Program-made: the position numbers and the translations under genes
Shown here: positions 1 through 64,000 of the stretch, piece by piece
Position numbering within the stretch: the first letter of the stretch is position 1
Layout: every line of letters begins with the position of its first letter
Notes under the pieces: model-generated
What the model saw: the letters and a program-made list of their open reading frames with translations, nothing else
Told to the model about the DNA's origin: nothing
Databases searched by the model: none
NCBI GenBank assembly: GCA_964481655.1
Contig: CAYZVO010000002.1
Span: 21,746 to 85,745, forward strand
Direction: 5' to 3'
DNA: 64,000 nt
Source: an uncultured Enterobacterales bacterium
Lineage (GTDB): Bacteria; Myxococcota_A; UBA796; JAFGLY01

Positions 1-2
1 CC

Positions 3-431
3 CGGATGCCCTTCGACATCCACGCTGGGTTCCTGGAGACCAGCCTCTCGCTGCTGCTGGCACCGGAGACCGTGGGCGACCACCGCGGGGTGCCACCCTG
101 CCCGCTGCTCGAGCCCGCCCCTGGTCCGCTGCGGGGCGCGCGCCTCGCGTCTCGGCTCGGGCTCACCGGTCTGTCCCAGGAGCTCGCCTTCATGGCGAGG
201 GGGCTGGGCTGGTACGGCCTCCGGCCCTTCCCGGGCTACTCGGGGGCTCCCCACCTGGCGAGCGCCGAGGCGGGCCTGGCCTTGGTGGACCAACTCATGC
301 GGCTTATGGCCGACGCCGCGGTGGCCTGCCTGCTGGGCCGCGGGCCCAACCCGCCACCGGCCCTGGCCTGGGTGGGGCCCGCCACGCTCTGGGGACGCAT
401 CCCGCGCTCGAGCGCGGTGGTCGAGCCGTGA
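3..431 (+). CDS. Creatininase/creatinine amidohydrolase family protein, C-terminal part (5'-truncated by window edge)
   Basis: DIHAGFLETS matches the creatininase-family D-x-H-A-G-x-x-E-T-S motif. The frame is open from the window start. Confidence 0.6.
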   Translation, partial: RMPFDIHAGFLETSLSLLLAPETVGDHRGVPPCPLLEPAPGPLRGARLASRLGLTGLSQELAFMARGLGWYGLRPFPGYSGAPHLASAEAGLALVDQLMRLMADAAVACLLGRGPNPPPALAWVGPATLWGRIPRSSAVVEP

Positions 432-434
432 TCC

Positions 435-2168
435 TCAGTCCGCCTTGGGCAGGAACCAGACATTGCTGATGAGGCCACCCTCGACCTGGTAGATGGCCAC
501 CGCCCGCACCGGCTCGCCGCCGCGGATGCCTCGCACCAGCTCGAGGTCGATCACGAACTCCCCGATGACCGTGCGCTGCTCGATGTGGATCTTCAGCTCG
601 GGGCTCGCGGCGAACATGGTGCTGTAGGTCTCCCGCATGGCCTCCTGGCCCTCGGCGATGAGCTCGCCGCTGGGGTGACGCCAGAGCTTGGCGTCCGGGG
701 TGTAGGTGGCCAGGAACCCGTCGATGTCCCGGGCCCCGTAGGCCTCGACCTGGGCCTGGACCACGTCGGCGGCGGTGGGAGGCACCAGGTCGGCGGGGTC
801 GATGCTCTCGCCACCAAGCACCACCCGGTGGATGTGTCGCAGCTGTGTCAGGTCCTGCAGGGGGTCGCCGTCGAGGATCAACAGGTCGGCCAGCTTGCCG
901 CGCTCGAGGGTGCCGATCTCGGGTTCCTCGGCGAAGACCCGGGCCGCGTCGCGGGTGGCGGCGAGCAGCACCAGCTGGTTGTCCATGCCCTCGGACATCA
1001 GCTCGATCTCCCGGTGCACGCTGGGGCCGTGCAGGGTGCCGATGTTGCCGGCGTCGGTGCCCAGGGCCACGGGGACACCCGCCAGCGCCAGGTCGAAGAG
1101 GTTGACGGCCATGACGGGCTGGCGCTCCCGCAGGCGCGCGACGCGGGCCTCGTTGGTCGCGATGGCTCCGTCGTCCAGCGTGGCCAGGGCCAGCTCGTCC
1201 CAGCTGTGCATCACCCAGGGGTCGCCCAGGCTGTGCTCCATCGGGGAGAGATCGAGCCGATCACCCAGCACCTCGGCGTAGCCCTCGTAGACCACGATGG
1301 TGCCCGTGACGACGGTGCCCCGCTCCTTCAGCAGGGCGATGAACGCCTCGTCCACCACGGTGTCGTCGATGCTGTGCACCAGGATGTCGGCGCCGGCCTC
1401 GACCGCGGCGCGCGCGGTCTCGAGCTGGGTGGCGTGCACCGCCACGCGCACGCCCCCGCGGTGGGCCTCGTCCACCACGGCCTGGACGATGGGCAAGCCG
1501 GGGGCGATGCCTTCTTCGGGGTCGAGGATGAACCAGACCTTGATCAGATCCGGGCTCCGCGCCAGCTGTTCCTTCACGAGCTCACGGGCGTGGTCGGGGC
1601 TGTCGGCCTTGATGATCGGCGGGTCGCCGAGGTCCAGCTGGGGGCGGGAGACGGTGGAGATCAGGGGGCCCGCCACCGCCACCCGGGGCGCGTGCTCGCT
1701 CTGATGGGCCTGCTCCCGGGCCTCGAAGTTTCGGAATGGACCGCCCACATCCACCACGGCGGTCACACCGCTGGCGAGGGTGCGGGCGAAGGTGGCGTCG
1801 AGCTGTCCCCAGGCGTGCTCCTGGTCGCTCTCGTAGGACCGCATGGCGGTCAGATCGATGATGTCGGGGCGGGTGTACAGGCCGCCGGTCTGGAAGAAGT
1901 GAACGTGGGTGTCGATCAGCCCCGGCACGATGTAGCGCCCGCTGTGGTCCAGCACCGTGGCGCCCTTGGGGATCTTTACGGCGTCTCGTTGCCCCACACG
2001 GTGGATGCGGTCGTCCTTGATGAGCACGGTGGCGTCCGGGATGGGCTCGGAGCCCGTGCCATCCCACACGGTGGCCCCTACGATTGCGGTCCAGTCGGCG
2101 GCGGAGGCGGGGGAGGCCAGCAGCAGGGAGACGGCCGAGCCGATCAGCAGGGTGCGGACGGGGGACAT
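435..2168 (-). CDS. Secreted metal-dependent amidohydrolase with C-terminal SnoaL/NTF2-like domain
   Basis: Signal peptide after MSPVRTLL. Motifs PGLIDTHVH, IKVW, VAVHA, LVHS, GTDAG and GTLERGKLADLLILDG. Tail VVQAQVEAYGARDIDGFLATY...AIYQVEGGLISNVWF is SnoaL-like. Start re-called at ATG 2168. Confidence 0.85.
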   Translation of the reverse strand: MSPVRTLLIGSAVSLLLASPASAADWTAIVGATVWDGTGSEPIPDATVLIKDDRIHRVGQRDAVKIPKGATVLDHSGRYIVPGLIDTHVHFFQTGGLYTRPDIIDLTAMRSYESDQEHAWGQLDATFARTLASGVTAVVDVGGPFRNFEAREQAHQSEHAPRVAVAGPLISTVSRPQLDLGDPPIIKADSPDHARELVKEQLARSPDLIKVWFILDPEEGIAPGLPIVQAVVDEAHRGGVRVAVHATQLETARAAVEAGADILVHSIDDTVVDEAFIALLKERGTVVTGTIVVYEGYAEVLGDRLDLSPMEHSLGDPWVMHSWDELALATLDDGAIATNEARVARLRERQPVMAVNLFDLALAGVPVALGTDAGNIGTLHGPSVHREIELMSEGMDNQLVLLAATRDAARVFAEEPEIGTLERGKLADLLILDGDPLQDLTQLRHIHRVVLGGESIDPADLVPPTAADVVQAQVEAYGARDIDGFLATYTPDAKLWRHPSGELIAEGQEAMRETYSTMFAASPELKIHIEQRTVIGEFVIDLELVRGIRGGEPVRAVAIYQVEGGLISNVWFLPKAD

Positions 2169-2320
2169 GGGGACCTCGGGCAGGGGGGAGGGTCCGCTAA
2201 TGCGCTGGTGAGGCGCTGTCCGGGCGCCGAGTATCGACACGTACGCGTCGGCGCATCCGGCCTGGCGTGCGCGGGCCCGGTGCGCAGCTTCCCTGGGCAG
2301 CACATCGGTGGAGGAACGAC

Positions 2321-2917
2321 ATGAAGTCCATGTGGAACAAACGCTTTGGCGAGGAACCCGCCCTCTATGGCGAGGCTCCCAACGTCTTCCTCAGGTCGGT
2401 GGCCGATCGCTTCCCGGAGGGCGGGCGCCTGCTGGCACTCGCCGAAGGGCAGGGCCGCAACGCCATCTTCCTGGCTCGCCGGGGCCACCCGGTGGTCGCC
2501 GTGGACAGCGCCGGGGTCGCCATGGCGCAGCTGTCCGTGAGCGCCGAGCGCGAGGGATTGTCCATCGAGACCGTCGTGGCGGACCTCGGGGAGTTCGAGC
2601 CCGATCCGGGCTTCGCCGGCGCCTACGCCACCTTCGCCCACTTGGTGCCCGTCCTCCGAGACCGCGCCTACCGTCGAGCCTGGGACGCCCTGGCTCCCGG
2701 CGGCGTGTTCGTGGTGGAGGCATTCACCCCCGACCAGCTGGGCCGGGGAACGGGCGGGCCGCCGCGGCTGGACTTCCTCTTCGGCGCCGCCGAGCTCCGC
2801 GCGCTGCTGCCCGAGGCCCACTTCGCGCTGCTCGAGGAGGTCGAGGTCGAGCTGGACGAGGGCCCGCTGCATCGCGGCCTGGCCGCTGTGGTCCGGATGG
2901 TGGCGGTCAAGGACTGA
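2321..2917 (+). CDS. Class I SAM-dependent methyltransferase (TehB-like)
   Basis: GGAGGA RBS before ATG 2321. MWNKRF...YGEAPN, LLALAEGQGRNAIFLA and LAPGGVFVVEAF are typical of this family. Confidence 0.85.
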   Translation: MKSMWNKRFGEEPALYGEAPNVFLRSVADRFPEGGRLLALAEGQGRNAIFLARRGHPVVAVDSAGVAMAQLSVSAEREGLSIETVVADLGEFEPDPGFAGAYATFAHLVPVLRDRAYRRAWDALAPGGVFVVEAFTPDQLGRGTGGPPRLDFLFGAAELRALLPEAHFALLEEVEVELDEGPLHRGLAAVVRMVAVKD

Positions 2918-2993
2918 CCGGAACGCCGAATCCCGCGGGCGGGGGCCTGATGAGCGGATAGATCACCCGCCCCACCGTCCCTCGGATCCCGCG

Positions 2994-3722
2994 ATGACCA
3001 CCCTGCTGCCGCTGCTCTTGCTCGCCACGGCGGGCCTCGCCCAGGACGCCCCCCCGGCCCCCTTCGAGCCGCTCCCGCTGCTCGAGCCCCTGCCCCTGCA
3101 CGGCGAGCCCTGGGCCCTCGAGGTGCACAGCTACGTGCTGCCACCCCAGGACGTCTCTTGGCTCGAGAGCACCGATGCCTTCCGGTCCTGCGTGCTCGAC
3201 GGCGTGTTCGAGCCCGGCGGCTCCCCCAGCTACACCCTCGGCGCCTGCCCCCAGGCCATGGGGCCCGTCGCCCTCGAGGCCACCCGCACCTGGCGCATCG
3301 AGCCGGCCCCGGACGCCGAGCCCGACGGCCCCACCCGCTTCCAGGTCCGCTACGTGGTGCGCTACTCCGAGACCCTGGCGACCATGACCACCCACGCCAC
3401 CCTCGACCCGGGCGCCGAGGCCGCCTTCGACGGCTACGCAGGGGTCCCCGGGGTCAAGCTGGTTCACCCGGCGCAGCTCACCAAGCTCAAGCAGCCCAAG
3501 CTGCCCAAGGCCTCCAAGAAGGCCGGCATCACCCCGCCCATCTGCCAGGTCCAGCTCGATGTGGACCCCGGGGGAGAGCCCCACGACGTGGTGGTGCTCG
3601 ACTGCCCCGAGGGCCTGGTCGAGGCCGCCCGCAAGGCCGCCACCAAGGCCAGGTACACCCCCATGGTGGTCGATGGCATGACCCAGGTGGACGAGATCAC
3701 CATCGCGGTGCCCTTCCGCTGA
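2994..3722 (+). CDS. Secreted protein with TonB C-terminal-like domain(s)
   Basis: Signal peptide and Pro-rich linker. C-terminal CQVQLDVDPGGEPHDVVVLDCPEGLVEAARKAATKARYTP resembles TonB_C, and a similar segment occurs N-terminally. Confidence 0.5.
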   Translation: MTTLLPLLLLATAGLAQDAPPAPFEPLPLLEPLPLHGEPWALEVHSYVLPPQDVSWLESTDAFRSCVLDGVFEPGGSPSYTLGACPQAMGPVALEATRTWRIEPAPDAEPDGPTRFQVRYVVRYSETLATMTTHATLDPGAEAAFDGYAGVPGVKLVHPAQLTKLKQPKLPKASKKAGITPPICQVQLDVDPGGEPHDVVVLDCPEGLVEAARKAATKARYTPMVVDGMTQVDEITIAVPFR

Positions 3723-4648
3723 TGCGCGTCCTGCACCTGGCCGACACCCACCTGGGCACCTGGCTGCGGGCCCACGGCGCGCCGGAAGGCTGGTCCAGGG
3801 CCGACGAGCACGCCGAGGCCTTCGAGCGCGCGTTGGTGCCCGCCCTGCGGGGCGAGGTGGATCTGGTGGTGCACGCCGGTGACCTCTTCGACTCGCGCAC
3901 CCCCAGCCGCAAGCTGGTGCGCTGGACCAGCACCGTGCTCGAGCAGGTGGCCGCCCGGGTGCCGGTGGTGCTCATCCCGGGCAACCACGATCCGGCCTCA
4001 CTGCTGAGGCGCTTCCGGATGCCGCCGCCGGGCCTGCACATCATCGACGCACCCTCGCGCCTGCGCTTCGGCGATCTCACCATCGCCGCGCTGCCCTTCA
4101 AGCGCACCGTCGCGGGCTTCCAGCGCGCGGCGGCGGACGCCGTCGGCCCAGGCGCCGATGTGCTCCTGCTGCATCAGGCCGTGAGCGGATGCTCGGTGCC
4201 CCGCTTCGTCTTCCGCGTGGGCAAGCCCGCTGGCACAGTGGGCGAAGAGCACCTGCCGGTCGGCCCGCGCTGGGCCATGGGGGGCCACCTGCACCCCCGC
4301 CAGCGGGTGCGCATCGGTGACATCGAGCTGGTCTACCCGGGGGCCACCGTCCGCACCGCGGCGGCGGAAGGCCCCGCACCCAAGGGCTACGCCCTGTGGG
4401 AGTTCGGGCGCCGGGTGCGCTGGCGCTTCGTGGATCTGCCCGAGCGCCCCTTCCGCATCGTGCGGTCCATCGCCGACCTCGACGCGGTGGGGACCGACGA
4501 GCTGGTGCGCGTCAGCGACCGGGACCACTACGCGGAGCTGTTCCACGCCTGCCGGGCGCGGGGCGCCTGGGTGGTCGGTCGCGGCGCCCACGAGCGCCCC
4601 CGGGAGCGCCGCGAGCGTCCCCCACAGCAGAAGCTCTTCCGCGCTTAG
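3722..4648 (+). CDS. Metallophosphoesterase, SbcD/Mre11-like nuclease
   Basis: All five calcineurin-like motifs are present: ADTHLG, HAGDLFD, PGNHD, LLLHQ, GGHLH. ATG 3722 overlaps the upstream TGA. Confidence 0.85.
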   Translation: MRVLHLADTHLGTWLRAHGAPEGWSRADEHAEAFERALVPALRGEVDLVVHAGDLFDSRTPSRKLVRWTSTVLEQVAARVPVVLIPGNHDPASLLRRFRMPPPGLHIIDAPSRLRFGDLTIAALPFKRTVAGFQRAAADAVGPGADVLLLHQAVSGCSVPRFVFRVGKPAGTVGEEHLPVGPRWAMGGHLHPRQRVRIGDIELVYPGATVRTAAAEGPAPKGYALWEFGRRVRWRFVDLPERPFRIVRSIADLDAVGTDELVRVSDRDHYAELFHACRARGAWVVGRGAHERPRERRERPPQQKLFRA

Positions 4649-5274
4649 TCCTTCGCCAGCAGCTCGTAGGCCCCCAGCAGGTGGACCACGCCCAGCGCAC
4701 CCTCGCGCAGGTGGCGGCGGGTGCGGATCACGGCGACCTCGAGCCGACCGGCCCCGGGATCGGTGGGGGCGACGGCCTCGGCGGCCAGGCCCCAGGCGTC
4801 CATGCCCTGCTGGCGGGCCATCCACAGGGTGCGGGGGAGGTGGTAGCCCTGGGTGATGAACACCACCGGCTGCCAGCTCGGGGCCCGCACATTGGCGAGG
4901 GTGCTGTTGCCGAAGGGGTCCACGCGCACCCGGTCCGGCGCCACCCCCCGCGCCACCAGGGCGGCGGCCAGCTCGCGGGCCGCGGCGTTGGCGGGCTCGT
5001 GACCGCTGACCACGAACACCACGCCAGCTTGGGTCGCGGCCAGCGCCGCGGCGGCCTCCACCCTCTGCAGCGCCACCGGCGAGGGATCACCGGGACCGTA
5101 GACCCGGGCCCCCATCACGCATGCCTCCGCCATGGGGGGCAGCACCGCCGGGTCGGAGACGATGCGGTCGCCCACCGAGGCGTGCAGCCACGCGAGCATC
5201 GCCAGCGGCGAGGCCAGCAGGGCGGCGACGGTGAGGAGGGCGGCCTGGAGCAGGCGGCGGGGCAGGGGAGGCAT
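4645..5274 (-). CDS. SanA/YdcF/ElyC (DUF218) family membrane-anchored protein
   Basis: N-terminal TM helix, VMGA, FVVSG, NSTLAN and ITQGYHLPR motifs. It is the C-terminal part of the 1101-aa track ORF; start re-called at ATG 5274. Confidence 0.8.
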   Translation of the reverse strand: MPPLPRRLLQAALLTVAALLASPLAMLAWLHASVGDRIVSDPAVLPPMAEACVMGARVYGPGDPSPVALQRVEAAAALAATQAGVVFVVSGHEPANAAARELAAALVARGVAPDRVRVDPFGNSTLANVRAPSWQPVVFITQGYHLPRTLWMARQQGMDAWGLAAEAVAPTDPGAGRLEVAVIRTRRHLREGALGVVHLLGAYELLAKD

Positions 5275-5361
5275 GGGAGGGGGGGCGGGGCGGGGCGTTG
5301 AGGCTATGTTGCGGGCGGTGGGTGCTCCGTGTGAGATCGGGGCGTCGCACTCGGAGAACCC

Positions 5362-7395
5362 ATGAAGCGTGGCATCGGCATCCTCTGTATCCTTCAGGGC
5401 GCGGTCTACGTGGCCCTGGCCGTGTTCCTGGGCCCCCGCTGGCTGCCCCTGTACGGGGTGCTGGGCGTGGCCGCGGCGCTGCAGCTCGGCGCGGGCGCCA
5501 TGGTGCTGTTTGGCCGGCCAGCGGCCCCCTGGGTGCGCTACGCGGCCATCGGATCCCTGGTGGCGGTGACCATCGTGGTCGGGCTCTACCTGCAGGCCGG
5601 GTCCCACGCGATCCTGCACTTCGCCAAGGTGGGGGCCGGCATGGGCTGGGCCGTCGTCGGGGGTGTGGTGGCGGCGCTGCCCTGGCTCTTCTTCGTGCCT
5701 GTCTGGCAACTGGTGGAGGTGGGCCTGGGGCGACGATGGGGGGCGGCCAGCGCAGTAAGCCTGCTGGTCGCCCTGGTCCTGCCCACCGCGGTCCACATGG
5801 GCCACCAGGCTCCCATCGAACGCTACCCCGCCCATGACGGCGCCGCGGCGGCGGCGTGGCTGCACGCCCAGTGGCGGGGTGAACCTGCCACGGCGCCGAG
5901 CGGCGAGGGTCCAGCGCTGCTGGTCGTCTCGGTGGTGCAGGAGAGCCGCATCCTGGACAAACAGGTGCTCGAGGGGGACAGCCTGTCGTCGGCCCTCGAG
6001 AGCTGGCGCGTACCCAGCCTGCTCCCCGAGGCTGCGCTGTACGTCGATGTGGCCACGGCCGAGCACCGCCTCGGCACCCCCTGGATCTCCGCCTCGGGGG
6101 TCGCTCTGCTGCCCCTGGGGGAGCACGGGATCCGGGCCAAGGCTCGCACCGTCGGTACCCTCGAGCTGTGGCGCTCCAAGGCCGTTCGCCGCGCGGAGCT
6201 CACCCCAGAGCTGCGGGTCGGGGCCATCGATCTGCGCAAGGTGCCCGGCGGCGACGCCATCAGCGCGGTGCGCTTCTCCAGCTGGCTGGCGGGAGCCGAC
6301 GGCGTGATCGCGGTCCAGCGCACCTGGGCCGCCCCCCCGGAGCTCAGCGCCGACGCGGTGCTCGAGGCCGCGGTGGCGGGGGCCGAGATGGTCGTGCGCA
6401 ACCAGACCCCCGACGGCCGCTTCGCCTACATCGTCAAGGGGCCCAGCGGCGATCTGGGCAAGGGCTACAACTACCCGCGGCACGCGGGCACCGCCTGGTA
6501 CCTGGCCCGGGCCGCCAGCCGCACCGGGGACCCCGAGCTCGCCGCCGCCGCGCGGCTGTCCATCGACCACCTGGGGGAGCGCACCTTCGAGACCACCGAA
6601 GGCCGCGCCTACATCCTCGATCCCGCGCGCACCGACGGAAAGTCCTGGGTGGGCACCACCTCCCTGGCGCTGCTGGCGGCGCTGGAGCTGGACTACCGCC
6701 CGGACCTGCAGGCCTCCTGGAGCGCTCAGGTGCTGTCGGCGGTGAACGACGAGGGTGTCGTGGTGGCCAACTTCGACATCGACAGCGCCAGCTGGCCAGT
6801 CCAGAAGCGCATCTCCTACGCCCAGGGCCAGGGGACCCTCGCGGTGGCGGCGGCTGCGCGGGCGGGGCTGCCGGGGGCTCAGGACGCCCTCGAGCGCATC
6901 GGCGAAGGCTGGGAGGGCCACTATTGGCCGGTGCCGGCGGGCCGCATGTTCACCCTGGGTGAGCACTGGTCCTGCTCGGCGGCCCTGGTGGCCACCGAGG
7001 CCCTGGGGCGCCCGGTGGGTTGGAACATCTGCGAGGGCTACCTGAACCGCGACCGCTTCGCGGTGCCCGACCACCACGGCCCCGTGCAGGCGGTGGCCGG
7101 TGCCGCCGGTGGTGGCGCCGAGGCCGTGATCGCCCGGGCCGAGTACGACCGCCGCCGGGGAGTCCGCGGGCGCTGGTTCGACGACTCGATGGCCTACGCC
7201 CGGCTCTTCCTGGCCTCGGCCTATCGCCCCGGCGACAGCCCCCTGCTGGGCCGGCCCGGCCGCCTCATCGGCGGCTTCCGGGACAACCCGGTGAAGCTCG
7301 ACGTGCAGGTGGACGCCGTGCAGCACATCGGCTGCGCGCTGTTCGGCATCGAGCGGCTGCTGCGGGACCAGGATCTGCCCGGTGGGAGCCCGTGA
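5362..7395 (+). CDS. Membrane protein with C-terminal alpha/alpha-barrel (six-hairpin glycosidase/terpene-cyclase-like) domain
   Basis: About 5 N-terminal TM segments. GRFAY...YNYPRHAGTAWYL and a terminal VDAVQH motif. High GC3 in this frame. Confidence 0.65.
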   Translation: MKRGIGILCILQGAVYVALAVFLGPRWLPLYGVLGVAAALQLGAGAMVLFGRPAAPWVRYAAIGSLVAVTIVVGLYLQAGSHAILHFAKVGAGMGWAVVGGVVAALPWLFFVPVWQLVEVGLGRRWGAASAVSLLVALVLPTAVHMGHQAPIERYPAHDGAAAAAWLHAQWRGEPATAPSGEGPALLVVSVVQESRILDKQVLEGDSLSSALESWRVPSLLPEAALYVDVATAEHRLGTPWISASGVALLPLGEHGIRAKARTVGTLELWRSKAVRRAELTPELRVGAIDLRKVPGGDAISAVRFSSWLAGADGVIAVQRTWAAPPELSADAVLEAAVAGAEMVVRNQTPDGRFAYIVKGPSGDLGKGYNYPRHAGTAWYLARAASRTGDPELAAAARLSIDHLGERTFETTEGRAYILDPARTDGKSWVGTTSLALLAALELDYRPDLQASWSAQVLSAVNDEGVVVANFDIDSASWPVQKRISYAQGQGTLAVAAAARAGLPGAQDALERIGEGWEGHYWPVPAGRMFTLGEHWSCSAALVATEALGRPVGWNICEGYLNRDRFAVPDHHGPVQAVAGAAGGGAEAVIARAEYDRRRGVRGRWFDDSMAYARLFLASAYRPGDSPLLGRPGRLIGGFRDNPVKLDVQVDAVQHIGCALFGIERLLRDQDLPGGSP

Positions 7396-7464
7396 TCCGG
7401 GTCGAATGAAGCGGCCGGCCTCGCCGTCGGTGGGGGGCCCCGCAGGGAGGGGCAGGAGGTGTGC

Positions 7465-8166
7465 ATGTGGCCGATCTTGATGACCGCCCTCCTGGCGTCG
7501 TCGCCCCAGGCCGGTGAGCCGGACCTGGTGCTGCATGGTCCCGCGCGGGACACGGAGATGACCCTCGAGAAGGGCGACTGGCTGCGCATCGACCTGACCC
7601 GGCCCAGCTGCGACTGGGAGCTGACCGAGCTGTCCGGAGGGCTGGCGTTGGTGGAGCAGGCCGGCAATGTCTTCGACCTCGAGGCCACGCGGGTGGGTGC
7701 CGCCAGCTTCACGATGCTGCTGCACTGCGGAGAGCGCACGCTCACCCCCCAGCCCTGGAGCGTCACGGTCCTGAGCGCCCGGCAGGCGCGGGGGTCGGGC
7801 GCCAGCATCCGGGCCACCGAGCTGATCGGGAACTGCTCGCCCACCATCGAGCAGCCGGATCGCGAGCGGCGCCCTGGGCGGCCCATCGCGGCCCAGGTCC
7901 ACCTGTTCCATGGCGAGGTCGGTGTGATGGAGGCGCCGGATCCTGCCCACCCGGCCTTGCTCGAGGTCCTCGAGCTGGACGGCACGGCGCCGGCGGAGCT
8001 CGAGCTCGAGCCGGGCCGCTACACCGCCCTGCTGGTGCGCGACGGCGCCATCATCGAGGACGGCATCCGGTCGTCGGGGGGTGTGCGGAGCTACCGCAGC
8101 TTCGTGGTCTTTCCCGGCCGCACCACCGAGGTGGTGGTCCGCGACAAGCGGCGTGCCGAGTACTGA
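7465..8166 (+). CDS. Hypothetical secreted protein
   Basis: GGAGG RBS 5 nt before ATG 7465, signal-peptide-like N-terminus, beta-rich sequence. Confidence 0.6.
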   Translation: MWPILMTALLASSPQAGEPDLVLHGPARDTEMTLEKGDWLRIDLTRPSCDWELTELSGGLALVEQAGNVFDLEATRVGAASFTMLLHCGERTLTPQPWSVTVLSARQARGSGASIRATELIGNCSPTIEQPDRERRPGRPIAAQVHLFHGEVGVMEAPDPAHPALLEVLELDGTAPAELELEPGRYTALLVRDGAIIEDGIRSSGGVRSYRSFVVFPGRTTEVVVRDKRRAEY

Positions 8167-8225
8167 ACGGCCGGCGCATTGCGCGCGCGCTAAGGGGCCC
8201 GGGCATCACCCTACGGAGTGCCGCC

Positions 8226-8909
8226 ATGCTCGTCCTGCTCTCGCTGCTCGCCTGCACGATGGACCCGATCGACACCGAAGGGCCCGGCCTTCAGCACACG
8301 GCGGAGCCAGAGCCCGTCCTGGCCACCCTCGACCTGCGCAACGCGGTCACCGGGGCCGGGGCCCAGGGGCTCGAGGTCGGCTTCCCCGATGGCGCGGTGA
8401 CCACGGGGGCCGATGGCCTGGCAGCCGGCGAGATCCCGGCCTGGGGATCGTTCGAGCTGACGGTCTCCGGCGAGGGCTACGTGGACCACGTGGTCTTCGG
8501 TCCGGCGGGTGATGAGGACTTCGGCTTCATCACCTACGTGGCGTCCCAGGCCATCACCACCCAGGTCCTCGCCATGCTCGGCAGCTCCTGGGACGCGGGC
8601 ACGGGCTTCGTGGTGGTGGGTGTGGACTACGCAGCGGACCTGTCCCCGGTGGAGGGCGCCACCGTCAGCCTCTCGGCCGACCACGGCGAGCCCTTCGTGT
8701 TCGCGGGTTCGTCACCGGCGCTGGGTTCCACCATTCCATCCGGCGGCATGGGCTTCGTGTCCTTCCCCAGCGTGGCCCTGGGGGACAGCGAGGTCACGGT
8801 GGAACCCCCCAACGGCGTCAGCTGCGTGGCCCACCCCAGCGGTGGGGTGATGCCCCCGGTGCCGGTGCTGGCCGACACGGTGACCGTGCTGGCGTTCCAC
8901 TGCGACTAG
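8226..8909 (+). CDS. Hypothetical lipoprotein with prealbumin/carboxypeptidase-regulatory-like beta-sandwich segments
   Basis: Lipobox LLAC, GGAG RBS. Segments resemble carboxypeptidase regulatory-like domains (VTTGADG, PVEGATVSL). Confidence 0.65.
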   Translation: MLVLLSLLACTMDPIDTEGPGLQHTAEPEPVLATLDLRNAVTGAGAQGLEVGFPDGAVTTGADGLAAGEIPAWGSFELTVSGEGYVDHVVFGPAGDEDFGFITYVASQAITTQVLAMLGSSWDAGTGFVVVGVDYAADLSPVEGATVSLSADHGEPFVFAGSSPALGSTIPSGGMGFVSFPSVALGDSEVTVEPPNGVSCVAHPSGGVMPPVPVLADTVTVLAFHCD

Positions 8910-8981
8910 CGTCGAATCTTCGACGATCGGTTCGACACTTCGACGGTTGAGCGCCCGAAACACGGCGTTCGACCGTCCGCG

Positions 8982-9008
8982 AGCCCCGGCACGGGGTTTG
9001 CTTCTGTT
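8982..9008 (+). terminator. Possible intrinsic terminator upstream of the transposase
   Basis: Stem AGCCCCG-GCA-CGGGGTT followed by a T-rich tail (TGCTTCTGTT). Confidence 0.35.
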
Positions 9009-9036
9009 GAGGGAGATCCCCCAAACGGAGGTCTCC

Positions 9037-9849
9037 ATGCAAGAGCTGGCTTGGCACATGATGCTTCGCCTCGACGACGATCGAGTCCTCGCACCCAGCG
9101 TGCACGACCGTCGGCTGCTCGCCCGCACGGTCTACCGCATCGCCGATGAGCGAGGGCTGCTGTGCTTCGGCGCGGCTGACACCCACCTGCACCTGGTGGT
9201 GCTCTGCTCGCGGGAGAATGCGGGGCGCCTGGCCCAGCAGCTGGGCGTGGCGCTGCGGGCCCAGCTGCACATCCCGGTACCCTTCGCGCCGGCCCGCATC
9301 GTGGAGGTGCGCGACCAGCACCACCTGCGCAATGTGTTCCACTACGTGCTCGGGCAGCGGGGGCGCCACGGGCTCCACAGCGATCCGTTCCTGGACGCCT
9401 CCAGCCTGCCGGAGCTGCTGGGCCTGCGCGTGCTTCGCACGGACAGCGGGGACCTGGTGCGGGAGCTGCTCCCGCGGGTCTCGCGGCGGGACCTGCTGCG
9501 GCACCTGTCGCTGGAAGCGCTCGAGCCCTGCTCGGCCCTGGTCGCGCCGCTGGACGCAGCGGCTGGTGCCGTCGGGCTCGGTAGCCTCGACCAGAGCCGG
9601 GAGTTGGGGCGTCTGGGGCGCGCGGCGCTGGTGCAGCTGGGCACGCCGCAGCTGGCCAGTGGAGCGTTGGCGCAGCTGATCGGCAGGTCCGAGCCCACGG
9701 TGCGGCGCCTGAGGCAGGTCGAGGTCCCGCCGCGACTGATGCGCGCGGTGCGGCTGCAGCTGGCGCTGCGACAGGACCTGCTCGGGGCGGACGGAGAGCC
9801 CGGCGCGCTCACGAACGAGTGGGGTGCTGGGCACCGCAGGGCTTCGTGA
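9037..9849 (+). CDS. REP-associated tyrosine transposase (RAYT)/IS200-like HUH Y1 nuclease with C-terminal HTH-like region
   Basis: GGAGG RBS before ATG 9037. N-terminal WHMMLR, HUH motif DTHLHLVV, and a catalytic-Tyr-like helix LRNVFHYVLGQ. The C-terminal LAQLIGRSEPTVRRL is HTH-like. Confidence 0.7.
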   Translation: MQELAWHMMLRLDDDRVLAPSVHDRRLLARTVYRIADERGLLCFGAADTHLHLVVLCSRENAGRLAQQLGVALRAQLHIPVPFAPARIVEVRDQHHLRNVFHYVLGQRGRHGLHSDPFLDASSLPELLGLRVLRTDSGDLVRELLPRVSRRDLLRHLSLEALEPCSALVAPLDAAAGAVGLGSLDQSRELGRLGRAALVQLGTPQLASGALAQLIGRSEPTVRRLRQVEVPPRLMRAVRLQLALRQDLLGADGEPGALTNEWGAGHRRAS

Positions 9850-9978
9850 GCGTTGGGGTGGTCGGGTGCGCTCACGGACACCCGGGGTGTCTGTCACTCC
9901 GCGGGTTGGCGAGCGCTGGCGTGGTCCGTCGCGCTCACCAGTTGCGGGAGTGTCCGACACCCCCCCGGTTCGTGAGCG
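9805..9978. repeat. Three REP-like imperfect palindromes (~48 bp) at an exact 63-bp period
   Basis: Units start at 9805, 9868 and 9931. Shared pattern GCGCTCAC-N8-GG(G/A)GTG-N5-CAC-N11-G(T/C)GAGCG. Confidence 0.85.
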
Positions 9979-9995
9979 AGCCGGGACCGGCGGCG

Positions 9996-11624
9996 CTACT
10001 CGTCCACGACCCGATAGCGGAGCAGCCCTTCCCAGGTGCCCACCACCAGCCAGTGGCCGTCGGGGCTGGCGGCGATGGACTCCGACAGGCGCGCCGGGCC
10101 GCCCAGGCCGCCCAGCTCCTGGCCGTCCAGATCGATCACCAGCGGGCCGCGGTGGGTGGTGACCAGGAGCCGGTCGGCGCCCACCGCCGCCACGGCCAGG
10201 CCGATGCCGGGACCCTTGGCGCGCTCTCGTCCCTTGTCGTCGAGGATCACGGTGCCGCCGTCGGCCAGCGCGATGTGCCCGCCGGGGAGCCAGGCCGCGT
10301 CGAGGGCCAGGTCCGGGTAGGGTCCCAGGCGCCGCTCGGCGCCAGAGCTGGCGTCCAGGGTCGCGATCCGTTCGTAGCCCCACAGCAGCAGCAGCTCGTC
10401 ACCGCTGGGCGCGGAGGCCAGCAGGGTGACCTGGTCGAGCATGTCGCCATCATGCCCGGCGCTGCGGCGCTTGACCCCGCGGGAGGCGTCGAAGACCCAC
10501 AGGCCCTGTCGGGCGCCGACCGCGAACCAGCGGCCGTCGGCGGTGAACGCGCAGTGGTGCACGGACCAGCGGGTGTCCTCACCGAGGATGGCCCGCGGTT
10601 CGCCGTCGAGGGCCCACAGCTGGTAGGCGCCGCCGTCGGTGTCCAGGCCGACGGAACCCCAGACCACCCCCAGCCGGGAGCCGTCGGGGGCGACGCAGAT
10701 CTCGTCGATCTCGCGTCCCTGGCGGTGTCCTCCAAGCTCGACACGGCCGCGCTCGAGGCCGTCGTCGAGCCCGAACCAGACGAGGACGTCATCTTCGGCG
10801 GCGAAGAGGGTGTCGCCGGCGATGGCCAGGGCCTCGTTGGGGGCCTCGATGGGATCGCCGTGGGCGGCTACCCGATCCCAGGTCGGCCAGGGCTCGGGTG
10901 GGGGAGGGGGCTCGTAGCTGGCGATGGTGCCGCCGCCTCCGCCGCTCCGCATCCCACCGCCGCCGGTCGCGAGCCCCGCGTCGGGGCTGTTCAGGGCGAT
11001 CACGTCTTCGAAGGGGTCTTCGTAGCCCATCAGCTCGTCGCTGAACCCGCCGTAGGCCGCGGTGGACCCTGCGATGGCCTGCAGCAGCCCTGACTCGGCG
11101 ATGATGGCGTCCGACCGTGCGGTGAGGGCGGAGCCCTGCTCGAGCTTCAGGGTCAGCGCGCCGGCCATCAGGCAGCGGTCGATCCCATGGAACACCAGGT
11201 GCTGGTCCGCCCGCTGTTCGACCTGCAGGCGCGTCGCGCCGCAGCGGGCGCTCAGGGGGCCCTCGACCCCGGTGACCGGGGCGGTGCTGGTGCACTCGAT
11301 GTTGGCCTCGAGGCTCCAGCAGTCCCGATCTGCGGTGGCGTCGAGGCGGCAGTCGACATCGGGCCTCGCGGTGCACGAGGACACGCTGAATCCTCCGCCG
11401 AGCCCACCCACGGGCCACTGCAGCTGGTGCAGCCCAGCCTTGTCGAGCTCGAGGGCCATCCAGCCCTCGCCGTCGCCGCCCGCCAGGGCCACCTCCCGGG
11501 CGTCGCCCAGGGCCAGCTCGATGGTCTGCTGGGCGTAGGCGCCGTCGTTGGTCTTCACAGCGTCGATCAGGGCGGGCTCGCGGGCCGGGGCCGCGGCGAC
11601 CAGCAGCGCGAGCGCCAGCATCAC
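9996..11624 (-). CDS. Secreted protein with C-terminal WD40/YVTN-like beta-propeller
   Basis: Signal peptide, Gly-rich linker, repeated blades (ICVAPDGSRL, CAFTADGRWF, LASAPSGDEL, IAASPDGHWL). GTGA overlap with the MMPL stop. Confidence 0.75.
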   Translation of the reverse strand: MMLALALLVAAAPAREPALIDAVKTNDGAYAQQTIELALGDAREVALAGGDGEGWMALELDKAGLHQLQWPVGGLGGGFSVSSCTARPDVDCRLDATADRDCWSLEANIECTSTAPVTGVEGPLSARCGATRLQVEQRADQHLVFHGIDRCLMAGALTLKLEQGSALTARSDAIIAESGLLQAIAGSTAAYGGFSDELMGYEDPFEDVIALNSPDAGLATGGGGMRSGGGGGTIASYEPPPPPEPWPTWDRVAAHGDPIEAPNEALAIAGDTLFAAEDDVLVWFGLDDGLERGRVELGGHRQGREIDEICVAPDGSRLGVVWGSVGLDTDGGAYQLWALDGEPRAILGEDTRWSVHHCAFTADGRWFAVGARQGLWVFDASRGVKRRSAGHDGDMLDQVTLLASAPSGDELLLLWGYERIATLDASSGAERRLGPYPDLALDAAWLPGGHIALADGGTVILDDKGRERAKGPGIGLAVAAVGADRLLVTTHRGPLVIDLDGQELGGLGGPARLSESIAASPDGHWLVVGTWEGLLRYRVVDE

Positions 11625-13882
11625 ACGGCCCGGATCTTGGGCTTGAACAGCACGATCATGGCCGGGAGCATCAGCAGGTCGCCCACCAGGGCGCAGACCA
11701 TGGCCAGGGACATGAGCATGCCGAACCAGGACACAGAGCGGATCTGGGCCAGGCCCAGCACCAGGAAGCCGATGGAGAGCACCACGGTGGTGGACATCAG
11801 CGCGCGCCCCACGCCGTGGATGGCGGCCTCGACGGCCTTGGTGTGATCCCCCAGGCGCCCCATCTCGTAGCGGAAGCGGTACAGGAACTGGGTGGTGTCA
11901 TCGACGATCAAGCCCAGCATGATGGCCGAGACGGTCACCGTGGCCACGTCGAGGCGGATGCCCACCAGGCCCATGACGCCGAGGATGATGATGACCGGCA
12001 CCAGGTTGGCCGGCACGGCCAGGGCCGACAGCCGCAGGGAGCGGAAGAGCAGGGCCAGCATCACGAAGATGACCAGGAAGGCCAGGGCGAAGCTCGACAC
12101 CTGCGACGCCACGACCTCTTCCATGATCACCACGTACAGCGGCAGGTAGCCGCCGGGGGTGATGGTGGCGCCGTCGGGCAGCTCGGCCACCTCGAGCAGG
12201 TCGTCGAGGATGAGGCCGAAGGCCTTGGCGGAGACCATGGGGATGCCCGCGGTGACCCGCAGGGAGTCCTCGTCGGCGGAGACCAGGCTCGACAGGTCGC
12301 TGTCCGGATCGCTCTCGTACAGCAGCAGGGCCTGCTCGAGGGCCGAGGGATCCTCGGGCACCACGAAGCTCTCGGGCTCACCGTCGGAGAGCACCTGGTT
12401 GAGCTTGCGCACCGTGTCCGCGGCGGAGCGGGTCCAGTCGACGTCGGGGTGCTCCTCCATCGCGTCCTGCCAGCGAGCCACGGCGCCCAGCACGGCGGGG
12501 TCGCGCAGGGCGCCGTCGGAGGTGACCACCAGCTCGAGTGGCGTGTAGTTGCCGAAGCTGGCCTCGATGGCCTCCGAGTCCTGGCGCACGTGGTGGTGGG
12601 ACTTCAGGTAGTCGATGCTGTAGGTGTCCACCTCGAGCTGGGTGATGCCCAGGGCGCCGGTGAGGATCAGCACCAGGGCGCCCACCAGTACGGCGGCGGG
12701 CTTCTGGGTGGCCAGCGTGGCCATGCCCGAGACCATCCACATCAGCGGCTTGGGGGGCTCCGGCGCCGGGTCCATGCGCTTCCACAGCAGGCCCACGGCG
12801 CAGCCGATCAGGGCGGCGAGGAAGGCCCCCAGCACGCCGATGGCGGCGAACACGCCCAGGTCTCGCACCACCGGCATGCTCGCGGTCGCCAGCGCGGCGA
12901 AGCCCGCCGCGGTGGTCAGGGAGTTCATGAAGCAGGGCCAGAACATGAAGGCGATCGCGGCCCGCGCCCGCTCCCAGCGGGTGCCGCCGGGGGGCTGCTC
13001 GACGGATCGGTTCAGGAAGTGGATGCAGTCGCTGACCCCGATGATGAGCATCAGGGTGGGCAGCACCATGGTGACCATGTTGATGTCGTGGCCGGTGGCC
13101 CCGTACAGGCCCATCAGCCAGACGGCGGCCAGGCCCACCACCAGCAGGGTGAGCACCACCGGTCCGACCCGGCGGAAGAGCACCAGCAGCAGGCCCACGA
13201 TCACCAGGTAGCTGGCGGCGATGAAGATCTGGGAGTCCACGGTGCTGGCCTGGTTGAGCGCCGCGTAGACCACGCCCATGCCGGCGTAGTCGGGGTCCTC
13301 GCCGCTGGCCTCGATCTGCGCGCGCAGGTCGGCCAGGATGGCGTCGCGCTTGGCGTCGATGTCCCCCATTGACTCCATCCAGGCCAGCACCAGGGCGGTG
13401 TCGCCGCTGGCGTTGACCAGGGTGCCTACGAGCAGGGGGTCGTCGAGCACGGACTGGGCGAAGTCGGGGCTGATGGGAGGGGCGTACAGGGGGGCGACCT
13501 CGAGCCAGTCCTCGCCCGATCGGATCTGCTCGATGGTGGCCAGGGACAGCACCCGCTCGATGCCCTCGACGCCCTCGGCGATCTCGCCGATGGCCTTCAT
13601 CCGGGCGAGCCCGTCTTCGTCGAGGATGCCGCCCGGCTGGTGCAGGGACATCACCACGACCTCGTCGTTGCCGAAGGTCTCCTGGAAGGCGTCGTAGGCC
13701 TCGAGGGCCGGGTCGCCCTCGACGAACCAGATGTCCAGGGCGTTGTCCACGCCGAGCTTGGACAGCCCGAGCATGGACACGGCGGACAGCAGGCAGACCA
13801 GGCCGACCATCAGCCAGCGCAGGCGCAGCAGGCGGTCGATGAAGCCTTCGGTGGCGTTGGCGGGGGGGGAGTGGTCGGTCAT
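11621..13882 (-). CDS. MMPL/RND family lipid exporter
   Basis: Two-fold repeat of TM plus periplasmic domain plus 5 TM. Conserved GVSDCIH and GLIVDDTTQ motifs. Confidence 0.9.
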   Translation of the reverse strand: MTDHSPPANATEGFIDRLLRLRWLMVGLVCLLSAVSMLGLSKLGVDNALDIWFVEGDPALEAYDAFQETFGNDEVVVMSLHQPGGILDEDGLARMKAIGEIAEGVEGIERVLSLATIEQIRSGEDWLEVAPLYAPPISPDFAQSVLDDPLLVGTLVNASGDTALVLAWMESMGDIDAKRDAILADLRAQIEASGEDPDYAGMGVVYAALNQASTVDSQIFIAASYLVIVGLLLVLFRRVGPVVLTLLVVGLAAVWLMGLYGATGHDINMVTMVLPTLMLIIGVSDCIHFLNRSVEQPPGGTRWERARAAIAFMFWPCFMNSLTTAAGFAALATASMPVVRDLGVFAAIGVLGAFLAALIGCAVGLLWKRMDPAPEPPKPLMWMVSGMATLATQKPAAVLVGALVLILTGALGITQLEVDTYSIDYLKSHHHVRQDSEAIEASFGNYTPLELVVTSDGALRDPAVLGAVARWQDAMEEHPDVDWTRSAADTVRKLNQVLSDGEPESFVVPEDPSALEQALLLYESDPDSDLSSLVSADEDSLRVTAGIPMVSAKAFGLILDDLLEVAELPDGATITPGGYLPLYVVIMEEVVASQVSSFALAFLVIFVMLALLFRSLRLSALAVPANLVPVIIILGVMGLVGIRLDVATVTVSAIMLGLIVDDTTQFLYRFRYEMGRLGDHTKAVEAAIHGVGRALMSTTVVLSIGFLVLGLAQIRSVSWFGMLMSLAMVCALVGDLLMLPAMIVLFKPKIRAV

Positions 13883-14964
13883 CGCCGGGTCTCCAGCACG
13901 AATGCGCCGTAGAAGGGAACGCGGTCCTGGGCGAGCAGGGTGGCGGAGCGCTCGGGGTGGCGCTCGACTCGATCCGCGAGGGAGGCGGGGCAGCTGCGGG
14001 GCACGAACAGGTTCCAGTAGGCGAACCGGGCGCCAGGCGCCGACGCCTCGATCATGGCGCGGTAGAGCTGCTGCCAGACGTCGGTCGGCAGGTACTCACC
14101 GATGTTGCTCAGGTTGAACGCGGTGTAGTGGCCCGCGGGGCAGTCGGGCAGGTGGTCCTCGAGGCTGGCCTGGACCCACTCGATGCGATCGGCGGCGTCG
14201 CGCAGCTTCGCGTGGCCGCGCTTGGTGATGTAGGGGTGGGCGTGCTCGATGGAGCGCCACGCGCCCTCGAGGATCCACTGCACGTAGGGGTTGTCGTGCA
14301 GGGACTGGCCGCCGAGCACGTCGTCGCAGCGGGCCAGGATGCGCTCTGCCACGCTGCCCTCGACCTGGGCGAACTGCTCGGGGCTGCGCCCCAGCCTGGC
14401 CATGACCCGGCGGCTGAAGAAGACCCGGAACAGACCGCGCCAGCGCCGGGTGGACCAGTGGCGGTCGTGCCAGGCCCGCTGCTCGGCGGGGCTCTTGGCG
14501 TCGATGAGGGCTTCGATGGTCGATCTGCGGTGAATGAGGGGCAGCACCCGGCGGGTGAAGGTGCCCAGGTAGCGCTCGAACTTACCGGCGCTCAGGAGGC
14601 CGTCGCTGATGAGCTGGGGGTTGGCGTTCCACCAGGCCCGGGCCATGCGCGAGAGGCGGTGCTCGATCTCCCCGTACGCGTCCAGGGGGTCCCCCGGGCG
14701 CAGGCCGAGCAGCACCTGGAAGCGGCCGTAGGGCAGCCAGCCACCCGCCAGCTTCAGCTCGCACAGGGCGATCTGCTGGGGGGACAGGTCGATGCCCACC
14801 ACGCGGGCACCGCGCAGCGCCAGGGCGAGGCTGTTGCAGCCGGCGGACGCCACGCTCAGCACGCGATCATCGGGGCCCACATCCAGCGCGTCGACCAGCA
14901 CCCGCCAGTCCTCCCAGCACTGGGCATAGGAGAGGCGGGAGGCCAGGGGAGCGGCGGCGGTCAT
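13879..14964 (-). CDS. DUF3419/BtaA-like SAM-dependent 3-amino-3-carboxypropyl transferase family protein
   Basis: YAQCWED, VLSVASAGCN, DLSPQQIALCELK, GKFERY and FNLSNIGEY motifs. ATG 14964 overlaps the upstream TGA. Confidence 0.85.
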   Translation of the reverse strand: MTAAAPLASRLSYAQCWEDWRVLVDALDVGPDDRVLSVASAGCNSLALALRGARVVGIDLSPQQIALCELKLAGGWLPYGRFQVLLGLRPGDPLDAYGEIEHRLSRMARAWWNANPQLISDGLLSAGKFERYLGTFTRRVLPLIHRRSTIEALIDAKSPAEQRAWHDRHWSTRRWRGLFRVFFSRRVMARLGRSPEQFAQVEGSVAERILARCDDVLGGQSLHDNPYVQWILEGAWRSIEHAHPYITKRGHAKLRDAADRIEWVQASLEDHLPDCPAGHYTAFNLSNIGEYLPTDVWQQLYRAMIEASAPGARFAYWNLFVPRSCPASLADRVERHPERSATLLAQDRVPFYGAFVLETRR

Positions 14965-17525
14965 GCGTCGTCGTCCGCGGTGATGGCCGGCTTGGCGCGG
15001 TCCTGCAGCGGCTTGACCGTGCCGGCGCCGCCGTCCATGCGGACCCGGTCTCCGTCCTTGATCAAGGCGGTGAGCCCGCGCAGCCCGACGACGGTGGGGA
15101 TGCCCATCTCCCGGGCGACCACGGCGGAGTGGGACAGGGGGCTGCCCCGCTCGACGAGCAGGCCCGAGATGGACGGGAACAGCGGCACCCAGCCGGGGTC
15201 GGTGCGCGGGGTGACCAGGATGTCGCCGTCGAGCCGGGCGCCGCCGGTGGGGGCCACCAGCGACACCACCGGACCCTCGACCACGCCGGGGTAGCAGGGT
15301 GTGCCCCGCATGACGCCGTCGTCGTCCAGCGCCGCGGGGGCGCGCCTGGCCGTGAAGCGGTTGTGGCGGTGGACGGGGCCCCAGGTGTGGAAGCGCTCGG
15401 GGGGACCGGGCAGGGCGCGGTAGGCGTCGAACTCGACCTTGCGCAGGGCCACCAGGCCCTTCCAGGAGGTGCAGGGCGCGTTGCCCTCGACCCAACCGAA
15501 CAGCTCCGGCAGCTCGAGGTAGAAGACGTCGCGGGGGTCGTCGAGGGCGCCGCTGGCGGCCATGTGCCCGCCGATGGCCCGGAAGATGTCGCGCACCAGG
15601 CCGAAGATGCGGGTGCGCAGGAAGCGGAGATCCTCGCGGGTGGCCACGGTCTCGCGGGCGCGGCCGAGGATCCAGAGGAACAAGGCCCGGCGCCAGCCCT
15701 GCAGCTGCTGCCGCGCCTGCTGTTCGGCCAGCTCGCGGCGGCGGCGCTCGCCGGCGCCGAACTGGGCGGGATCCATGGGCTCGCCGCGCAGGTAGTTGCG
15801 CAGGGAGGAGATCACGAACTCGGGCTGCTCCCGCAGGGGGATGGTCTCGAGCTTCAGCTCGTCGATGCAGCGATCGCCGAAGCGCTCCATCCAGGCGTCG
15901 AGCCAGCGGGCGAAGGTGGGATCGCGCCTGGCGCCCTCGAGGACCTCGAGATCGGACGCGCTGGAGTCGAACAGCTCCATGGCCCAGGGGGCGGCCCGCA
16001 GCCGGGCGGCGCGCTCGAGCAGGGCCCTGGTGGGAGCGGTGGACTCGAGCCCACCCTGGCCGGCCAGCAGGGCGTTGGCCATGGCGGCGCCTCGAGACTC
16101 GTCGCCGTCGCAGAGCAGGGTGGCGCACTGCTTGCGCAGGGCCGAGTGGAAGATCATGCAGAAGAAGTCGTTGACCAGCGGCGGGGTCCAGCGCATCAGC
16201 AGCTTGCGCTGCAGATCGCCGTAGATGGCGATGAGCTCGTCCGGCGGGAGGGTGTCCAGCTCGCGCTTGCGGTGGCTGCCCACGGCGTCTTCGAACTCCC
16301 GCTGGAAGCGGCGGGTGTCCCGGCGCAGGAACAGCAGCCGCCAGACCAGGGTGACCATCAGCCAGACCATGCGCGGCTTGTGCACCAGGTTGCGCTGCCA
16401 GATGGAGGCGGGGGCCTCGGCGTCCTCGTCGGCGGCGACCTCGGAGACCCCCATCATCTGCTGCATGGCGACCCGGTTGTACTGGTAGGCGGGCAGCAGG
16501 GTCAGGATCCGGAACCAGGCGTTGAGGTTGTAGTAGACCCGGCCCTGGATGAGCCCGATGAGCCGCTCGAAGATGTCGTTGTTGGCGTCGACGCTGGCCT
16601 GGGACACGCCCATCACCCGACAGAACAGTCGGTAGACGGTGTTGTAGGCGCCCCGGGCGAAGCTGTAGGTGAGGGGGGTGGTGACCCCGCTGTAGGACTC
16701 GACGATGTTCGAGTTGTCCCACAGCAGCTTGCGGCCGAAGGGCACCGGGGTGGTGATGGGGCGGGTCTGCACCAGCCACATCTGGTCGGCGTCGCGGGTG
16801 AACTCGACGTCCTGGGGGCCGCCGCCGATCTGCTCGAGCTGCCGACCCCAGGCCACCAGCTGGCAGACCTCGGTGTCGGAGAGCACGGGCTGATCCTGCT
16901 TGGCCTTGGGCACCGGGCGCTCGGCGGGTTCTTCGCCCACCAGCTTGACGTGGACCTGCTTGTCCTGGATCTCGGGCTCGATGGCGCCGCTGGGCCCCAC
17001 GCGGAAGGCGTCGCAGTCGGCGGAGCCCTGGACCACGCCTTCGCCCAGGCCCCAGGCGGCGGAGATCAGGGTGTGCTCGGGCATGTCGGGGTCGCGGGTG
17101 AACATCACGCCCGAGGCCTCGCCGCGGATCATGCGCTGCACCACCACGGCCACGGGCCCCGGCTCGATGCCGTGGGTGGCGCAGTAGGCCCGGACCCGCT
17201 CGGAGTCGCCGGACGCGCGGCAGGTGGTGATGGCGGCCTCGATGCGGGTGATGGCCTTGACCCCCAGCACGCTCTCGAGCTGACCGGCGAAGCTGTGCTG
17301 GGCGCCGTCCTCGGCCAGGGCCGAGGATCGCACGGCGTAGGGGCCGGGGCCGAGCTGCTCGAGGGCGGCCTTGAGCGCCTTGCGGTCGAGCTCGAGATCC
17401 GCGGGGATCACGAAGAAGGGCGGCACCGGCAGACCGTTGCGGACCAGCAAGCCCAGCCCTCCGGCCTTGCCCCCCACCCGATCGGCGCCTTCGCCCGCTG
17501 CCACCTGCTTGTCGAACAGAACCAT
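14961..17525 (-). CDS. PEP/pyruvate-binding-domain phosphotransferase with rifamycin phosphotransferase (RPH)/PigC-like architecture
   Basis: N-terminal ATP-grasp (VGGKA, YAVRSSA...EDG...SFAGQ, GLGEGVVQG, QTRPIT), long central helical domain, C-terminal phospho-His swivel (TDPGWVPLF, GSPLSHSAVVAREMGIP). Start re-called at ATG 17525 with GAGG RBS. Confidence 0.85.
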   Translation of the reverse strand: MVLFDKQVAAGEGADRVGGKAGGLGLLVRNGLPVPPFFVIPADLELDRKALKAALEQLGPGPYAVRSSALAEDGAQHSFAGQLESVLGVKAITRIEAAITTCRASGDSERVRAYCATHGIEPGPVAVVVQRMIRGEASGVMFTRDPDMPEHTLISAAWGLGEGVVQGSADCDAFRVGPSGAIEPEIQDKQVHVKLVGEEPAERPVPKAKQDQPVLSDTEVCQLVAWGRQLEQIGGGPQDVEFTRDADQMWLVQTRPITTPVPFGRKLLWDNSNIVESYSGVTTPLTYSFARGAYNTVYRLFCRVMGVSQASVDANNDIFERLIGLIQGRVYYNLNAWFRILTLLPAYQYNRVAMQQMMGVSEVAADEDAEAPASIWQRNLVHKPRMVWLMVTLVWRLLFLRRDTRRFQREFEDAVGSHRKRELDTLPPDELIAIYGDLQRKLLMRWTPPLVNDFFCMIFHSALRKQCATLLCDGDESRGAAMANALLAGQGGLESTAPTRALLERAARLRAAPWAMELFDSSASDLEVLEGARRDPTFARWLDAWMERFGDRCIDELKLETIPLREQPEFVISSLRNYLRGEPMDPAQFGAGERRRRELAEQQARQQLQGWRRALFLWILGRARETVATREDLRFLRTRIFGLVRDIFRAIGGHMAASGALDDPRDVFYLELPELFGWVEGNAPCTSWKGLVALRKVEFDAYRALPGPPERFHTWGPVHRHNRFTARRAPAALDDDGVMRGTPCYPGVVEGPVVSLVAPTGGARLDGDILVTPRTDPGWVPLFPSISGLLVERGSPLSHSAVVAREMGIPTVVGLRGLTALIKDGDRVRMDGGAGTVKPLQDRAKPAITADDDA

Positions 17526-17619
17526 TGCAACCTCGATCCGCCCTGCTCGCGTGGGCAGCGGCGAAGGGGTAGCCCTATCCCGAAACCACGGTGATCTCCT
17601 GTGTTCAACCTCGCTCCGG

Positions 17620-17934
17620 TTCACCACGGAGAACGCGGAGGACACGGAGGCTGCCGCTCGGCGGGTTGGGGTGGTTGGAGATTGGCGTCGAGAAGGGCGC
17701 GGTGGTCCCTGTGGCCGAGTCTGCGAGCTGCCGCTCCTTTGGTGCGATGAACGTGGTCGCGGGAGAGAATCCCGGTGCGCGTGTTGGTCGCGTCGCTTCT
17801 GGTCAGGGTGTCGCGCCGACGGAGCGGCAGCGCATCCCAGACCTGCGACCAGCGCCGCTCCCCCTCTGCGCCTGCCTCCACCCCCATCTCGAACCGAGCG
17901 GAGCCTCCGCGTTCTCCGCGATCTCCCTGTGGGT
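17620..17934. repeat. ~315-bp imperfect inverted repeat (MITE/REPIN-like) in a divergent intergenic region
   Basis: The outer arm GGAGAACGCGGAGGACACGGAGG matches the reverse complement of CCTCCGCGTTCTCCGCGATCTCC at 20/23. Inner matched blocks: CGCTCGG (17655)/CCGAGCG (17894) and GCTGCCGCTCC (17727)/GGAGCGGCAGC (17821). Confidence 0.7.
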
Positions 17935-17970
17935 TTCTACGGCGGCCACCTTTGCAGTACCATCGGAGCG

Positions 17971-18564
17971 ATGCTGTCCCTCCTGCTCGCGTTGACCTGC
18001 CTGGCCGAGGTGCCGCCCACCTTCGAGGCGCTGCACGAGGAGGGCGGGTGCGCCTACGCGCGCAGCGCGCCGCAGGCCGATGGGTTCCCGGTTCTTCGGG
18101 CGGAGTGCCGCTGGCCGGACGTCCCGGCCGTGGCGGTCCACGCGCTGCTGGGCGACTGGGGGCGCCACGAGGCCATCTGGTCCATGGTGGCCAGCTCCGT
18201 GGTCGTCGAGGACCGTGAGGCGGACGCCCTTGTGGTGCATGTGCACACCGCGCCCTTGATGACCGACCGTGAGATCCTGCTGCGCATGTGGGCCGAGGAC
18301 GTCGATGGTGGGCGGATCTACCGCTGGGCCCGGGCGTACCCCCAGCCAGCGCCGGCCGAAGGGCGCGTGGGGGTCGAGCGCGACGACGGCATGTACGCCA
18401 TCACCGCCGACGGCCAGGGGGTCCACTTGATCTCCACCCTGCACTACGACCCGGGGGGCGTCATCCCCACGTCCCTGGTGGCTTGGTTCCAGGTGCTCGG
18501 AATGCCGCGCTTCCTGGACGAGTTGAAGCTCGCGGCGCTGTCGGTGGATGACCCCGCCGATTGA
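17971..18564 (+). CDS. Secreted START/SRPBCC (helix-grip) lipid-binding-like protein
   Basis: Signal peptide. PLMTDREILLRMW, HLISTLHYDPGGVIPTSLVAW and a terminal helix are typical of START folds. Confidence 0.7.
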   Translation: MLSLLLALTCLAEVPPTFEALHEEGGCAYARSAPQADGFPVLRAECRWPDVPAVAVHALLGDWGRHEAIWSMVASSVVVEDREADALVVHVHTAPLMTDREILLRMWAEDVDGGRIYRWARAYPQPAPAEGRVGVERDDGMYAITADGQGVHLISTLHYDPGGVIPTSLVAWFQVLGMPRFLDELKLAALSVDDPAD

Positions 18565-18595
18565 CCAACGCCCTGGAAACATGGAAGATCCCGCC

Positions 18596-19324
18596 ATGCT
18601 CACGCTCTCGACCTCCGCCCTCCTCCTGTTCGCCTCCACCTCGTTCGCCGCCACCGGCGCCGAGTGGCTCGCCCAGGTCGACGCCGCGGCGTCCCCGGCC
18701 GACGACACCCACGTGGTGATGCAGGTGGCCATGAAGGACGCCAAGGGCCGCGAGGTGAGCCGGACCCTCGAGATCTGGCAGAAGGGTGGCGACCGGCGCA
18801 TGGTGCGCCTCACCGACCCGCCCCGCCTGGCCGGAGTCGGGATGCTCGTGGGCGCGGACGACGTGGTCCACCTGTACCTGCCCTCCTACGACCGCACCCG
18901 TCGCATCATCGGCGATCAGCGCGGCGACGCCTTCATGGGCACCGACATCGCCATGGAGGACCTGGCGCGCACCAGCTTCGCCGACGAGTACACCGCCGAG
19001 GTGGTGAGCGAGGGCGAGGTGCTGGTGGAGCTGATGCTCACGCCCAAGGACCCCAAGGCCCACAGCCACGCGCGCTCGCGCCTGAAGCTGCGCAGCGCGG
19101 ATCAGCTCTGGACCTCCCTCGAGCACCTCGACGCCGAGGGCGCGGTCATTCGCCGCGTCGTCCTGTCCGACTTCCGAGAGGTGGACGGCTACCAGTTCGC
19201 CCACACCATGGCTGTCGAAGACATGGAGCGGGAGCGCACCACCACCGCCACCGCCTCCGAGGTGGCGTTCGACCGCGGTTTGGACGACGAGCTGTTCACG
19301 GTTACCAGCCTTTCACGACCCTGA
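18596..19324 (+). CDS. Outer membrane lipoprotein-sorting protein (LolA-like)
   Basis: Signal peptide, VRLTDPPRLAGVGML, GDAFMGTDIAMEDL and GLDDELFT are characteristic of the LolA-like family found with MMPL transporters. Confidence 0.85.
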   Translation: MLTLSTSALLLFASTSFAATGAEWLAQVDAAASPADDTHVVMQVAMKDAKGREVSRTLEIWQKGGDRRMVRLTDPPRLAGVGMLVGADDVVHLYLPSYDRTRRIIGDQRGDAFMGTDIAMEDLARTSFADEYTAEVVSEGEVLVELMLTPKDPKAHSHARSRLKLRSADQLWTSLEHLDAEGAVIRRVVLSDFREVDGYQFAHTMAVEDMERERTTTATASEVAFDRGLDDELFTVTSLSRP

Positions 19325-19683
19325 CCCCCAACGACTGGGCCACCACCACCGAGCTGCCCTCCTGGGCCGACCTGCCGGCCTCCTACGAGCTGGCCCTGCC
19401 CGCGCCCTTCCTGGCCATGGACGTCACCGTCGAGGACGGCGGCGAGGCCCTGATGGTCCTCTCCCCCACCGCCCAGCCCGACAACGTGGCCCTGGACGAG
19501 GACAACTTCCCCAACTGCATGGTGTCGATCACCATCTCGGCGGACCTCTCCATCACCGGCGCGGACACCATCACCGGCTCCGCCACGCTCGAGACGGAAG
19601 GCTTCGAGGCCGACCCGGACAACTGCCCGGTGGTCACCTCCGATCCCTGCGAGATCACCCTGGACATCACCGCGGCCCGCTAG
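19321..19683 (+). CDS. Acidic ~120-aa ORF lacking a canonical start (CTG-initiated or 5'-truncated remnant)
   Basis: Strong GC3 coding pattern from ~19318 to TAG 19683. The only start at the boundary is a CTG overlapping the upstream TGA (CTGA). Confidence 0.5.
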   Translation: MTPNDWATTTELPSWADLPASYELALPAPFLAMDVTVEDGGEALMVLSPTAQPDNVALDEDNFPNCMVSITISADLSITGADTITGSATLETEGFEADPDNCPVVTSDPCEITLDITAAR

Positions 19684-19696
19684 GGCGCCGCACATC

Positions 19697-21091
19697 TTGA
19701 TCGCCTCCACGATCCTCGCCGCCCTGATCGCGCCCGCGGTCGGGGCGGCCGACGTCGACGTGGGCGGTCACGTGGGCAGCCACCTGCGGCTGGGGCTGCA
19801 GGACTGCGGTGATGGGCCCTGGGACTGCCCGCTGCTCGACTACGGCGACACGGCGGTGGTGGGTGGTTGGGCCCGGGCGAAGCTGAACCCGCGGGCCCAC
19901 GCGGCCCTGGCGGTGGACCTGCGCCTGCACCACGCGGTGCAGGCCGAGATCATGGACGAGACCACCGATCCCATGGCCGTGCTGGGGGCCTCCTGGCGGG
20001 TGCAGCGGGCGGTGGTGGACCTGCGCGAGGTGGGCCTGAAGGCCCTGGACCTCGAGCTCGGCGTCCAGAAGGTGCCCTGGGGCACCGCCGATGGGCTCCA
20101 CGTCGTGGACCGCGTCAACCCCTGGGATCTCGAGAACCCCCTGGCGCTGGACGCCCGCCTGCCCGTACCGGTCGCTCGCGCGCTGTTGCACCGTGGGCCG
20201 GTGCAGCTCGAGGGAGTCTGGGTGCCCATCGCCTGGCCCGCGGTGCTGCCGCGACAAGGCGTGGAGCTGCTTCCCGGCGCCGAGGACATGGTGGGCGAAG
20301 GCTCCGACTTCGGCGACACCTTCGATGGGGTCTCGGTCAACGAGATCGAGGCCCGCGTGGAGCCCCCGGATCGGACCCTCGACAACATGGGCGGGGGTGC
20401 CCGCCTCAGCTGGGCCGCGGCCCGGGGCGACCTCGCCGCCAGCTACTGGCACGGCCGCGACAGCCTGCCCCAGGCCGACGGGGAGATGATCCTCACCGGC
20501 TTCCAGACCTCCGACTCCCGGGTCGATGTGGCCGTGCCCCTGCGCTACCCCGTGGTGGACGTGGTGGGCCTCGAGGCCCGCGGCGAGCTGTTCGCGGACA
20601 TCGGCGGCTGGGTCGAGGCGGCGGTGGTCTTCCCGGAGCGGACCGTGGCCAAGGCCAGCCAGACCCAGCTCGAGGCCCTCGAGCGCCTGGGCACCATCGA
20701 CGAGGTGCCCGACCCCGTCCCGAACGTCGTCACCCAGGATGGCGAGCCCTACCCCACCTGGGTGCTGGGCATCGACCGCGGCTTCGGCCGGGTCTACCTC
20801 AACCTGCAGTGGCTGCACGGCTTCCCCACCGAGCGGCAGCGTGAGGATCTGCAGGACTACGCCAGCGTCGCGGCGCGCGTCACCCTCGCCGACACCGTGA
20901 TCCTGTCCCTGCGGGCCCTGGGCGATGTCCGCGGGGCCGGCGTGCTGGGCGTGGCGGATCTCGAGCTTCTGCACGCGGACGCCGCCAGCATCGTCATCGG
21001 GGGCGCCTGGGTCCAGGCGGTGGAGGGCAGCTCCCTGTACAGCTTCCGGGGGGCGAGCCAGGCCCACGGCGGGGTGACGCTGGAGTTCTGA
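19697..21091 (+). CDS. DUF1302-like outer membrane beta-barrel protein
   Basis: TTG start, signal peptide, LGVQKVPWGTADGLHVVDRVNP motif, terminal aromatic residue (LEF). Typical partner of MMPL and LolA-like genes. Confidence 0.75.
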   Translation: MIASTILAALIAPAVGAADVDVGGHVGSHLRLGLQDCGDGPWDCPLLDYGDTAVVGGWARAKLNPRAHAALAVDLRLHHAVQAEIMDETTDPMAVLGASWRVQRAVVDLREVGLKALDLELGVQKVPWGTADGLHVVDRVNPWDLENPLALDARLPVPVARALLHRGPVQLEGVWVPIAWPAVLPRQGVELLPGAEDMVGEGSDFGDTFDGVSVNEIEARVEPPDRTLDNMGGGARLSWAAARGDLAASYWHGRDSLPQADGEMILTGFQTSDSRVDVAVPLRYPVVDVVGLEARGELFADIGGWVEAAVVFPERTVAKASQTQLEALERLGTIDEVPDPVPNVVTQDGEPYPTWVLGIDRGFGRVYLNLQWLHGFPTERQREDLQDYASVAARVTLADTVILSLRALGDVRGAGVLGVADLELLHADAASIVIGGAWVQAVEGSSLYSFRGASQAHGGVTLEF

Positions 21092-21150
21092 GTATCGGGG
21101 GCCACGAGGCGGCGTTGGCGATCGCGGGTTCGAGGCCGATAGAAGCCCGT

Positions 21151-22320
21151 GTGAGCCACGACCGCTTCTACGACGACCTGCCTCCCCGACGCTCCTTCCT
21201 GGAGGCGCTCGAGGACCGTGGGTTCCGGGCGGTGCCCGATAACTGGACGGTGTTCGTCGCCGACATCCGCGGCTCCCGTGAGGCCATGGCCGCGGGGCGC
21301 TACAAGGACGTCAACACCGTCGGTGTGGCGGTGATCGCGGCCGCGCGCAACGCGGTGCCCGGGCAGGAGCTGCCCTTCGTCTTCGGTGGTGATGGCGCCA
21401 CGCTGCTGGCGCCGCCGTCGGCCTGCGAAGCGGTGGAACTCGCCCTGGACGCCGTGCGCACCCTCGCGCGGGAGCGCTTCGGGCTCGAGCTGCGGGTCGG
21501 CGCGGTGCTGGTCGCCGAGCTGTACGCCGACGGCCTGGCGGTCGAGGTGGCCAAGCACGAGCTGGCGGCCGGTCGCTGCGTCGCGGTGTTCCGCGGCGGC
21601 GGGGTGAGCGCCGCGGACGCCCGCGTGAAGCGGCACTACGACCGCTACGAGCTCCCCCGGGAAGAACGCGCGGAGCCCGACCTGTCAGGCCTGTCCTGCC
21701 GCTGGCAGCCGGTCCCGTCCGCGCAGGGTTGCATCCTGACGCTGCTGGTCCACGCGCGGGTGGATGACGCCACCGCCGTGTACCGCGGGTTCCTCGGCTG
21801 GCTGGATGACAGCCTGCCCGGCGGGCTCGCTGCCGCCAACCCCGTGGGGATCGATGGCCTGGCCTACCGCGACCTCCGCACCAACCTGGCGGATGAGCGT
21901 CGCTACCACCTGCGCGGGTGGAGCGTGTCGTTTCTGTGGAGGGCGCTCGAGATGTTCATCGCGGGCCTGATCTTCCGTTGGCGGATCCCGACCCCCTTCG
22001 TCGCGACCGCCCGCTACGAGGCCGCCATCGCCGGCCACTCCGACTATCGCAAGCTCGACGACATCCTGCGCATGGTGATCGACTGCAGCCCCGATCAGGC
22101 CGAGGCCATCCAGAGCTGGCTCGATCGCGGGGTGGAGGCCGGGGCGTTGCACTACGGGCTCCACCGGTCGGACGCGGCGTTGATGACCTGCCTGGTCGGC
22201 TCGACCCGGGACGGGGGCCACATCCACTTCATCGATGGCGGGGACGGTGGTTACGCGGTGGCCGCGACGGCCCTGGGGCAGCAGCGCGACGCGGCGCGGA
22301 CGCCCACCCCGGGGGGCTGA
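21151..22320 (+). CDS. DUF3095 family protein
   Basis: FYDDLP, VPDNWTVFVADIRGS...GRYKDVN, FVFGGDGAT, DLSGLSCRW, DYRKLDDILRMVID and HIHFIDGGDGGYA. Confidence 0.85.
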   Translation: MSHDRFYDDLPPRRSFLEALEDRGFRAVPDNWTVFVADIRGSREAMAAGRYKDVNTVGVAVIAAARNAVPGQELPFVFGGDGATLLAPPSACEAVELALDAVRTLARERFGLELRVGAVLVAELYADGLAVEVAKHELAAGRCVAVFRGGGVSAADARVKRHYDRYELPREERAEPDLSGLSCRWQPVPSAQGCILTLLVHARVDDATAVYRGFLGWLDDSLPGGLAAANPVGIDGLAYRDLRTNLADERRYHLRGWSVSFLWRALEMFIAGLIFRWRIPTPFVATARYEAAIAGHSDYRKLDDILRMVIDCSPDQAEAIQSWLDRGVEAGALHYGLHRSDAALMTCLVGSTRDGGHIHFIDGGDGGYAVAATALGQQRDAARTPTPGG

Positions 22321-22361
22321 ACCGGCGCCCTGGGGCGACGCGATGTCAGCCCTTGGACAAG

Positions 22362-22389
22362 CCCTGATCCGCCTCAGGGGTTTTCCTTT
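22362..22389 (+). terminator. Possible intrinsic terminator after DUF3095
   Basis: CCCTGA-TCCGCC-TCAGGG hairpin followed by GTTTTCCTTT. Confidence 0.45.
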
Positions 22390-22433
22390 GACGTTCGGGG
22401 CATTGACCGGGTACAAGCGGCGCGCAAGGAGGT
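22388..22433 (+). promoter_or_regulatory. Candidate sigma70-type promoter and strong Shine-Dalgarno for 22437
   Basis: TTGACG-N18-TACAAG, then AAGGAGGT 3 nt before ATG 22437. Confidence 0.35.
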
Positions 22434-22436
22434 CCG

Positions 22437-23138
22437 ATGCTCGCTCTCCCGATGGTGTTGCTGGTTGGCTGCGGAACGATGGGCCTCTCTTTCCTCACAG
22501 GGGGCAAGGACAAGGAGGTCGAGGACAGCTCGGTCTTCGACACCGGCCCCGAGCAGCTCCCGCCCGTGGACGCCAACGTGGAGGGTCGCACCTGGAAGGC
22601 CGATCTGATGGAGGCCACCATCACCGAGCCCGAGGCCCTGGGTGGCTTCCTGGCCTTGATGGACTCCACCGAGGTGCTCTTCCACGTCGAGGCCGAGTAC
22701 GACGACAAGCTCGACCTGGTCTTCGCCTTGACCGACGCCGACGGCAAGCAGGACGTCTGCCAGCCGATCTTCGACTTCTCCGGCGCCGACTTCTCGGGCA
22801 ACCCCTGGGTCTTCGTGGACAAGACCGACCTCGACCTGCGCATCAACGGTGTCGATGTCGAGCTGATGGACGCCCAGCTGGAGCTGCGCATCCAGACCTA
22901 CGGCCAGGGCTTCCAGGAGGGCTGGTTGGTCACCGAGATCGACGGCCGGGAGCTGGACGAGGCCCTGGGCGATCGCATCGACTCCACCGTCTGCGATCTG
23001 CTCGACGCCATGGGCACCGAGTGCCACGCCTGCGGTGACGGCGACGAGAGCTGCTTCTACGTGCGCATCGAGGACCTCGAGGGCTCCGACTACGGCGGCG
23101 CCTTCGACGCCGAGGTGGACCCCACCGACTGCGGCTGA
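22437..23138 (+). CDS. Hypothetical acidic lipoprotein
   Basis: Lipobox LVGC, strong RBS, Cys-rich C-terminus. Confidence 0.75.
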   Translation: MLALPMVLLVGCGTMGLSFLTGGKDKEVEDSSVFDTGPEQLPPVDANVEGRTWKADLMEATITEPEALGGFLALMDSTEVLFHVEAEYDDKLDLVFALTDADGKQDVCQPIFDFSGADFSGNPWVFVDKTDLDLRINGVDVELMDAQLELRIQTYGQGFQEGWLVTEIDGRELDEALGDRIDSTVCDLLDAMGTECHACGDGDESCFYVRIEDLEGSDYGGAFDAEVDPTDCG

Positions 23139-23144
23139 TCCCCG

Positions 23145-24104
23145 CTAGGGCGCGGTTTCGCCGTCGGCCTCGCTGTCGAGCTCCGGATCGAGGCTGGTCC
23201 CGTCATCGGGATCGGCCGTGTTCGCGTCGTCCGCCGTGATCTCTTCGCTGGCTTCGGCCTCCTGGGCCGCGGCGAGCTCATCGGCGCTGGGCCAGGTGCC
23301 GGACGGGTAGACGATCGCGCCGCTCAGCCAGTCGAACTCGGACAGCGGAGTGCTGGTGATGACGTCGCGGCTCGACGCGCTGGCCAGCCAATGGACCTCG
23401 TAGACCTGTCCGTTGACCAACACCGCCATGTGCTTGCCACCGCGGGCGGCGAGGATGGCGAAGGGGAGCTGCTCCAGGGCCTCGATGCCGGTGGTGTCCT
23501 GCTCGGTGTCGCTGTTCCACGACGGGCGGTAGTTGAGCACCGCGTGCTCGGGGTCGACGTCGATCCCGTAGTAGCTGCCCTTGGACGCGAGGTATGCGGA
23601 GTAGGGGTGCTCGTCGTCGGCGTCGGACGGGTGGGCCACGTCCGGGTTCCAGTAGGCACCATCCCAGGCGAAGCGCTCCTGCATCAGCTGCATCAGGTCG
23701 ATGCCCTTGAGGGCACCGCCGCCGTTCGCGGCCGCGTCGCTGATGAGGTCCCGGATCTCGTCTCCCAGGTCCGCGGCGTCGAACGCCGCCTTCAGCACCG
23801 TCACCAGATAGGTCGTGCAGTCGTGGGCCTCGATCTCGGACCAGGAATCCAGGGGAGAGCGGTAGGCGCCGTAGTACAGGCCCAGCCCGGTGGCGTCGAT
23901 GGCCGCATCGTGCGCTTCGTCCATGCGCTTGGCGGCCTCGGCCGCGGCGTGGCCGATGAAGGCCTGCAGGCCGTCGCTGAACGAGTCGATGGCCTCACGC
24001 AGGTCCATCACGCACTCGGGCACGCCGGTGCACAGGTCCTGGGCCTGGGCACTGAGCACGCCGAAGCTGGAGACGAGCGCGAGAATCAAAGTGCGCTTCT
24101 TCAT
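23145..24104 (-). CDS. Secreted protein with putative NlpC/P60 (papain-like) Cys-His catalytic motifs
   Basis: Signal peptide MKKRTLILALV, GGAG RBS, HDCTTYLVTVL, GGKHMAVLV and YEVHW. Confidence 0.6.
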   Translation of the reverse strand: MKKRTLILALVSSFGVLSAQAQDLCTGVPECVMDLREAIDSFSDGLQAFIGHAAAEAAKRMDEAHDAAIDATGLGLYYGAYRSPLDSWSEIEAHDCTTYLVTVLKAAFDAADLGDEIRDLISDAAANGGGALKGIDLMQLMQERFAWDGAYWNPDVAHPSDADDEHPYSAYLASKGSYYGIDVDPEHAVLNYRPSWNSDTEQDTTGIEALEQLPFAILAARGGKHMAVLVNGQVYEVHWLASASSRDVITSTPLSEFDWLSGAIVYPSGTWPSADELAAAQEAEASEEITADDANTADPDDGTSLDPELDSEADGETAP

Positions 24105-24173
24105 AATTCTCCTAATACCCTAGGAGTCGAGCCCGTGATAGCACGCAGGAAGTCGATTGTCCTGGAAGATCGT

Positions 24174-24692
24174 ATGAACATGCTGCTGATCGCTCTCGCG
24201 CTGCCCGTCGTCGCCCAGACCGCGGAGCAGGCTCCCCTCCAGCGGGTCCTCGAGGTCGAGGCCGGTGGCGTCACCGCGGTGTTCCAGGGTGAACCCGTCC
24301 CCCCGGGGATCGAACCCACTTTGGGAATCCGACGCCTGGTGTTCCGCTTCGCCGACGGCAGCGAGTTCCCCTTCGCTCCCCGCGGCACCCTGTACTTCAG
24401 CGACTGGTTCACCGACATCTTCAGCCCGGACGGCCGCTTCGTGCTGCTGCCCCAGGACCACTACGGCCCCTTCCACGTCGTCGAGGTCACGGCCCTGGAC
24501 GCCTACCTGGGCGGCGGCCCCCCCTTCGCGGTGGTCGGCCAGAATCCCGGTGTGGATGCGGGCGCCTGGGTCCACGCCGATGCCCGCTGGGTGGGCGACA
24601 CCACCGTGGTCTACGAGGCCGGCCTCGAGGACCTGCGCTCCTTCACCTTCGAGCTGCCGGTGGAGCAGAGCGCGGAGGGCGCTGGCGGTTAG
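24174..24692 (+). CDS. Hypothetical secreted protein
   Basis: Signal peptide and one propeller-blade-like segment (DIFSPDGRFVLL). It is the C-terminal part of track ORF 23391-24692. Confidence 0.6.
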   Translation: MNMLLIALALPVVAQTAEQAPLQRVLEVEAGGVTAVFQGEPVPPGIEPTLGIRRLVFRFADGSEFPFAPRGTLYFSDWFTDIFSPDGRFVLLPQDHYGPFHVVEVTALDAYLGGGPPFAVVGQNPGVDAGAWVHADARWVGDTTVVYEAGLEDLRSFTFELPVEQSAEGAGG

Positions 24693-25597
24693 CCCCCGAA
24701 GCGGTCCAGCAGCAGCCCGTGGCGCAGGCCGCGATCGCAGACCGTGAGGCTGGAGGCGTCCAGGGTGTGGAGGACCGCCCGGGCGATGGCGATCCCGGCC
24801 AGGATGGTGTCGGCGCGCTTGGCTGGGATGCCGGGCAGGCCGCGCCGCGTCGCCATGGGGACCGCCGCAAGGGAGGCGAGCAGCGCGGCGAGGGTCGGGC
24901 GGTCCAGCACGGTGCCGTGCACCAGGTCGGGGTCGTAGCGCTCCAGCCCGTGGTGGTGGGCGGCGAGGCTGCAGAGGGTGCCGCCGAGGGCGATCACGCC
25001 GCCCGATGCGTCCAGGCCGGGGGTGCGCAGGGCCCCCTGGAGGTGGTCCTCGAGGCGGCTCAGCTCGGCGGGGAGTGGAGGGTCGCTCGCCAGGAAGCCA
25101 GCCGTGGGCCCGATGGTCCCCACGGGCAGGCTGGTGCGGCTCGCGATGGCGTCGCCCCGGCCCTGGATGAGCTCGGTGGAGCCGCCGCCCACGTCGAAGA
25201 CCACGAACGGCGCGTCGCTCCGCGGCAGCGCGGCGCGGGCCGCGAGGAAGGAGAGTCGGGCCTCCTCGTCGCCGGGGATGACCTCGATCTGGAGGCCCAG
25301 CTCGGCGCGCGCCCGGTCCAGGATGGTCTGGGCGTTGCGGGCCTGGCGCAGGGCCATGGTGCCCACGGCGGCGATGGCCTCGGCCCGATGCGCCCGCGCC
25401 ACGGCCAGCAGCTCACCGAGGGCCTCGAGGGTCCGGTCCATGGCGGCGGGGGCGAGGACACCGCGGTCTGTCAGGCCGTCGCCCAGGCGGGTGATGATGG
25501 CGCGGTCCGCCAGCGCTGTGAAGCCGCCGTCGGGGGCCCGCTCTGCCACGTGCACCAGCACCGAGCCCGAGCCCACGTCGATGGTGGCGACGCGCAT
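24689..25597 (-). CDS. ppx: Ppx/GppA family exopolyphosphatase (short form, no HD domain)
   Basis: ATIDVGSGSV, AVGTMALRQA, GDEEARLS, FDVGGGSTE, RADTILAG and GLRHGLL. TGATG coupling with the upstream gene. Confidence 0.9.
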   Translation of the reverse strand: MRVATIDVGSGSVLVHVAERAPDGGFTALADRAIITRLGDGLTDRGVLAPAAMDRTLEALGELLAVARAHRAEAIAAVGTMALRQARNAQTILDRARAELGLQIEVIPGDEEARLSFLAARAALPRSDAPFVVFDVGGGSTELIQGRGDAIASRTSLPVGTIGPTAGFLASDPPLPAELSRLEDHLQGALRTPGLDASGGVIALGGTLCSLAAHHHGLERYDPDLVHGTVLDRPTLAALLASLAAVPMATRRGLPGIPAKRADTILAGIAIARAVLHTLDASSLTVCDRGLRHGLLLDRFGG

Positions 25598-26412
25598 CAG
25601 TCCAGATCCGCGCAGCAGCGGAAGCCGGTGCTGTAGTCGTGGTAGCTGCGGGCGTGGGCGGTGGTCACGTACAGGCAGCCCGATCCATTGATGGCGGCGT
25701 CGGCGTAGAAGCCGCCGCGGAAGGTGCCGTCGGCGTCGTTCACCCACTCGTGCAGGTTGCCGTGCAGGTCGAAGACCCCCCAGGCGCTCTCGCAGGCCTC
25801 GAAGAAGCCCCCGGTGCTGACGGTGCCGGCCTGCTGGTTGATGCCCGGGTCGTTCATGTGCTCGCTGTCCCAGATGCCGTGGGAGGTGCCGAAGTAGTCC
25901 ACCAGGGGGTGGGAGCCGGCGTAGTCGTCGTTGCAGGCGCCGTCGATGTGGCTGTCGCCGTAGGGGTAGCTGTGGCCCTGGGGCCCCTGGCATGCGGCCA
26001 GCCACTCGTCGCTGGTGCACAGGCGCTTGCCGGCGCGGTGGCAGGCGGTGTCGGCCTGATCGCCGCTGATGTAGCCCTGGGGTACGGCGCCGGAGCGCAC
26101 CGCGGCGCGGACGTCCTCGTCGCTGTCCAGCTGCTCATAGGGCGAACGGGCGACCCAGGAGCCCGCGCTGTGCTCCTCGAGGAACGCCTCGTAGCGGTCG
26201 ATGCAGAACCTGCTCTGCACGGGAGCCATCCCGGTCGGGCAGGGCCCGGGGTCGGTGTCGGCGTCGCTGTCGGCGTCGGCGTCCGTGTCGGCGTCGGCGT
26301 CGGTGTCCGCGTCCGAGTCGCCCGGCCTGCCGCTGTCGTCCCGGCCCGGCCAGTCCGGATCGTGGCGCTCGGGGGCCTGGGTGCAGGCGATGAGCAGGAG
26401 CAAGGTGAGCAA
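25597..26412 (-). CDS. SUMF1/EgtB/PvdO (formylglycine-generating enzyme-like) lipoprotein
   Basis: Lipobox LIAC, DADT linker, FCIDRYE, GKRLCTSDEWLAACQG, YPYG, GVFDLHGNLHEW and STGFRCC. Confidence 0.85.
   Translation of the reverse strand: MLTLLLLIACTQAPERHDPDWPGRDDSGRPGDSDADTDADADTDADADSDADTDPGPCPTGMAPVQSRFCIDRYEAFLEEHSAGSWVARSPYEQLDSDEDVRAAVRSGAVPQGYISGDQADTACHRAGKRLCTSDEWLAACQGPQGHSYPYGDSHIDGACNDDYAGSHPLVDYFGTSHGIWDSEHMNDPGINQQAGTVSTGGFFEACESAWGVFDLHGNLHEWVNDADGTFRGGFYADAAINGSGCLYVTTAHARSYHDYSTGFRCCADLD
26251..26319. repeat. 6-bp-period tandem repeat encoding an acidic D-[ATS] linker
   Basis: (GTC-NNN)n encoding DSDADTDADADTDADADSDADTD. Confidence 0.85.
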
Positions 26413-26472
26413 CGGCGCCTCCTGTGAACAGTCCCCTATTCCACCGGTGCTCGCTGCGATAGAGGCGGCCCC

Positions 26473-27210
26473 ATGCGCGCCCTGCCCACCATCCTGCTCG
26501 CCGTCATCGCCCTGTCGGGCTGGGGCCTGGCTTCATGGTGGGCGGACAGCCCCACGCTGCCTGGGCCGTGGGCCGTGGCGGCCGCGGGCTGGGTGCTGGC
26601 CCAGGAGGGGCCGCTGCTGGCCGACATCGGCGCCAGCCTCGGCCGCGTGGTCGTCGGGTTCACCGGCGCGGCGATCGCCGGGGTGCTGCTCGGCGCGGCC
26701 TCCGCCGCCATCGGGCGCTGGGGCCGGGCCCTGCGGCGCCTGCTCGAGCTGCTGCGGCCCATCCCCCCCATCGCGTGGGTGCCCCTGGCGATCCTGTGGT
26801 TCGGGCTGGGGGACCCCTCGGCTTGGTTCATCGTCTTCCTGGGGGCCTTCTTCCCCATCTACATCCAGGTCACCCTGGCCCTGGCCGACTGCCCGCCCCG
26901 CTACCTCGAGCTGGCCCGCAGCCTCGGTGCGCGCTCGGGGCTGGTGCTGTGGAAGGTGCGCCTGCCCGCGGCCATGCCCCAGGTGGTGGCCGGGCTGCGC
27001 ACGGGCCTGGGCCTGGCCTGGACCAGCCTGATCGCCGCCGAGCTGGTGGGTGCCCAGAGCGGCCTGGGCTACCGCATCCAGATGCACCGCCTGGTGCTCG
27101 AGACCGAGGGCGTGATGGTGGGCATGCTCTGCATCGGCCTGCTGGGGGCCGCCATGGCCCTGCTGGCCAGAGGGCTCGAGCGCTGGCTCGTGCCGTGGAG
27201 CGCGTCGTGA
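26473..27210 (+). CDS. ABC transporter permease, nitrate/sulfonate/taurine family
   Basis: LRPIPPIAWVPLAILWFG, EAA-like loop and WTSLIAAELVGAQSGLG. Confidence 0.9.
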   Translation: MRALPTILLAVIALSGWGLASWWADSPTLPGPWAVAAAGWVLAQEGPLLADIGASLGRVVVGFTGAAIAGVLLGAASAAIGRWGRALRRLLELLRPIPPIAWVPLAILWFGLGDPSAWFIVFLGAFFPIYIQVTLALADCPPRYLELARSLGARSGLVLWKVRLPAAMPQVVAGLRTGLGLAWTSLIAAELVGAQSGLGYRIQMHRLVLETEGVMVGMLCIGLLGAAMALLARGLERWLVPWSAS

Positions 27211-27959
27211 TCCGGGCCTCCCAGCTGGCCTACGCCTTCGGTGAACGGGCGGTGTTCGCCGGGGTGGAGCTGGCCGTCGAGGCCGGCGCGGTCTGCGCTG
27301 TGGTGGGCCCCTCCGGCTGCGGCAAGACCACCCTGTTGCGGGTGCTGGCCGGGCTGCTGGAGCCCAGCGTCGGCGAGCTGTCCATGCCCGCGGCGGACAC
27401 CGCGCTGGATGGAAGCCCACGCCCGGCGGTGGGCATGGCCTTCCAGGACCCCCGCCTGCTGCCCTGGATGAGCCTGCGGGCCAACCTCGACTTCGCCCTC
27501 GAGGCAACCGGCTGTCCCCGCGCGCTGTGGGAGGCGCGCACCGCGCCGCTGCTGGAGCGCGTGGGCCTGGCCGAGGCCGTGGAGCTGATGCCCAGCGAGC
27601 TGTCCGGAGGCATGGCCCAGCGGGCGGCCCTGGTCCGGGCCCTGGCCATTCGGCCCCGGGTGCTGCTGCTGGACGAGCCCTTCTCGGCGGTGGACCCCCT
27701 CCTGCGCGAGGCCCTGCAGGACGATCTGCTCGACCTGCTGCGGGAGACCGGCACCACCGCGGTGCTGGTGACCCACGACGTGGGCGAGGCCCTGTATCTG
27801 GCCGATCAGGTGCTGGTGCTGGCCTGCGACAACGGAGGGCCCGCGACGGTCAGGGAGCGAGTGACTGTGGAGCTGCCCCGACCGCGGACGCCGGCGCTGC
27901 GGCACGACCCGCGGCTGGTGGAGCTGTCGCTGCGGGTGCGGGGGGCGCTGGGGGCGTAG
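27207..27959 (+). CDS. ABC transporter ATP-binding protein, nitrate/sulfonate family
   Basis: GTG overlapping TGA. GPSGCGKT, AFQDPRLLPW, LSGGMAQR, LLLDEPF and VTHD. Confidence 0.92.
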   Translation: MIRASQLAYAFGERAVFAGVELAVEAGAVCAVVGPSGCGKTTLLRVLAGLLEPSVGELSMPAADTALDGSPRPAVGMAFQDPRLLPWMSLRANLDFALEATGCPRALWEARTAPLLERVGLAEAVELMPSELSGGMAQRAALVRALAIRPRVLLLDEPFSAVDPLLREALQDDLLDLLRETGTTAVLVTHDVGEALYLADQVLVLACDNGGPATVRERVTVELPRPRTPALRHDPRLVELSLRVRGALGA

Positions 27960-28253
27960 CGGGTGCACCGAGCGGCGAGCCAGCGCACCATGCCCCCTGG
28001 AACTTGCCATACGAGCGACTATGCCCTGGGAATGTTGCCATTCGGCGCCTCTCGCCGTTGGCCCGATGCCGAAAACCGGCGTTGTATGGTTGGGAGCACG
28101 ACGCGAACGTCCCGACGCAGGCCGCGTGGCAAGAAAGGGGAGGCTTGGTCGCGGTCATGGCAGGTTTGGGGCCCCTTGGTCGCTGGAGAGCAGGCCGTGG
28201 TCTGTCGGCTGTCGGCCCCAGCGCGATAGATCCCGGGTCATCACGGAGGCCCC

Positions 28254-29306
28254 ATGCTCTTGCTCTCTCTCGCGCTGCTCGCCTGCACCACCCCGGAGCC
28301 CGTCGAGGCGCCGAGCCCGGCACCTGCCGAGGCCGCCCCCGCCCTCGACCCGGTGCGCATCGGATGGCAGACCACCTGGGCCACCCAGGGGCAGCTGGCG
28401 CAGATCCTGGCACGGACCGATCTGCTGCAGGCCCAGGGCATGGACCCCACCCTGGTGGGCTTCACCTACGGCGGGCCCCTCAACGAGGGCGCCCTGGCCG
28501 GTGAGGTGGACGTGGTGCTCACCGCGGATCAGCCCGCCATCATGCTCTGCGCGAAGAGCCCGGACTGGGCCATCGTCGGCCGGCTGATGTACAACCGCGT
28601 CGGCACCTTCGTGCCCGCCGACTCCCCGGTCCAGGACGTGGCTGGCCTCGAGGGCAGCACCATCGCCATCCCCTACGGCGCCGCGGCCCAGCGCGAGACC
28701 CTGGCGGCCCTGCGGGAGGCGGGGCTCGAGCCCGCCGAGGACGTGACCACGGTGAACCTGGGCATCCAGGAGCAGGTGGCCCTGGTGGGCGCGGGCTCGA
28801 AGGACGGACGCTGGGGCACCATCGACGCCGGCTCGGCCTGGGACCCCACCTTCGCCGAGCTCGAGCACAGCGGCGCGGTGCGGGTGCTGGACCAGGGCGT
28901 GGTGACCTCGGTGGTCGTGATGCACAAGGACTACATCACCACCCACCCGGGCGCCGACGCCCGCTTCATGGCGGCGCTCGAGCAGGCCTACGGCGTGTAC
29001 CGGAACGACGTGGCCCAGGCCGACGCCTGGTTCGTCGAGGCCGCGGGGGTGGCCTTCGATCCGGCCGTGCTGGCCCTGGCGGCCTCGGTCGAGCCCAACC
29101 TCGAGGCCGACGCCGAGATCTCCACCCGCCTGTCCGGCTACGACATCGCCGGGATGGAGCGGGCCGCCGCCTTCATGCTGGAGGTCGAGCTGCTGAGACA
29201 GCCCGCTGATGTGGCGGCCATGATCGCCCAGCCGGGATCAGCCGAACAGCCGGTCCAGGAAGATGCCCAGGGTGATCAGGGGCAGGTAGATCACGGTCAG
29301 CCGTAG
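28254..29306 (+). CDS. ABC transporter substrate-binding lipoprotein (SsuA/TauA-like)
   Basis: Lipobox LLAC. FTYGGPLNEGALAGEVDV, LEGSTIAIPYG and DAGSAWDP. Confidence 0.85.
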   Translation: MLLLSLALLACTTPEPVEAPSPAPAEAAPALDPVRIGWQTTWATQGQLAQILARTDLLQAQGMDPTLVGFTYGGPLNEGALAGEVDVVLTADQPAIMLCAKSPDWAIVGRLMYNRVGTFVPADSPVQDVAGLEGSTIAIPYGAAAQRETLAALREAGLEPAEDVTTVNLGIQEQVALVGAGSKDGRWGTIDAGSAWDPTFAELEHSGAVRVLDQGVVTSVVVMHKDYITTHPGADARFMAALEQAYGVYRNDVAQADAWFVEAAGVAFDPAVLALAASVEPNLEADAEISTRLSGYDIAGMERAAAFMLEVELLRQPADVAAMIAQPGSAEQPVQEDAQGDQGQVDHGQP

Positions 29307-30128
29307 CATCCAGCGCGGCCAGCGGGGGGCCACGTCGCGCTCGAGGCCCATCAGGGCCACCACCATCATGGCGCCGGCCGCGGCGGCCGCGAAGCCCAGG
29401 TAGAGCTCGCCCACCAGGCCCAGGACACCCAGGAAGAGGCTGGCCGAGACCGTGGCCGAGGCGGTGACGAAGATCCAGAAGCGGGTGCGCTCGGGGCCCA
29501 GCGCCATGCTCGGGACCCTCAAGCCGGCCTTGGCGTACTCGTCCTGGCGCAGCAGGGCGATGGCCATCACATGGGGAAGCTGCCAGGCCAGCAGGAGCAC
29601 GAACAGGGCGATCCCGGGCAGCTCGATGCGCCCGGTGGCGGCCGTCCAGCCCATCAGGGGGGGCAGGGCGCCGGCGATGGCGCCGGGCACTGCGGCCAGG
29701 GCGGAGCGGGCCTTCATGGGGGTGTATACCGCCACGTAGAGCACCAGGGCCAGCAGACCCAGCAGGGCGGTGAGGGGGTTGGCCAGCCAGGTGAGCAGGG
29801 CCAGCCCGACGGCGGCCTGCAGCAGGGCCACGGTGGTGGCGCCGGTCGGAGAGATGGAGCCGGTGACCAGCGGCCGCGCGGCGGTGCGGGTCATCAGGGC
29901 GTCGCTGTGGCGCTCGAGCACCATGTTGAGGCCGTTGGCCGCGGCCACCACGAGGGTGGTGCCGGCGACGGTGCCCAGCCAGGTCTCGGTGCTGCTGGCG
30001 ACGGTGGCCAGGCCCAGGCCGCCGGCGGTCATCAGCACGTTCCAGGCGGTGACCCCGGGCTTGGCCAGGCCCAGGCTGATGCGCAGCCAGCGCAGGGGCG
30101 CGTGGATGGCGGGAGCGAGGGTGGTCAT
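29238..30128 (-). CDS. ctaB: Heme o synthase (protoheme IX farnesyltransferase)
   Basis: LAKPGV, NMVLERHSDALMTRTAARPL, YTPMK, PGAIAGALPPLMGW and WQLPH...Y. Confidence 0.92.
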   Translation of the reverse strand: MTTLAPAIHAPLRWLRISLGLAKPGVTAWNVLMTAGGLGLATVASSTETWLGTVAGTTLVVAAANGLNMVLERHSDALMTRTAARPLVTGSISPTGATTVALLQAAVGLALLTWLANPLTALLGLLALVLYVAVYTPMKARSALAAVPGAIAGALPPLMGWTAATGRIELPGIALFVLLLAWQLPHVMAIALLRQDEYAKAGLRVPSMALGPERTRFWIFVTASATVSASLFLGVLGLVGELYLGFAAAAAGAMMVVALMGLERDVAPRWPRWMLRLTVIYLPLITLGIFLDRLFG

Positions 30129-31048
30129 GCGGCCTTCCGGGGGGCGACGGCGTCGGCGCCCGCGAGGGGTCGGTAGCGCAGGCTCGCGGCGAGCCAGGCC
30201 GTGGACAGCCATGCACCTATCGCGGCGACCAGGTGGATGACCTGTGCCCAGGCGGGAGCCTGCAGGGCGGCGTCGAGCACGCCCAGGATCAGGCTGGCGC
30301 AGAGGAACGCCAGCAGGGACGCTCCCGGGGCCTTCATGCGCGGCCCACCACGGCGGATGGAGAACACCGCCCCGGCGCCCAGGAAGCTGGCCAGCAGCAG
30401 GGCGGTGAGGGGGTGCACGGCGCGCAGCTGCACGAGGTAGTGGCCCTCGGCGCCGACCGCGGCCAGGGCGGCCTCCGGCACGGTGTCACCCAGGGCCATG
30501 ATGGTGCCGGACACGCCGATGAGCAGCAGCGCCACCACGGACAGCAGCGCCGGAACCGCGGCCCCCAGGCGGGTCTGCCAGCCGTCCTCGCCGTGGCTCC
30601 AGTAGGCCGTGAGCAGGATGGCGCCGGACAGCAGGGAGGTGTTGAGGAAGTGGATGGCCATGGCGATCGCGCGGCTGACCGAGGCGTCGTCTTCCACCAG
30701 GCCGAAGATCACCAGCCCGGCCCCCAGCAGGGACTCGGTGATCAGCAGCACCAGGGACAACCAGGCGCCCCGCCGGACCAGGTGGCCCTTGGGGAAGGCG
30801 CGCACCGCCCAGACCAGCATGGCGATGACCAGCAGCACCAGCACGCCGCTGGTGAGCCGGTGGGACAGCTCCACCACGGTGTGGCCTGACGAGAGATCCG
30901 GCAGCACCGTTCCGTGGCACAGGGGCCAGTCCTCGCCACAGCCCGCGCCCGAGTAGGAGATCCGCACCCAGGCACCCCACAGGATGACGAGCACGGTGTA
31001 GCCGAGCACGCCCATGGCGTAGCGGGTGAAGGCGCTGCTGCGTTCCAT
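30125..31048 (-). CDS. ctaA: Heme A synthase (COX15/CtaA)
   Basis: WGAWVRISYSGAGCGEDWPLCHG, ELSHRL, AIHFL and VIHL (conserved His ligands). Strong AGGAGG RBS. Confidence 0.88.
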   Translation of the reverse strand: MERSSAFTRYAMGVLGYTVLVILWGAWVRISYSGAGCGEDWPLCHGTVLPDLSSGHTVVELSHRLTSGVLVLLVIAMLVWAVRAFPKGHLVRRGAWLSLVLLITESLLGAGLVIFGLVEDDASVSRAIAMAIHFLNTSLLSGAILLTAYWSHGEDGWQTRLGAAVPALLSVVALLLIGVSGTIMALGDTVPEAALAAVGAEGHYLVQLRAVHPLTALLLASFLGAGAVFSIRRGGPRMKAPGASLLAFLCASLILGVLDAALQAPAWAQVIHLVAAIGAWLSTAWLAASLRYRPLAGADAVAPRKAA

Positions 31049-31134
31049 GACTCCTCCTGTGGGAGCCTCATCACCTGCATTCGCTCGCGCGCAAGCGAGG
31101 GCCCGCGGGGAGGTGGTGGAACTTACCGCGGCGC

Positions 31135-32880
31135 TCAGTTGGCGCTGTACTCACCCTTCATGACCAGCCAGCCGCTGCTGGTGACGTGGGCCTGTGGGTC
31201 CTGGAACTGCAGGCTCACTCCCTGGAGCGCGGGCAGGTCGCTGAACTCGGAGAACTCCAGCGCCGGCACCGCCACGCCGGGCATGAAGTCCGAGCTGCGG
31301 CCCAGCAGGGGCGGGACGATCAGGCGGACCAGGGCGGCGAGATCGCCGGGGTCGAGGGCCTCGTCGTACTCGATGGTGCCCACCTCGACCTGCACGTAGG
31401 CGGGGCGGGAGTCCAGGGCCATGACGATCTGCTGCTCGCCGTCCACCGGCTCGATGCTCACCGTGGTGCCTGTGCTGGCGTTGACGGAGAAGTCGTGGTT
31501 GACGCCGTCTTCCCGCAGGAACGCCAGGCGCAGCTCGCCGATGCCGAGGTTGAAGTCCTGGTCGTCCTGGACGGGGGGCTGCATCACGGGGGGCAGGCGG
31601 AAGTCGATGGTCACGGTCTCCACGGGGCCCAGGGGCGGGTCCATCTGCTCGCCCATCAGCACCGCCAGCTCCAGGTTGCCGATCTGCAGGCGGGTGAGCT
31701 GGCCCGAGGTCCAGAAGGCGAAGAGCAGCTGGTTGACCAGGTCGTCGTCGATGAGCAGGGCGAAGCTGCCGCCGCTGCCCTCGGACCAGGCGGGCGGGTC
31801 TTCCGTGGTGTCGATGGACCCGGCGCCGCTGGGCAGATCGATGCCCACATCGGACCAGGCCGCGACGTCCATCTCCATGCGGATGCCGCCGGAGGTGCAC
31901 TCGAGGCCCGAGACGTCGGCGGAGAAGTGGATCGGGTTGGTGTCGCCGTAGGAGAAGTCCATGGCCAGGCCGCTCAGGTATTCCGGCAGGAGCTCCTCGA
32001 GCATGGCCCCGACCTCTTCTTCGAGGGACTCGGCCACGTAGTCGGCGGCCCAGTCGGCCAGCCATTCCTCGGCCCAGCTGGGCACCCAGTCGACCTCCAT
32101 GCCGAAGCCCTCGAGCGAGGCGTTCACGTAGGAGGCGTTGGCCTGGACCTGGCCGTTGCGGATGGACAGCTCGATGGTGGCGTCCAGGTCGAGGCTGGAC
32201 ATCCACGCCGAGCCATCGACCTCGAACCAGCCGTAGATGTCGGCGGTGAAGTCCATCCACACGTCGTACAGGGTGAAGCTGCCCTCGACGGCGCCGTTGG
32301 TGGGGGACATGGAGACGTCGGCCCCGGACCAGGAGAAGCTGGTGGGGGTGATGTCGGCGTAGTCGGTCTCCAGGGTGGTGCCGACGAAGTCCTGGGCGAT
32401 GGAGCTGTCGGCCAGCACCAGCTCGACGATGTTGGACAGCTCGCTCAGGTCGGGGCCCAGCAGCAGCCGCAGGGCGCCGGGAAGGGAGGTGCCGACCTCG
32501 TGGGTGGGGCCCCACATGAACGCGCGGCCATCCACGGCGCGCTCGCCGTCGATGTCCTCGAGGCGGGAGCCGAGGATGTTGAGGCCCGGCTCGGGGCTCC
32601 AGCCCTGGTTGACCATGCCCGAGGGGCCCCAGCTCACGTCGGTGTCCGAGATCACCAGGGTGTCCAGCTCGGCGCTTCCGGTGGTCACCTGGCCCTGGAG
32701 CACGACGTCTCGCTCCCCCATGAAGGACGCCCGGGCGGGGCTGTCGATGCTCAGGGTCGGCAGGACCGTGGGGGCGTCCTCGATGATGGTGTCATCGGGC
32801 TTGGTGTCCTGGTCTTTCTTGCAGCCGCACAGCGCCAGCAGGAGCGCGACGGGGAGCAGGCGGGGCAGGCCGCGGTGCAT
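31135..32880 (-). CDS. Acidic lipoprotein with Ig-like domain and putative BPI/LBP/CETP (TULIP)-like lipid-binding region
   Basis: Lipobox LCGC, then LSIDSP-type Ig-like domain. Long beta-strand/helix pattern with ALLIDDDLVNQLLFAFW resembling BPI/LBP folds. Confidence 0.6.
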   Translation of the reverse strand: MHRGLPRLLPVALLLALCGCKKDQDTKPDDTIIEDAPTVLPTLSIDSPARASFMGERDVVLQGQVTTGSAELDTLVISDTDVSWGPSGMVNQGWSPEPGLNILGSRLEDIDGERAVDGRAFMWGPTHEVGTSLPGALRLLLGPDLSELSNIVELVLADSSIAQDFVGTTLETDYADITPTSFSWSGADVSMSPTNGAVEGSFTLYDVWMDFTADIYGWFEVDGSAWMSSLDLDATIELSIRNGQVQANASYVNASLEGFGMEVDWVPSWAEEWLADWAADYVAESLEEEVGAMLEELLPEYLSGLAMDFSYGDTNPIHFSADVSGLECTSGGIRMEMDVAAWSDVGIDLPSGAGSIDTTEDPPAWSEGSGGSFALLIDDDLVNQLLFAFWTSGQLTRLQIGNLELAVLMGEQMDPPLGPVETVTIDFRLPPVMQPPVQDDQDFNLGIGELRLAFLREDGVNHDFSVNASTGTTVSIEPVDGEQQIVMALDSRPAYVQVEVGTIEYDEALDPGDLAALVRLIVPPLLGRSSDFMPGVAVPALEFSEFSDLPALQGVSLQFQDPQAHVTSSGWLVMKGEYSAN

Positions 32881-32945
32881 GGGCCCTCCGGTGGGGCGGC
32901 GAGGCGTTAGGCTTCGTGAAACCCCAGGATAGCGGATCGCCCCGG

Positions 32946-34205
32946 ATGTTGCAGTCCATCGTCGAAGCCCTGCTCACGGACCTCCGGGGGGTGCTGGTGG
33001 TGGGCGTCGCGATCTTTGCGCTGCTGGTCTGCAACGAGCTGCTGTCGCGGGTGGTCAAGCTGCCCAGCGAGCTGACCCGCAAGATCAGCCACATCGGCTC
33101 CGGCTTCATCGTCATCTCGTTCCCCTGGCTGCTGAGTTCGGCCTGGTCCGTGGCGGTGCTCACCCTGTCGTTCCTGATCATCCTGGGGGGTGGCAAGAAG
33201 ACCGGCCTGCTGATGTCCATCCACGGGGTCAGCCGTCGCACCGGCGGTGCGTACTTCTACCCGGTGGCGGTGCTGGGCATCTGGCTGCTGTCCGGGGGCG
33301 ACAAGGCCCTGTTCGCCATCCCCATCGCCATCATGGCCATCGCCGACACCGGCGCTGCGCTGGTGGGCAAAGCGCGGGGCGAGACCGTGTTTCAGGTGCT
33401 CGATGGACAGCGCAGCTTCGAGGGCACCGGCACCTTCTTCGGGTTGGCGTTCGCCATCGTGCTGGGGGGCCTGGCCCTGGCCGGTCGGCCCGGGTGGCCG
33501 GATCTGCTGCTGGTGAGCCTGGTGGCGGCCCTGCTGACCTCGGCGGTCGAGGCGGTCTCCGTGCGGGGGAGCGACAACATCCTGATCCCCTACGCGGCCT
33601 GGCTGGTGCTGGAGCGCACCCTGCGGCTGGGGCTGGACGAGCTCTCCACCTGGCTGGGGGGCATGCTCGTGGCGGTGCTGGTGGTGTTGGCGGCCTACAA
33701 GCCGGCGCGCCTGTCACCGGCCGCGGCCTTGCTGAGCTTCATCCTGGCCACCCTGGCCTACGCCCTGGGGGGCTGGGCCTGGCTGGTGCCCCTGTTGGTG
33801 CTCTACGGCCTGTACATGCTGGGGCGCCCGGCGGGGCTCGAGACCGACCTGACCGACATCTTCGCGGCGTCGGTGGGCTCCATGTTGGTGGTGCTGCTCT
33901 TCGCCCACACCGACGACCCCGGGCTGTTCCTGCCCTTCCTGGTCACCGTCTCCGCCAACGCGGCGGTGGCCTGCTGGATGGCCCTGCGCTCCCGGCCCTG
34001 GCTGCGGGTGTTCACCCCGGTCGCGGCGGCGGCCCTGCCTCCGGCGATCCCCCTGCTGATGGGGCACGAGGTGCCCGTGCTGGCCCTGGCGGCAGGCGGG
34101 CTGGGCGGGCTGTTGCTGTTCCTGCTGCTGGCCCGGACCCGGCTGGTGGGGCGTCGGCTGGTGGCCTCGGTGGTGGTGGCCCTGATCGCGTGGCTGCTGG
34201 CCTGA
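32946..34205 (+). CDS. CTP-dependent polyprenol (phytol/dolichol) kinase-like membrane protein with extended C-terminal TM region
   Basis: ELTRKISHIGSG, ADTGAALVG, RSFEGT and GSDNILIP motifs, ~13 TM helices. Confidence 0.8.
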   Translation: MLQSIVEALLTDLRGVLVVGVAIFALLVCNELLSRVVKLPSELTRKISHIGSGFIVISFPWLLSSAWSVAVLTLSFLIILGGGKKTGLLMSIHGVSRRTGGAYFYPVAVLGIWLLSGGDKALFAIPIAIMAIADTGAALVGKARGETVFQVLDGQRSFEGTGTFFGLAFAIVLGGLALAGRPGWPDLLLVSLVAALLTSAVEAVSVRGSDNILIPYAAWLVLERTLRLGLDELSTWLGGMLVAVLVVLAAYKPARLSPAAALLSFILATLAYALGGWAWLVPLLVLYGLYMLGRPAGLETDLTDIFAASVGSMLVVLLFAHTDDPGLFLPFLVTVSANAAVACWMALRSRPWLRVFTPVAAAALPPAIPLLMGHEVPVLALAAGGLGGLLLFLLLARTRLVGRRLVASVVVALIAWLLA

Positions 34206-34217
34206 TAGGTGGTGGGC

Positions 34218-35096
34218 ATGGATCCCGCACGCCTCCCTCTGTACCGAAGCCTCGCGCCTCTGGAGATCCTCGAGATCGACGGCGCCTCCATCCTCGCCGC
34301 CGCGCACCCTGGCCTGGCGCCCGCGGGAACGCTGTCGCAGCCCTGGGGTGAGCCCAGGGGATTCTCCGCCGCCATCGAGGCGGGTGAGGCCTGGCTGCGG
34401 GACCGCGGCCTGACCCGGGCGCTGGGGCCGATGGAGCTCTGCACCTGGTTCACCTACCGGGTGCGGCTGGGGCCGGATCGCTTCCCCGGCTTCCCCCTCG
34501 AGGTCGACGCCGATCCGGCGCCGTGGCGCGCCGCTGGCTATCGCATCGTCGCCGACTACAACTCCATCCTGGTGCCCCACGACAGCCTGCTCGCGCGCTT
34601 CGGCGGCACCCAGGAGCGCCTCGAGGCCGCCGGCTACAGCTTCCGCCCCCTGGACCTCGAGCGCTTCGACCAGGATCTCGAGCTGGGCTGGCGGCTGTCC
34701 TGCGCGGCCTTCGCCGAGGCCTACGCCTACGTGGAGCTGCCCTGGCCGGCCTTCCGGGCGCTGTACCACGGCTACCGGGCCTACCTGGATCCCCGCCTCA
34801 GCTGCCTGGCCTTCGATCCCGACGGCGAGCCTGTGGGCTACTACTTCAACTTCCCCGGGCCGGTCTTCGAGGGCCAGCCCACCGCCATCTACAAGACCGT
34901 GGCCGTGCACCCCCGGGCCCGCGGGCAGCGGGTGGCCGCGGCGCTGCTCGAGCGCGCCCACCGGCAGAGTGTGGCCCTGGGCATGACCGGCGGCATGGTG
35001 CACGCCCTGATGTGGTACGACGCTGGCTCCCAGTTCCTGGGTGCCCACGGTGAGCGGGTGATCCGGGAGTACGCCCTGATGGGCAAGGAGCTGTGA
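34218..35096 (+). CDS. GNAT-family N-acyltransferase-like protein
   Basis: Acyl-CoA binding motif AVHPRARGQRVAAALL. N-terminal GPMELCTWFTYR segment. Confidence 0.7.
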   Translation: MDPARLPLYRSLAPLEILEIDGASILAAAHPGLAPAGTLSQPWGEPRGFSAAIEAGEAWLRDRGLTRALGPMELCTWFTYRVRLGPDRFPGFPLEVDADPAPWRAAGYRIVADYNSILVPHDSLLARFGGTQERLEAAGYSFRPLDLERFDQDLELGWRLSCAAFAEAYAYVELPWPAFRALYHGYRAYLDPRLSCLAFDPDGEPVGYYFNFPGPVFEGQPTAIYKTVAVHPRARGQRVAAALLERAHRQSVALGMTGGMVHALMWYDAGSQFLGAHGERVIREYALMGKEL

Positions 35097-36613
35097 TGCT
35101 GGACCAGCATGGGACCGACGCCAACGTCGTCCGTCACCTGGTGCGCCTGGCCGCGGACCAGGGTGATCAGCTCGCCGTGGTGGAGCCCGGCGGCGACCGG
35201 GTGACCTTCGCGGGGCTCGACGCCCTCACGGCGCGCTTCGCCGGCGGGCTGAGGGAGCGTGGGGTGCCGGCTGGGGCGCGGCTGCTGGTGCTCGCCCCCA
35301 TGGGCATCGCCCTGTACGTGGCGCTGCTGGGCGTCTTCAGGGCGGGCTGCACCGCGGTGCTCGTCGATCCGTCCGCCCCCCGCGCCTTGCTGCGGGCGAC
35401 CCTGGCCAAGCTCGATCTGCACGGCTTCGTGGGCAGCCCCAAGGCCCACCTGCTGCGGCTGATGATTCCCGAGCTGCGGGGGCTGCGGCTCTACATCTCC
35501 ACCGGCGGCTTCCTGCCGCTGCCTCACACCCGGATCACCTCGGTGGTCGGCGAGTCCTACGGCCCCCACCCGGTGGACTGCCCGGCGCTGGTCACCTTCA
35601 CCACCGGCACCTCCGGCCGCGCCCGGGCCATGGCCCGGCGCCACAGCTTCCTGGACGCCCAGCGGGTGGCCCTGACCGAGCACATGGGGCTGGGCTCCGA
35701 CGACATCGACCTGGCCACCCTGCCGGTGTTCCTGCTCAACTCGCTGTCGGCGGGTTCCACCTGCGTGCTGGCGGACGCTGACCTGTCGAAGGTCGGCTCG
35801 GCCGACCCCGAGCGCATCGCCGCCCAGCTGCGCGAGTGGAAGGTGACCACCACCTCTGGCTCCCCCAGCTTCTTCGCACCGCTGGCCCGCACCATGGAGG
35901 CCCGCGGCGAGCAGCTCCCTCACCTGCGCAAGCTCTTCGTGGGGGGCGGACGCGTGCCCTCCAGGCTGCTGGCCCAGCTGAAGGCCATCGCCCCTGACGC
36001 GAACGTATACGTGCACTACGGCTCCACCGAGGCCGATCCCATCGCCAGCATCGAGGCCGCCGAGGTGCTGGCCATGGGCGGCGACGGCGCGGGCCGCGGC
36101 TCCTGCGTGGGGCCGGCGTCCCCCGGCCTCGAGCTGCAGCTGTGGCAGCCCGGGACCACCGAACAGGCCCCCGAGGGTGAGCCTGGCGAGGTCGTGGTCT
36201 CCGGCGACCACGTCAACCGCTCCTACCTGGACAACCCCGAGGCCGACGCGAAGTACAAGGTCCACAAGGGCGAGGCGGTCTGGCATCGCACCGGTGATGT
36301 GGCCCGCCTCGACGAGCAGGGCCGGGTCTGGCTCATCGGCCGGGTGGGGGAGGCCATCGCCGGGCGCTGGCCCCTGACCGTCGAGGCCCTGGCCGAGAGC
36401 CTGCCCTGGGTCCGCCGGGTCGGGTATGGCGCGCGCGGGGATGAACCCGTGCTGGTGGTGGAGCGCTTCGAGGGGCAGGGCCCCGAGGACTGGGAGGCTC
36501 AGCTGCGGGAGCGTTGCGGGGTCGAGACGATCCTCGAGGGCACGGTCCCCGTGGACCACCGGCACAACGCCAAGGTCGATCGGGTGGCGCTGGCGCGGGA
36601 GCTCGCTGGCTAG
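35093..36613 (+). CDS. AMP-binding (ANL superfamily) ligase, OleC-like
   Basis: FTTGTSG, YGSTEA, WHRTGD and terminal PVDHRHNAKVDR resembling the OleC C-terminal motif. Confidence 0.85.
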   Translation: MMLDQHGTDANVVRHLVRLAADQGDQLAVVEPGGDRVTFAGLDALTARFAGGLRERGVPAGARLLVLAPMGIALYVALLGVFRAGCTAVLVDPSAPRALLRATLAKLDLHGFVGSPKAHLLRLMIPELRGLRLYISTGGFLPLPHTRITSVVGESYGPHPVDCPALVTFTTGTSGRARAMARRHSFLDAQRVALTEHMGLGSDDIDLATLPVFLLNSLSAGSTCVLADADLSKVGSADPERIAAQLREWKVTTTSGSPSFFAPLARTMEARGEQLPHLRKLFVGGGRVPSRLLAQLKAIAPDANVYVHYGSTEADPIASIEAAEVLAMGGDGAGRGSCVGPASPGLELQLWQPGTTEQAPEGEPGEVVVSGDHVNRSYLDNPEADAKYKVHKGEAVWHRTGDVARLDEQGRVWLIGRVGEAIAGRWPLTVEALAESLPWVRRVGYGARGDEPVLVVERFEGQGPEDWEAQLRERCGVETILEGTVPVDHRHNAKVDRVALARELAG

Positions 36614-38920
<2,307 letters not shown>

Positions 38921-39047
38921 GGCACGTCTCCCACGGTGGTGTCAGGGGTCCCACGAGGGAGTATGTCACAGCACCGCGGTTCCGTCCTGGAACCCGCGCG
39001 GACCGGCCTGATGGACGTTATCCTGGGGGGCCGCCACGAGGTGAACG

Positions 39048-41999
39048 ATGATCCGCCGGCTCTCGGCTCCATTCCTTGCATTCGCGGCCCTGACCCTCCC
39101 CGTGGTCGCGGGCGCGCCCGGCTGCCAGTGCCGCTACTCTGCCGACCCCTCCGCCAACGTGGAGATCGACGGCTCCCTCGACTTCGGCCCCGTGCCGGAC
39201 GGGTTCGCCGGCACGGCGACGGTGCTGGTCCACGGCACCTCCATCGCGCCGGCCATCAGCGTGGACGCCGAGGGCATGGACGCCACCTGGATCCGTGGGA
39301 CCGTGGGCTCCGCGGCCCGGCTCGTCGCCAGCTGTGATCCCAGCCTGAACGACGGCGACTCCGGCTCCATCGAGCTCGACTTCGGGGGTGCGGAGCCCTT
39401 CGCGGTGGACTGGAGCTGCAGCGCTGGCGAGCGCCCCGCGCGGCTGCCCGATCCCCTGCTCGAGCCCATCGACCTCCAGGCCTTCGCCTCTGTGCCCGGC
39501 TCCGAGCTGGGCGACGCCGCCATCGCCGCCAGCGACGGCGCCCGCTTCGTGCTCAACCCGCCCACCGGCGACGTCTTCGTCTCCGACCCGGTCGCCGGCC
39601 GGCTCTGGCGCCAGGGCTTCGGCTACAAGGTGCCGGGCTGGGGTGCCTGGCTGCCCCAGGACATGGAGCTGTACGAGAACTGGGACCCGTACCCCCCCTG
39701 CATCGCCGAAGGCATGTGGAACCGCCAGGACGGCAGCTGCACCGGCGCCGAACGCAGCGGCGACGGCGACATCCCAGAGAACTGGATCTACGTGCACTCG
39801 GGCTTCGTGGGCGACGACGACTACGACCTGACGGGTGTGCGCGCGGGCGTGGCCCTCGAGGACCAGCAGCTCATCGCGGTGGTGGGCGATCGTGACGACG
39901 AAGGCTTCGTGGCCGTCGTGGATGCCGGCCTGGCCGTGGAGCTGGGCGACGAGAGCCCCTACAGCTACCTGCAGCTGGTGCGCGACGCCGACTCCGAGCA
40001 GACCCTGCCCGCTGGCCTCGAGATCACCGCCTCCGAGTCCGGCGCCTGGCTGGTGGAGCCCAACACCGGCGTGGTCTGGCAACTGCAGGAGGTGGACGAG
40101 CTGTCCCCCATCGTGGTTCGGGCCGACTTCGAGATCGGTCCCGTGAGCGCCACCGCCAACATCGACGACGCCCTGGTGCTGCGGCGGGACGACGGCAGCT
40201 GGGCCAAGCTCGACGCCGCCGGCCTGGCCGAGCTCGCCGTGCCTGTGACCGCCTGGAGCGGCCTGGTGGACCTCGCGCCGACCTTCGTGGCTGGCGATCG
40301 CCAGGCCGTCTGGGCCTGGTACGCCGACCCCGGCGTGCTGGCCTGGTGGGACACCGGCAGCGGCCTGGCGGGCCTGGTCGCGGTGCCGAGCAGCGTCCAG
40401 ACCGTGCACCACCTGGCGGCCGACCGCATCTTCGGCGGCAGCGCCGAGACCTCGTCCATGGCCTGGATCGTGGCCGAGGACGCCGACGGCGCCATCGCGC
40501 TGCTGGGCGCCCAGGCAGAAGAAGCCGTGCTCGAGCGGGGCGGCGTCGCCCTGCCGGCGCTGCCCATGGCCATGGCCATCGACGGTGCGCCCCACGACCT
40601 CTACCTCGCCTACCCCGCGGGCGCGGACGGCTGCGACGGCGATCTGGCCGCGCTGTGCAGCGACGGCGAGCACCCGGCGGCCATCGCCAGCTACTACGCC
40701 CCCTACGGGCTGGTGCCCCCCACCTCCACGGGGCACCCCCTCAACATGTTCATCAACCCGATCCTGGAGACCCCCAAGGATCACCAGGTCAACTCGGACT
40801 TCTCCAAGGGCGAGGCCCGCTGCGACGACGCCCCCGCGGACTTCGACGAGCGGCTCTACGACGGCTGCTGCGCCCTGTCCTGGGCTGTGCGCGAGCGCGT
40901 GGCGCCCAGCATGGACTACGTGGCCGAGGCCTGGCTCACCATCGGATCCGACACCGAGTCCACCGACGACGACGTGGCGGTGACCATCGGGCTGAACCCC
41001 ACCTGGCTGCGCCAGGCCCGGGACTGCTACGGCGAGCTGTTGACGGCCCCCCAGGGCTACGAGGCCCTCGAGATCCTGGACTACTACGGCGACATGGGCA
41101 TGGGCTACACCCACTGGACCCACACCTCCATGGCCGACCAGGACGCCACCGAGCCCATGGACTGGTTCATGGGGCTGTTGTACGAGTCGGGCGTGGACTT
41201 CAGCTTCCCCATGGCGTCGCAGGCCGAGTACCAGATGCTGCACGACGGCATGTACGCGGCGTCCCGCTACGACGACCTGCCCGACTTCGACGACATGGGC
41301 ACCGACGTGGTCATGACCACCCTCGAGGTCCCCCTGCAGGGCATCTCGGGCAACCACTTCGACGGCCCGGTGATGCTGTCGGACGAAGGCTGGCCCGATG
41401 ACGACCCGTCCTGGAACCGTGCCGGCCGCGACGGCCCCCTGGCCCTCGGCGACGATCCGTTCCAGGCCTACTACTTCGCCTCGGCGGGCACGGACCCGGC
41501 CGTGGGGCTCGATGGCTTCCGCAAGAAGGAGCTGTTCCCGCTGGACATCCGCACCCGGGCCGCGGCCTTCGAGATGGGCGAGGACCCCCAGGACTGGTTC
41601 CTGGGCGGCGACTCTGGCGTGCTCTACCTGCCGGGGCACTCCTGGGCGCTGAACACCCAGGGCGACCTGCACGAGGCGGGGCTGTTCCGCGAGAGCCAGG
41701 TCTGGGGCACCGAGACCGAAGAGCGCGACTGGGAGCAGGTCATCCGCTACCTGCGCCGCATCATCGCCTCGTCGCAGCCTGACGACGTCAAGGTCTGGTA
41801 CCTGCACATCTTCGACTTCACCAACACCGGTGGCATCATCGAGGACAACTCCGGCGTCACGCCGCAGGTCGACATCAACGTCGACGCCCTCGAGGCCATC
41901 AACGCCCTGCTGGTGCACCCGGGCCACGCCCGCTGGGCCCAGCCCGATGCCGTGGTGGACGAGTGGCTCGCCACCAGCGGCGACGGAGGCTCCCGATGA
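39048..41999 (+). CDS. Large hypothetical exported/lipoprotein (983 aa)
   Basis: GAGGTG RBS, signal peptide with Cys (APGC), high GC3, ATGA coupling to the next gene. Confidence 0.75.
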   Translation: MIRRLSAPFLAFAALTLPVVAGAPGCQCRYSADPSANVEIDGSLDFGPVPDGFAGTATVLVHGTSIAPAISVDAEGMDATWIRGTVGSAARLVASCDPSLNDGDSGSIELDFGGAEPFAVDWSCSAGERPARLPDPLLEPIDLQAFASVPGSELGDAAIAASDGARFVLNPPTGDVFVSDPVAGRLWRQGFGYKVPGWGAWLPQDMELYENWDPYPPCIAEGMWNRQDGSCTGAERSGDGDIPENWIYVHSGFVGDDDYDLTGVRAGVALEDQQLIAVVGDRDDEGFVAVVDAGLAVELGDESPYSYLQLVRDADSEQTLPAGLEITASESGAWLVEPNTGVVWQLQEVDELSPIVVRADFEIGPVSATANIDDALVLRRDDGSWAKLDAAGLAELAVPVTAWSGLVDLAPTFVAGDRQAVWAWYADPGVLAWWDTGSGLAGLVAVPSSVQTVHHLAADRIFGGSAETSSMAWIVAEDADGAIALLGAQAEEAVLERGGVALPALPMAMAIDGAPHDLYLAYPAGADGCDGDLAALCSDGEHPAAIASYYAPYGLVPPTSTGHPLNMFINPILETPKDHQVNSDFSKGEARCDDAPADFDERLYDGCCALSWAVRERVAPSMDYVAEAWLTIGSDTESTDDDVAVTIGLNPTWLRQARDCYGELLTAPQGYEALEILDYYGDMGMGYTHWTHTSMADQDATEPMDWFMGLLYESGVDFSFPMASQAEYQMLHDGMYAASRYDDLPDFDDMGTDVVMTTLEVPLQGISGNHFDGPVMLSDEGWPDDDPSWNRAGRDGPLALGDDPFQAYYFASAGTDPAVGLDGFRKKELFPLDIRTRAAAFEMGEDPQDWFLGGDSGVLYLPGHSWALNTQGDLHEAGLFRESQVWGTETEERDWEQVIRYLRRIIASSQPDDVKVWYLHIFDFTNTGGIIEDNSGVTPQVDINVDALEAINALLVHPGHARWAQPDAVVDEWLATSGDGGSR

Positions 42000-43651
42000 C
42001 CCCCTCCCGCTCCTGGCTCCTGGCCCTGCTGCTGGTGGGCTGCGGCCCGTGCCGCAGCACGGCCGACGACACCCAGGTCCCCGACGACACTCAGGACAGC
42101 GATCCGGGTGACACCCACCCGGAGACCGACGACACGGATCCCGGCTACCGGGACCTGGACGGCGACGGCTACTACGAGTTCTACGACTGCGACGACGAGG
42201 ACCCCGACGTCCACCCCGGGGCCGAAGAGATCTGCGACGACATCGACAACGACTGCGATGGCCAGGTCGACGAGGACCGGGTCTGCGCCACCGCCCTCGA
42301 GCTGGGCCCGAGCGACGCCACCGCGGTGTTCTACGGCGCTAGCGCCGACGATCAGGCCGGCCAGCACCTGGCCTCTGTGGGTGACCTCGACGGCGACGGC
42401 TACGGCGATCTGCTGCTGCCATCCTTCGCCCACGACGGCAACGGCGAGGACGCCGGGGCGGCCTACCTGTTCCTGGGCCCGGTGAGCGCCGAGCAGAGCA
42501 TGGACGCCGCCTGGGCCTGGTACCTGGGCGAGGCCGAGGGCGACAACGCTGGCCGCACCGTGGCCGACGCCGGGGACGTCAACGGCGACGGCGTGCCCGA
42601 CCTGCTCATCGGGGCCCCCGCGGCCGACCACAGCTTCATGAACGCGGGCACCATCTACCTGGTGTACGGCCCGCAGACCGAAGGCGAGCACCAGCTGGCC
42701 GACGCGGACGCTCGCATCTTCGGCGAGGCCGACGGCGACTGGCTCGGTGATGCCGAGAGCCTGGGAGACATGAACGGCGACGGCTACGACGACCTCGTCG
42801 TGGCCAGCCAGTACGACAACACCCTCGGCGAAGACGCCGGTGTCGCGTACGTGATCTACGGCCCCGTCTCGGGGGACCAGACCCTCGGCGAAGACGTCAT
42901 CCAGCTGTCGGGCGTCGAAGAGGAAGACCAGGCCGGCTCCACCGCCATCGGCCCGGGCGACGTCAACGCCGACGGCATCCCCGACCTCATCGTCGGCGCG
43001 CGCTTGTCGGACATGGGCGGCCGGGACTCCGGCGCCCTGTACCTGTTCATGGGCCCGGTCGAGGCCTCGGCCCCCCTGGATTCCGCCGACGAGATCATCC
43101 CCGGCCCGGAGCCCGACGCTCTGCTCGGCGCGGGCTGGAGCATCGACGGCGTGGGCGACCACGACGGCGACGGCCGCCAGGACTTCCTGGTGGGCGCCCG
43201 CGGCGCGAGTGGCGGCGGCGGCGCCTGGCTGGTGTTGGCCACCGACCTGCGGGATCTCGACGTCCTGGACGAGGCCAGCGCGAGCTTCTCGGCGGAATCC
43301 CAGGGTGATCTGGCTGGCACCGCGGTCTGTGGCCTCCACGACGTCAACGGCGATCTGCGCCCCGACATCGCCATCGGCGCCTCGGGCGCTACCGGGGTCG
43401 GTGGCGCCGACAGCGCCGGTGCGGCCTACATCTTCTACGGCCTGGCCCTGGGCAGCTACGACCTGGGTGACGCCGACGTGATCGCCAGGGGCGAAGCCAC
43501 CGACGACATGGCTGGCTGGTCCATCGGCGACGCCGGTGACGTCAACGGCGTGGGACGCACCAGCCTGCTGATGGGCGCGCTGGGCAACGACGCCGCGGCC
43601 GAGGACGCCGGCGCCATCTACCTCTTCACCCTCGAGGAGGAAGGCCGATGA
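41996..43651 (+). CDS. Lipoprotein with MopE-type putative metal-binding motif and integrin-alpha-like FG-GAP propeller
   Basis: Lipobox LVGC, YRDLDGDGY...DCDDEDPDVHPGAEEICDDIDNDCDGQVDE, seven GDxxGDGxxDLxxGA...GAxY blades. Confidence 0.88.
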   Translation: MTPSRSWLLALLLVGCGPCRSTADDTQVPDDTQDSDPGDTHPETDDTDPGYRDLDGDGYYEFYDCDDEDPDVHPGAEEICDDIDNDCDGQVDEDRVCATALELGPSDATAVFYGASADDQAGQHLASVGDLDGDGYGDLLLPSFAHDGNGEDAGAAYLFLGPVSAEQSMDAAWAWYLGEAEGDNAGRTVADAGDVNGDGVPDLLIGAPAADHSFMNAGTIYLVYGPQTEGEHQLADADARIFGEADGDWLGDAESLGDMNGDGYDDLVVASQYDNTLGEDAGVAYVIYGPVSGDQTLGEDVIQLSGVEEEDQAGSTAIGPGDVNADGIPDLIVGARLSDMGGRDSGALYLFMGPVEASAPLDSADEIIPGPEPDALLGAGWSIDGVGDHDGDGRQDFLVGARGASGGGGAWLVLATDLRDLDVLDEASASFSAESQGDLAGTAVCGLHDVNGDLRPDIAIGASGATGVGGADSAGAAYIFYGLALGSYDLGDADVIARGEATDDMAGWSIGDAGDVNGVGRTSLLMGALGNDAAAEDAGAIYLFTLEEEGR

Positions 43652-45057
43652 CCCGCATCCTGCCGCTCTTCCTGCTGCTGCTGGGCTGTCCTCCGGACCC
43701 GCCCGATGACACGGACACCAAGACCGAGCCCACCCCGGAAGCGGGCGACGTGGTCATCCTGACCAACACCGCCCACGGCTGCGTGCGCTTCCTGGACTAC
43801 AACGGCGCCCGGCTACGAGCCGAGATCTGCTTCGACGATCTGCTCCCCGACCAGTGCGGGGGCACCATGGACAACGGCTGGGGCATCTGCCAGGCCTTCT
43901 CGGTGATCTACGACCGCGAGACGGACCCGGAGTCCCTGATCATGGTCTTCGCGCGCCAGGCGGAAGACGACGACGACATCCGCCCCGGCGGCGTGGTCGC
44001 GCTGGACCTGAGCTGGCCTCTGGAGCCCACCTGGCGCGTCCAGGAGGTCTCGCTGCCCCCGGGCCACGCGCTTCACGAGACCTGCCTGTCCGTTCACGAG
44101 GAGCTGGGCGACGACCCCGCGCCGCCCGTCCACTCCGAGCAGGCCAACTGCTACTCCATCTTCCCCCACGAGATCGGCTGGATGCCCGGCCGCGAGCTGC
44201 TGGCCCTGTCCGACACCACCCTGAACCGGGTGATGTGGTTCGCGCCGCCAGAGGACGGGAGCACCGTGGCCGAGGCCGTGGCCGTGCTCGAGCCCGAGAA
44301 CCGGCCCGAGTCCGAGGACGACCGCACCCTCAACTGCCTCGAGGTCGTGGAGCACGGTGACCAGACCTTCCTGCTCAACTCCTACAAGACCTCCGTGGCC
44401 CCCGAGGCCGCGGGTGAGGACATCGGGCGCCTGATGCTGTGGGACGTCACCGACCTGGACGACATCCAGCACGTCTGGAGCTACCCCGAGGACGGCTGGC
44501 TCGCGGCGGTCCACGGTCCCAGCATGTGGGAGACCAACGTCGGCCTGCTGCTCACCTACGCCCACAGCGGTGGCGCCTCCACCGCCACGATGGACGAGCT
44601 GGGCACCGTGGGCGTGGCCCTGGCCCACTGGGACCACCCCCCGGTCTACCTGGGCGATCTGATGCCCATGGAGGGCGAGCTGGCCGAGCCCATGGGCTTC
44701 GTGCGCGACGTCAAGCTGGTGCACGGCGGGCTCAACCGCATGCTGGTGCTCGACTCCGGCTGCGAGACCCCGTTCCCCAACGGCTGTGACCGCGAGGCCC
44801 GCTTGCTCGAGATGGACGTGGTCTTGCCGGAGATCCCCGGCCTGGGTGGCGTGTTCTCGGACATGCACGAGGATCAGACCTTCGTCCGCACCCCGGTGGT
44901 GCGCACGCTGATGAAGAATGACCTGCTGTTCCCCTTCGAGACCCAGCACATCCCCCTCGAGGACGTGGGCCCAGGGCTGCGCAGCTTCCTGAACGAAGGC
45001 CGCGACTGGCTCGACGACGACGGCCCGCCCCCCGAGGACAGCGGAGTCACCGAATGA
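43648..45057 (+). CDS. Hypothetical lipoprotein, probable beta-propeller
   Basis: Lipobox LLGC, ATGA coupling on both sides, beta-rich repeats. Confidence 0.7.
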   Translation: MTRILPLFLLLLGCPPDPPDDTDTKTEPTPEAGDVVILTNTAHGCVRFLDYNGARLRAEICFDDLLPDQCGGTMDNGWGICQAFSVIYDRETDPESLIMVFARQAEDDDDIRPGGVVALDLSWPLEPTWRVQEVSLPPGHALHETCLSVHEELGDDPAPPVHSEQANCYSIFPHEIGWMPGRELLALSDTTLNRVMWFAPPEDGSTVAEAVAVLEPENRPESEDDRTLNCLEVVEHGDQTFLLNSYKTSVAPEAAGEDIGRLMLWDVTDLDDIQHVWSYPEDGWLAAVHGPSMWETNVGLLLTYAHSGGASTATMDELGTVGVALAHWDHPPVYLGDLMPMEGELAEPMGFVRDVKLVHGGLNRMLVLDSGCETPFPNGCDREARLLEMDVVLPEIPGLGGVFSDMHEDQTFVRTPVVRTLMKNDLLFPFETQHIPLEDVGPGLRSFLNEGRDWLDDDGPPPEDSGVTE

Positions 45058-46670
45058 CACATCGACACATCTCACCGCTGTTGCTCGCGCTCTGCGTGGG
45101 CTGCGGAGACGGCTGCCGCGGCGACGACACCGCCCCTGTGGATGACAGCTCCGAAGAGACGGGCGACCCCACCGTCGACGCCGACAACGACGGCTACCCC
45201 GCCTCCGAGGACTGCGACGACGAGGACCCCGACGTCAACCCCGGCGCCGAGGAGATCTGCGGCAACGGCGTGGACGACGACTGCGACGGCACCGCCAACG
45301 ACTGCGGCCTGTCCGGGCTGGTCCCCCTGAGCGAAGCCGACGTGGCCATCACGGGAGCCGCCGAGAGCGACTGGGCCGGCCGCTCCTTCGACCTGGCCGG
45401 TGACCACGACGGCGACGGGTCCCTGGATCTGGTCGTCGGTGGCCGCCACCACACCAGCGACGACGGCGAGGTCGGCGCGGTCTTCGTGATGTCCGGCCCC
45501 TTCGAGGCCGACGGCTCGATGGCCGACGCCACCGCGACCTGGCTCGGCAGCAGCGACATGGGCGAGGCCGGCGACTCGGTGGCCAACGGCTGCGACCTGT
45601 CCGGCGACGGCGCCGCGGACATCATCGTCGGCGCCCGCTCCCACGACGCCGTGGGCGAAGCCGCGGGCGCGGTCTACCTCATCTTCGACCCCGGCAGCGG
45701 CGAGCAGATCCTGGACGACGCCGCGGTCACCATCTTCCCCACCGACGCCCAGCACCGCCTCGGCGACGCGGTGGGCTGCGCCGGTGATCCCAACGACGAC
45801 GGCGTGGCCGACCTGGTGGTCGCCGCACCCGGCGCCCAGAACTCCGACGAGGACGTCTCGGGCATGGCCTACCTGTTCGAGGGGCCCATCGCCGAGGGCG
45901 AGCTCACCACCGCGGACGCCGACGCGACCTTCCGCGGCGTGGCCCACGGCGACTACCTGGGTCGCTGGGTCGACGGCGGCCACGACCTCGACGGTGACGG
46001 GCTCACCGACCTGGTGCTGACCGCCTTCAAGGCCGGCGTGGCCGGCGTGGACGCCGGTGAGGTCTACGGAGTGCTCGCACCCTTCGACGGTGAGATCGAT
46101 CTGATGGAGGCCGACTGGGTCATCAGCGGCGAGCGCCCCGGCGACTGGCTGGGCACCCGCGCCGAGGTGGCGGGGGACATCGACGGTGACGGCACCCCGG
46201 ACCTGCTCATCGGCGCCGACGGCCACGACCAGGGCGGCAACAACGCCGGCGCCGGCTACTTCGTGCCCGGCCCCCCCGCGGGCCAGGCCCTGGTGCAGCA
46301 CGCCGCGGCGGCCACCATCACGGGGATGGCGGCCGAGGACTACACCGGCCTGACCGTCACCGGCACCGGTGACCTGGATGGCGACGGCAGCGACGACTTC
46401 GCCGTCGGCGCCTTCCGCTCCGACGCGGGCCAGCTCAACGCCGGGCTGCTGGCGGTGTTCTACGACGCCATCGAAGGCGTGGTCGGCATCGACACCGCCG
46501 ATGTGGAGATCATCGGCACCCAGGCCGACGACCAGGCCGGCTTCCACGCCATGGCGACCGGCGACATCAGCGGCGACGGCTGGCCCGACATCGCCTTGAG
46601 CGCCCCCGCAGAGGACACGGGCGGGCGCGACTCCGGGGCTATCTACCTGGTGTTCGGCTCGGGCTGGTAG
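45054..46670 (+). CDS. Lipoprotein with MopE-type motif and integrin-alpha-like FG-GAP propeller (paralog of 41996)
   Basis: Lipobox CVGC, DADNDGY...DCDDEDPDVNPGAEEICGNGVDDDCDG, seven FG-GAP blades. Confidence 0.88.
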   Translation: MTHRHISPLLLALCVGCGDGCRGDDTAPVDDSSEETGDPTVDADNDGYPASEDCDDEDPDVNPGAEEICGNGVDDDCDGTANDCGLSGLVPLSEADVAITGAAESDWAGRSFDLAGDHDGDGSLDLVVGGRHHTSDDGEVGAVFVMSGPFEADGSMADATATWLGSSDMGEAGDSVANGCDLSGDGAADIIVGARSHDAVGEAAGAVYLIFDPGSGEQILDDAAVTIFPTDAQHRLGDAVGCAGDPNDDGVADLVVAAPGAQNSDEDVSGMAYLFEGPIAEGELTTADADATFRGVAHGDYLGRWVDGGHDLDGDGLTDLVLTAFKAGVAGVDAGEVYGVLAPFDGEIDLMEADWVISGERPGDWLGTRAEVAGDIDGDGTPDLLIGADGHDQGGNNAGAGYFVPGPPAGQALVQHAAAATITGMAAEDYTGLTVTGTGDLDGDGSDDFAVGAFRSDAGQLNAGLLAVFYDAIEGVVGIDTADVEIIGTQADDQAGFHAMATGDISGDGWPDIALSAPAEDTGGRDSGAIYLVFGSGW

Positions 46671-47256
46671 CGGGCTGGTCGCCCACGCGCCTGAAGCGCA
46701 GCTCGAAGCTGAAGGGCACCGGCAGGTACTCGCTCTCGTAGGTGACCCTGGAGATGATGGTGACCCCGTCGGGCTGCAGCTGGAAGGTCTGGGTTCGATC
46801 GCCCAGCTCGTTGGCGAAGGTCTGCACCAGCTCATCGTCGGTCACCAGGGCCTGGCTGACCGTGTAGGTCGCGTCTCCCTGCAGGGCGTCCCAGCTGAAG
46901 GGGCTGCCGTCGAGGCTGGCGGTGAACAGGTGGGTGCTCCCGCAGGAGTAGCGCAGCCCCTGCTCTTCGAGCTCGAACACCGGCAGCGGACAGTAGACCG
47001 TCACGCTGCGCAGCACCGGCCGCATGACCGGTCGGAGCATGGGGTTCATGGCCTGGGCGACCCGCTCGATGCCTTCCTCGATGCTGGCGACGTCGGACTC
47101 CTTGTCCACCTGCACGAAGCGCCCCTGGATGGGCGCCCCGTCGCCGGCGGAGCCGGTCTGGGCCTCGGCGTGACCCGCCGCGACGGCGGCCAGCACCAGC
47201 GCCGTACAGACGCGGGCGGTGGTCACGGGGCGATGGCGGCGGGTGCGCATGTCCAT
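46639..47256 (-). CDS. Hypothetical secreted protein
   Basis: Signal peptide and coding-like composition. Its 3' end overlaps the FG-GAP gene end by 32 bp. Confidence 0.65.
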   Translation of the reverse strand: MDMRTRRHRPVTTARVCTALVLAAVAAGHAEAQTGSAGDGAPIQGRFVQVDKESDVASIEEGIERVAQAMNPMLRPVMRPVLRSVTVYCPLPVFELEEQGLRYSCGSTHLFTASLDGSPFSWDALQGDATYTVSQALVTDDELVQTFANELGDRTQTFQLQPDGVTIISRVTYESEYLPVPFSFELRFRRVGDQPATSPSRTPGR

Positions 47257-47336
47257 ATGCTTGCATCGGTCGTTTCCACCGTCCTGTTGAGGAGGCCGAT
47301 GGTGACGACTCGAGACAGCAGGCCCTCAGCGGGGCG

Positions 47337-48686
47337 TCAGGCCAGCAGCTCGTCCAGCTCCCGGACCGTGATGTCCAGCTCCCGCGCGGTGCGCAGCTTG
47401 TCGCCGTCGTAGTACTTGAGCGCCCGCTGCACGTGGTCCCGCTCGACCTCGCGCAGGGGCTCGGGGGCGTCGAGGGGGTCGGGCGAGCCGGTCTCGATGC
47501 GGTCCCGGATCCACTGGGGCAGGGCGTCCACGGTGATCCAGTCGCCGTCGTCGGTGGCCACCAGCGAGGCCTTCACGATGCTGCGCAGCTCCTGGACGTT
47601 GTCGGGGAAGTCGTAGTGAGACAACGCCTCGAGGTAGCCTGTGTCGAAGCCTTGGACCTTGCGACCGAAGCGCTTGCTGTACCTGGCCAGGAAGTGGTCC
47701 GACAGCAGGGGGATGTCGCCGCGCCGCTCCCGCAGGGGCGGGATCACGATGTTGTTCACCATCAGGTGATACAACAGGTCCCGATCGAAGCGCCCTTTGT
47801 ATTCCTTGGCGGTCAGCTCCTTGGTGGACGACACGACGAAGCGGGCTTCGGAGGTGCGGATCTCGGTGCTCGCCTCGCGGTAGTACTCTCCCTCCTGAAG
47901 CACGCGACGCAGTCTCACCTGCATCGGCATCGTGAGCTTGTCGATGTTGTCCAGGAACAGGGTGCCGTCGCCGGCGTGCTCGAGGAAGCCGGGGCGCTCC
48001 TCGTCGCGGCCACCCCAGCGGCGGGCCTGGCCGAAGAAGTCGGCCGGGAACTGGCCCGGGTCCGCGGCGGCGGCGTCCACGGTGATACATGCTTCGCGGC
48101 AGCGGGGGCTGGCCTTGTGGATCGCGCGGGCCAGGGCCTCCTTGCCCGTGCCGCGCTCCCCGGAGATGAACACGGCCATGTCCGAGCGCGCCATGCGCTC
48201 GGCGGTGTGCAGCACCCGGATCATCGCGGCGTCCTGGGTGGGCACGTGCTCGAAGGCCGCCGGGTCGGCCAGGTCCTCGCGCTTGAGCTCCGTGGGCAGC
48301 TGCTGGATGGAGCGGTTCATGGCGTGGTGCTGCAGGGCGCTCTCGAGCACCTCGACCAGCTGCTCGTCCTCCACCGGCTTCACCAGGTAGTCGAAGGCGC
48401 CGAGCTTCATGGCCTTGACCGCCAGCTCCACGTCGGGCACGCCGGTGAGGACCACCACGGGGATGTCCATGTCCTGGGCCCGCAGGCTGCGCAGGATGTC
48501 CATGCCGCTGACGTCGGGCATGTCCATGTCCAGCAGCATGATGTCGTTGGGGCTGCGGTCGAGGGTCTCGAGCACGCGGCGCGAGTCGTTGATGACCGTC
48601 ACCTCGAAGCGGTCGGTCTGCATCAGGGCGACCATCAGGTAGTTGGTCACCGCGACGTCGTCGTCCACGATAAGGATGCGCTTCAT
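47337..48686 (-). CDS. NtrC-family response regulator (REC-AAA-Fis HTH) with degenerate sigma54-activator motifs
   Basis: REC domain ILIVDDD...LLDMDMP...KP; GERGTGKE; PPLRERRGDIP; terminal HTH. GAFTGA is absent. Confidence 0.9.
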   Translation of the reverse strand: MKRILIVDDDVAVTNYLMVALMQTDRFEVTVINDSRRVLETLDRSPNDIMLLDMDMPDVSGMDILRSLRAQDMDIPVVVLTGVPDVELAVKAMKLGAFDYLVKPVEDEQLVEVLESALQHHAMNRSIQQLPTELKREDLADPAAFEHVPTQDAAMIRVLHTAERMARSDMAVFISGERGTGKEALARAIHKASPRCREACITVDAAAADPGQFPADFFGQARRWGGRDEERPGFLEHAGDGTLFLDNIDKLTMPMQVRLRRVLQEGEYYREASTEIRTSEARFVVSSTKELTAKEYKGRFDRDLLYHLMVNNIVIPPLRERRGDIPLLSDHFLARYSKRFGRKVQGFDTGYLEALSHYDFPDNVQELRSIVKASLVATDDGDWITVDALPQWIRDRIETGSPDPLDAPEPLREVERDHVQRALKYYDGDKLRTARELDITVRELDELLA

Positions 48687-50707
48687 CGGGTCCTCCTCCC
48701 GTTCCGTTCACGGCCGTCGTCCAGGGGCAGGCGCACGGTGAAGGCCGTGCCCACGCCGACGGTGCTGTCCACGTCGATGCTGCCGCCGTGCTCTTCGATG
48801 ATCCGGTGGGTGATGGCCAGCCCCAGGCCCGTGCCACCGCGGGCCCGCTTGGTGGTGTAGAAGGGGTCGAAGATCTGACGCAGGGTCTGGGGCGTCATGC
48901 CCTTGCCGTCGTCGCGGACCTCCAGCACGGCGTGGCCGTCCTGGACCCGGGTGCGCACCAGGATGGTGCCCCGGCGCTCGTCGGGCATGGCCTGGCTGGC
49001 GTTGACCACCAGGTTGACCAGGATCTGTTCGATCTTCTGGGAGTTCCCGGTGAAGGACGGGATGTCGGGCTCGAGATCCAGCTCCAGATCGGCCCGCATG
49101 TGGACCTCGTTGTGGACCAGGCGGGTGCAGGCCTCGATCAGCGTGTTGATGTCCACGCAGTCGATGAGCTCACCCTCGTCCCGCCGGGCGAAGCGCTTGA
49201 GCCCCTCGACGATGCCCTTGATGCGCTCGGACCCGTGCGCCATGTCCTGGACCAGGGTCATGATGTGGTCCCGGAAGAACGTGTAGGGCAGCCGTGCCAC
49301 GCGGAAGTCGGGGTTGGCCGCGGCGTGGGCGTCGACGATGGGGAGCATGTCCTCGAGCGCCTGACGCATGATCTTGATGTTTCCCCGGATGAACTGGTTG
49401 GGGTTGTTGATCTCGTGGCCGATGCCGCTGACCAGCTGACCCAGGGAGGCGAGCTGATCGGCCTGGCGCAGCTGCTTCTCGTAGGTGCGCTCCAGGGTCA
49501 CGTCCCTGAAGAACTCCATGATGCCGCTGACGGCGTGGTTCTCGTCGTAGATGGGCAGGGCGTGGATCTCGAGGTAGCGGCCGTCTCGACGCAGCTCGTG
49601 GGTCACCGGCGCCTTGGTCTCCAGCACCATGGCCAGCCGGCAGTCCTCACAGGGGGCGGCGCGATCGAAGAACACCCGGTGACACACATCGCCCTCGACG
49701 CAGCCTTGCTTGTTGCTGGCCACGACGCGGCAGGACCTGTCGATCAGGGCGACGTCCTCGGGGATGCCTTGCATGATGGGTTCGATCCAGGACTTGGAGC
49801 GCTCCCAGCTCTTGCCCAGGCCCTCGATGTAGTTGTTGACGGTGTCCAGGCGATCCCGCAGCTCGGCCAGCTCCTGGGTGCGGCCCTGGATGACACCCTC
49901 CAGCTCGTTCAGGCGCTCTCGGTAGATCGACTCTTCTTTCTGCTTCGATTCCAGCCGGACGGACAGCTCCTTGCGCTCCAGCGCCAGGCTCACCAGCCGG
50001 CCGATCTGGTCGAGCATCTTCTGCTCTTCCGGCAGCCACTCGAGCTCCGGTGACACGTAGCTGACCCGGATCTCGCCACAGACCTGCCCGTTGACCACCA
50101 GCTCGGTCTGGATGCCGCAGCGGCCCTCACAGCAGTGGGGTTCCCGTCCGAAGTTCTCCCTCAGGTAGCGGCTGCACACCACGGCCTGGCCGGGGTGGCG
50201 CACACCGCGCGCCAGGATCGGTGGGAGCTTGTGGAAGAACTCGTCGATGCTGGTGGAGCGATCGGTCCAGTCGGCCACGGCGTACAGGCAGGACAGCTCG
50301 CGGATGCGGTCGCTCTGTTCGGAGGCCTCGAAGCCCTCGAGGGCGTCGGCCTGCGTGCCGTAGAACAGACACAGGCGTGTGTCACCCGCCTGGATCTCGT
50401 TGCAGCGCAGCGGCACGCGCACCCGCGGGGCGACCTGCGGGGAGAACACCACCACGACCTGATCGCCCTGCCTGGCCTGGCAGCGCCCCTGCTCGATGGT
50501 CTGCAGGCTCTGCTCGGTCAACACCTCTTCCAGCGGCCGCTCCATCAGGCCGAGGCGGTGGCGGCCGGCAACCCGCTGCAGGGGGAGGCTGGCGTGGACC
50601 ACCCGCTCGTCTTCGTCGAGGACGAGCAGGAAGTCGTAGTTCAGCTCGATCAGGTCGAAGACCTGTTGGGTGGTGACGCTCTCCTGGGCTGGGGTCGCCG
50701 CGCCCAT
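48683..50707 (-). CDS. Cytoplasmic PAS/GAF sensor histidine kinase (NtrB-like)
   Basis: GIGHEINNP, QILVNLVVNASQAM, DDGKGM, FDPFYTTK and GTGLGL. No TM segments. Confidence 0.92.
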   Translation of the reverse strand: MGAATPAQESVTTQQVFDLIELNYDFLLVLDEDERVVHASLPLQRVAGRHRLGLMERPLEEVLTEQSLQTIEQGRCQARQGDQVVVVFSPQVAPRVRVPLRCNEIQAGDTRLCLFYGTQADALEGFEASEQSDRIRELSCLYAVADWTDRSTSIDEFFHKLPPILARGVRHPGQAVVCSRYLRENFGREPHCCEGRCGIQTELVVNGQVCGEIRVSYVSPELEWLPEEQKMLDQIGRLVSLALERKELSVRLESKQKEESIYRERLNELEGVIQGRTQELAELRDRLDTVNNYIEGLGKSWERSKSWIEPIMQGIPEDVALIDRSCRVVASNKQGCVEGDVCHRVFFDRAAPCEDCRLAMVLETKAPVTHELRRDGRYLEIHALPIYDENHAVSGIMEFFRDVTLERTYEKQLRQADQLASLGQLVSGIGHEINNPNQFIRGNIKIMRQALEDMLPIVDAHAAANPDFRVARLPYTFFRDHIMTLVQDMAHGSERIKGIVEGLKRFARRDEGELIDCVDINTLIEACTRLVHNEVHMRADLELDLEPDIPSFTGNSQKIEQILVNLVVNASQAMPDERRGTILVRTRVQDGHAVLEVRDDGKGMTPQTLRQIFDPFYTTKRARGGTGLGLAITHRIIEEHGGSIDVDSTVGVGTAFTVRLPLDDGRERNGRRTR

Positions 50708-50710
50708 GGC

Positions 50711-53700
50711 CTAGCGCCCTCCGGGGCGCAGGTGGCCGATGCCGCGCTCGCGCATGGCGCGCTTGTAGCGGGCCGTGTGGGTGAGGGGCGGTGGGATCCG
50801 GCCGTGGCCAGGGCGGCCCTCGACCTCCACCGGGGTAGCGGGGGGAGGGGCGGGGCGCGCCTCGCCGCGGGTCCAGTACCAGGGCAGGTCCTCGCCCAGG
50901 ATCCGGCGGACCCGGGCGTCGATGGCGGCGTGCAGGCCGGCCCAGTCTTCAGGGAGATCGTCGATGCCCAGGGACGCGGCCAGACCCGCCAGCACCTGCC
51001 AGCCAGCCCGCCGCGCGGGCGGCGGGACCACGGGCGCGTAGTCCAGCAGCCGGCCCTCGAAGGAGCAGCGGGTGCCCTGGGACTCGAGCCAGGTGGAGCC
51101 TGGCAGCAGCACGTGGGCGAAGCGGGTGGTCTCGGTGTGGGTCCAGTCCATGGCCACCAGCAGCTCGAGGCCCTCGAGGCCCTTCGCGGTGCTGGGATGG
51201 GCGAGGGGATCCTCGCCGAGCACCACCGCCGCGCGCAGGCTGCCGCCCTCGATGCGTGAGCGCAGCTCGTCCATGCTGACGCCCTCGGCCGCGGGCTGGC
51301 GGCCCGGCAGGAACGAGGGGTGCACGCCGCACAGCTCGAGGCCTGCGGCGTTGGCGTGGACACGGGGCAGCAGCAGCTCGGCCTCGCGGCCCATGGCCCG
51401 CACCAGCGCCACCAGGTTGCCGATGGTCTCGAGATCGCCGGTGGCCTGGTCCTGAACCCGGTCGGGGGCGTGCACGAACACGGTGCGGTCGGCCTCGAAG
51501 ATCAGCTCGGCGATCTCGCGGATGTCGGCCTCTTCGACGCCGGCGAGCATGGCCGCGCCGGCGGCGCCGCCCTCGAGGCTGTCGAGCAGGGGCCTCAAGC
51601 CGTCCAGATCGGCGCCGTCGCGGTCGAGCCAGGCGTCCTCGAGCAGGGCCTGGGTGACCCCGCGCCACAGCTGCGTGGCCCGGCCGCGCATGGGATCGAC
51701 GGCCTTGGACGCCAGGGCCCGATCGGCCTGGTCGAGGGTGGAGTTGACCACCACCAGCTTGGCCCCCCGCTCACGCACGGCGGCGAGCACGCGGGTGGCC
51801 AGGACCAGGTGGTCGGTCTCGAGGGCCGTGTTGGTGCAGACGATGAGCTGTGCGTCGTCCAGGGAGCCGCGGTCGGCGGTGGAGGCGGTGTGCCCCAGGA
51901 TGGCGTCGAGCCGGTGGCTCTCCTGGCCGGTGGCCAGCATGGACAGGGAGCCCACATTGGCGGTGCCCAGGCCTTCTCGGGCGATGCGCGAGGCCAGCAG
52001 CAGCTCCTCGTTGGACAGCTCCGGGGAGGCGAAGACCGCCACCGAGTCGGGTCCGTGGCGCTCGACGATCTCGCCGAGGGCGCGGGCGGCGTGGGCCCAG
52101 GCCAGCTTGTGGTCGGCTCGGGTCCGGCTGTGGCCGACGCGGATCTCGGGGTGCACCACCCGCCGGGAGCGGTGGAAGAGCTCGTGGCCGAAGCGGCCGT
52201 ACTGACACAGCTTCGCCCCCGGCTCGGCGGGCGCGGCCAGCTCGTAGCGGCCGGGGCCGTAGATCTTCGCCTCGATGGCGCAACCCACCGAGCAGGCGCC
52301 GCAGTGGGTGCGGGCGGTGGTCTCGGGCAGGGACGCGCGGCCGGGGAAGGGGTGCTTCACGGTGAGCGCCGCGGTGGGGCAGGCGTCCACGCAGTTGCCG
52401 CAGGAGACGCAGTTGGTCTCGATGAGCGGGTCGTTCATGGCCGGCCGCATCTCGGTGCGGAAGCCGCGGTTGACCAGGCCCAGGGCCGCGATGGGCAGGA
52501 CCTTGGCGCAGGTGCGGATGCACTTGGAGCACAGCACGCACTTGTTGGGGTCGTAGACGATCCAGGGGTGGCGCTCGTCGATCTTGTGCTTGCGCACGGT
52601 GCCCTGGATGCCGCGGTGGTCGGCGCCGTAGACGTCGGCCCAGTGGCGCAGCTCGCAGTCGTGGGCGCGCACGCAGCCGCACTCGAGGCAGCGGCCACAC
52701 TCGTGCACGGCGTCCTCGGGCTCGAAGCCGGTGACGACCTCGTCGAAGCTGCCGGCGCGCTCGGCCACGCTGATGTGTTGCAGGTCCCGGCGGCGGGTCT
52801 CGGGGACTTCGCCCAGCTCCTGCTTGCCCGGGGGCGCCCAGTCGGCCTTGCGGGCGACGAAGCGGTCGGCGGGCACCGCGCCGCCCTCGATGTGGGCGAC
52901 GATGGCGGCGGCGGCCCGGCGGCCCTCGGCGATGGCGTCGATGACCACCGTCGGGCCTTCGTTGGTGGCGTCGCCACCCGCGAAGACGCCCGGCACGTTG
53001 GTGGCGCAGCTCTGCTCGTTCACCGCGATGGTGCCCCAGCGGGTCTGCTCGAGGGCCACGTCGCCCACGGTGTCCACGCCGTCGAGCACGGGGTTCTGGC
53101 CGATGGCCGAGACCGCGAGCTGGCAGGGGATGTCGAACTCGGAGCCCTCGATGGTGATGGGCCGCCGGCGGCCGGAGCCGTCGGGTTCACCCAGCTTCAT
53201 GCGCACGCAGCGCACGGCGGCGAGCAGCCCGTCCTCGTCCTTGCGGATGCCCACGGGGGCGACCAGCTCCATGATCTCGATGCCCTCGTCGATGCAGTCC
53301 TGGATCTCCAGGGGATCGGCGGGCATCTCGGCCTTGGTGCGCCGGTAGATCAGCAGCACCTTCTCGGCGCCGCAGCGCCAGGCGGTGCGGGCCACGTCCA
53401 TGGCGGTGTTGCCGCCACCCACCACCACCACGGTGCCCTGGACCGGGCTGGGGTCGGCGGCCTTGGCCTGCAGGAACTCGACGCCGCTCTCCACCCCGGG
53501 GGTGTCCAGCTCGCCCTCGACCCGCATGGGCTTGCCCGTCCAGGCGCCCACCGCCAGGAACACGGCGGCGTGCTGCTCGCGCAGGGTGTCCAGGCGGATG
53601 TCCCAGCCCACGCGCACGCCGGTGCGCAGCTCCGCGCCGACCTTGCAGATGTGATCGACCTCGAGGTCCAGCACATCGTCAGGCAGGCGGTAGGCGGGGA

Positions 53701-54403
53701 TGCCGTAGCGCAGCATGCCGCCGGGCTTGGGCATGGCCTCGTACAGCACCGAGCGGTAGCCGGCGCGGCCCAGGAACCAGGCGGCGGTCAAGCCAGCGGG
53801 ACCGGCGCCCACGATGCCGACCGTGGGGCCACCTTCCGGGGCGGCCTGCACCGGCAGGTCGTAGACCCCGGGCACGTCGGTGGCGTAGCGCTTGACGTGG
53901 TTGATGGCCACGGCCTCGTCCACGTCGGCGCGGCGGCACTCGAGCTCGCACTTGCGCACGCAGACCCTGCCGCAGACGGCGGGCATGGGGTTGGCGTCGC
54001 GGATGAGATCGACGGCCTGCTGGTCCAGGCCCATGTTCACCAGGGCCAGGTAGCCCTGGATGTCCACGTGGGCGGGGCAGGCGTCCATGCAGGGCGAGAC
54101 GCAGTCGGCGTAGTGGTTGGACAGCAGCAGTTCGAGGGCGGCCTTGCGGGACCGCAGCACCGTGTCGCTGCGGGTGTGCACGGACATGCCCTCGTTGACG
54201 CGGGTCGCGCAGGCGGGGACGAGGTTCCCGCGGCCTTCGAGCTCCACCACGCAGACGAAGCAGGAGCCGTAGGGCTCGAGGTCGGGGCTGTGACAGAGCG
54301 TGGGGATCGTGTCGAGCCCCTGGGCGTGCACGACCTCGAGGATGGTCTGGCCGCGCTCGGCCTGCACCGGCTGTCCGTTGATGGTCAGTGAGACGGTGTC
54401 CAT
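50711..54403 (-). CDS. Multidomain Fe-S flavoprotein: [2Fe-2S] + GltD-like FAD/NADP(H) module + 2x[4Fe-4S] + NuoG/Mo-bisPGD-like domain apparently lacking the cofactor ligand (NfnA/BfuA-like)
   Basis: CHSPDLEPYGSCFVC...C; PCMDACP...CGRVC; VGAGPAG; YGIPAYRL; VGGGNTAMD; YRRTKAEMP; CVLCSKC...CVSCGNC; HCGACSVGC...C; LLPGSTWLESQGT. Confidence 0.88.
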   Translation of the reverse strand: MDTVSLTINGQPVQAERGQTILEVVHAQGLDTIPTLCHSPDLEPYGSCFVCVVELEGRGNLVPACATRVNEGMSVHTRSDTVLRSRKAALELLLSNHYADCVSPCMDACPAHVDIQGYLALVNMGLDQQAVDLIRDANPMPAVCGRVCVRKCELECRRADVDEAVAINHVKRYATDVPGVYDLPVQAAPEGGPTVGIVGAGPAGLTAAWFLGRAGYRSVLYEAMPKPGGMLRYGIPAYRLPDDVLDLEVDHICKVGAELRTGVRVGWDIRLDTLREQHAAVFLAVGAWTGKPMRVEGELDTPGVESGVEFLQAKAADPSPVQGTVVVVGGGNTAMDVARTAWRCGAEKVLLIYRRTKAEMPADPLEIQDCIDEGIEIMELVAPVGIRKDEDGLLAAVRCVRMKLGEPDGSGRRRPITIEGSEFDIPCQLAVSAIGQNPVLDGVDTVGDVALEQTRWGTIAVNEQSCATNVPGVFAGGDATNEGPTVVIDAIAEGRRAAAAIVAHIEGGAVPADRFVARKADWAPPGKQELGEVPETRRRDLQHISVAERAGSFDEVVTGFEPEDAVHECGRCLECGCVRAHDCELRHWADVYGADHRGIQGTVRKHKIDERHPWIVYDPNKCVLCSKCIRTCAKVLPIAALGLVNRGFRTEMRPAMNDPLIETNCVSCGNCVDACPTAALTVKHPFPGRASLPETTARTHCGACSVGCAIEAKIYGPGRYELAAPAEPGAKLCQYGRFGHELFHRSRRVVHPEIRVGHSRTRADHKLAWAHAARALGEIVERHGPDSVAVFASPELSNEELLLASRIAREGLGTANVGSLSMLATGQESHRLDAILGHTASTADRGSLDDAQLIVCTNTALETDHLVLATRVLAAVRERGAKLVVVNSTLDQADRALASKAVDPMRGRATQLWRGVTQALLEDAWLDRDGADLDGLRPLLDSLEGGAAGAAMLAGVEEADIREIAELIFEADRTVFVHAPDRVQDQATGDLETIGNLVALVRAMGREAELLLPRVHANAAGLELCGVHPSFLPGRQPAAEGVSMDELRSRIEGGSLRAAVVLGEDPLAHPSTAKGLEGLELLVAMDWTHTETTRFAHVLLPGSTWLESQGTRCSFEGRLLDYAPVVPPPARRAGWQVLAGLAASLGIDDLPEDWAGLHAAIDARVRRILGEDLPWYWTRGEARPAPPPATPVEVEGRPGHGRIPPPLTHTARYKRAMRERGIGHLRPGGR

Positions 54404-54412
54404 GGCGGGCTC

Positions 54413-56191
54413 CTAGCGCTTGATGATGGCGCCGAAGTTGCAGCTGGAGATGCAGCGTCCGCACTGGACGCAGGTGTCGATGTCGATGACGTGGGCCTGC
54501 TTGCGATCGCCGGCGATGGCGTCCACGGGGCAGGCCCGGGCGCAGAGGGTGCAGCCGGTGCACAGCTCGGGCACCACCACGAAGTCCACCAGGGCCTCGC
54601 AGACCCCCGCGGGGCAGCGCTTCTCCACGATGTGGGCCCGGTAGTGGTCCTCGTAGTAGCGCAGGGTGGTCAGCACCGGGTTGGGCGCGGACTGCCCGAG
54701 GCCGCAGAGGCTCGCTTCTTTGATGCGATGGGCCAGCTCCGAGAGCCGCTCCAGGTCCTCGAGCTCACCCTCGCCGCGGCAGATGCGCTCCAGGATCTCG
54801 AGCATGCGCAGGGTGCCCACCCGGCAGAAGGTGCACTTCCCGCAGCTCTCGTCCTGGGTGAAGTTCAGGAAGAAGCGCGCGATGTCGACCATGCAGGTGG
54901 AGTCGTCCACCACCACCATGCCGCCGGAGCCCATGATGGCGCCGGTGGCCGGGATGTGCTCGAAGTCCACCGGGGTGTCCTGCTGGGCGGCGGGGATGCA
55001 GCCGCCGCTGGGGCCGCCCATCTGCACCGCCTCGAAGCGGCCGCCGTCCTTGATGCCGCCGCCGATCTCGAAGACCAACTCCTGGATCGTGGTGCCCATG
55101 GGGACCTCGGCCAGGCCACCGCGGGTCACCTTGCCGGCGAGGGCGAAGACCTTGGTGCCCTTGCTCTTCTCGGAGCCGATGGCGGCGTAGGCCTGCGGGC
55201 CGTTGCGCACGATCCAGGGGACGTTGGCGTAGGTCTCGACGTTGTTGTTGTTGGTGGGCTTGGCCCACAGCCCGGCCTCGGCGGGGAAGGGGGGCCGGAT
55301 GCGGGGCATGCCGCGCTCGCCCTCGATGGAGGCGAACAGGGCGGTCTCCTCGCCGCAGACGAAGGCGCCGGCGCCCTGCTTGATCTTGATGTCGAAGTGC
55401 TTGCCAGAGCCGAAGACGTCCCGGCCGAGGTAGCCCTTGTCCCGGGCGGCCGCGATGGCCAGCTCGAGGCGGTGGATGGCCAGGGGGTACTCGGCGCGGC
55501 AGTAGATGTAGCCGTACTCCGCACGGATGGCGTGACCGCAGATGATCATGCCCTCGAGCACGGCGTGGGGGTCGCCCTCGAGCACCGAGCGGTCCATGAA
55601 CGCGCCCGGGTCGCCCTCGTCGGCGTTGCAGACCACGTACTTCTTGTCGGCGTCGTAGCCGGCGCAGAAGCTCCACTTGAGCCCGGTGGGGAAGCCGGCG
55701 CCGCCGCGGCCGCGCAGGCCCGAGGCCTTCATGATGTCGATGACCTCGCCGGGCTCCAGCTCCCGCAGGGACCGCCGGGCGGCCTGGTAGCCGCCGCGGG
55801 CTTCGTAGTCACCGATGCACTCGGGATCGATCAGGCCGCAGTTGGCGAGCACGATGCGCTGCTGGGGATCCAGGAACGCGGCCTCGCTGCCGCCGGTGCG
55901 GCCTCGGGTGTCGATGCTCCAGGCCACGCGGTCTTCGAGGACCACATCGCCCATGACGTGGCGGGCGAAGATCTCGCCGGCCAGGTCGGGATCGACGTCG
56001 CCGTAGAGGGTGCGGGCGTCGCCCTGACGGATCTCCACCAGGGGCTCGCGGTAGCACATGCCGATGCAGCCGGTGATGCGCAGCCGGCAGCGCTCGGGGT
56101 GGGCCGCCGCGAGCGCCTCGAGGGCCTCGTAGGTGGCCTTGGCGCCCGCGGACAGGCCGCAGGTCCCCATTCCGACCAGGATGTCGATCAT
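54413..56191 (-). CDS. NADH-binding FMN subunit, HydB/NuoF-like with N-terminal thioredoxin-like and C-terminal 2x[4Fe-4S] domains
   Basis: SGLRGRGGAGFPTG, NADEGDPGAFMDR, GAGAFVCGEETAL, GGPSGGC, ESCGKCTFCRVG and CTGCTLC...CVQCGRC. ATG 56191 overlaps the upstream TGA. Confidence 0.92.
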   Translation of the reverse strand: MIDILVGMGTCGLSAGAKATYEALEALAAAHPERCRLRITGCIGMCYREPLVEIRQGDARTLYGDVDPDLAGEIFARHVMGDVVLEDRVAWSIDTRGRTGGSEAAFLDPQQRIVLANCGLIDPECIGDYEARGGYQAARRSLRELEPGEVIDIMKASGLRGRGGAGFPTGLKWSFCAGYDADKKYVVCNADEGDPGAFMDRSVLEGDPHAVLEGMIICGHAIRAEYGYIYCRAEYPLAIHRLELAIAAARDKGYLGRDVFGSGKHFDIKIKQGAGAFVCGEETALFASIEGERGMPRIRPPFPAEAGLWAKPTNNNNVETYANVPWIVRNGPQAYAAIGSEKSKGTKVFALAGKVTRGGLAEVPMGTTIQELVFEIGGGIKDGGRFEAVQMGGPSGGCIPAAQQDTPVDFEHIPATGAIMGSGGMVVVDDSTCMVDIARFFLNFTQDESCGKCTFCRVGTLRMLEILERICRGEGELEDLERLSELAHRIKEASLCGLGQSAPNPVLTTLRYYEDHYRAHIVEKRCPAGVCEALVDFVVVPELCTGCTLCARACPVDAIAGDRKQAHVIDIDTCVQCGRCISSCNFGAIIKR

Positions 56192-56682
56192 GACTGCACC
56201 TCGTGGGCGGCCTCGCGCTTGGCGGCTCGCCGAACCTTCTTGAGCAGCTTGCGCGCTGCGGCCGGGGTCAGGCGTCCGTGGGTCTCGTCGTCGATCATCA
56301 TCGCCGGCGCCAGCGAGCAGCAGCCCAGGCAGGCCACCGTGAACAGCGTGAAGAGGCCGTCCTCGCTGGTGCCACCCACCTCGATGCCCAGCTCGTCCTG
56401 GATGGCGTCCACCAGCGTGGAGGCCCCCTGGACGTGACAGGCGGTCCCGGTGCAGACCCGGATCTGGTGGCGACCCATGGGCTGCAGGCGGAACTGGCTG
56501 TAGAAGGTGATGACACCGTAGATGGTGCTCTCGGGGATGCTGGTCACCCCGGCGATGGTCTCGATGGCCCGCCGCGGGATGTAGCCGAAGTGGTCCTGGG
56601 CGGACTGCAGCAGGGGGATCAGCTCCCCCGGGCTGCCGTCGTAGCGCCAGAGTTCGAAGGGGAAGGACTCGGAGCCGCGCAT
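56188..56682 (-). CDS. [2Fe-2S] subunit, HydC/NuoE-like
   Basis: LIPLLQSAQDHFGY, VITFYSQF, VCTGTACH and ACLGCCSLAP. GGAGG RBS before ATG 56682. Confidence 0.92.
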   Translation of the reverse strand: MRGSESFPFELWRYDGSPGELIPLLQSAQDHFGYIPRRAIETIAGVTSIPESTIYGVITFYSQFRLQPMGRHQIRVCTGTACHVQGASTLVDAIQDELGIEVGGTSEDGLFTLFTVACLGCCSLAPAMMIDDETHGRLTPAAARKLLKKVRRAAKREAAHEVQS

Positions 56683-56737
56683 GGGCACCCTCCATTCGAA
56701 CCCGGCTCACGCCGGGTTCGACGCGGACTGTCGTGGT

Positions 56738-57730
56738 CTAGTCGTCGAGGAACTGGATGATGCGGGCCTGGCGGACGCGGAGCACGCCGTCGATCTCGTC
56801 GATCTTGCGCAGCACCTCGGGCACGCGGCCGACCGCACCCTGGCCGGTGACCATGGCCACCAGGCGGCCGCCGTCGTCGATGACGTCGCAGAAGATGACG
56901 TCGTCGATGAAGAACACCGTGGTGAAGACCTGCTGGATGGCCGACGGGTCGATGTCCACCATCAGGTAGCTGGCGGTGCCGCGCTGGCTGGTGCCCGTGA
57001 CGGCCTCGCCGCCGCGGATGGCGTCCCGGTAGCTCTTGACGAAGTCCTCGATGTCCCGGTCCAGCTTCGGGCGCTCCACCGACGAGACGGAGACCACCTC
57101 GATGCCGGCCATGGAGCCGACGGTCTGGAAGATCGTCTCGATGCCGGTGGCCGCGGGGGCCTGGACCAGGAGGATGACGTCCACGTCGCCGTGGACCGCG
57201 TGGCAGGAGTGCACGCCCGGCAGCTCCTGCAGCTCCCGGAAGATCTGGGCGCTGCGGGCTTCGTTGGTGATGCGGACCGTGAGGTAGGCGCTCATGGTCT
57301 CGGTGACGCTGGGGGCAGCCGCGCGCCGGGTGGTGGTGGTGGCCTCGCCGCGGGGCAGGCCCTCGAGGGCCTCGACCAGCTCGTGGACCTCGAAGGGCTT
57401 GTCCAGGAAGGCGGTGTTGGGCTCGGCCAGGGCGGTGGTCTCGAGGGTCTCGTCGCCGAAGCCGGTGATGACCACGGCCGGGAGGTCGGGGAAGTGGCTC
57501 TTGATGACCTTGAGGATCTTCAGGCCGTCGATGTCGGGCATGAAGATGTCGGTGACCAGGAAGTCGTACCCGTTGCCCTCGGCGCCGGCGCGCTCGAGCT
57601 CGTGCACGGCGGAGATGCCGTCCGGGCAGGCGACGACCTCGAAGCCGTGCTGGGTCAGACCGAAGATGAGGTTGCGGCGAATCTCGGGTTCGTCATCGAT
57701 GACGAGAACGCGGCCCTTGGTGTCTTCCAT
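56738..57730 (-). CDS. Response regulator with two C-terminal Lrp/AsnC ligand-binding (RAM)-like domains
   Basis: REC: VLVIDDE, LVTDIFMP, ITG, LDKPF. Then AYLTVRI...LPGVHSCHAVHGDVDVILLV and SYLMVDI...VLRKIDEIDGVLRV. GGAGG RBS. Confidence 0.8.
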   Translation of the reverse strand: MEDTKGRVLVIDDEPEIRRNLIFGLTQHGFEVVACPDGISAVHELERAGAEGNGYDFLVTDIFMPDIDGLKILKVIKSHFPDLPAVVITGFGDETLETTALAEPNTAFLDKPFEVHELVEALEGLPRGEATTTTRRAAAPSVTETMSAYLTVRITNEARSAQIFRELQELPGVHSCHAVHGDVDVILLVQAPAATGIETIFQTVGSMAGIEVVSVSSVERPKLDRDIEDFVKSYRDAIRGGEAVTGTSQRGTASYLMVDIDPSAIQQVFTTVFFIDDVIFCDVIDDGGRLVAMVTGQGAVGRVPEVLRKIDEIDGVLRVRQARIIQFLDD

Positions 57731-58045
57731 GGTGTCCTCCGAACGAGGGAGTGAGTGGGAGCCCCAATTGAACCGGTCCAGAGGGGACGCACCCATGCGA
57801 TCCGTCAGGTTGCGCCGGCCCTTTTGGGTGGTTCACAGGGCCCGTGAGAGGGGTCAGGGAGCCTGCCGGAAAGCCGCCTGTCGAAGATCTGTACACCCCC
57901 CTCGTCGCCCCGCGGTCCGTGAGCATCGAGGGACTCTTTCGGGGGTCGGCGCCCCGCCTGTGGTGGGCTCCCGGGCTCTCGGGGCCCACGCGCCATGACC
58001 TGTGCGACATGGCATCCGTCATGGTTCGCGGACTATGCTCGGCCC

Positions 58046-60964
58046 ATGCGTCCCCTGCGACCCTGGATCCCGACGGCGCTGTTGCTCGTCCTGCTGCTCG
58101 CGCTGACCGGTGGGAGCGTCTGGTTGCATCCCGCGACCCGGCAGCTCGGTAGCGGCGCCAGCGAGGGCCCGATCCACCTGTGGTCGCTGTGGGTGGCCGC
58201 CGAGGGCCTGTTCAGCTCCGGCCCGCTGCTGCGGATCGCGCCGGAGGTGGCCTTCCCGGATGGCTTCGCCGCCCACCTGATGGATCCAGTCAGCCTGCTG
58301 CTGTTCCTGCCCGGCTTCCTGCTCGGTGGCGGTGGTGCGGCCGGGGCCTCCCTCGGCTGGAACCTGCTGCACGCCGGCGCGGTGCTCATCGCGGGGCTGG
58401 GCGCCTACCGCCTGGCGCGGGTGCTGGACCCGGATCCCGACAGCTCACCCTGGACCGCGGCGCTGATGGTCGCCGGGGTGGCCGGCGGCAGCTTCCTGCT
58501 CTCCCATCCCTGGTTCGGGCGCACCGAGCTGCTGGCCCTGGTGCTCATGCCCCTCCACCTCGCGCTGCTGCTGCCCTGGGTGCGCGGCGACGGGGGCTGG
58601 CGGACGGGCCTGGGGGCCGGCCTGCTGCTCGGCGGTGTGGCCCTGGGGGGCGGCTACGCGGGGGTCTTCGCCCTGCTGCTCGAGCTGCCCCTGGGGCTGT
58701 GGCTGCTGGCTGTGTCCCGGCAGCGGCGGCGGGTCCTGGGGCGGCTGGCGCTGGTGGCCGGGATCGCGCTGCTGCTGGCTTCACCGGCGGTGCTGGCGCT
58801 GCTGGCCTATCCGCCCCTGTCCTTCGGCTCCTTGAGCGATCCTGCCCAGTTCACCGTGCCGTCGCTCACGCCGGGGCAGCTGGCCTGGGTCCTGCGCCTC
58901 GAGCGCCCTGGGGCGGGGGCGCTGTTGATGGACCAGCCGGTCTACCCGGGGGTGGTGCTGCTGGCCCTGGCGGGGATCGGCGCGGCGCTGCGGCCCCGCC
59001 GAGCGCTGCTGTGGCTGTTGCTGGGGCTGTGGCTGCTGGTGTTGGCCCTGGGGCGGGAGCTGGAGCTGGGTGGTGGCGAGGCCCTGCCCCTGCCCGCCGC
59101 CCTGCTGGCCTGGCTCGTGCCGGCGCTGGCCTACATCAAGTTCTGGAGCCGGCTGGGGATCCTCGTGCCCCTGCCCCTGGCGGTGGCCGCCGGCCTGGGC
59201 CTGGCCGCGATGCTGAGGCGCTGTCCCTCGCGGCTGCGGCCGGTGCTGGGGCTCGTGCTGGTGGCCGCGGTGCTGGCGGACCAGGCGACCTGGCCCCGGC
59301 CGTGGGCGCCGCGCCCGGCCTTCGAGGCGGCCATGCCGGCGGAGCTCGGCGCCACCATCGACGCGCTGCCTCCAGGCGCGCTGATGCACCTGCCCCTCGA
59401 GGTCCCCACGGCCGAGGGGCAGCTGCTCGAGACCGGCTTCTCGATCCTCTGGTCCCGGCAGCACGACCGGGCGGTGACCGCCACGCCGGCGGAGCATGGA
59501 GATCAGCTGCTCCAGCGCAGCAACCTGGCCCGCTTCGCGGTGAACCTCCAGGCGGGGCTCGCCAGCGGGGTGGCCACCAGCCCTGGGGATCTGGTGCGGC
59601 CGGGGGCCGACGGCGAGGCCAGCGCGCGGGAGGCCGGCTGCCTGCGCCGGGACGCCGCTGTGCTGGCCGAGCTGGGTCTGGGCGGGCTGGTGCTCCACAT
59701 CGACCGCCCTGGCGGGCCGGCGCTCGCGGCCGTCCTCGAGGACGCCCTGGGGGGCCCGACGGTCCGCGGTGACCGCCTGCTGGCCTGGGACCCCGCCGCG
59801 GTGACCCTGCGGGAGGGCGACGGGGCCTGCAGCCTGTTCGGCCTGCACCCGGTGGCCTCCGCTCGCCTCGCGGGCCTCGAAGAGGCCAGCACCCCCAGCG
59901 TGCTGCTGCTGGTGGTCCCCGACCCCGACGCCGGGGCCCTCGACGCCCTGCGCCGCCTCGCGGCACGCGGTGTGCGCTTCGAGGGGGCGCTGCGCAGCGA
60001 GGTCGACCTCGAGGCCGACCTGGAGGCGGTGCTGGACGGCGGCGGGCATCCCCTGCAGCGATCCCTGGCGGAGGCCGGCTACCTCGTTGCGGAGCCCGGT
60101 CGCTCCCGGGACAGCGGTGACACACCGGAGCCCGCCCAGATCATCTCCTGGTTGGCGGCCGCGCCCGACGGACCCTGGCTGGCCGCGGCGACGCTGCGGG
60201 GTGGAGGCGCCGAGCTGCCGGCCGTGCTGGACGCCGTGGACGCCATGGGCTCCGACGCGCCCATCACGGTCGTCGTGGCTGGCGCTCGGGGTGGCGGGCT
60301 GCCCGCCGCGGAGGCGCTGCGGGATCCCCAGCTGGCGGTGGAGCTCGTGGTCGCCGACCCGGGCCTGGGGGGCGGCTGGGTCGTGGACCGGCCCGTGCAG
60401 CTGTCGGACCTGGGGCCTACCCTCCGCGAGCGCGCGGGCCTCGAGCCCGGCAACGGCGCCCGCGCCCGCTCCCTGGTGCCCCAGCTGCGGGGGGACACGC
60501 CGCTGGTCAGCGGCCGGCCCATGCTCGTCGAGGCCCCGGACGGGGTGGCGCTGCGCACCCCCGGTCACAAGCTCATCGTCACCGACGAGGGGAGCCTGCT
60601 GTTCGACCTCGAGGCGGATCCCGGCGAGCTCCACGACCTCGCCGCCGAGCAGCCCGCGCTCCTGCAGCGGCTCACCCGTCAGCTCGAGGCGCTGCGCGAA
60701 CCGGCGGCGCTGCCCTCATCGCCGTCGGCCCCTGCGCCGGGCTCCGCCGGGCCCGCGCACCCCCTGGCGCGCCTCGCCGCCCTCGAGGACGAGCGCGCCG
60801 CGCTGCTGGCCGACATCGCCCAGCTCGAGGGGGCGGAGGGAGCCAGCGAGACGCAGGAGCTCGAGCGGCTTCGGAAGCGGCTGCATGCGCTGGACATCAA
60901 GATTCGCCCGCTGCTGAAGGCCCGCGAGGACGCGGGCGGGGGCGGGGCGCCGGGCCGGCGCTAG
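58046..60964 (+). CDS. Polytopic membrane protein (GT-C-like) fused to a degenerate sulfatase/alkaline-phosphatase-fold domain and coiled-coil tail
   Basis: About 12 TM helices, then ALRRLAARGVRFEGA, RPVQLSDLGPTL and LFDLEADPGELHDLA (sulfatase-like framework). Confidence 0.7.
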   Translation: MRPLRPWIPTALLLVLLLALTGGSVWLHPATRQLGSGASEGPIHLWSLWVAAEGLFSSGPLLRIAPEVAFPDGFAAHLMDPVSLLLFLPGFLLGGGGAAGASLGWNLLHAGAVLIAGLGAYRLARVLDPDPDSSPWTAALMVAGVAGGSFLLSHPWFGRTELLALVLMPLHLALLLPWVRGDGGWRTGLGAGLLLGGVALGGGYAGVFALLLELPLGLWLLAVSRQRRRVLGRLALVAGIALLLASPAVLALLAYPPLSFGSLSDPAQFTVPSLTPGQLAWVLRLERPGAGALLMDQPVYPGVVLLALAGIGAALRPRRALLWLLLGLWLLVLALGRELELGGGEALPLPAALLAWLVPALAYIKFWSRLGILVPLPLAVAAGLGLAAMLRRCPSRLRPVLGLVLVAAVLADQATWPRPWAPRPAFEAAMPAELGATIDALPPGALMHLPLEVPTAEGQLLETGFSILWSRQHDRAVTATPAEHGDQLLQRSNLARFAVNLQAGLASGVATSPGDLVRPGADGEASAREAGCLRRDAAVLAELGLGGLVLHIDRPGGPALAAVLEDALGGPTVRGDRLLAWDPAAVTLREGDGACSLFGLHPVASARLAGLEEASTPSVLLLVVPDPDAGALDALRRLAARGVRFEGALRSEVDLEADLEAVLDGGGHPLQRSLAEAGYLVAEPGRSRDSGDTPEPAQIISWLAAAPDGPWLAAATLRGGGAELPAVLDAVDAMGSDAPITVVVAGARGGGLPAAEALRDPQLAVELVVADPGLGGGWVVDRPVQLSDLGPTLRERAGLEPGNGARARSLVPQLRGDTPLVSGRPMLVEAPDGVALRTPGHKLIVTDEGSLLFDLEADPGELHDLAAEQPALLQRLTRQLEALREPAALPSSPSAPAPGSAGPAHPLARLAALEDERAALLADIAQLEGAEGASETQELERLRKRLHALDIKIRPLLKAREDAGGGGAPGRR

Positions 60965-61779
60965 CGCCAGGGACGGTGGCGGGCGAGCTGGGCCTGGGCG
61001 TGGCGCAGGCTGTCGGCGGCGCCGCCCTCGGCGGGCGCGAAGCGGGATGTGCCGAACAGGTCGCGCAGGGCCAGGGCCCCCGCGTCGTCGGCCATCAGCG
61101 CCTCGAAGGCCGCCACCATGTCGGCCCGGAGGCGTCGCGAGGTCCCAGGCCAGGCACAGACCACGTCCGTGGGGGAGGGGTCCGTGACCATCAGGGGGCG
61201 CATGGCGGTGCCGGGGGTGGGGGGCGCGGAGTGCCAGCCGGCGTCGGCGATGGTGGCTGGGTCGTCGGGGTCGGAGAGGGAGGCGAAGGTGGCGCCCGCG
61301 TCGATCTTGCCGTCGGCCACCGCCTGGACCACGGCGCCCTGGGAGCCCACGAAGCGGGGGGGCGCCGCGATTGTGGCCCCCACCACGGCCAGCTCGGCCG
61401 CTCGCAGCACCTAGCCCGCGGCCGAGCGCCGGTGCACGAAGCCCACGGTGCGGCCCGCGAGCTCCTTGGCGTCGCTCACGGCCGCGTCGTCCCGCACGAA
61501 CAGGACGCCGTGGTACTGGTCCCGGCCGGCCCGCTCGGCCTGCAGCAGGCAGTGCACGCCGGCGTGCTCGGCGAGCTGCCAGCCCTCGACCGGCGGCAGC
61601 CAGCCGAAGTCCAGCCGCCCGTCGGCCAGGCCGTCGGCGAGCTCGCTGTAGCTCTGGTGAACCCGGGGCTCCACGGGGGCCTGCAGCTGGCCTTCGAGGA
61701 GCAGGGTGAGTCGGCGGGCGGCACCCGCGCTGGCGCTCGAGGACACCATCGGGACGCCGAAGGTGATCAGTGGGGCCAT
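60961..61779 (-). pseudogene. PhnD/phosphate-phosphonate-type substrate-binding protein interrupted by an in-frame TAG (61411-61413)
   Basis: The two track ORFs are in the same frame and join as LAGRTVGFVHRRSAAG*VLRAAEL...FVGSQGAVVQAVADGKIDAGA. N-half has SYSELADGLADGRLDFGWLPP. GGAG RBS before ATG 61779. Confidence 0.8.
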
Positions 61780-61870
61780 CGTCTCGCTCCTGATTCGAGC
61801 GATCAACATACCGCCGCTCGGCGGTGGCTGACCACTGTGCTCAGCGCCTGCGGCCAGGTAAGCTCGATGG

Positions 61871-64000
61871 ATGGCCCCCCGCCGCCCCGTCCACCCGACC
61901 CACATCGGTCCCTACCCGGTCCTTCGACCCCTGGGAGAAGGGGGCATGGCCCGGGTCTACGCCGTGGAGGACCCCGCCACCGGGCGGCACCGGGCGGTGA
62001 AGCTGCTGACCCAGCGCGGCATGGCCTGGACCCGGTTCGGCCGGGAGTACCGCGCCCTGGCGCGGCTGGACCACCCGAACATCGTGAAGGTCTACCGCTA
62101 CGGTGTGGACGAGCACCTGCAGGCCTACCTGGTCATGGAGCTGCTCGACGGGGATCCCATCCAGGTCTGGGCCGCCCGCTACGGCGAGCCTGGGGCGCCG
62201 GAGCGCAGCGCCGCGGTGGTCCATGCCCTCATCGGCCTCGCCGAGGCTCTGGGCTACCTGCACGCCCGGCGCTACATCCACCGGGATCTCAAGTCCAACA
62301 ACGTGCTGGTGCTCGACGACGGCACCGCCAAGCTGCTGGACTTCGGCGCGACCCGCGGCATCGGCCCGGACGCCTCGAGCATCACGCGGCTGGGTGAGTT
62401 CGTGGGCACCTTCACCTACGCCTCGCCGGAGCAGATCGACGGCGACGACCTGGACGAGCGCAGCGACCTGTACTCCCTGGGCGTGCTGGCCTACCGCCTG
62501 CTCTGCGGCCGCCCGCCGTTCGAGGCCGACAGCGCGGCGGCCATCTCGCGGATGCACTTCGAGCGCAGCCCCGAGCCCCCCCACCAACGGGTGCCGGGCA
62601 TCCCCGAGCCCCTCTCGCAGCTGGTGCTGACCCTGCTGGCGAAGCGCCCGGAGGACCGGGTGCAGTCGGCCCCGGAGCTGGCGGACGCCCTGCGCCTGCT
62701 GGCCGGCGATGGTGCCACCGGCCGCTGGGGGGCTGGCCGCGATCCCGGCGCCCCGCCGCGGCTCACGGGGCGCCGCGGCGCGCGCCAGGCCCTCGAGGCG
62801 ATGGTCGAGCGGGCTCGCCCGGGGCGTATGGCCCTGATCGTGGGGCGTCCCGGCTCGGGGCGGGATCGGATGCTGGCCGAGGCCCGGGACGTCGCCGAGG
62901 CGGCGGGCTTCGAGCCCTGGAAGGTGCGGATCGCCGATGACGGCGGCCTCGAGCTGCGGCTCTGGGGCCCCTCCAGCGCCGCCCCCCAGGGCCTGGAGGC
63001 CTTCGTCGACGCCATCGACGCCGGCGGGCGGGCGGTGGCCCTGTGCGTGCGCCACATCGAGCGCGCGCCGGCCGCCGGGATCGAGGCCTTGAAGCGCCTG
63101 CGGGAGCTGGCGGTGCAGCGCTCGCTGCCACTGCTCGTGTTCGCCTCGGTGCTGGACCGGGCGGACAGCGGGTTGCTGCGGCTGGCGTTCATGGACGCCG
63201 CGCGCATCGCGCTGCGGCCCCTGACCCGCGGTGAGGTGACCGCCCTGGTCGACGCCATGGTGGGGGCTGGCGTGGCCTCGCGGCGCACAGCCGGGGCCAT
63301 CTTCGGCGCCACGGGCGCCCAGCCTGGCTTCGTGGTGCAGGTGGTCCAGGCGATGGTCGCCGGCTCCCTGTTCGCTCCGGAGCGCACCCCTGTGGGGATC
63401 GAGCGGATGCGCGACCGTTCCGAGGGCCGGGTCGTCGTGCCCAAGCCCGTGCGGCGGGCCCTGGCCCACCAGCTCGGCGCGCTGCCCCAGGCCTCGACCC
63501 GCCTGCTCGTGGCCGTCGCCCTGGCAGAGGATGCCGCGGCGCCCGAGGTCGTCCAGCGGGCCCTGGGCCTCTCCCCGGATCAGCTGCAGGCCACCGTCGG
63601 CGCGCTGATCAGGCAGGGCATCCTGGCGGAGCCGGGACCCACCGGGGTGCTCGAGCTGGCCGTGAAGCTCGCCGCGCCGGCGCTGCTGGACAGGGTCGGG
63701 GAGCGCGATCGCGCGCACCTGCTGGAGCGCCTGGCCGAGGCCCTCCCCGGTCCGGGGCCCAGCCTCGCCGCGGTGGGCATCTTCGCGGCTGCCCGCCGAC
63801 ACGACGAGGCCCAGGACGAGCTGGTGCGCTGCTACCAGGCCAGCCGCACCGGCTTCGACCTGGCGCAGCAGAGCGTGCTGGTGGGCGAGGTCGTGGGCCG
63901 CGCCACCCGGCAGCAGCTGGCCCACCCCACCACCCTGGCCCGGCTGGAGGCCTGCTGGGCGCGCACCGTGGCGGCGGTGGATCTGGACGACCCCAGGGTC
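61871..64000 (+). CDS. Serine/threonine protein kinase with downstream AAA/STAND-like region (3'-truncated; absent from the ORF track)
   Basis: Manual translation from ATG 61871: IGPYPVLRPLGEGGMARVY, AVKLL, HPNIV, YLVMELL, IHRDLKSNNVL, LLDFG, GTFTYASPEQ and DLYSLG. No in-frame stop was seen before the window end. Confidence 0.92.
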   Translation, partial: MAPRRPVHPTHIGPYPVLRPLGEGGMARVYAVEDPATGRHRAVKLLTQRGMAWTRFGREYRALARLDHPNIVKVYRYGVDEHLQAYLVMELLDGDPIQVWAARYGEPGAPERSAAVVHALIGLAEALGYLHARRYIHRDLKSNNVLVLDDGTAKLLDFGATRGIGPDASSITRLGEFVGTFTYASPEQIDGDDLDERSDLYSLGVLAYRLLCGRPPFEADSAAAISRMHFERSPEPPHQRVPGIPEPLSQLVLTLLAKRPEDRVQSAPELADALRLLAGDGATGRWGAGRDPGAPPRLTGRRGARQALEAMVERARPGRMALIVGRPGSGRDRMLAEARDVAEAAGFEPWKVRIADDGGLELRLWGPSSAAPQGLEAFVDAIDAGGRAVALCVRHIERAPAAGIEALKRLRELAVQRSLPLLVFASVLDRADSGLLRLAFMDAARIALRPLTRGEVTALVDAMVGAGVASRRTAGAIFGATGAQPGFVVQVVQAMVAGSLFAPERTPVGIERMRDRSEGRVVVPKPVRRALAHQLGALPQASTRLLVAVALAEDAAAPEVVQRALGLSPDQLQATVGALIRQGILAEPGPTGVLELAVKLAAPALLDRVGERDRAHLLERLAEALPGPGPSLAAVGIFAAARRHDEAQDELVRCYQASRTGFDLAQQSVLVGEVVGRATRQQLAHPTTLARLEACWARTVAAVDLDDPRV

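Follow-up and report, generated by a model that had tools for sequence, protein, structure and literature searches.

Surveys of Y1 transposases and RAYT proteins took as their starting point either the Pfam family PF01797 (PMC6006769) or resemblance to RAYT and IS200 sequences already known (PMC5581495). RAYT proteins, or TnpA_REP (class 2 of Quentin et al. 2018, PMC6006769; PMC3333891; PMC3479197; PMC5581495), have a Y1-HUH fold and cognate palindromic repeats that lie beside the gene and also elsewhere, with a repeat family of its own for each paralogue; they are found as divergent copies that keep a syntenic chromosomal position across genomes and are rarely carried by plasmids. The subclass 2.1 (TIRYT) proteins are likewise retrieved by PF01797 and carry the tyrosine motif Y-x3-NP, and they were reported without REP-like hairpins and with terminal inverted repeats of the form GGGG[AT][CG]A[CG] (PMC6006769). 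The class 3 HuH-Y proteins of Planctomycetes, Acidobacteria and Proteobacteria were defined from PF01797 hits, with a motif printed as Y-x4-Q and hairpins with a CnGA foot (PMC6006769).

The locus described here lies in a 64-kb stretch of DNA, the whole of which is referred to as the window. No database names its gene or describes the Y1-HUH nuclease class to which it belongs. We consider it likely that the locus is a REPtron-like module, in which an unclassified Y1-HUH nuclease with a helix-turn-helix (HTH) domain accompanies a head-to-tail array of cognate 48-nt hairpins. On this reading, the family is an unclassified branch of the known bacterial "domesticated transposase plus repeat" system.

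The gene and its upstream region

The gene (P0001, 9037-9849, + strand) encodes a protein of 270 residues, annotated from the structural model and from conservation as a Y1-HUH nuclease with a C-terminal HTH. Its ATG at 9037 is preceded by GGAGG at 9027-9031, and all homologues begin at the equivalent methionine. Five TTCGAC/GTCGAA hexamers occupy 8911-8973 on the same strand (8911-8916, 8919-8924, 8931-8936, 8939-8944 and 8968-8973); four of the five are clustered in 34 bp, with their centres 8-12 bp apart. The closest homologues (L001-L003, L006-L009, L011, L012, L016, L018 and L027) have also kept four or five of these hexamers upstream, about one being expected per 176 nt; they are candidate operators or upstream activating sites.

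The element GGCACGGGGTTTGC (8988-9001, + strand), located 36 nt upstream of the ATG, matches the consensus of a sigma-54-type -24/-12 promoter. Of 78 loci, 12 have the pattern GGCAY-N5-YTGS in the 130 nt that precede the start codon, against a background of 0.0043 per 130 nt, and in nine of these 12 it is placed 40-53 nt upstream. No sigma-70-like promoter was found in 8800-10100.

Sequence motifs and predicted fold of the protein

The HUH motif, H50-L51-H52 (codons 9184-9192, + strand), is embedded in the conserved D48-x-H50-L-H52 and is placed by hhalign on the HMH of E. coli RayT. In an alignment of 55 members, whose identity to the window protein goes down to 35%, H52 never varies and H50 is retained in at least 90%. 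The putative catalytic tyrosine helix, Y103-V-L-G-Q107-R-G-R-H111-G (9343-9371, + strand; family consensus Y-x-L-x-Q-R-N-R-H-G), was located by conservation and by the same alignment with RayT, where it corresponds to Y115-x3-N119...H123-G124; in the 55 sequences H111 is invariant, and Y103 and Q107 each have a conservation of at least 90%. The active site is probably live, because the HUH, Y and Q residues are conserved to this degree in such distant members.

The AlphaFold2 model of the protein has a pLDDT of 92.3 and a core of β-α-β-β-α-β-α topology, in which the HUH motif is on strand 50-55 and Y103 is in helix 94-105, following strand 87-91. The top Foldseek match is 4er8_A, the E. coli TnpA_REP bound to a REP hairpin, with an E value of 6.8e-4, a TM score of 0.56 and an rmsd of 2.9 over 117 columns. 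The next matches are more than 25 chains of IS608, ISDra2 and IS200 TnpA, all with a probability of 1.00. The model supports a Y1-HUH fold for the core, and nuclease activity is predicted. An earlier note, made from the sequence of the window, had called the protein a RAYT-like HUH/Y1 transposase with an HTH; the fold, the best match to TnpA_REP and the conserved catalytic motifs agree with that description.

Sequence searches with the window protein gave no match in Pfam (E ≤ 1), NCBIfam, PADLOC or PHROGs, and searches of the PDB by sequence and by profile returned weak HTH matches only. Y1_Tnp (PF01797) is not among the matches listed (25 of 37 families) for the 55 members. The comparison with Y1_Tnp and RAYT profiles that the note had recommended gave no significant link: when the family was compared by hhalign with an alignment of enterobacterial RayT, the E value was 0.18, although the motifs align.

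The HTH part of the C-terminal domain, approximately residues 188-249 (9598-9783, + strand), was assigned from Pfam matches in members and from the models. HTH_23 matches 22 of the 55 members (best E value 6.9e-5), and other HTH families match a few more. The pLDDT of this region exceeds 90 in both models. The C-terminal domain modelled alone is of mediocre quality (pLDDT 68) and Foldseek found no significant match for it, the best non-significant geometries being the DnaA DNA-binding domain and the DeoR HTH.

The hairpin array

The gene ends within an array of three imperfect palindromes, 48-49 nt long, that start at 9805, 9868 and 9931 with a period of exactly 63 bp. The note had given these positions, and they were reproduced by the occurrences of GCGCTCAC on the + strand, with which the units begin, and by TRF, whose 63-bp period over 9843-9978 has the top score of the window (137). 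Unit 1 (9805-9852; arms 9806-9827/9831-9852, 77%) contains the last 14 sense codons of the gene and its TGA. Unit 2 (9868-9916; arms 9868-9889/9895-9916, 73%) and unit 3 (9931-9978; arms 9926-9954/9956-9984, 72%) were defined by palindrome, folding and covariance model. The bases before the units are GGC, GGT or GTC, and the units are about 71% alike. Linker 1, TTGGGGTGGTCGGGT (9853-9867), is a direct repeat of linker 2, TGGCGTGGTCCGTC (9917-9930), as read from the sequence; related G-rich linkers are present in L089-L091. Seventeen nucleotides separate the end of the array from the stop codon (9996-9998) of a convergent gene, whose product of 541/542 residues has a faint WD40 match.

Reading of the sequence also bore out two further remarks of the note, that the TGA (9847-9849) is inside the right arm of unit 1 and that the units have no GTAG tetranucleotide. 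The position of the stop codon looks incidental, because the last ~14 residues of the protein are unconserved and disordered. Neither a GT[AG]G foot nor a CnGA foot is present in the window units.

The pattern CGCTCAC-N20-45-GTGAGCG occurs twice in the window versus 0.07 expected. As single-stranded DNA, unit 1 folds on the + strand with -18.0 kcal/mol (z -3.45). In units 2 and 3 it is the - strand that folds better (z -2.24 and -2.94), and the MFE structure of unit 3 on the + strand is not the long hairpin. Searching the 64 kb with a covariance model built on the unit recovers these three sites alone, at 55-62 bits, the next-best site scoring 15.5 bits (E 0.13). Pattern search and covariance model found no second copy of the hairpin elsewhere in the window, no long hairpin was found upstream of the gene, and an Rfam search of 8000-11000 gave no match.

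Across 13 related units, 69.9% of cells pair versus 32-48% in slid controls, and the palindrome is therefore real. Covariation in these units is no stronger than in column shuffles, and only about half of them are paired in mid-stem; the proposal that pairing is kept while bases differ was not supported. The claimed closer resemblance of unit 3 to the reverse complement of unit 2 was not upheld. Direct and reverse-complement alignments score practically the same (18 vs 20, 17 vs 17 and 14 vs 17) and the linkers are direct repeats; thus, the array is head-to-tail, and BIME-like alternation was rejected. A terminator reading was rejected because the array has no T-tract, and CRISPR-like and integron-like readings fail on the linkers, which at 14-15 nt are repeats in their own right, and on the absence of cas and intI genes nearby.

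The protein family and its arrays

The family comprises 1268 representatives of 50%-identity clusters, and the homologous loci examined are mostly from Myxococcota MAGs. Whether homologues carry similar arrays was a check named in the note. With an array defined as head-to-tail repeats with a period of 40-100 bp near the gene, about 40 of 81 loci have an adjacent array of their own, the remaining half or so being without a detectable one. The periods are 51-53, 62-65 or 73-74 bp, and the distance to the gene is at most ~170 nt for upstream arrays, apart from one locus with 351 nt, and ~100 nt for downstream ones. They are usually one-sided, with arrays on both sides in L020, L059 and L077. About half lie upstream of the gene, and in the clade of the window these are upstream of the promoter. 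This placement and the lack of an Rfam match argue against the suggestion in the note of an ncRNA or DNA guide array.

The folding z score of the 44 gene-adjacent arrays is below -2 in 26 and below -3 in 19; several arrays fold no better than shuffles. The density of long hairpins is 1.31 per kb adjoining the gene versus 0.24 per kb elsewhere. Related proteins have related hairpins, and we propose that each paralogue and its own hairpin diverged together. The covariance model of the window hairpin found nothing in 80 homologue loci beyond its training set and L087, where the match is an unrelated perfect hairpin.

Synteny, dispersal and copy number

The L001 homologue is 71% identical in protein sequence and has the same neighbours, an MMPL gene and a gene for a 677-residue protein. 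A three-unit 63-bp array directly follows its stop codon, with a foot altered in a compensatory way (U-A to C-G at pair 7-47). Synteny is kept across three genomes, and the module occupies a single syntenic position in genomes whose MMPL protein is only 85% identical. The hairpin type of the window is present on three contigs of metagenome Ga0307987, one of which has the syntenic site. At this site, L091, the array is present and the family gene is absent; therefore array and gene are separable. Orphan arrays of the cognate families, in either orientation and with no family gene nearby, are found in L003, L010, L020 and L036. The note had made its reading depend on a Y1-HUH fold and on similar hairpins at other sites: the fold is present, and hairpins occur beside homologues and at gene-less sites. 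Nor do the units correspond to a REP class already described, which the note had named as a further ground for refutation. In ~1 Mb of flanks the cognate orphan arrays number only about five, so that either the copy number is far below that of classical REPs or the orphans are perhaps relics of lost genes.

Several divergent paralogues are found per MAG, up to six copies, none near-identical (≤ 86% nucleotide identity). Homology between paralogous loci of one MAG extends exactly over array, promoter and gene and nothing else, with 85.6% shared over ~1000 nt between L036 and L061, and 77% between L035 and L038. Collections of plasmids and viral contigs contained no relatives.

Comparison with known Y1-HUH systems

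The window family shares with RAYT proteins all the features listed at the outset. Nonetheless, judged by sequence, the window protein is not a RAYT in the strict sense, because it lacks Y-x3-NP, a GT[AG]G foot and a PF01797 match; its own motif is Y-x3-Q. The main reading of the note, which allowed for an undescribed RAYT/REP subfamily, was supported by the fold, the conserved motifs, the arrays of homologues and the gene-less sites, with the correction that the strict RAYT criteria fail. Unlike the inverted doublets of REPIN and BIME elements, the hairpins of the window family are 45-50 nt long and head-to-tail in a fixed phase of 51-74 bp. They are usually on one side of the gene, in contrast to RAYT repeats, and at an apparently much lower density. 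Further differences are an additional helical and HTH domain of ~150 residues, and up to six paralogues per genome as compared with 1.3-1.8 for RAYT (PMC5581495).

Subclass 2.1 appears to have the same architecture as the window family, a Y1 core followed by an HTH (PMC6006769). Its C-terminal domain is Bac_DnaA_C, HTH_23 or HTH_28, and in the window family HTH_23 is the commonest Pfam match and the DnaA DNA-binding domain is the best, though non-significant, geometry of the C-terminal model. However, the window family has hairpin arrays, and its core is undetectable by sequence and not of the class 2 type. Class 3 has, like the window family, a Y motif ending in Q; it can also have several related genes per genome, and its behaviour is intermediate between IS and REPtron (PMC6006769). 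The window family is set apart by the class 3 description itself: its motif is Y-x3-Q, the window units have no CnGA foot and there is no PF01797 match. The TnpA proteins of IS200/IS605 elements (IS608, ISDra2) share the fold and the HUH plus Y-x3-Q signature, and they recognise imperfect hairpins as single-stranded DNA, as is predicted for the window protein. In contrast, the window gene is not enclosed by a left-end and right-end hairpin pair, has no identical copies and no tnpB, and encodes a large extra C-terminal domain.

A family of more than 1000 clusters at 50% identity was probably missed by the published surveys because PF01797 cannot detect it. Its description extends the idea of a domesticated transposase plus genomic repeat to Myxococcota, and adds an unusual repeat geometry of long hairpins in phased head-to-tail arrays, each paralogue co-evolving with its own hairpin.

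Proposed mechanism

For the REPtron-like module, we infer the following mechanism. Where the DNA is exposed as a single strand, as may happen at a replication fork, each unit would fold into a hairpin, as computed, which the N-terminal domain may recognise by analogy with TnpA_REP and IS608 TnpA. Cleavage at a fixed distance would use Y103 and a metal bound by H50, H52 and Q107, forming a 5′-phosphotyrosine link before the strand is rejoined. Repeated excision of a hairpin plus linker and its reinsertion beside an existing unit could generate phased arrays, and copies elsewhere. The HTH domain would bind duplex DNA, conceivably the TTCGAC repeats before its own sigma-54-type promoter. Modules are probably inherited mostly vertically, array plus gene occasionally duplicating as one unit. 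Several observations weigh against the REPtron-like reading: no sequence comparison links the family significantly to Y1_Tnp, the hairpin has no further copy in the 64 kb, cognate orphan arrays are few, about half of the loci show no array, most arrays are on one side of the gene, and several fold no better than shuffles. The module is compact, with a 270-residue protein and a 48-nt substrate, which makes hairpin reading by Y1 enzymes and array growth testable in vitro, and the apparent control by sigma-54 gives a hint as to when such enzymes come into use.

A more far-reaching proposal is doubtful, though it deserves mention. The family could constitute a fourth, so far unclassified Y1-HUH class (Y1-HTH), mainly of Myxococcota, that is a domesticated, sigma-54-regulated module for processing single-stranded DNA and not a selfish REP mobiliser; its paralogues would maintain phased arrays by excising and reinserting 51-74-nt units, and the arrays would serve the cell. 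If so, the arrays might be structured sites for chromosome organisation, or a DNA switch triggered by stress or development.

Alternative explanations

An autonomous IS200/IS605-like insertion sequence, with array and gene as a mobile unit of ~1 kb and the hairpins as the transposon end, is an unlikely explanation. It would fit the Y-x3-Q motif, which is the class 1 (IS200) signature and not that of RAYT (PMC6006769), as well as the multiple copies per MAG, the confinement of homology between L036 and L061 and between L035 and L038 to array, promoter and gene, and the presence of the gene in the window and its absence from L091. However, near-identical copies and plasmid or viral carriage were not found, the hairpins of the window are one-sided with none upstream, and a single syntenic position is held across genomes with an MMPL protein as divergent as 85% identity. 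The retention of the array without the gene at L091 and the orphan arrays are also unfavourable to it.

It is very improbable that the protein serves mainly in transcription control through its HTH, the HUH domain being a relic, and that the hairpins work as RNA, in the form of terminators, stabilisers of 3′ ends or an array of small RNAs or guides. The presence of the HTH domain, the promoter-proximal repeats, which suggest regulation, the good folding of unit 1 on the sense strand, and the location of the array between two convergent genes, to which a bidirectional terminator would be of use, are all compatible with such a role. The conservation of HUH, Y and Q in the 55 members speaks for an active site that is live, and RNA-level function is at odds with the arrays upstream of gene or promoter, the missing T-tract or terminator-like site, the absence of an Rfam match and the occurrence of orphan arrays in either orientation.

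A chance palindromic tandem repeat beside an unrelated hypothetical gene might be considered in a genome of 72% G+C, given that the units are only ~71% alike and that covariation does not exceed shuffles. The pattern count of 2 against 0.07 speaks against this reading, which is effectively refuted by the recurrence of the same association in about 40 independent loci with different sequences, by the folding of the arrays and by the orthologous arrays in L001 and L091.

Hairpin array

The window has a base composition of 71.8% G+C, and its top-scoring tandem repeat (TRF score 137, 63-bp period, 9843–9978) is the hairpin array of the Y1 gene. Three copies of GCGCTCAC lie on the + strand, at 9805, 9868 and 9931, with a spacing of exactly 63 bp, which confirms the three ~48-nt units described in the earlier note. 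Each unit is an imperfect palindrome of 48–49 nt with 72–77% arm complementarity. The skeleton CAC-N11-GTG-N5-CAC-N11-GTG is invariant, and the outer-stem pattern CGCTCAC-N20-45-GTGAGCG is found twice where 0.07 occurrences are expected. As single-stranded DNA, unit 1 forms a long hairpin on both strands (−18.0 kcal/mol on the + strand, z −3.45), and for units 2 and 3 it is the − strand that gives the better fold (z −2.24 and −2.94), owing to A·C versus G·T positions.

Unit-to-unit similarity is equal, within noise, in the direct and reverse-complement orientations, and linkers 1 and 2, the 14–15-nt spacers between units, are direct repeats of one another. The array is therefore head-to-tail, and the BIME/REPIN-like alternation proposed for unit 3 does not hold. 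Among 13 related units, 69.9% of cells are paired versus 32–48% in slid controls. Covariation in these units does not rise above column shuffles and the mid-stem is paired in only about half of them, contrary to the suggestion that arm bases differ while pairing is kept. Since the units are palindromic, a right arm can also pair with the following unit's left arm and loop out the linker, so that two alternative hairpin registers exist; the TRF consensus in the arm-to-next-arm register (9843–9978) folds at −23.3 kcal/mol. A covariance model found no further copy of the hairpin in the 64-kb window, hence the copy number is modest or strongly uneven. Next in strength among the TRF rows come the tandem repeats (CGGCGT)n and (TCGGTG)n at 26247–26321 and 38742–38810, with hexamer or 18-mer units and ~11 copies each; both are probably in-frame coding repeats.

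Y1 gene, promoter region and predicted structure

The Y1 gene (9037–9849, + strand) encodes 270 residues. The ATG at 9037 is backed by the homologue alignment and by GGAGG at 9027–9031, which together favour it over the TTG at 8947, the start of the longest ORF call (8947–9849, 300 residues); the extra 30 codons of that call span the promoter region. As noted earlier, the TGA (9847–9849) falls within unit 1's right arm. The last ~14 residues, encoded by unit 1, show no conservation and score pLDDT < 50, and the overlap of stop and hairpin therefore looks incidental.

Upstream of the gene are five TTCGAC/GTCGAA hexamers (8911–8973) and a candidate sigma-54 −24/−12 element, GGCACGGGGTTTGC (8988–9001; GGCAC-N5-TTGC, matching the consensus GG-N10-GC), both kept in the closest clade. 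A sigma-54-like element lies within 130 nt upstream of the ATG at 12 of 78 loci, in 9 of these at 40–53 nt, and the background rate is 0.0043 per 130 nt. No sigma-70-like promoter was found in 8800–10100. The upstream repeats of other clades are unlike those of the closest clade; speculatively, such clade specificity would fit binding by the protein's own HTH.

The protein has no match in Pfam, NCBIfam, PADLOC or PHROGs, and the 68 close relatives found for it are all 'hypothetical' and lack Pfam domains. Among 1.84 billion cluster representatives, a profile search returned 1268 at E ≤ 1e-3, 627 of them at E ≤ 1e-30. The family alignment conserves D48-x-H50-L-H52, Y103-x-L-x-Q107, an invariant H111-G, an SLPELLG segment and a helical region at the C-terminus, in which 22 of 55 members match HTH_23. 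The AlphaFold2 model, built with this alignment (pLDDT 92.3), has a beta-alpha-beta-beta-alpha-beta-alpha N-terminal core. Foldseek against the PDB ranked first 4er8_A, the structure of E. coli TnpA_REP in complex with a REP hairpin (E 6.8e-4, TM 0.56, RMSD 2.9 Å over 117 columns), followed by the IS608, ISDra2 and IS200 transposases with a probability of 1.00. Profile–profile comparison with an enterobacterial RayT alignment was not significant (E 0.18); in it, HLH superposes on HMH, and Y103-x3-Q107...H111-G on Y115-x3-N119...H123-G. The Y1/HUH fold and HTH anticipated in the earlier note are borne out in the model. It is the predicted structure and the conserved, putatively catalytic motifs that tie the protein to Y1 enzymes; sequence similarity to them is not significant. 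Modelled alone, the C-terminal domain is confident in its HTH part only, and none of its structural matches is significant; geometrically, the DNA-binding domain of DnaA and the HTH of DeoR come closest.

Arrays across the family

Scanning GTDB at one genome per species yielded 80 homologous loci, nearly all from MAGs of high G+C content with the label Myxococcota, Polyangia or 'Deltaproteobacteria'; several MAGs carry 3–6 divergent paralogues each. Many record titles read 'uncultured Enterobacterales', 'Rickettsiales' or 'Enterobacteriaceae', which in a family otherwise of Myxococcota type look like artefacts of automatic naming.

TRF detection, which is blind to folding, found head-to-tail arrays adjoining the gene in ~40 of 81 loci. 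Their distance from the gene is at most ~170 nt on the upstream side, apart from one locus with 351 nt, and ~100 nt on the downstream side; L020, L059 and L077 have arrays on both sides. Periods are 51–53, 62–65 or 73–74 bp, and a few arrays have others between 40 and 98 bp. Folding of 44 gene-adjacent arrays gave z < −2 in 26 and z < −3 in 19, and long hairpins number 1.31 per kb beside the gene versus 0.24 elsewhere in the loci (5.4-fold). The association with cognate arrays is family-wide. The hairpin sequence differs from paralogue to paralogue, and hairpins and periods are related where the proteins are related. Many hairpins have a common foot, G/C-rich and then CA[ACG][AG]A (GCCACAA, GCGCAAG, GCCAAAG and CTCACGAA, for example). 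Locus L029 also has a very long stretch of tandem 69-bp repeats (6827–9280; several blocks of 4–7.6 copies, matches 69–84%) 5–8 kb from its family gene, which may be a repetitive coding region.

Orthologous site, orphan arrays and duplication

A site beside an MMPL-family gene (85% protein identity) is common to three related genomes. The order in the window is 677-aa, 233-aa and 227-aa genes, Y1 gene, array, WD40-like gene and MMPL gene; in L001 it is 677-aa gene, Y1 gene (71% identical), three-unit 63-bp array and MMPL gene. In L091 (Ga0307987_1000026, 470–700) it is 227-aa gene, three-unit array, WD40 remnant and MMPL gene, the same hairpin type directly following the 227-aa gene and ~900 bp with promoter and Y1 gene being absent. 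The L001 hairpin foot, TCACCACGAAC...GTTCGTGGTGA, differs from that of the window and includes a compensatory change, U-A to C-G. Metagenome Ga0307987 has the window's hairpin type on a 203-kb contig, L090, too, again as an array of three units. Orphan arrays of the cognate family, without a family gene next to them, occur at L003, L010, L020 and L036; they lie on other contigs or at a distance of 1–9 kb from the gene.

Two pairs of loci, each within one MAG, are paralogous: L036 9754–10750 and L061 9751–10753 (85.6% nucleotide identity), and L035 9737–10749 and L038 9725–10749 (77%). Homology covers exactly array, promoter and gene and nothing beyond, so the module has been copied whole, at least occasionally. 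No family relatives were found on plasmids or viral contigs.

Relation to known systems

PF01797-positive proteins fall into three classes: IS200 with Y-x3-Q (class 1); TnpA_REP with Y-x3-NP (class 2), of which subclass 2.1/TIRYT lacks REPs and carries HTH or DnaA-like domains at the C-terminus; and a small class 3, whose Y motif ends in Q and whose atypical hairpins have a CnGA foot (Quentin et al. 2018, PMC6006769). The family mixes traits of all three, sharing the Y-motif type of class 1, the architecture type of subclass 2.1 and the REPtron-like behaviour of class 2 or 3. PF01797 does not retrieve its members, and its repeats differ in geometry, being long hairpins placed head-to-tail in fixed phase. 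Both RAYT signatures, Y-x3-NP and the GT[AG]G foot, are lacking, the latter as the earlier note had observed. The family is therefore a variant related to known systems and not, in the strict sense, a RAYT; the undescribed RAYT/REP subfamily suggested in the earlier note is supported as an unclassified, probably REPtron-like family.

The locus is probably a REPtron-like system whose protein belongs to an unclassified Y1-HUH class carrying an HTH at the C-terminus. An autonomous IS200-like element would account for Y-x3-Q and for duplications spanning the whole module, but the synteny of the site, the absence of identical copies, hairpins on one side only and a separable gene and array make it unlikely. 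A role at the RNA level or in regulation appears quite improbable, and chance can practically be dismissed.

In a REPtron-like system the protein would, by analogy with the solved TnpA_REP and IS608 systems (PMC3479197, PMC3333891), recognise the folded hairpin on single-stranded DNA, cleave through Y103 with a metal held by H50/H52/Q107, and rejoin the strand. More speculatively, the HTH may bind the TTCGAC repeats, and arrays may grow by reinsertion of hairpin-plus-linker units. On L089, a third Ga0307987 contig, a single unit of the window's type lies between two linkers (8490–8580), bracketed by the direct repeat GGTATGGGGGCC; this apparent linker–hairpin–linker arrangement suggests that the linker is part of the unit that moves or duplicates. 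A lone, nearly perfect hairpin with the foot CGCTCAC...GTGAGCG occurs at 165–217 of L087, a 1.3-kb contig of the unrelated metagenome Ga0302321 that carries no family gene; it scores 42.7 bits with R1, the covariance model of the window hairpin.

Follow-up and report, generated by a model that had tools for sequence, protein, structure and literature searches.

Half of a widespread gene cassette, probably for a membrane-associated amphiphile, next to putative envelope export genes in a Myxococcota-like lineage

The 64,000-nucleotide stretch of DNA analysed here (hereafter the window; GC 72%) includes two adjacent enzyme genes, RPH-like and DUF3419, that are the core of a conserved seven-gene cassette. 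The remaining members encode an HMG-CoA-reductase-like enzyme (HMGR), a UbiA-like protein, a polytopic membrane protein (MEMB), a GNAT and an acyl-AMP ligase. With moderate confidence, we favour the reading that the window holds half of a widespread cassette for a membrane-associated amphiphile, which in a Myxococcota-like lineage is coupled to dedicated trans-envelope export. The amphiphile would most likely be a lipid whose tail is isoprenoid or acyl and whose head group is SAM-derived, phosphorylated or N-acylated. A preliminary description of this DNA had proposed a system with two enzymes and knew of no characterised pathway with this combination. Our database and literature searches likewise found no NCBIfam equivalog, known product or paper for the cassette, and the two enzymes are indeed an obligate pair, but the two-enzyme system was incomplete, as the pair belongs to the seven-gene cassette and three further members lie at positions 32946-36613.

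The features of the window are given in Table 1. All eight open reading frames of the region 9996-21091 were verified at their coordinates in two divergent operons, each with a GC3 of 0.92-0.98, and the 4-nt overlaps described for the leftward operon were read in the sequence as ATGA (RPH-like/DUF3419), ATGA (DUF3419/MMPL) and GTGA (MMPL/propeller). The initial family calls also held, those for the RPH-like, DUF3419, MMPL and LolA-like proteins by Pfam matches, that for the START fold by an AF2 model and that for the DUF1302-like barrel by an AF2 model and homologues.

Table 1. Features of the window discussed in the text, with coordinates as positions in the window.
Feature	Position	Strand	Basis or remark
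Secreted protein, 542 aa, propeller-like C-terminal half	9996..11624	-	Last gene of leftward operon; N-terminal hydrophobic signal; GC3 0.92
MMPL/HAE3-type RND inner-membrane transporter, 753 aa	11621..13882	-	PF03176 3e-24; sterol-sensing domain 1e-7
DUF3419 SAM-dependent transferase (predicted), 361 aa	13879..14964	-	PF11899, 6e-60, full length
RPH/PigC-like dikinase, 854 aa	14961..17525	-	ATP-grasp, divergent substrate and phospho-His swivel domains
Divergent promoter region	17526..17970	.	445 nt with ~300-nt lineage-specific insertion; nested inverted repeats
Secreted START-fold (helix-grip) lipid-binding protein (predicted), 197 aa	17971..18564	+	AF2 model
LolA-like periplasmic carrier (TP_0789-like), 242 aa	18596..19324	+	PF17131 1e-34; signal peptide ending AxA
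5'-truncated acidic lipoprotein remnant, 117 aa	19330..19683	+	56-82% identity to C-terminal two-thirds of relatives' lipoproteins
Outer-membrane beta-barrel, divergent DUF1302 branch, 464 aa	19697..21091	+	AF2 model and homologues
Acidic lipoprotein, 581 aa, divergent from MEMB-GNAT-ligase operon	31135..32880	-	Lipobox-like N-terminus; pI 4.05
MEMB, polytopic membrane protein, 419 aa	32946..34205	+	Cassette HMM 1.9e-82; 12-15 hydrophobic segments
Cassette GNAT acyltransferase, 295 aa	34209..35096	+	Acetyltransf_1 3e-6; cassette HMM 3.2e-56
Cassette acyl-AMP/CoA ligase, PRK09274/OleC-like type, 506 aa	35093..36613	+	AMP-binding 1.7e-42; cassette HMM 1.3e-142

The RPH-like and DUF3419 genes share a cluster in 65 of 80 loci, and in 40 of those the RPH-like gene lies directly upstream on the same strand. 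Among the 39 fully flanked loci (at least 8 kb on either side), 36 include RPH, 35 UbiA, 32 MEMB, 31 GNAT, 31 the ligase and 22 HMGR, and the complete set is present in 20. Cassette loci occur in more than 10 phyla, including Acidobacteriota, Planctomycetota, Verrucomicrobiota, Cyanobacteriota, Bacteroidota and Gemmatimonadota, with taxon labels and many loci derived from MAGs or metagenomic contigs. DUF3419 relatives were encoded by 583 of the 600 pattern matches listed from one-genome-per-species GTDB, i.e. by at least 583 in total. Additionally, DUF3419 was found in Rosetta-stone fusions (RPH::DUF3419, HMGR::DUF3419, MFS::DUF3419, PEMT::DUF3419 and, in the three cases P0254, P0348 and P0379, DUF3419::GNAT), part of which could be gene-calling artefacts. 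All seven genes are present in two cultured bacteria, the Gram-positive Brevibacillus laterosporus (strain B9) and Roseinatronobacter (sp. S2), and the cassette is therefore directly testable.

The RPH-like protein matches PPDK_N (9.6e-54) and PEP-utilizers (1.2e-23), while the PEP-binding TIM barrel (PF02896) was absent in the Pfam search. Its nearest solved structure is the Listeria rifampin phosphotransferase (5e-55), to which it aligns only in its N- and C-terminal domains. The best NCBIfam model, PRK06241.2-2, scored 758 bits and thus below its cutoff of 883, and the equivalogs RPH, PigC and RedH reached 270, 241 and 267 bits against cutoffs of 999, 1300 and 1350, respectively. The phospho-His motif GSPLSHSAVVARE at residue 794 is retained by 51 of 53 cassette homologues.

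The second part of the cassette, the MEMB-GNAT-ligase operon, encodes a MEMB that appears to be a distant relative of CTP-dependent polyprenol(-phosphate) kinases and cytidylyltransferases, with weak matches to DUF92 in 6 and to CTP_transf_1 in 2 of the 25 family members. The ligase scored 336.7 bits with PRK09274 and 203.8 bits with the OleC-type model, both below cutoffs. The divergently encoded 581-aa lipoprotein had no Pfam, NCBIfam or PDB matches; its homologue adjoins MEMB at seven loci (L091, L092, L102, L104, L115, L120 and L123), and it is a candidate for an additional component of the system. No cassette-type UbiA or HMGR gene was found within the 64 kb by cassette HMM search, and this lineage may therefore have an incomplete or altered pathway. 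Elsewhere, the profile of the UbiA-like proteins is closest to two O-prenylating enzymes, DGGGP synthase and chlorophyll synthase, and the second Asp-rich UbiA motif is replaced.

On the export side, the MMPL protein, predicted to be the exporter of the pathway product, has 11-12 TM segments and two large loops, and its best NCBIfam match is the HAE3 model TIGR00921 (199.7 bits, below cutoff). The LolA-like protein, for which 18596 is probably the start rather than 18548, is 62-78% identical to its counterparts at three related loci (L081, L084 and L086) and has the barrel as its partner in the majority of homologous loci, generic MMPL-LolA-barrel operons among them. The same three loci encode a lipoprotein of 181-213 aa with a signal peptide, a lipobox Cys and four conserved Cys. 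The ORF first described as small and acidic is acidic (pI 4.05), but its alignment to these relatives identifies it as the 5'-truncated remnant of a conserved, putative outer-membrane or periplasmic lipoprotein of ~180 aa, missing ~65 N-terminal residues with the signal peptide, the lipobox and the first Cys region. The AF2 model of the barrel (pLDDT 89.9, pTM 0.86) is a large all-beta barrel nearest to AlgE (TM about 0.5). The protein itself had no Pfam match; precomputed PF06980 (DUF1302) matches were present in 8 of its 109 homologues, which come from Myxococcota/Deltaproteobacteria MAGs, and 6 of 10 distant homologues passed the DUF1302 gathering score.

The START-fold protein and the propeller are variable accessories. 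With a signal-peptide-like N-terminus and no Pfam match, the former was recognised from its AF2 model (pLDDT 82), for which the best Foldseek hit was the Xanthomonas START protein 3QSZ (TM 0.74/0.81), followed by PC-TP, STARD4/5/10 and CERT; only 10 homologues of it were found, and it is present in L081 (71%) and L084 (38%) and absent from L086. The 542-aa protein, previously called a secreted beta-propeller, does have a secreted-type N-terminus and about seven blade-like repeats, but the fold call is weak, with a WD40 score of 25.2 bits against a cutoff of 27. Its only full-length homologue is in L001 (71%), a 67-aa remnant is found in L092, and L081, L084 and L086 have none. The spacer between the two operons corresponds to only 77-105 nt in relatives. 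Its nested repeats have their arms at 17625-17652/17902-17929 and 17727-17747/17811-17831, no sequence resembling the insertion was found in relatives or in the rest of the window, and Rfam, promoter and terminator searches of the spacer gave no matches. Given this insertion and the truncated lipoprotein gene, the export route may be impaired in the source genome.

How firmly the enzymes and export genes belong together depends on the lineage. The MMPL gene joins the cassette in few lineages only: its orthologue adjoins RPH/DUF3419 in L001, L002, L003, L005, L008, L016, L017 and L081-L088 and lies within or beside the cassette in at least three phyla (including L008, L016 and L017), but near it in just 5 of the 39 fully flanked loci. 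The trio of LolA-like, lipoprotein and barrel genes joins the cassette only in the Myxococcota-like lineage, via two independent arrangements. In one, the trio lies beside RPH-DUF3419-MMPL, down to 56% DUF3419 identity (L081, L084/85, L086, L092 and L093); in the other, it adjoins the 581-aa lipoprotein and the MEMB-GNAT-ligase block (L091, L102, L104 and L120). In L092, cassette and export genes all lie inside 21 kb. A functional link between the enzyme pair and the MMPL, LolA-like and barrel genes is thus supported within this lineage. The co-occurrence across genomes on which the preliminary description had staked its proposal, and the export to the outer membrane that it had suggested, do not extend to most cassette genomes, which have no exporter nearby; the trio is found in none of L001-L080, and Brevibacillus has the cassette with no MMPL, LolA-like or barrel gene in the vicinity. 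Since most cassette genomes, one of them Gram-positive, are of this kind, outer-membrane export appears to be a lineage-specific add-on. A further point against the coupling is that, where flanks were usable, about half of the loci of the barrel family had no cassette genes within reach.

The chemistry we propose is read entirely from enzyme family membership. Soluble cytoplasmic enzymes would work on a substrate in the inner membrane, made ready by MEMB, acting as a kinase or cytidylyltransferase of CTP type, and by a UbiA-like O-prenyl or alkyl transferase, whose gene would be placed outside the window, elsewhere in the source genome. The ligase and the GNAT would activate and then transfer an acyl group, the RPH-like enzyme would pass phosphate from ATP via a phospho-histidine to a substrate hydroxyl, and the DUF3419 protein would transfer an alkyl (aminocarboxypropyl) group in a SAM-dependent, BtaA-like reaction. 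Driven by the proton motive force, MMPL would pull the product out of the inner membrane; two carriers, the START-fold and LolA-like proteins, would move it through the periplasm; and the lipoprotein and barrel would either insert it into the outer membrane or release it there. A lipid cargo is suggested by the START fold, the LolA-like protein, the HAE3 transporter with its sterol-sensing-type domain, the polytopic MEMB and UbiA-like proteins and the PEMT fusion. Hydrophobic transport by the combination of RND, LolA-superfamily and DUF1302 proteins has precedents in AmeABCD (PMC6394551) and in a Pseudomonas cofitness set (bioRxiv 10.1101/2020.07.04.188060).

Alternatively, though we regard this as unlikely, the product could be a secondary metabolite or signal that is small and diffusible, e.g. 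of N-acyl-homoserine type or prenylated, with SAM, an activated acid and an isoprenoid as building blocks, and secreted to the medium by MMPL, the LolA-like protein and the barrel. A GNAT, an acid-activating ligase and a SAM-using enzyme in our view resemble acyl-homoserine chemistry, which is that of LuxI-type enzymes. P450 genes occur alongside the cassette at 5 of the 39 loci, the Roseinatronobacter cassette is located on a 137-kb plasmid, and the MFS::DUF3419 fusion would also fit such a product, as would the small hydrophobic monoterpenes exported by AmeABCD (PMC6394551). The membrane lipid reading accounts better for a core in which two enzymes, UbiA-like and MEMB, are polytopic membrane proteins, for the fusion to PEMT, a phospholipid methyltransferase, and for START and LolA-like carriers, whose typical cargo is lipid or lipoprotein; moreover, the very broad, vertical-looking spread over phyla would be unusual in specialised metabolites.

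Uptake and salvage is an improbable explanation, by which the barrel and the LolA-like and START proteins import an exogenous hydrophobic alcohol or lipid, such as phytol or a different isoprenoid alcohol, and the RPH-like and MEMB kinases phosphorylate it for reuse. Pseudomonas growth on fatty esters does involve DUF1302/DUF1329 genes (bioRxiv 10.1101/2020.07.04.188060). MEMB is weakly similar to DUF92 (the VTE6 family) and CTP_transf_1, and both nearest relatives of the UbiA-like protein use prenyl diphosphates. RND/MMPL proteins, however, transport outward. Exporters of this kind include HpnN and AmeD (PMC6394551). De novo synthesis is favoured by the HMGR-like enzyme and by the pairing of ligase and GNAT, and the cassette is found with no outer-membrane components in most genomes, including one monoderm.

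We give an equally small chance to a coincidental juxtaposition, in which the START/LolA-like/barrel operon serves generic envelope maintenance unrelated to the enzymes. The trio or quartet does stand alone in L089, L090, L097-L100 and elsewhere, and distant homologues form generic MMPL-LolA-barrel operons that include no such enzymes. Two different conserved arrangements nevertheless tie the trio to both cassette halves, and MMPL, its usual companion, is here translationally coupled to DUF3419. Most improbable is a detoxification or resistance island, in which the RPH-like and methyltransferase-like enzymes inactivate a hydrophobic xenobiotic or antibiotic that the RND protein pumps out: the match to rifampin phosphotransferase in structure and NCBIfam model and the solvent tolerance conferred by AmeABCD-type HAE3 systems (PMC6394551) are outweighed by the low RPH score, the unalignable substrate-binding middle domain, a pump missing near most cassettes, and the setting of the pair in a biosynthetic-looking HMGR-like/UbiA-like/ligase/GNAT cassette with fusions and a spread over more than 10 phyla.

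Compared with known systems, the DUF3419 protein recalls BtaA of BtaA/BtaB (DGTS betaine-lipid synthesis) in its full-length domain and in the common motifs YxQxWED (N-terminal), GxGxN and DL (SAM-binding). It shares 38-50% identity with cassette members from different phyla versus 24-28% with rhizobial BtaA, several BtaA-type positions are missing, and the motifs FNLSNIxEY and YWNxxVPR are specific to the cassette-type subfamily. In rhizobia, btaA is followed by btaB, a class I methyltransferase gene, whereas such a partner was found neither in the window nor in the conserved neighbourhoods of 80 loci, where the partners are RPH-like, HMGR-like, UbiA-like, MEMB, GNAT and ligase genes. We therefore reject BtaA orthology, and of the preliminary BtaA-like SAM-dependent transferase the domain assignment stands; its reaction may be aminocarboxypropyl transfer but could also be methyl transfer. 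Similarly, the RPH-like protein has the ATP-grasp, middle substrate and C-terminal phospho-His swivel domains and the catalytic His motif of RPH and PigC/RedH, but differs in scores and middle domain as described above, and their rifamycin and prodiginine functions are unrelated to its genomic context. Phytol salvage with prenyl transfer, which in plants and cyanobacteria runs from VTE5 through VTE6 to a UbiA-family enzyme, is matched by the pairing of a weakly DUF92/CTP_transf_1-like MEMB with a UbiA-like transferase; with similarities as weak as these (E 1e-3 to 5e-6), an altered UbiA motif and no UbiA-like cassette gene found in the window, this analogy may serve as a lead only.

With regard to transport, HpnN (hopanoid) and BstABC (sterol) likewise feature an RND/MMPL protein with a sterol-sensing-type domain encoded with biosynthetic genes of the presumed lipid cargo. 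The MMPL protein of the window scored only 44-74 bits with the HpnN and BstA models (cutoffs 750-1400) and has other periplasmic and outer-membrane partners, and no hopanoid or sterol genes were found near it. The closest known transport analogue is AmeABCD of Castellaniella defragrans, an HAE3-family RND pump with a LolA-superfamily protein, a DUF1302-type barrel and a propeller for hydrophobic cargo (PMC6394551), together with the cofitness-linked DUF1302/DUF1329/BNR-propeller/RND set PP_0765, PP_0766, PP_2018 and PP_2019 of Pseudomonas (bioRxiv 10.1101/2020.07.04.188060). All four parts have counterparts here, including a propeller-like periplasmic protein, but the LolA-like protein is PF17131 instead of DUF1329, the propeller is WD40-like and poorly conserved instead of COG4447/BNR, and the export genes are divided between two divergent operons with a START-fold protein and a lipoprotein added. 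Further, the system of the window is tied to a biosynthetic cassette and not to a catabolic island.

The dikinase and the DUF3419 protein that the preliminary description had paired as lipid-modifying enzymes are both real, but they form part of a larger cassette of seven genes. An alignment scan for DUF3419 proteins, covering one genome per GTDB species, confirmed 583 of 600 candidates among the matches listed and returned 80 loci, in which open reading frames (ORFs) were predicted mechanically and grouped by single-linkage clustering; metagenome-assembled genomes (MAGs) and metagenome contigs account for most of these loci, and some of the labels are unreliable. The gene for the RPH-like dikinase shares a cluster with DUF3419 in 65 of the 80 loci, and in 40 it immediately precedes DUF3419 on the same strand. 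Clustering all ORFs of the 80 loci revealed five more conserved neighbours of DUF3419, namely a class-I-type HMG-CoA reductase (HMGR; PF00368, 6e-110), a divergent UbiA-like protein, a polytopic membrane protein (MEMB) without a Pfam match of its own, whose relatives weakly match DUF92 and CTP_transf_1, a two-domain GNAT protein and an acyl-AMP ligase of the PRK09274/OleC-like type. The profiles nearest to the UbiA-like protein are those of DGGGP synthase (5e-6) and chlorophyll synthase (2e-3), and a PDB sequence search with MEMB gave spurious heliorhodopsin matches only. Among the 39 loci flanked on either side by 8 kb or more, the partners recur at high frequency (RPH-like 36, UbiA-like 35, MEMB 32, GNAT 31, ligase 31, HMGR 22) and 20 hold the complete set, the commonest gene order being HMGR-UbiA-RPH-DUF3419-MEMB-GNAT-ligase. 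The MAG labels of the loci include Acidobacteriota, Planctomycetota, Verrucomicrobiota, Lentisphaerota, Kiritimatiellota, Cyanobacteriota (including Obscuribacteraceae), Bacteroidota, Gemmatimonadota, Deinococcota, Chlamydiota, Pseudomonadota, Myxococcota and others. An exhaustive profile search yielded 5008 DUF3419 representatives, 1121 of them below 1e-30.

Natural fusions, all verified with cassette HMMs and Pfam, join DUF3419 proteins of this representative library to RPH-like (P0272, P0285), HMGR (P0322), GNAT (P0254, P0348, P0379) and MFS (P0253) partners, and in one case (P0397) to a PEMT-type integral-membrane phospholipid methyltransferase. The latter fusion hints at N-methylation of a DUF3419 product; the product of BtaA is N-methylated by BtaB. 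A complete cassette is also present in the cultured Brevibacillus laterosporus B9 (NZ_CP011076.1, about 464.5-474.7 kb) and on a plasmid of Roseinatronobacter sp. S2 (NZ_CP121116.1, 128.2-136.7 kb, continuing across the origin), and since Brevibacillus is Gram-positive, the product is not intrinsically an outer-membrane lipid. The window itself contains five of the seven cassette genes, in two blocks 16 kb apart, and cassette HMMs found no cassette-type UbiA or HMGR gene within its 64 kb. A UbiA gene located there was rejected as the missing cassette member, as it adjoins COX15/CtaA and is unmatched by the cassette UbiA HMM; it is a heme O synthase, forming with CtaA a pair of heme O and heme A synthases.

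Features of the window discussed in the text, with coordinates in nucleotides (E-values refer to cassette HMMs)
Feature	Coordinates	Direction	Remarks
TehB-like methyltransferase	2321-2917		
Propeller-like secreted protein	9996-11624	leftward	542 aa
MMPL (HAE3-type RND pump)	11621-13882	leftward	
DUF3419 protein	13879-14964	leftward	
RPH-like dikinase	14961-17525	leftward	likely start at Met41 of the long ORF
Secreted START-fold protein	17971-18564	rightward	197 aa
LolA-like protein	from 18596 (probable)	rightward	start judged from relatives
Short acidic ORF	19330-19683	rightward	
Barrel protein	19697-21091	rightward	464 aa
DUF3095 gene	21151-22320	rightward	2.5e-106 (DUF3095 match)
UbiA gene (heme O synthase)	29238-30128		
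Acidic lipoprotein	31135-32880		581 aa; divergent from MEMB
MEMB	32946-34205		2e-82
GNAT protein	34209-35096		3e-56
Acyl-AMP ligase	35093-36613		1e-142
FG-GAP repeat protein	36614-38920		
Lipoprotein-like gene run	39102-46670		965, 551, 469 and 529 aa

All ORFs named in the preliminary description are present, each with a GC3 of 0.92-0.98 in a window of 72% GC, and the 4-nt overlaps reported for the leftward operon are real, as the junctions read ATGA, ATGA and GTGA. The RPH-like, DUF3419, GNAT and ligase proteins are predicted to be soluble, MEMB and MMPL are polytopic, and the other five proteins carry export signals. An Rfam scan of 9000-37500 detected no RNA family, and scans of the divergent region between the RPH-like and START genes for sigma-70 promoters and terminators were both empty. 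This region spans 445 nt here versus 77-105 nt in relatives and features nested inverted repeats at 17625-17929 (28-nt arms at 17625-17652/17902-17929 and 21-nt arms at 17727-17747/17811-17831), for which no similarity was found in the relatives or in the rest of the window; the insertion, about 300 nt long and situated in the promoter region that both operons share, resembles a MITE-like element or a long hairpin. The DUF3095 gene lies directly 3' of the barrel gene, and together with 23145-24692 and 27195-27959 it is missing from the syntenic region of comparison locus L092, so that all three are additional segments inserted in the window between one half of the system and the other. The FG-GAP repeat protein gene stands just before four consecutive same-strand genes whose products have Cys-rich, lipoprotein-like N-termini. 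One comparison locus, L001 (CAZHIK010000380.1), has 72% GC, encodes proteins 79-91% identical to those of the window and bears the label 'uncultured Enterobacterales bacterium'; the contig almost certainly stems from the same Myxococcota-like lineage as the window and was mis-binned or mislabelled.

As regards the individual enzymes, the RPH/PigC-like assignment of the dikinase was borne out in domain make-up but not in family membership, scores lying under the cutoffs and the genomic context being unrelated. Pfam recognised a PPDK_N domain and a mobile His domain but no PEP/pyruvate-binding TIM barrel (PF02896), and the phospho-His motif GSPLSHSAVVARE, within which His799 lies, is intact. The best NCBIfam model is the generic PRK06241.2-2 (758 bits, under its cutoff), and the alignment to Listeria RPH (5FBS/5HV1) is confined to residues 61-263 and the C-terminal domain, the ATP-grasp and His domains being the alignable parts. 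Rejected on these grounds were rifampin phosphotransferase (NF041857, 270.5 bits against a cutoff of 999), the prodigiosin ligases PigC (241 against 1300 bits) and RedH (267 against 1350 bits), no prodiginine genes being seen near the RPH-like gene, and PEP synthase or pyruvate, water dikinase, given the missing PF02896 and a TIGR01418 score of 192 bits against a cutoff of 740.

The DUF3419 assignment is clear, with PF11899 matched at 6.3e-60 over residues 9-359 (profile positions 8-384 of 385). The likeness to BtaA thus holds at the level of a full-length domain, but it extends neither to a BtaB partner nor to similarity of the degree expected of orthologues: the protein is 24-28% identical to rhizobial BtaA-type proteins versus 35-50% to cassette members across phyla, and rhizobial BtaA scores 76 bits on the cassette DUF3419 HMM versus 455-573 bits for cassette members. 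Unlike BtaA, the cassette subfamily has conserved motifs of its own, and whereas rhizobial btaA is directly followed by a class I SAM methyltransferase of the btaB type, no such methyltransferase adjoins the window gene or occurs among the conserved neighbour families of the 80 loci. Judged by sequence, the window protein is not a BtaA orthologue. The TehB-like methyltransferase was rejected as a BtaB equivalent, since its distance exceeds 10 kb and it does not accompany the cluster in locus L084. A PDB sequence search with the DUF3419 protein gave nothing useful, only weak methyltransferase and repeat matches, and a DUF3419 gene near the cly cluster is just a flanking gene. Among the rhizobial records compared, the btaA-type gene of Sinorhizobium meliloti Ak57 (L150; CP090106.1, 2462036-2463144) was matched as two separate pieces or ORFs, and the PLSDB gene table, which is incomplete, lists no CDS for it; a frameshift may have made it a pseudogene in this strain, or the table may simply omit it. 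The record is named pSymB, yet at 3.7 Mb it is chromosome-sized.

The transport components were likewise recovered, with some changes. MMPL is clearly identified (PF03176, 3e-24, 86 bits against a cutoff of 20.5, in two stretches), and its 11-12 hydrophobic segments in a 1+5/1+5 pattern agree with 12 transmembrane segments and two large periplasmic loops. Its best NCBIfam model is TIGR00921 HAE3 (199.7 bits, under the cutoff of 351.9). Identity with HpnN was rejected (73.5 bits against 751.85; 44.1 bits against 1100), no hopanoid (hpn) genes being seen in the window flanks, as was BstA, with a score under cutoff and the context against it. The LolA-like protein is equally clear (PF17131, 1e-34, 120.1 bits against a cutoff of 30) and has a signal peptide with an AxA site. 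For the START-fold protein, which a Pfam search left without match or sequence-level support, the predicted structure (AF2, pLDDT 82) has a helix-grip fold with a long C-terminal helix, and the best Foldseek match is Xanthomonas 3QSZ (TM 0.74/0.81, rmsd 2.9), with about 40 START-domain structures ranking behind it. The outer-membrane barrel is similarly supported by a predicted structure (AF2, pLDDT 89.9), a large beta-barrel nearest to AlgE; the protein itself has no Pfam match, precomputed PF06980 (DUF1302) matches exist for 8 of 109 homologues, and of 10 distant homologues, 6 score above the DUF1302 gathering threshold.

Two further components fared less well. The beta-propeller is weakly indicated by a sub-threshold WD40 match and about seven blade-like repeats; among the relatives compared, the protein is full-length only in L001, a 67-aa remnant is left in L092, and a PDB sequence search gave nothing useful. 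The small acidic ORF exists, but it corresponds to the C-terminal two-thirds of a conserved, ~180-aa lipoprotein rather than to a complete gene: in relatives the protein has a signal peptide and a lipobox Cys as well as four conserved Cys, and the window copy lacks its first ~65 residues. At 19325-19420, some 190 nt of the 5' end are gone, so that the lipobox and signal peptide are missing along with the first Cys region; translation of the remnant from its first ATG, at 19417, would yield a cytoplasmic fragment of 88 aa. The full gene is kept in L081 and L092, and the loss reflects either a genuine deletion, making the window copy a pseudogene, or an error of assembly. The separate 581-aa lipoprotein gave no useful match in a PDB sequence search.

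That the enzymes travel with MMPL, LolA-like and barrel genes holds true for relatives of this lineage, but the link is not universal: none of the 80 DUF3419-centred loci contains the trio of LolA-like, lipoprotein and barrel genes, even with iterative search. Orthologous MMPL genes are joined to RPH/DUF3419 in L001, L002, L003 and L005 (Myxococcota or Deltaproteobacteria labels), L008 (Salinivenus), L016 and L017, a gammaproteobacterial MAG in which MMPL is inserted inside a full cassette; overall, 5 of the 39 fully flanked cassette loci have MMPL. A divergent trio operon stands beside RPH-DUF3419-MMPL in L081 (77% DUF3419 identity), L084/85 (65%), L086 (56%), L092 and L093, with the START protein found in L081 and L084 and absent from L086. 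The 581-aa lipoprotein is kept with the MEMB-GNAT-ligase block in the window's lineage, and the trio adjoins both in L091, L102, L104 and L120 and partly in L115 and L123; this placement beside the other half of the cassette in distant relatives is independent evidence for the transport link. L092 has both cassette halves, along with the export genes, inside a 21-kb stretch. Where flanks were usable, about half of the barrel loci showed no cassette genes, and very distant barrel homologues (23-28% identity) sit in plain MMPL-LolA-barrel operons, which indicates that the triad is a generic module recruited by this lineage. A separate stand-alone operon in L090 (ERZ24794637 NODE_109) encodes a 255-aa protein, a LolA-like protein, a small lipoprotein and a barrel (34% identity), and is flanked by an RPE65-type carotenoid oxygenase and a fatty-acid desaturase, with no cassette genes within 10 kb.

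We propose that the soluble cassette enzymes would tailor a membrane-bound substrate. The ligase and GNAT protein could activate and then transfer an acyl group, the dikinase could phosphorylate a hydroxyl via phospho-histidine, the DUF3419 protein could catalyse a BtaA-like SAM-dependent transfer, and MEMB and the UbiA-like enzyme could provide CTP-dependent phosphorylation or activation and O-prenyl or alkyl transfer. Speculatively, a linear scheme for all seven enzymes might start with aminocarboxypropylation of a lipid hydroxyl, after which the amine would be N-acylated, the carboxylate adenylated and reduced to an alcohol, and the alcohol phosphorylated. One possible form of the lipid would be isoprenoid- or alkyl-anchored, with a SAM-derived aminocarboxypropyl head group that has undergone N-acylation, reduction and phosphorylation. 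Export is envisaged by analogy: the HAE3 pump, driven by PMF, would extract the product, the START-fold and LolA-like carriers would shuttle it, and the lipoprotein and DUF1302-like barrel would receive it, these being the five parts of the proposed trans-envelope conveyor. Our boldest reading, which we advance tentatively and consider less likely than not, is that the cassette makes an unrecognised class of membrane lipid in hundreds of species of more than 10 phyla, and that a Myxococcota-like lineage evolved the five-part conveyor for it.

Being widespread, fusion-bound and generically named, the cassette suggests that a metabolite or lipid common in bacteria still awaits assignment to its genes by lipidomics. 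RefSeq names for the Roseinatronobacter copy are generic ("PEP/pyruvate-binding domain-containing protein", "DUF3419 family protein", "hypothetical protein"), NCBIfam has no equivalog for DUF3419, MEMB or GNAT, full-text searches, with subscription-only literature outside their scope, found no description of the cassette, and the neighbourhoods in the Lipocone paper differ from it (PMC12419801). Its function would be the first for the large non-BtaA branch of DUF3419 and for a major branch of RPH/PigC-like dikinases, and the complete copies in cultured Brevibacillus laterosporus and on the Roseinatronobacter plasmid make the question directly testable. The Myxococcota variant represents a natural experiment in the passage of hydrophobic molecules across the periplasm: START-fold and LolA-like proteins accompany a module of HAE3 pump and DUF1302-like barrel, the role of which is under continuing debate in Pseudomonas and Castellaniella.

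The transport part of the window most closely resembles AmeABCD, which comprises a DUF1302 outer-membrane protein, a LolA-superfamily DUF1329 protein, a COG4447 propeller and an HAE3 pump (PMC6394551), and is also like the cofit DUF1302/DUF1329/BNR/RND genes of Pseudomonas (bioRxiv 10.1101/2020.07.04.188060). In contrast to both, the LolA-like protein of the window belongs to PF17131 rather than DUF1329, with only the superfamily in common, and the propeller is WD40-like, sub-threshold and missing or truncated in close relatives, whereas the COG4447/BNR propeller is conserved. Further, the four AmeABCD genes form one cassette, while those of the window are split over two divergent operons and are accompanied by extra START and lipoprotein components.

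Follow-up and report, generated by a model that had tools for sequence, protein, structure and literature searches.

Three genes at positions 32946–36613 of a 64,000-nucleotide stretch of DNA (the window) raise the question of whether a kinase-like membrane protein, an acyltransferase and an adenylate-forming ligase act as a self-contained operon, or as one part of a larger lipid pathway whose remaining enzymes are encoded elsewhere. The region is filled by three same-strand open reading frames with a GC3 of 0.92, the last two of which overlap at a TGATG (stop of the GNAT gene, start of the ligase gene) and are translationally coupled, in agreement with the tight spacing described in the original prediction. 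The positions of these genes, their flanking gene and a partner locus upstream are given in Table 1. Position 34218 is the most likely start of the GNAT gene because its homologues begin MDPARL; alternative starts are GTG 34209 for this gene and GTG 35093 for the ligase. The spacer upstream of the kinase gene is presumed to be a promoter region shared with the divergent lipoprotein gene, and a search of these 65 bp for a sigma-70 consensus found none. The lipoprotein has no match in Pfam, and its homologues are divergent and upstream of the kinase gene in L003, L005, L009–L015, L017, L018 and genome G167, an arrangement conserved in the lineage.

Table 1. Window coordinates of the three-gene operon, its flank and the partner locus.
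Feature	Position	Strand	Remarks
MMPL/RND-type transporter	11621..13882	-	Partner locus; PF03176 and sterol-sensing domain
DUF3419 (BtaA-like) protein	13879..14964	-	Partner locus; PF11899, 204 bits
RPH-like PEP-utilising phosphotransferase	14961..17645	-	First gene of partner locus; PPDK_N and PEP-utilizers domains
Divergent lipoprotein	31135..32880	-	581 aa; head-to-head with kinase gene
Spacer	32881..32945	.	65 bp between lipoprotein and kinase genes, from gene ends
Kinase-like gene	32946..34205	+	ATG 32946, TGA 34203-34205; 419 aa, as in its homologues
Tandem-GNAT acyltransferase gene	34218..35096	+	292 aa from ATG 34218; TGA 35094-35096
Ligase Shine-Dalgarno AAGGAG	35085..35090	+	Within 3' end of GNAT gene, 5 nt before ligase ATG; read directly from the sequence
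ANL (adenylate-forming) ligase gene	35096..36613	+	~505 aa; ATG 35096
Ligase P-loop TTGTSGRARA	35600..35629	+	Residues 170-179, counted from GTG 35093
Ligase tail VDHRHNAKVDR	36551..36583	+	Residues 487-497; contains A10 Lys

The first gene encodes a two-domain integral membrane protein, with a VTE5/dolichol-kinase-like domain of the CTP-transferase superfamily (residues 1–225) followed by a degenerate DUF92 (VTE6-like) domain (residues 226–419). VTE5 is a phytol kinase, and DUF92 is the family of VTE6, the phytyl-phosphate kinase. VTE5 prefers CTP, and the counterpart of VTE6 is COG1836 (PMC9782597). The predicted CTP-dependent phytol/dolichol-kinase-like membrane enzyme is upheld by motifs, by the names of its relatives and by a transitive link, and not by a direct family match: no Pfam or NCBIfam model, PF01148 and PF01940 included, matches the protein even at E<=10, and there is no significant model match to the phytol/dolichol kinase family (CTP_transf_1 superfamily, PF01148 / COG0170). 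Its homologues carry the JGI names phytol or dolichol kinase, and the motifs RKxxH, D[TA]AAAxxG, KSxEGS and ExxSxxGxDNxxxP are common to the window protein, its cassette orthologues (see below), kinase+DUF92 fusion proteins and L074, which itself matches PF01148 at 6.8e-9 and provides the transitive link to the family. Profile comparison with hhalign gives 100% (E 7.5e-40) for the N-terminal domain and 98% (E 2.8e-13) for the C-terminal domain against DUF92, in the latter case with an alignment limited to ~139 columns at the start of the 268-column template. The DUF92-like domain has no counterpart to the ADTWatEIG segment and may be inactive for this reason. The AF2 model is all-helical (pLDDT 87), and its fold has no significant match in the PDB. 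Judged by motifs, third-party names and the link through L074, the protein is a putative polyprenol kinase.

The second gene product, predicted as a GNAT with an acyltransferase fold, can be refined to a tandem GNAT, with two GNAT folds and an acyl-CoA loop in one of them. Acetyltransf_1 (PF00583) matches at 27.7 bits (cut-off 20.7) in the C-terminal half only (residues 189–258), the same half that contains the V-x-P-x-x-R-x-x-G-x-G CoA loop. Foldseek searches with the AF2 model (pLDDT 94.7) return tandem GNATs at the top, MAB_4324 (7q3a) being first with an E value of 1.4e-11 and a TM score of 0.60; further matches are 3tt2, 2wpx and MshD, as well as MprF, FemX and Sbb17. The family comprises 2,137 clusters at 50% identity (E<=1e-30).

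The third gene product is a member of the ANL superfamily, with an AMP-binding domain (PF00501, 146 bits, cut-off 29.9) and the core motifs YGSTEA[ED]P (YGSTEADP in the window), WHRTGD and the A10 Lys (NAKVD). Its P-loop indeed lacks the usual Lys, as noted originally; Arg stands in its place, a conservative and lineage-specific substitution. The sequence in the other cassette orthologues is FTSGSTGxPK[AG], and in the ligase alignment the substitution is seen only in the window protein, its close relatives L001 and L003, and L031. The OleC-type tail is likewise confirmed; the pattern P[VL]DxRHx[AS]K[VI][DE] is kept in those cassette ligases that align across the region, and the tail is shared with an OleC-type ligase paralogue encoded on contig C57 of this genome, which reads FPVDIRHNAKVDRLAL.

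The place of these genes in a larger system emerges from their relatives in other bacteria, where they are part of a cassette whose intact form consists of an HMG-CoA-reductase-like gene, a UbiA prenyltransferase, the RPH-like and DUF3419/BtaA-like genes, the VTE5-like kinase with its DUF92-like domain, the tandem GNAT and the ANL ligase. Among 70 loci with a kinase homologue, distributed over many phyla, DUF3419 is the gene immediately upstream of the kinase in 37, and 24 contain UbiA, RPH, DUF3419, kinase, GNAT and ligase, most of them with the reductase-like gene in addition; the kinase-GNAT-ligase genes are contiguous with DUF3419 and RPH in roughly 30 loci that span many phyla. Gene content varies, from the row RPH, 210-aa gene, DUF3419, kinase, GNAT, ligase in L007 to the DUF3419, short kinase, UbiA, RPH, GNAT and MMPL genes of L008, and in Paracoccus amoyensis (L034) there are seven overlapping cassette genes, typed by Pfam. 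Cassettes are found in Alphaproteobacteria, Verrucomicrobiota, Planctomycetota, Acidobacteriota, Gemmatimonadota, Chloroflexota, Rhodothermota, Lentisphaerota and Myxococcota, and cultured carriers include P. amoyensis, Neomegalonema perideroedes DSM 15528, and Erythrobacter and Roseovarius strains. Fusion proteins join DUF3419 to the tandem GNAT (P0123), the tandem GNAT to the AMP-binding domain, and the kinase to the tandem GNAT.

The genome to which the window belongs contains orthologues of six of the seven cassette genes as reciprocal best or only hits. Window genes are the best or only matches of the P. amoyensis cassette proteins in the 9-Mb genome; the window ligase and its Paracoccus cassette counterpart are reciprocal best hits, the window RPH-like protein matches its Paracoccus counterpart at 431 bits (167 for the next), and DUF3419 is present in a single copy. 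A search of this genome for the cassette-type HMG-CoA-reductase-like gene recovered only the reductase of the mevalonate pathway. The genes are not contiguous in the fixed order here and occupy at least three loci: the RPH-DUF3419-MMPL genes at 11.6–17.6 kb of the window, the kinase-GNAT-ligase genes at 32.9–36.6 kb, and contig C154, where a radical-SAM gene is followed by the cassette UbiA gene.

The same association holds within the phylum. A kinase orthologue is present in 7 of 201 genomes, all seven of which also have orthologues of DUF3419 (E<=1e-81) and RPH (Fisher p = 1.5e-11, uncorrected for phylogeny), and all three are absent from about 20 further genomes within the same order. The two window loci have a parallel in G167, where they are on one contig about 16–20 kb apart with the same loose linkage. 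In G198 the ligase, DUF3419, MMPL, UbiA, RPH and GNAT genes form a single cluster. The reductase-like protein of this genome carries a fused EcKL small-molecule kinase domain, and a VTE5-like kinase was not detected there, a combination that fits an alcohol-phosphorylation step. MMPL genes are found within or beside the cassette in L008, L018, L048, G167 and G198. The original prediction had proposed a link between the three genes and the RPH-like/DUF3419/MMPL operon, and had named synteny and co-occurrence across genomes as the check on it; the check is clearly positive, and contiguity, reciprocal best hits, phylum co-occurrence and domain fusions all speak for the link.

It is nevertheless conceivable that the operon is independent, its VTE5/VTE6-like protein recycling phytol-type alcohols to the diphosphate while the GNAT and ligase serve some other process such as an unrelated N-acylation, with the proximity of RPH and DUF3419 being coincidental. 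The kinase tree places the window clade outside the cassette clades and in a weak grouping (94/87) with true kinase+DUF92 (VTE5+VTE6-type) fusions, which stand alone in Bacteroidota and Mycobacterium; the GNAT has relatives without kinase or DUF3419 in G050 and G187, the GNAT-ligase pair is apart from the kinase in L001, and most relatives have the two loci unlinked, on different contigs in four of six related genomes. Coincidence is hard to reconcile, however, with the roughly 30 contiguous loci in many phyla, with the kinase+GNAT and DUF3419+GNAT fusions, and with the complete co-occurrence of kinase, DUF3419 and RPH in the phylum sample, and we regard such independence as improbable.

The ligase and GNAT admit other readings of their own. 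An OleC-type beta-lactone synthetase, in an operon for olefin or beta-lactone biosynthesis, would be in keeping with the C-terminal signature and with OleC models that align along the whole ligase, but the ligase scores 204 bits with NF045786 (cut-off 900) and 141 bits with NF045785 (cut-off 850), and even the nearest NCBIfam model, PRK09274 (NF006754), gives 336.7 bits against 478. An ole cluster is recognised by oleA (FabH-like), oleB (alpha/beta hydrolase) and oleD (SDR) alongside OleC; the window contig C2 has no FabH/OleA-like gene (ACP_syn_III_C), whereas an oleABCD-like cluster is present at a separate place, on C57, with a ligase that scores 735.6 bits with PRK09274 and 661 and 630 bits with the OleC models and is a paralogue only 30% identical to that of the window. 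The OleC reading is effectively refuted, and the earlier view that olefin synthesis is unsupported here stands. Alternatively, the GNAT could be an aminoacyl-tRNA-dependent transferase of the MprF/FemX/Sbb17 type that attaches an amino acid to the head group of a lipid, with the ligase adenylating an amino acid or other small acid and not a fatty acid. Foldseek matches with E values of 1e-9 to 1e-7 to L-PGS/MprF, FemX, Sba18 and Sbb17, the last two being peptide synthases that depend on aminoacyl-tRNA, point in this direction, as does a match of the ligase (134 bits, under the cut-off) to TIGR01733, a model for amino-acid adenylation. Yet the best fold matches are tandem GNATs that use acyl-CoA (MAB_4324, MshD), the GNAT still matches PF00583 and has kept a CoA pyrophosphate loop, the best models of the ligase are of fatty-acid-CoA-ligase types, and GNAT+ligase fusions suggest that the ligase itself supplies the donor. 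This version is unlikely.

We therefore favour, with a probability of about 70%, the reading in which the three genes form the distal module of a lipid-product cassette that is widespread but uncharacterised and has been split in this Myxococcota-like lineage. Its product is probably a membrane lipid bearing an amino acid, and may be a hybrid isoprenoid/acyl aminolipid. From family membership we infer a pathway in which the membrane kinase would use CTP to phosphorylate a long-chain prenol or alkanol, priming it for the UbiA and RPH steps, and the DUF3419 enzyme would attach a 3-amino-3-carboxypropyl group derived from SAM. The ligase would convert a carboxylic acid, probably a fatty acid, to an acyl-AMP and probably an acyl-CoA, the tandem GNAT would move this acyl group to the new amino group at the membrane, and the MMPL pump, a LolA-like protein and the lipoprotein would carry the product outward. 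Because the reductase-like gene is absent, the pathway in this genome may differ from the seven-gene form. A more specific proposal, which is tentative and more doubtful than the cassette assignment, is an undescribed class of bacterial membrane lipid: a homoserine-type aminolipid derived from SAM, with a prenyl or alkyl anchor and an amine that the ligase and tandem GNAT would N-acylate. A dedicated MMPL pump, a LolA-like carrier and a BPI-like lipoprotein would send it to the outer membrane in this lineage.

No paper describing the cassette or its product was found in the literature searched. The breadth of the system is evident from the cassette-specific tandem-GNAT family, which has over 2,000 clusters at 50% identity, and the cultured carriers make the product open to knock-out and lipidomics. 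The window illustrates how the cassette breaks up into modules (kinase, GNAT-ligase and RPH-DUF3419), that the reductase-like gene is dispensable, and that export genes, gained in this lineage, are recruitable, while the fusions give a candidate order of steps, with DUF3419 acting before the GNAT and the ligase feeding the GNAT.

Several of the cassette enzymes resemble known systems in part. For the window kinase these are VTE5, VTE6 and Sec59 dolichol kinase: its N-terminal domain has the family motifs and shows clear homology to the kinase moiety of the kinase+DUF92 fusions, and the homology of its C-terminal domain to DUF92 extends over the first half of the latter, but direct PF01148 or PF01940 matches are lacking, the VTE6-like half is truncated and missing one conserved motif, and the gene context is a biosynthetic cassette and not chlorophyll-phytol salvage. 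FcrA is a fatty acyl-CoA reductase related to HMG-CoA reductase (PMC11948995), and the full cassette in other phyla has an HMG-CoA-reductase-family gene that could make an alcohol for the kinase; this genome differs in having only the mevalonate-pathway enzyme. The GNAT shares with MAB_4324, the mycothiol synthase MshD and the clavulanate-pathway tandem GNAT two fused folds with an acyl-CoA loop only in the C-terminal one, but is just 12–18% identical to them, and its family is cassette-specific and often fused to a kinase, DUF3419 or ligase partner. The ligase falls in the same ANL subfamily neighbourhood as the OleC and PRK09274 ligases, with the PVDxRHNAK[VI]D signature and end-to-end model alignments, but is far under every curated cut-off and has no OleA, OleB or OleD neighbours. 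In betaine-lipid (DGTS) synthesis, a lipid hydroxyl receives a 3-amino-3-carboxypropyl group from SAM through the action of BtaA. The DUF3419 protein of the partner locus belongs to the BtaA family (PF11899) and would act likewise, and the two pathways share an overall logic, in which a membrane lipid is given an amino-acid-type head group free of phosphorus, but the BtaA/BtaB pathway does not include the kinase, tandem GNAT, ANL ligase, RPH-like phosphotransferase or UbiA of the cassette, and the amine that is trimethylated in DGTS is probably acylated in the cassette product.

The kinase-like, GNAT and ligase genes at 32946-36613 were originally predicted to act together with the RPH-like/DUF3419/MMPL locus upstream (11.6-17.6 kb, leftwards), and both synteny and co-occurrence of the two gene sets were looked for and found in other genomes. 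A scan with the kinase alignment, using one genome per species, recovered 73 loci, which were then searched by tblastn with the window proteins; the 70 loci with a kinase match form the base for locus counts. The DUF3419 gene is directly upstream of the kinase gene and on the same strand in 37 of these 70, the UbiA, RPH, DUF3419, kinase, GNAT and ligase genes are all there in 24, and an HMG-CoA-reductase-like gene is also there in 26. Nine of the 70 are split as in the window, with a lipoprotein gene divergent from the kinase gene, and among DUF3419-adjacent loci with 3.5 kb or more of downstream sequence (29 loci) the ligase is present in 26. The seven cassette genes of Paracoccus amoyensis mutually overlap, their Pfam types in order being HMG-CoA_red, UbiA, PPDK_N plus PEP-utilizers, DUF3419, no hit, no hit and AMP-binding. 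Related locus L007 reads RPH-like, 210-aa gene, DUF3419, kinase, GNAT, ligase, and locus L008 reads DUF3419, short kinase, UbiA, RPH, GNAT, MMPL. An MMPL gene is found within or beside the cassette at L048 (6638-8900) and L008 (9967-12327), in an alphaproteobacterial MAG and a Vicinamibacteria MAG, so that the window's lineage is not alone in recruiting an RND-type exporter. On a JGI contig (Ga0615127_000102; L001/L084) the kinase gene is ~12 kb from the GNAT-ligase pair and beside an ECF sigma factor gene.

Within the phylum, kinase orthologues (E<=1e-80) are present in 7 of 201 genomes. All seven contain DUF3419 at E<=1e-81, and an RPH orthologue (48% identity or more) is present in six, the seventh having a fragment at a contig end; none of the three genes was found in some twenty further genomes of the same order. 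Fisher p values for kinase co-occurrence, both uncorrected for phylogeny, are 1.5e-11 overall and 2.7e-6 within the order. A GNAT homologue is present, with neither kinase nor DUF3419 detected, in two genomes (G050 and G187). A genome from another family of the same order (G167) has UbiA-RPH-DUF3419-MMPL on a contig with lipoprotein/kinase and GNAT-ligase, ~16-20 kb apart, much like the window. The Paracoccus RPH, DUF3419, kinase, GNAT and ligase proteins find the window genes as their best or only matches in the 9.04-Mb genome, and gene fusions join DUF3419 to the tandem GNAT (protein P0123), the tandem GNAT to an AMP-binding domain (P0209), and the kinase to the tandem GNAT (P0100 and P0213). 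The window clade was expected to nest inside the cassette clades in the kinase tree and does not, sitting beside them, so that orthology is claimed here on the strength of reciprocal best hits, neighbours and co-occurrence. Taken together, synteny, orthology, co-occurrence and fusions argue for a link between the two loci, which we regard as well supported.

The window is ~71% G+C, and 32946-36613 is filled by three same-strand ORFs with a third-position G+C of 0.92. The choice of GNAT start is made because homologues begin MDPARL, and an AAGGAG is present 5 nt upstream of the ligase ATG. The ligase stop abuts that of a convergent 768-aa FG-GAP/VCBS lipoprotein gene at 36613/36614 with zero spacer, and no terminator-like hairpin was found at this junction. 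A scan of 32600-36900 gave no promoter-like sites and a single terminator-like site, located within the lipoprotein gene, which is no excess over shuffled sequence.

Coordinates and strands of the three genes and the divergent lipoprotein gene
Gene	Coordinates	Strand	Remarks
Lipoprotein	31135-32880	-	Divergent from kinase-like gene, 65 bp away
Kinase-like	32946-34205	+	ATG start; 419 aa, as in nearly all homologues
GNAT	34218 (ATG, most likely start) or 34209 (GTG, alternative); TGA 35094-35096	+	
Ligase	end 36613	+	ATG overlaps GNAT TGA as TGATG

The description of the first protein as CTP-dependent and phytol/dolichol-kinase-like draws support from shared motifs and from its homologues, but not from any direct match to Pfam or NCBIfam, in which it has zero matches even at E<=10. 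Kinase alignment A1, used as a profile against PDB sequences, returned nothing. The AF2 model (pLDDT 87) gave nothing significant with Foldseek against the PDB, CdsA (4q2e) having a probability of just 0.2-0.25, and a CTP-transferase relationship is therefore not established by fold. The N-terminal domain (residues 1-225) retains RKxxH, D[TA]AAAxxG, KSxEGS and ExxSxxGxDNxxxP, four motifs common to the cassette orthologues, a ~500-aa Bacteroidota/Mycobacterium clade and locus L074, whose matching domain hits PF01148 CTP_transf_1 (6.8e-9); JGI names for the homologues are "phytol kinase" or "dolichol kinase".

The ~500-aa proteins end in a DUF92 domain (PF01940, E 1e-49 and 1e-68); DUF92 is the family to which VTE6, the phytyl-phosphate kinase of plants, belongs. 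PMC9782597 equates VTE6 with COG1836 and describes VTE5, a relative of dolichol kinase, as preferring CTP. These fusions of a VTE5-like kinase domain to a full DUF92 domain (L028, L029, L033, L037, L049, L061 and L069-L073, from Bacteroidota, Mycobacterium and others) have no cassette genes nearby and are probably bifunctional prenol/prenyl-phosphate kinases. In a profile-profile comparison the C-terminal domain of the window clade (226-419) matches the first half of DUF92 (probability 98%, E 2.8e-13, 119 columns; crossed controls <=1.3%), and a counterpart of the second half, including the ADTWatEIG segment, is absent. This "extra" domain is therefore a degenerate VTE6-like domain, which may or may not be active.

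The acyltransferase fold predicted for the second protein is confirmed, in tandem-GNAT form. Its C-terminal half matches Pfam Acetyltransf_1 (27.7 bits, cut-off 20.7), and a sequence search of the PDB gave only noise. A confident AlphaFold model from a 29-sequence alignment (pLDDT 94.7) has as its best PDB fold matches the tandem GNATs MAB_4324 (7q3a, E 1.4e-11, TM 0.60), 3tt2, 2wpx (from the clavulanate pathway) and MshD, with MprF/L-PGS, FemX and the aminoacyl-tRNA-dependent Sba18 and Sbb17 ranked lower. The V-x-P-x-x-R-x-x-G-x-G loop, which binds the pyrophosphate of CoA, is retained in the C-terminal half, and this loop and the fold matches favour acyl-CoA over aminoacyl-tRNA as the likely donor. 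The family is large: searching 1.84 billion representative proteins with its profile gives 2,137 clusters at E<=1e-30.

The third protein is a Pfam AMP-binding protein (146 bits), and a PDB sequence search returned generic ANL enzymes alone, with no OleC structure. Its top NCBIfam model is PRK09274 (337 bits, below the cut-off of 478), and two OleC (olefin beta-lactone synthetase) models span it end to end with 204 bits (cut-off 900) and 141 bits (cut-off 850). An alignment with 34 relatives from related loci bears out both sequence features noted originally: the P-loop TTGTSGRARA aligns with FTSGSTGxPK[AG] of the other sequences, the usual Lys being replaced by Arg (confined to the window, its close relatives L001 and L003, and L031), and the OleC-type tail is part of a signature, P[VL]DxRHx[AS]K[VI][DE], that contains the A10 Lys and is kept in every aligned ligase covering that region. 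Elsewhere in the genome (contig C57, 27893-33551, outside the window) there is an oleABCD-like cluster of a FabH-like thiolase (PRK09258, 454 bits), an alpha/beta hydrolase, an OleC-type ligase and an SDR. The C57 ligase reaches 736 bits with PRK09274 and 661/630 with the OleC models, its tail is FPVDIRHNAKVDRLAL, and it is a paralogue of the window ligase with 30% identity. Given the low OleC scores and this paralogue, the tail is truly OleC-type and the window enzyme is not OleC; the original dismissal of olefin synthesis here was right. The C57 cluster probably enables this Myxococcota-like organism to make long-chain olefins or beta-lactones.

In this genome MMPL, LolA-like and lipoprotein genes are beside the cassette. 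The sole HMGR is on contig C65 with mevalonate diphosphate decarboxylase and type-2 IDI, no match to the cassette-type reductase was found in the genome, and the only cassette-type UbiA gene is on contig C154, right after a radical-SAM gene. The cassette here thus occupies three or more separate loci and has lost the reductase. The radical-SAM gene overlaps the UbiA start (C154, 19709-22008, outside the window); relatives are near the split-type loci L018 (171 bits) and L011, and the gene may have been added to the pathway in this lineage. Records L009-L012, L018 and L047 are high-GC Myxococcota-like or other MAG contigs with titles such as 'Klebsiella pneumoniae' and 'uncultured Enterobacterales', taxonomic labels that look wrong.

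The families, motifs, folds, gene order, co-occurrence and fusions are direct observations; the pathway proposed beside them is predictive. The kinase would phosphorylate a long-chain alcohol using CTP, the DUF3419 enzyme would add a SAM-derived aminocarboxypropyl group, the ligase would activate a fatty or other acid, and the membrane-associated tandem GNAT would acylate the new amine, an order of steps with which the DUF3419+GNAT and GNAT+ligase fusions agree. Another genome of the phylum (G198) has ligase, DUF3419, reductase-like, MMPL, UbiA, RPH and GNAT genes in a single cluster and no detected VTE5-like kinase. In this one-piece cluster (L085, G198:C3) the HMG-CoA-reductase-like domain and an EcKL (ecdysteroid-kinase-like) small-molecule kinase domain form one fusion protein (6574-8757), in which the latter may stand in for the kinase as a non-orthologous substitute; the fusion is consistent with reduction followed by phosphorylation in the full cassette.

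Among the roughly 8.4 million papers and preprints searched none was found to describe the cassette, and the Lipocone paper deals with other systems. FcrA, an HMGR-type enzyme making fatty alcohols (PMC11948995), is a precedent by analogy for a cassette reductase that could make the alcohol. We see the cassette as a probable variant of BtaA-type aminolipid biosynthesis.
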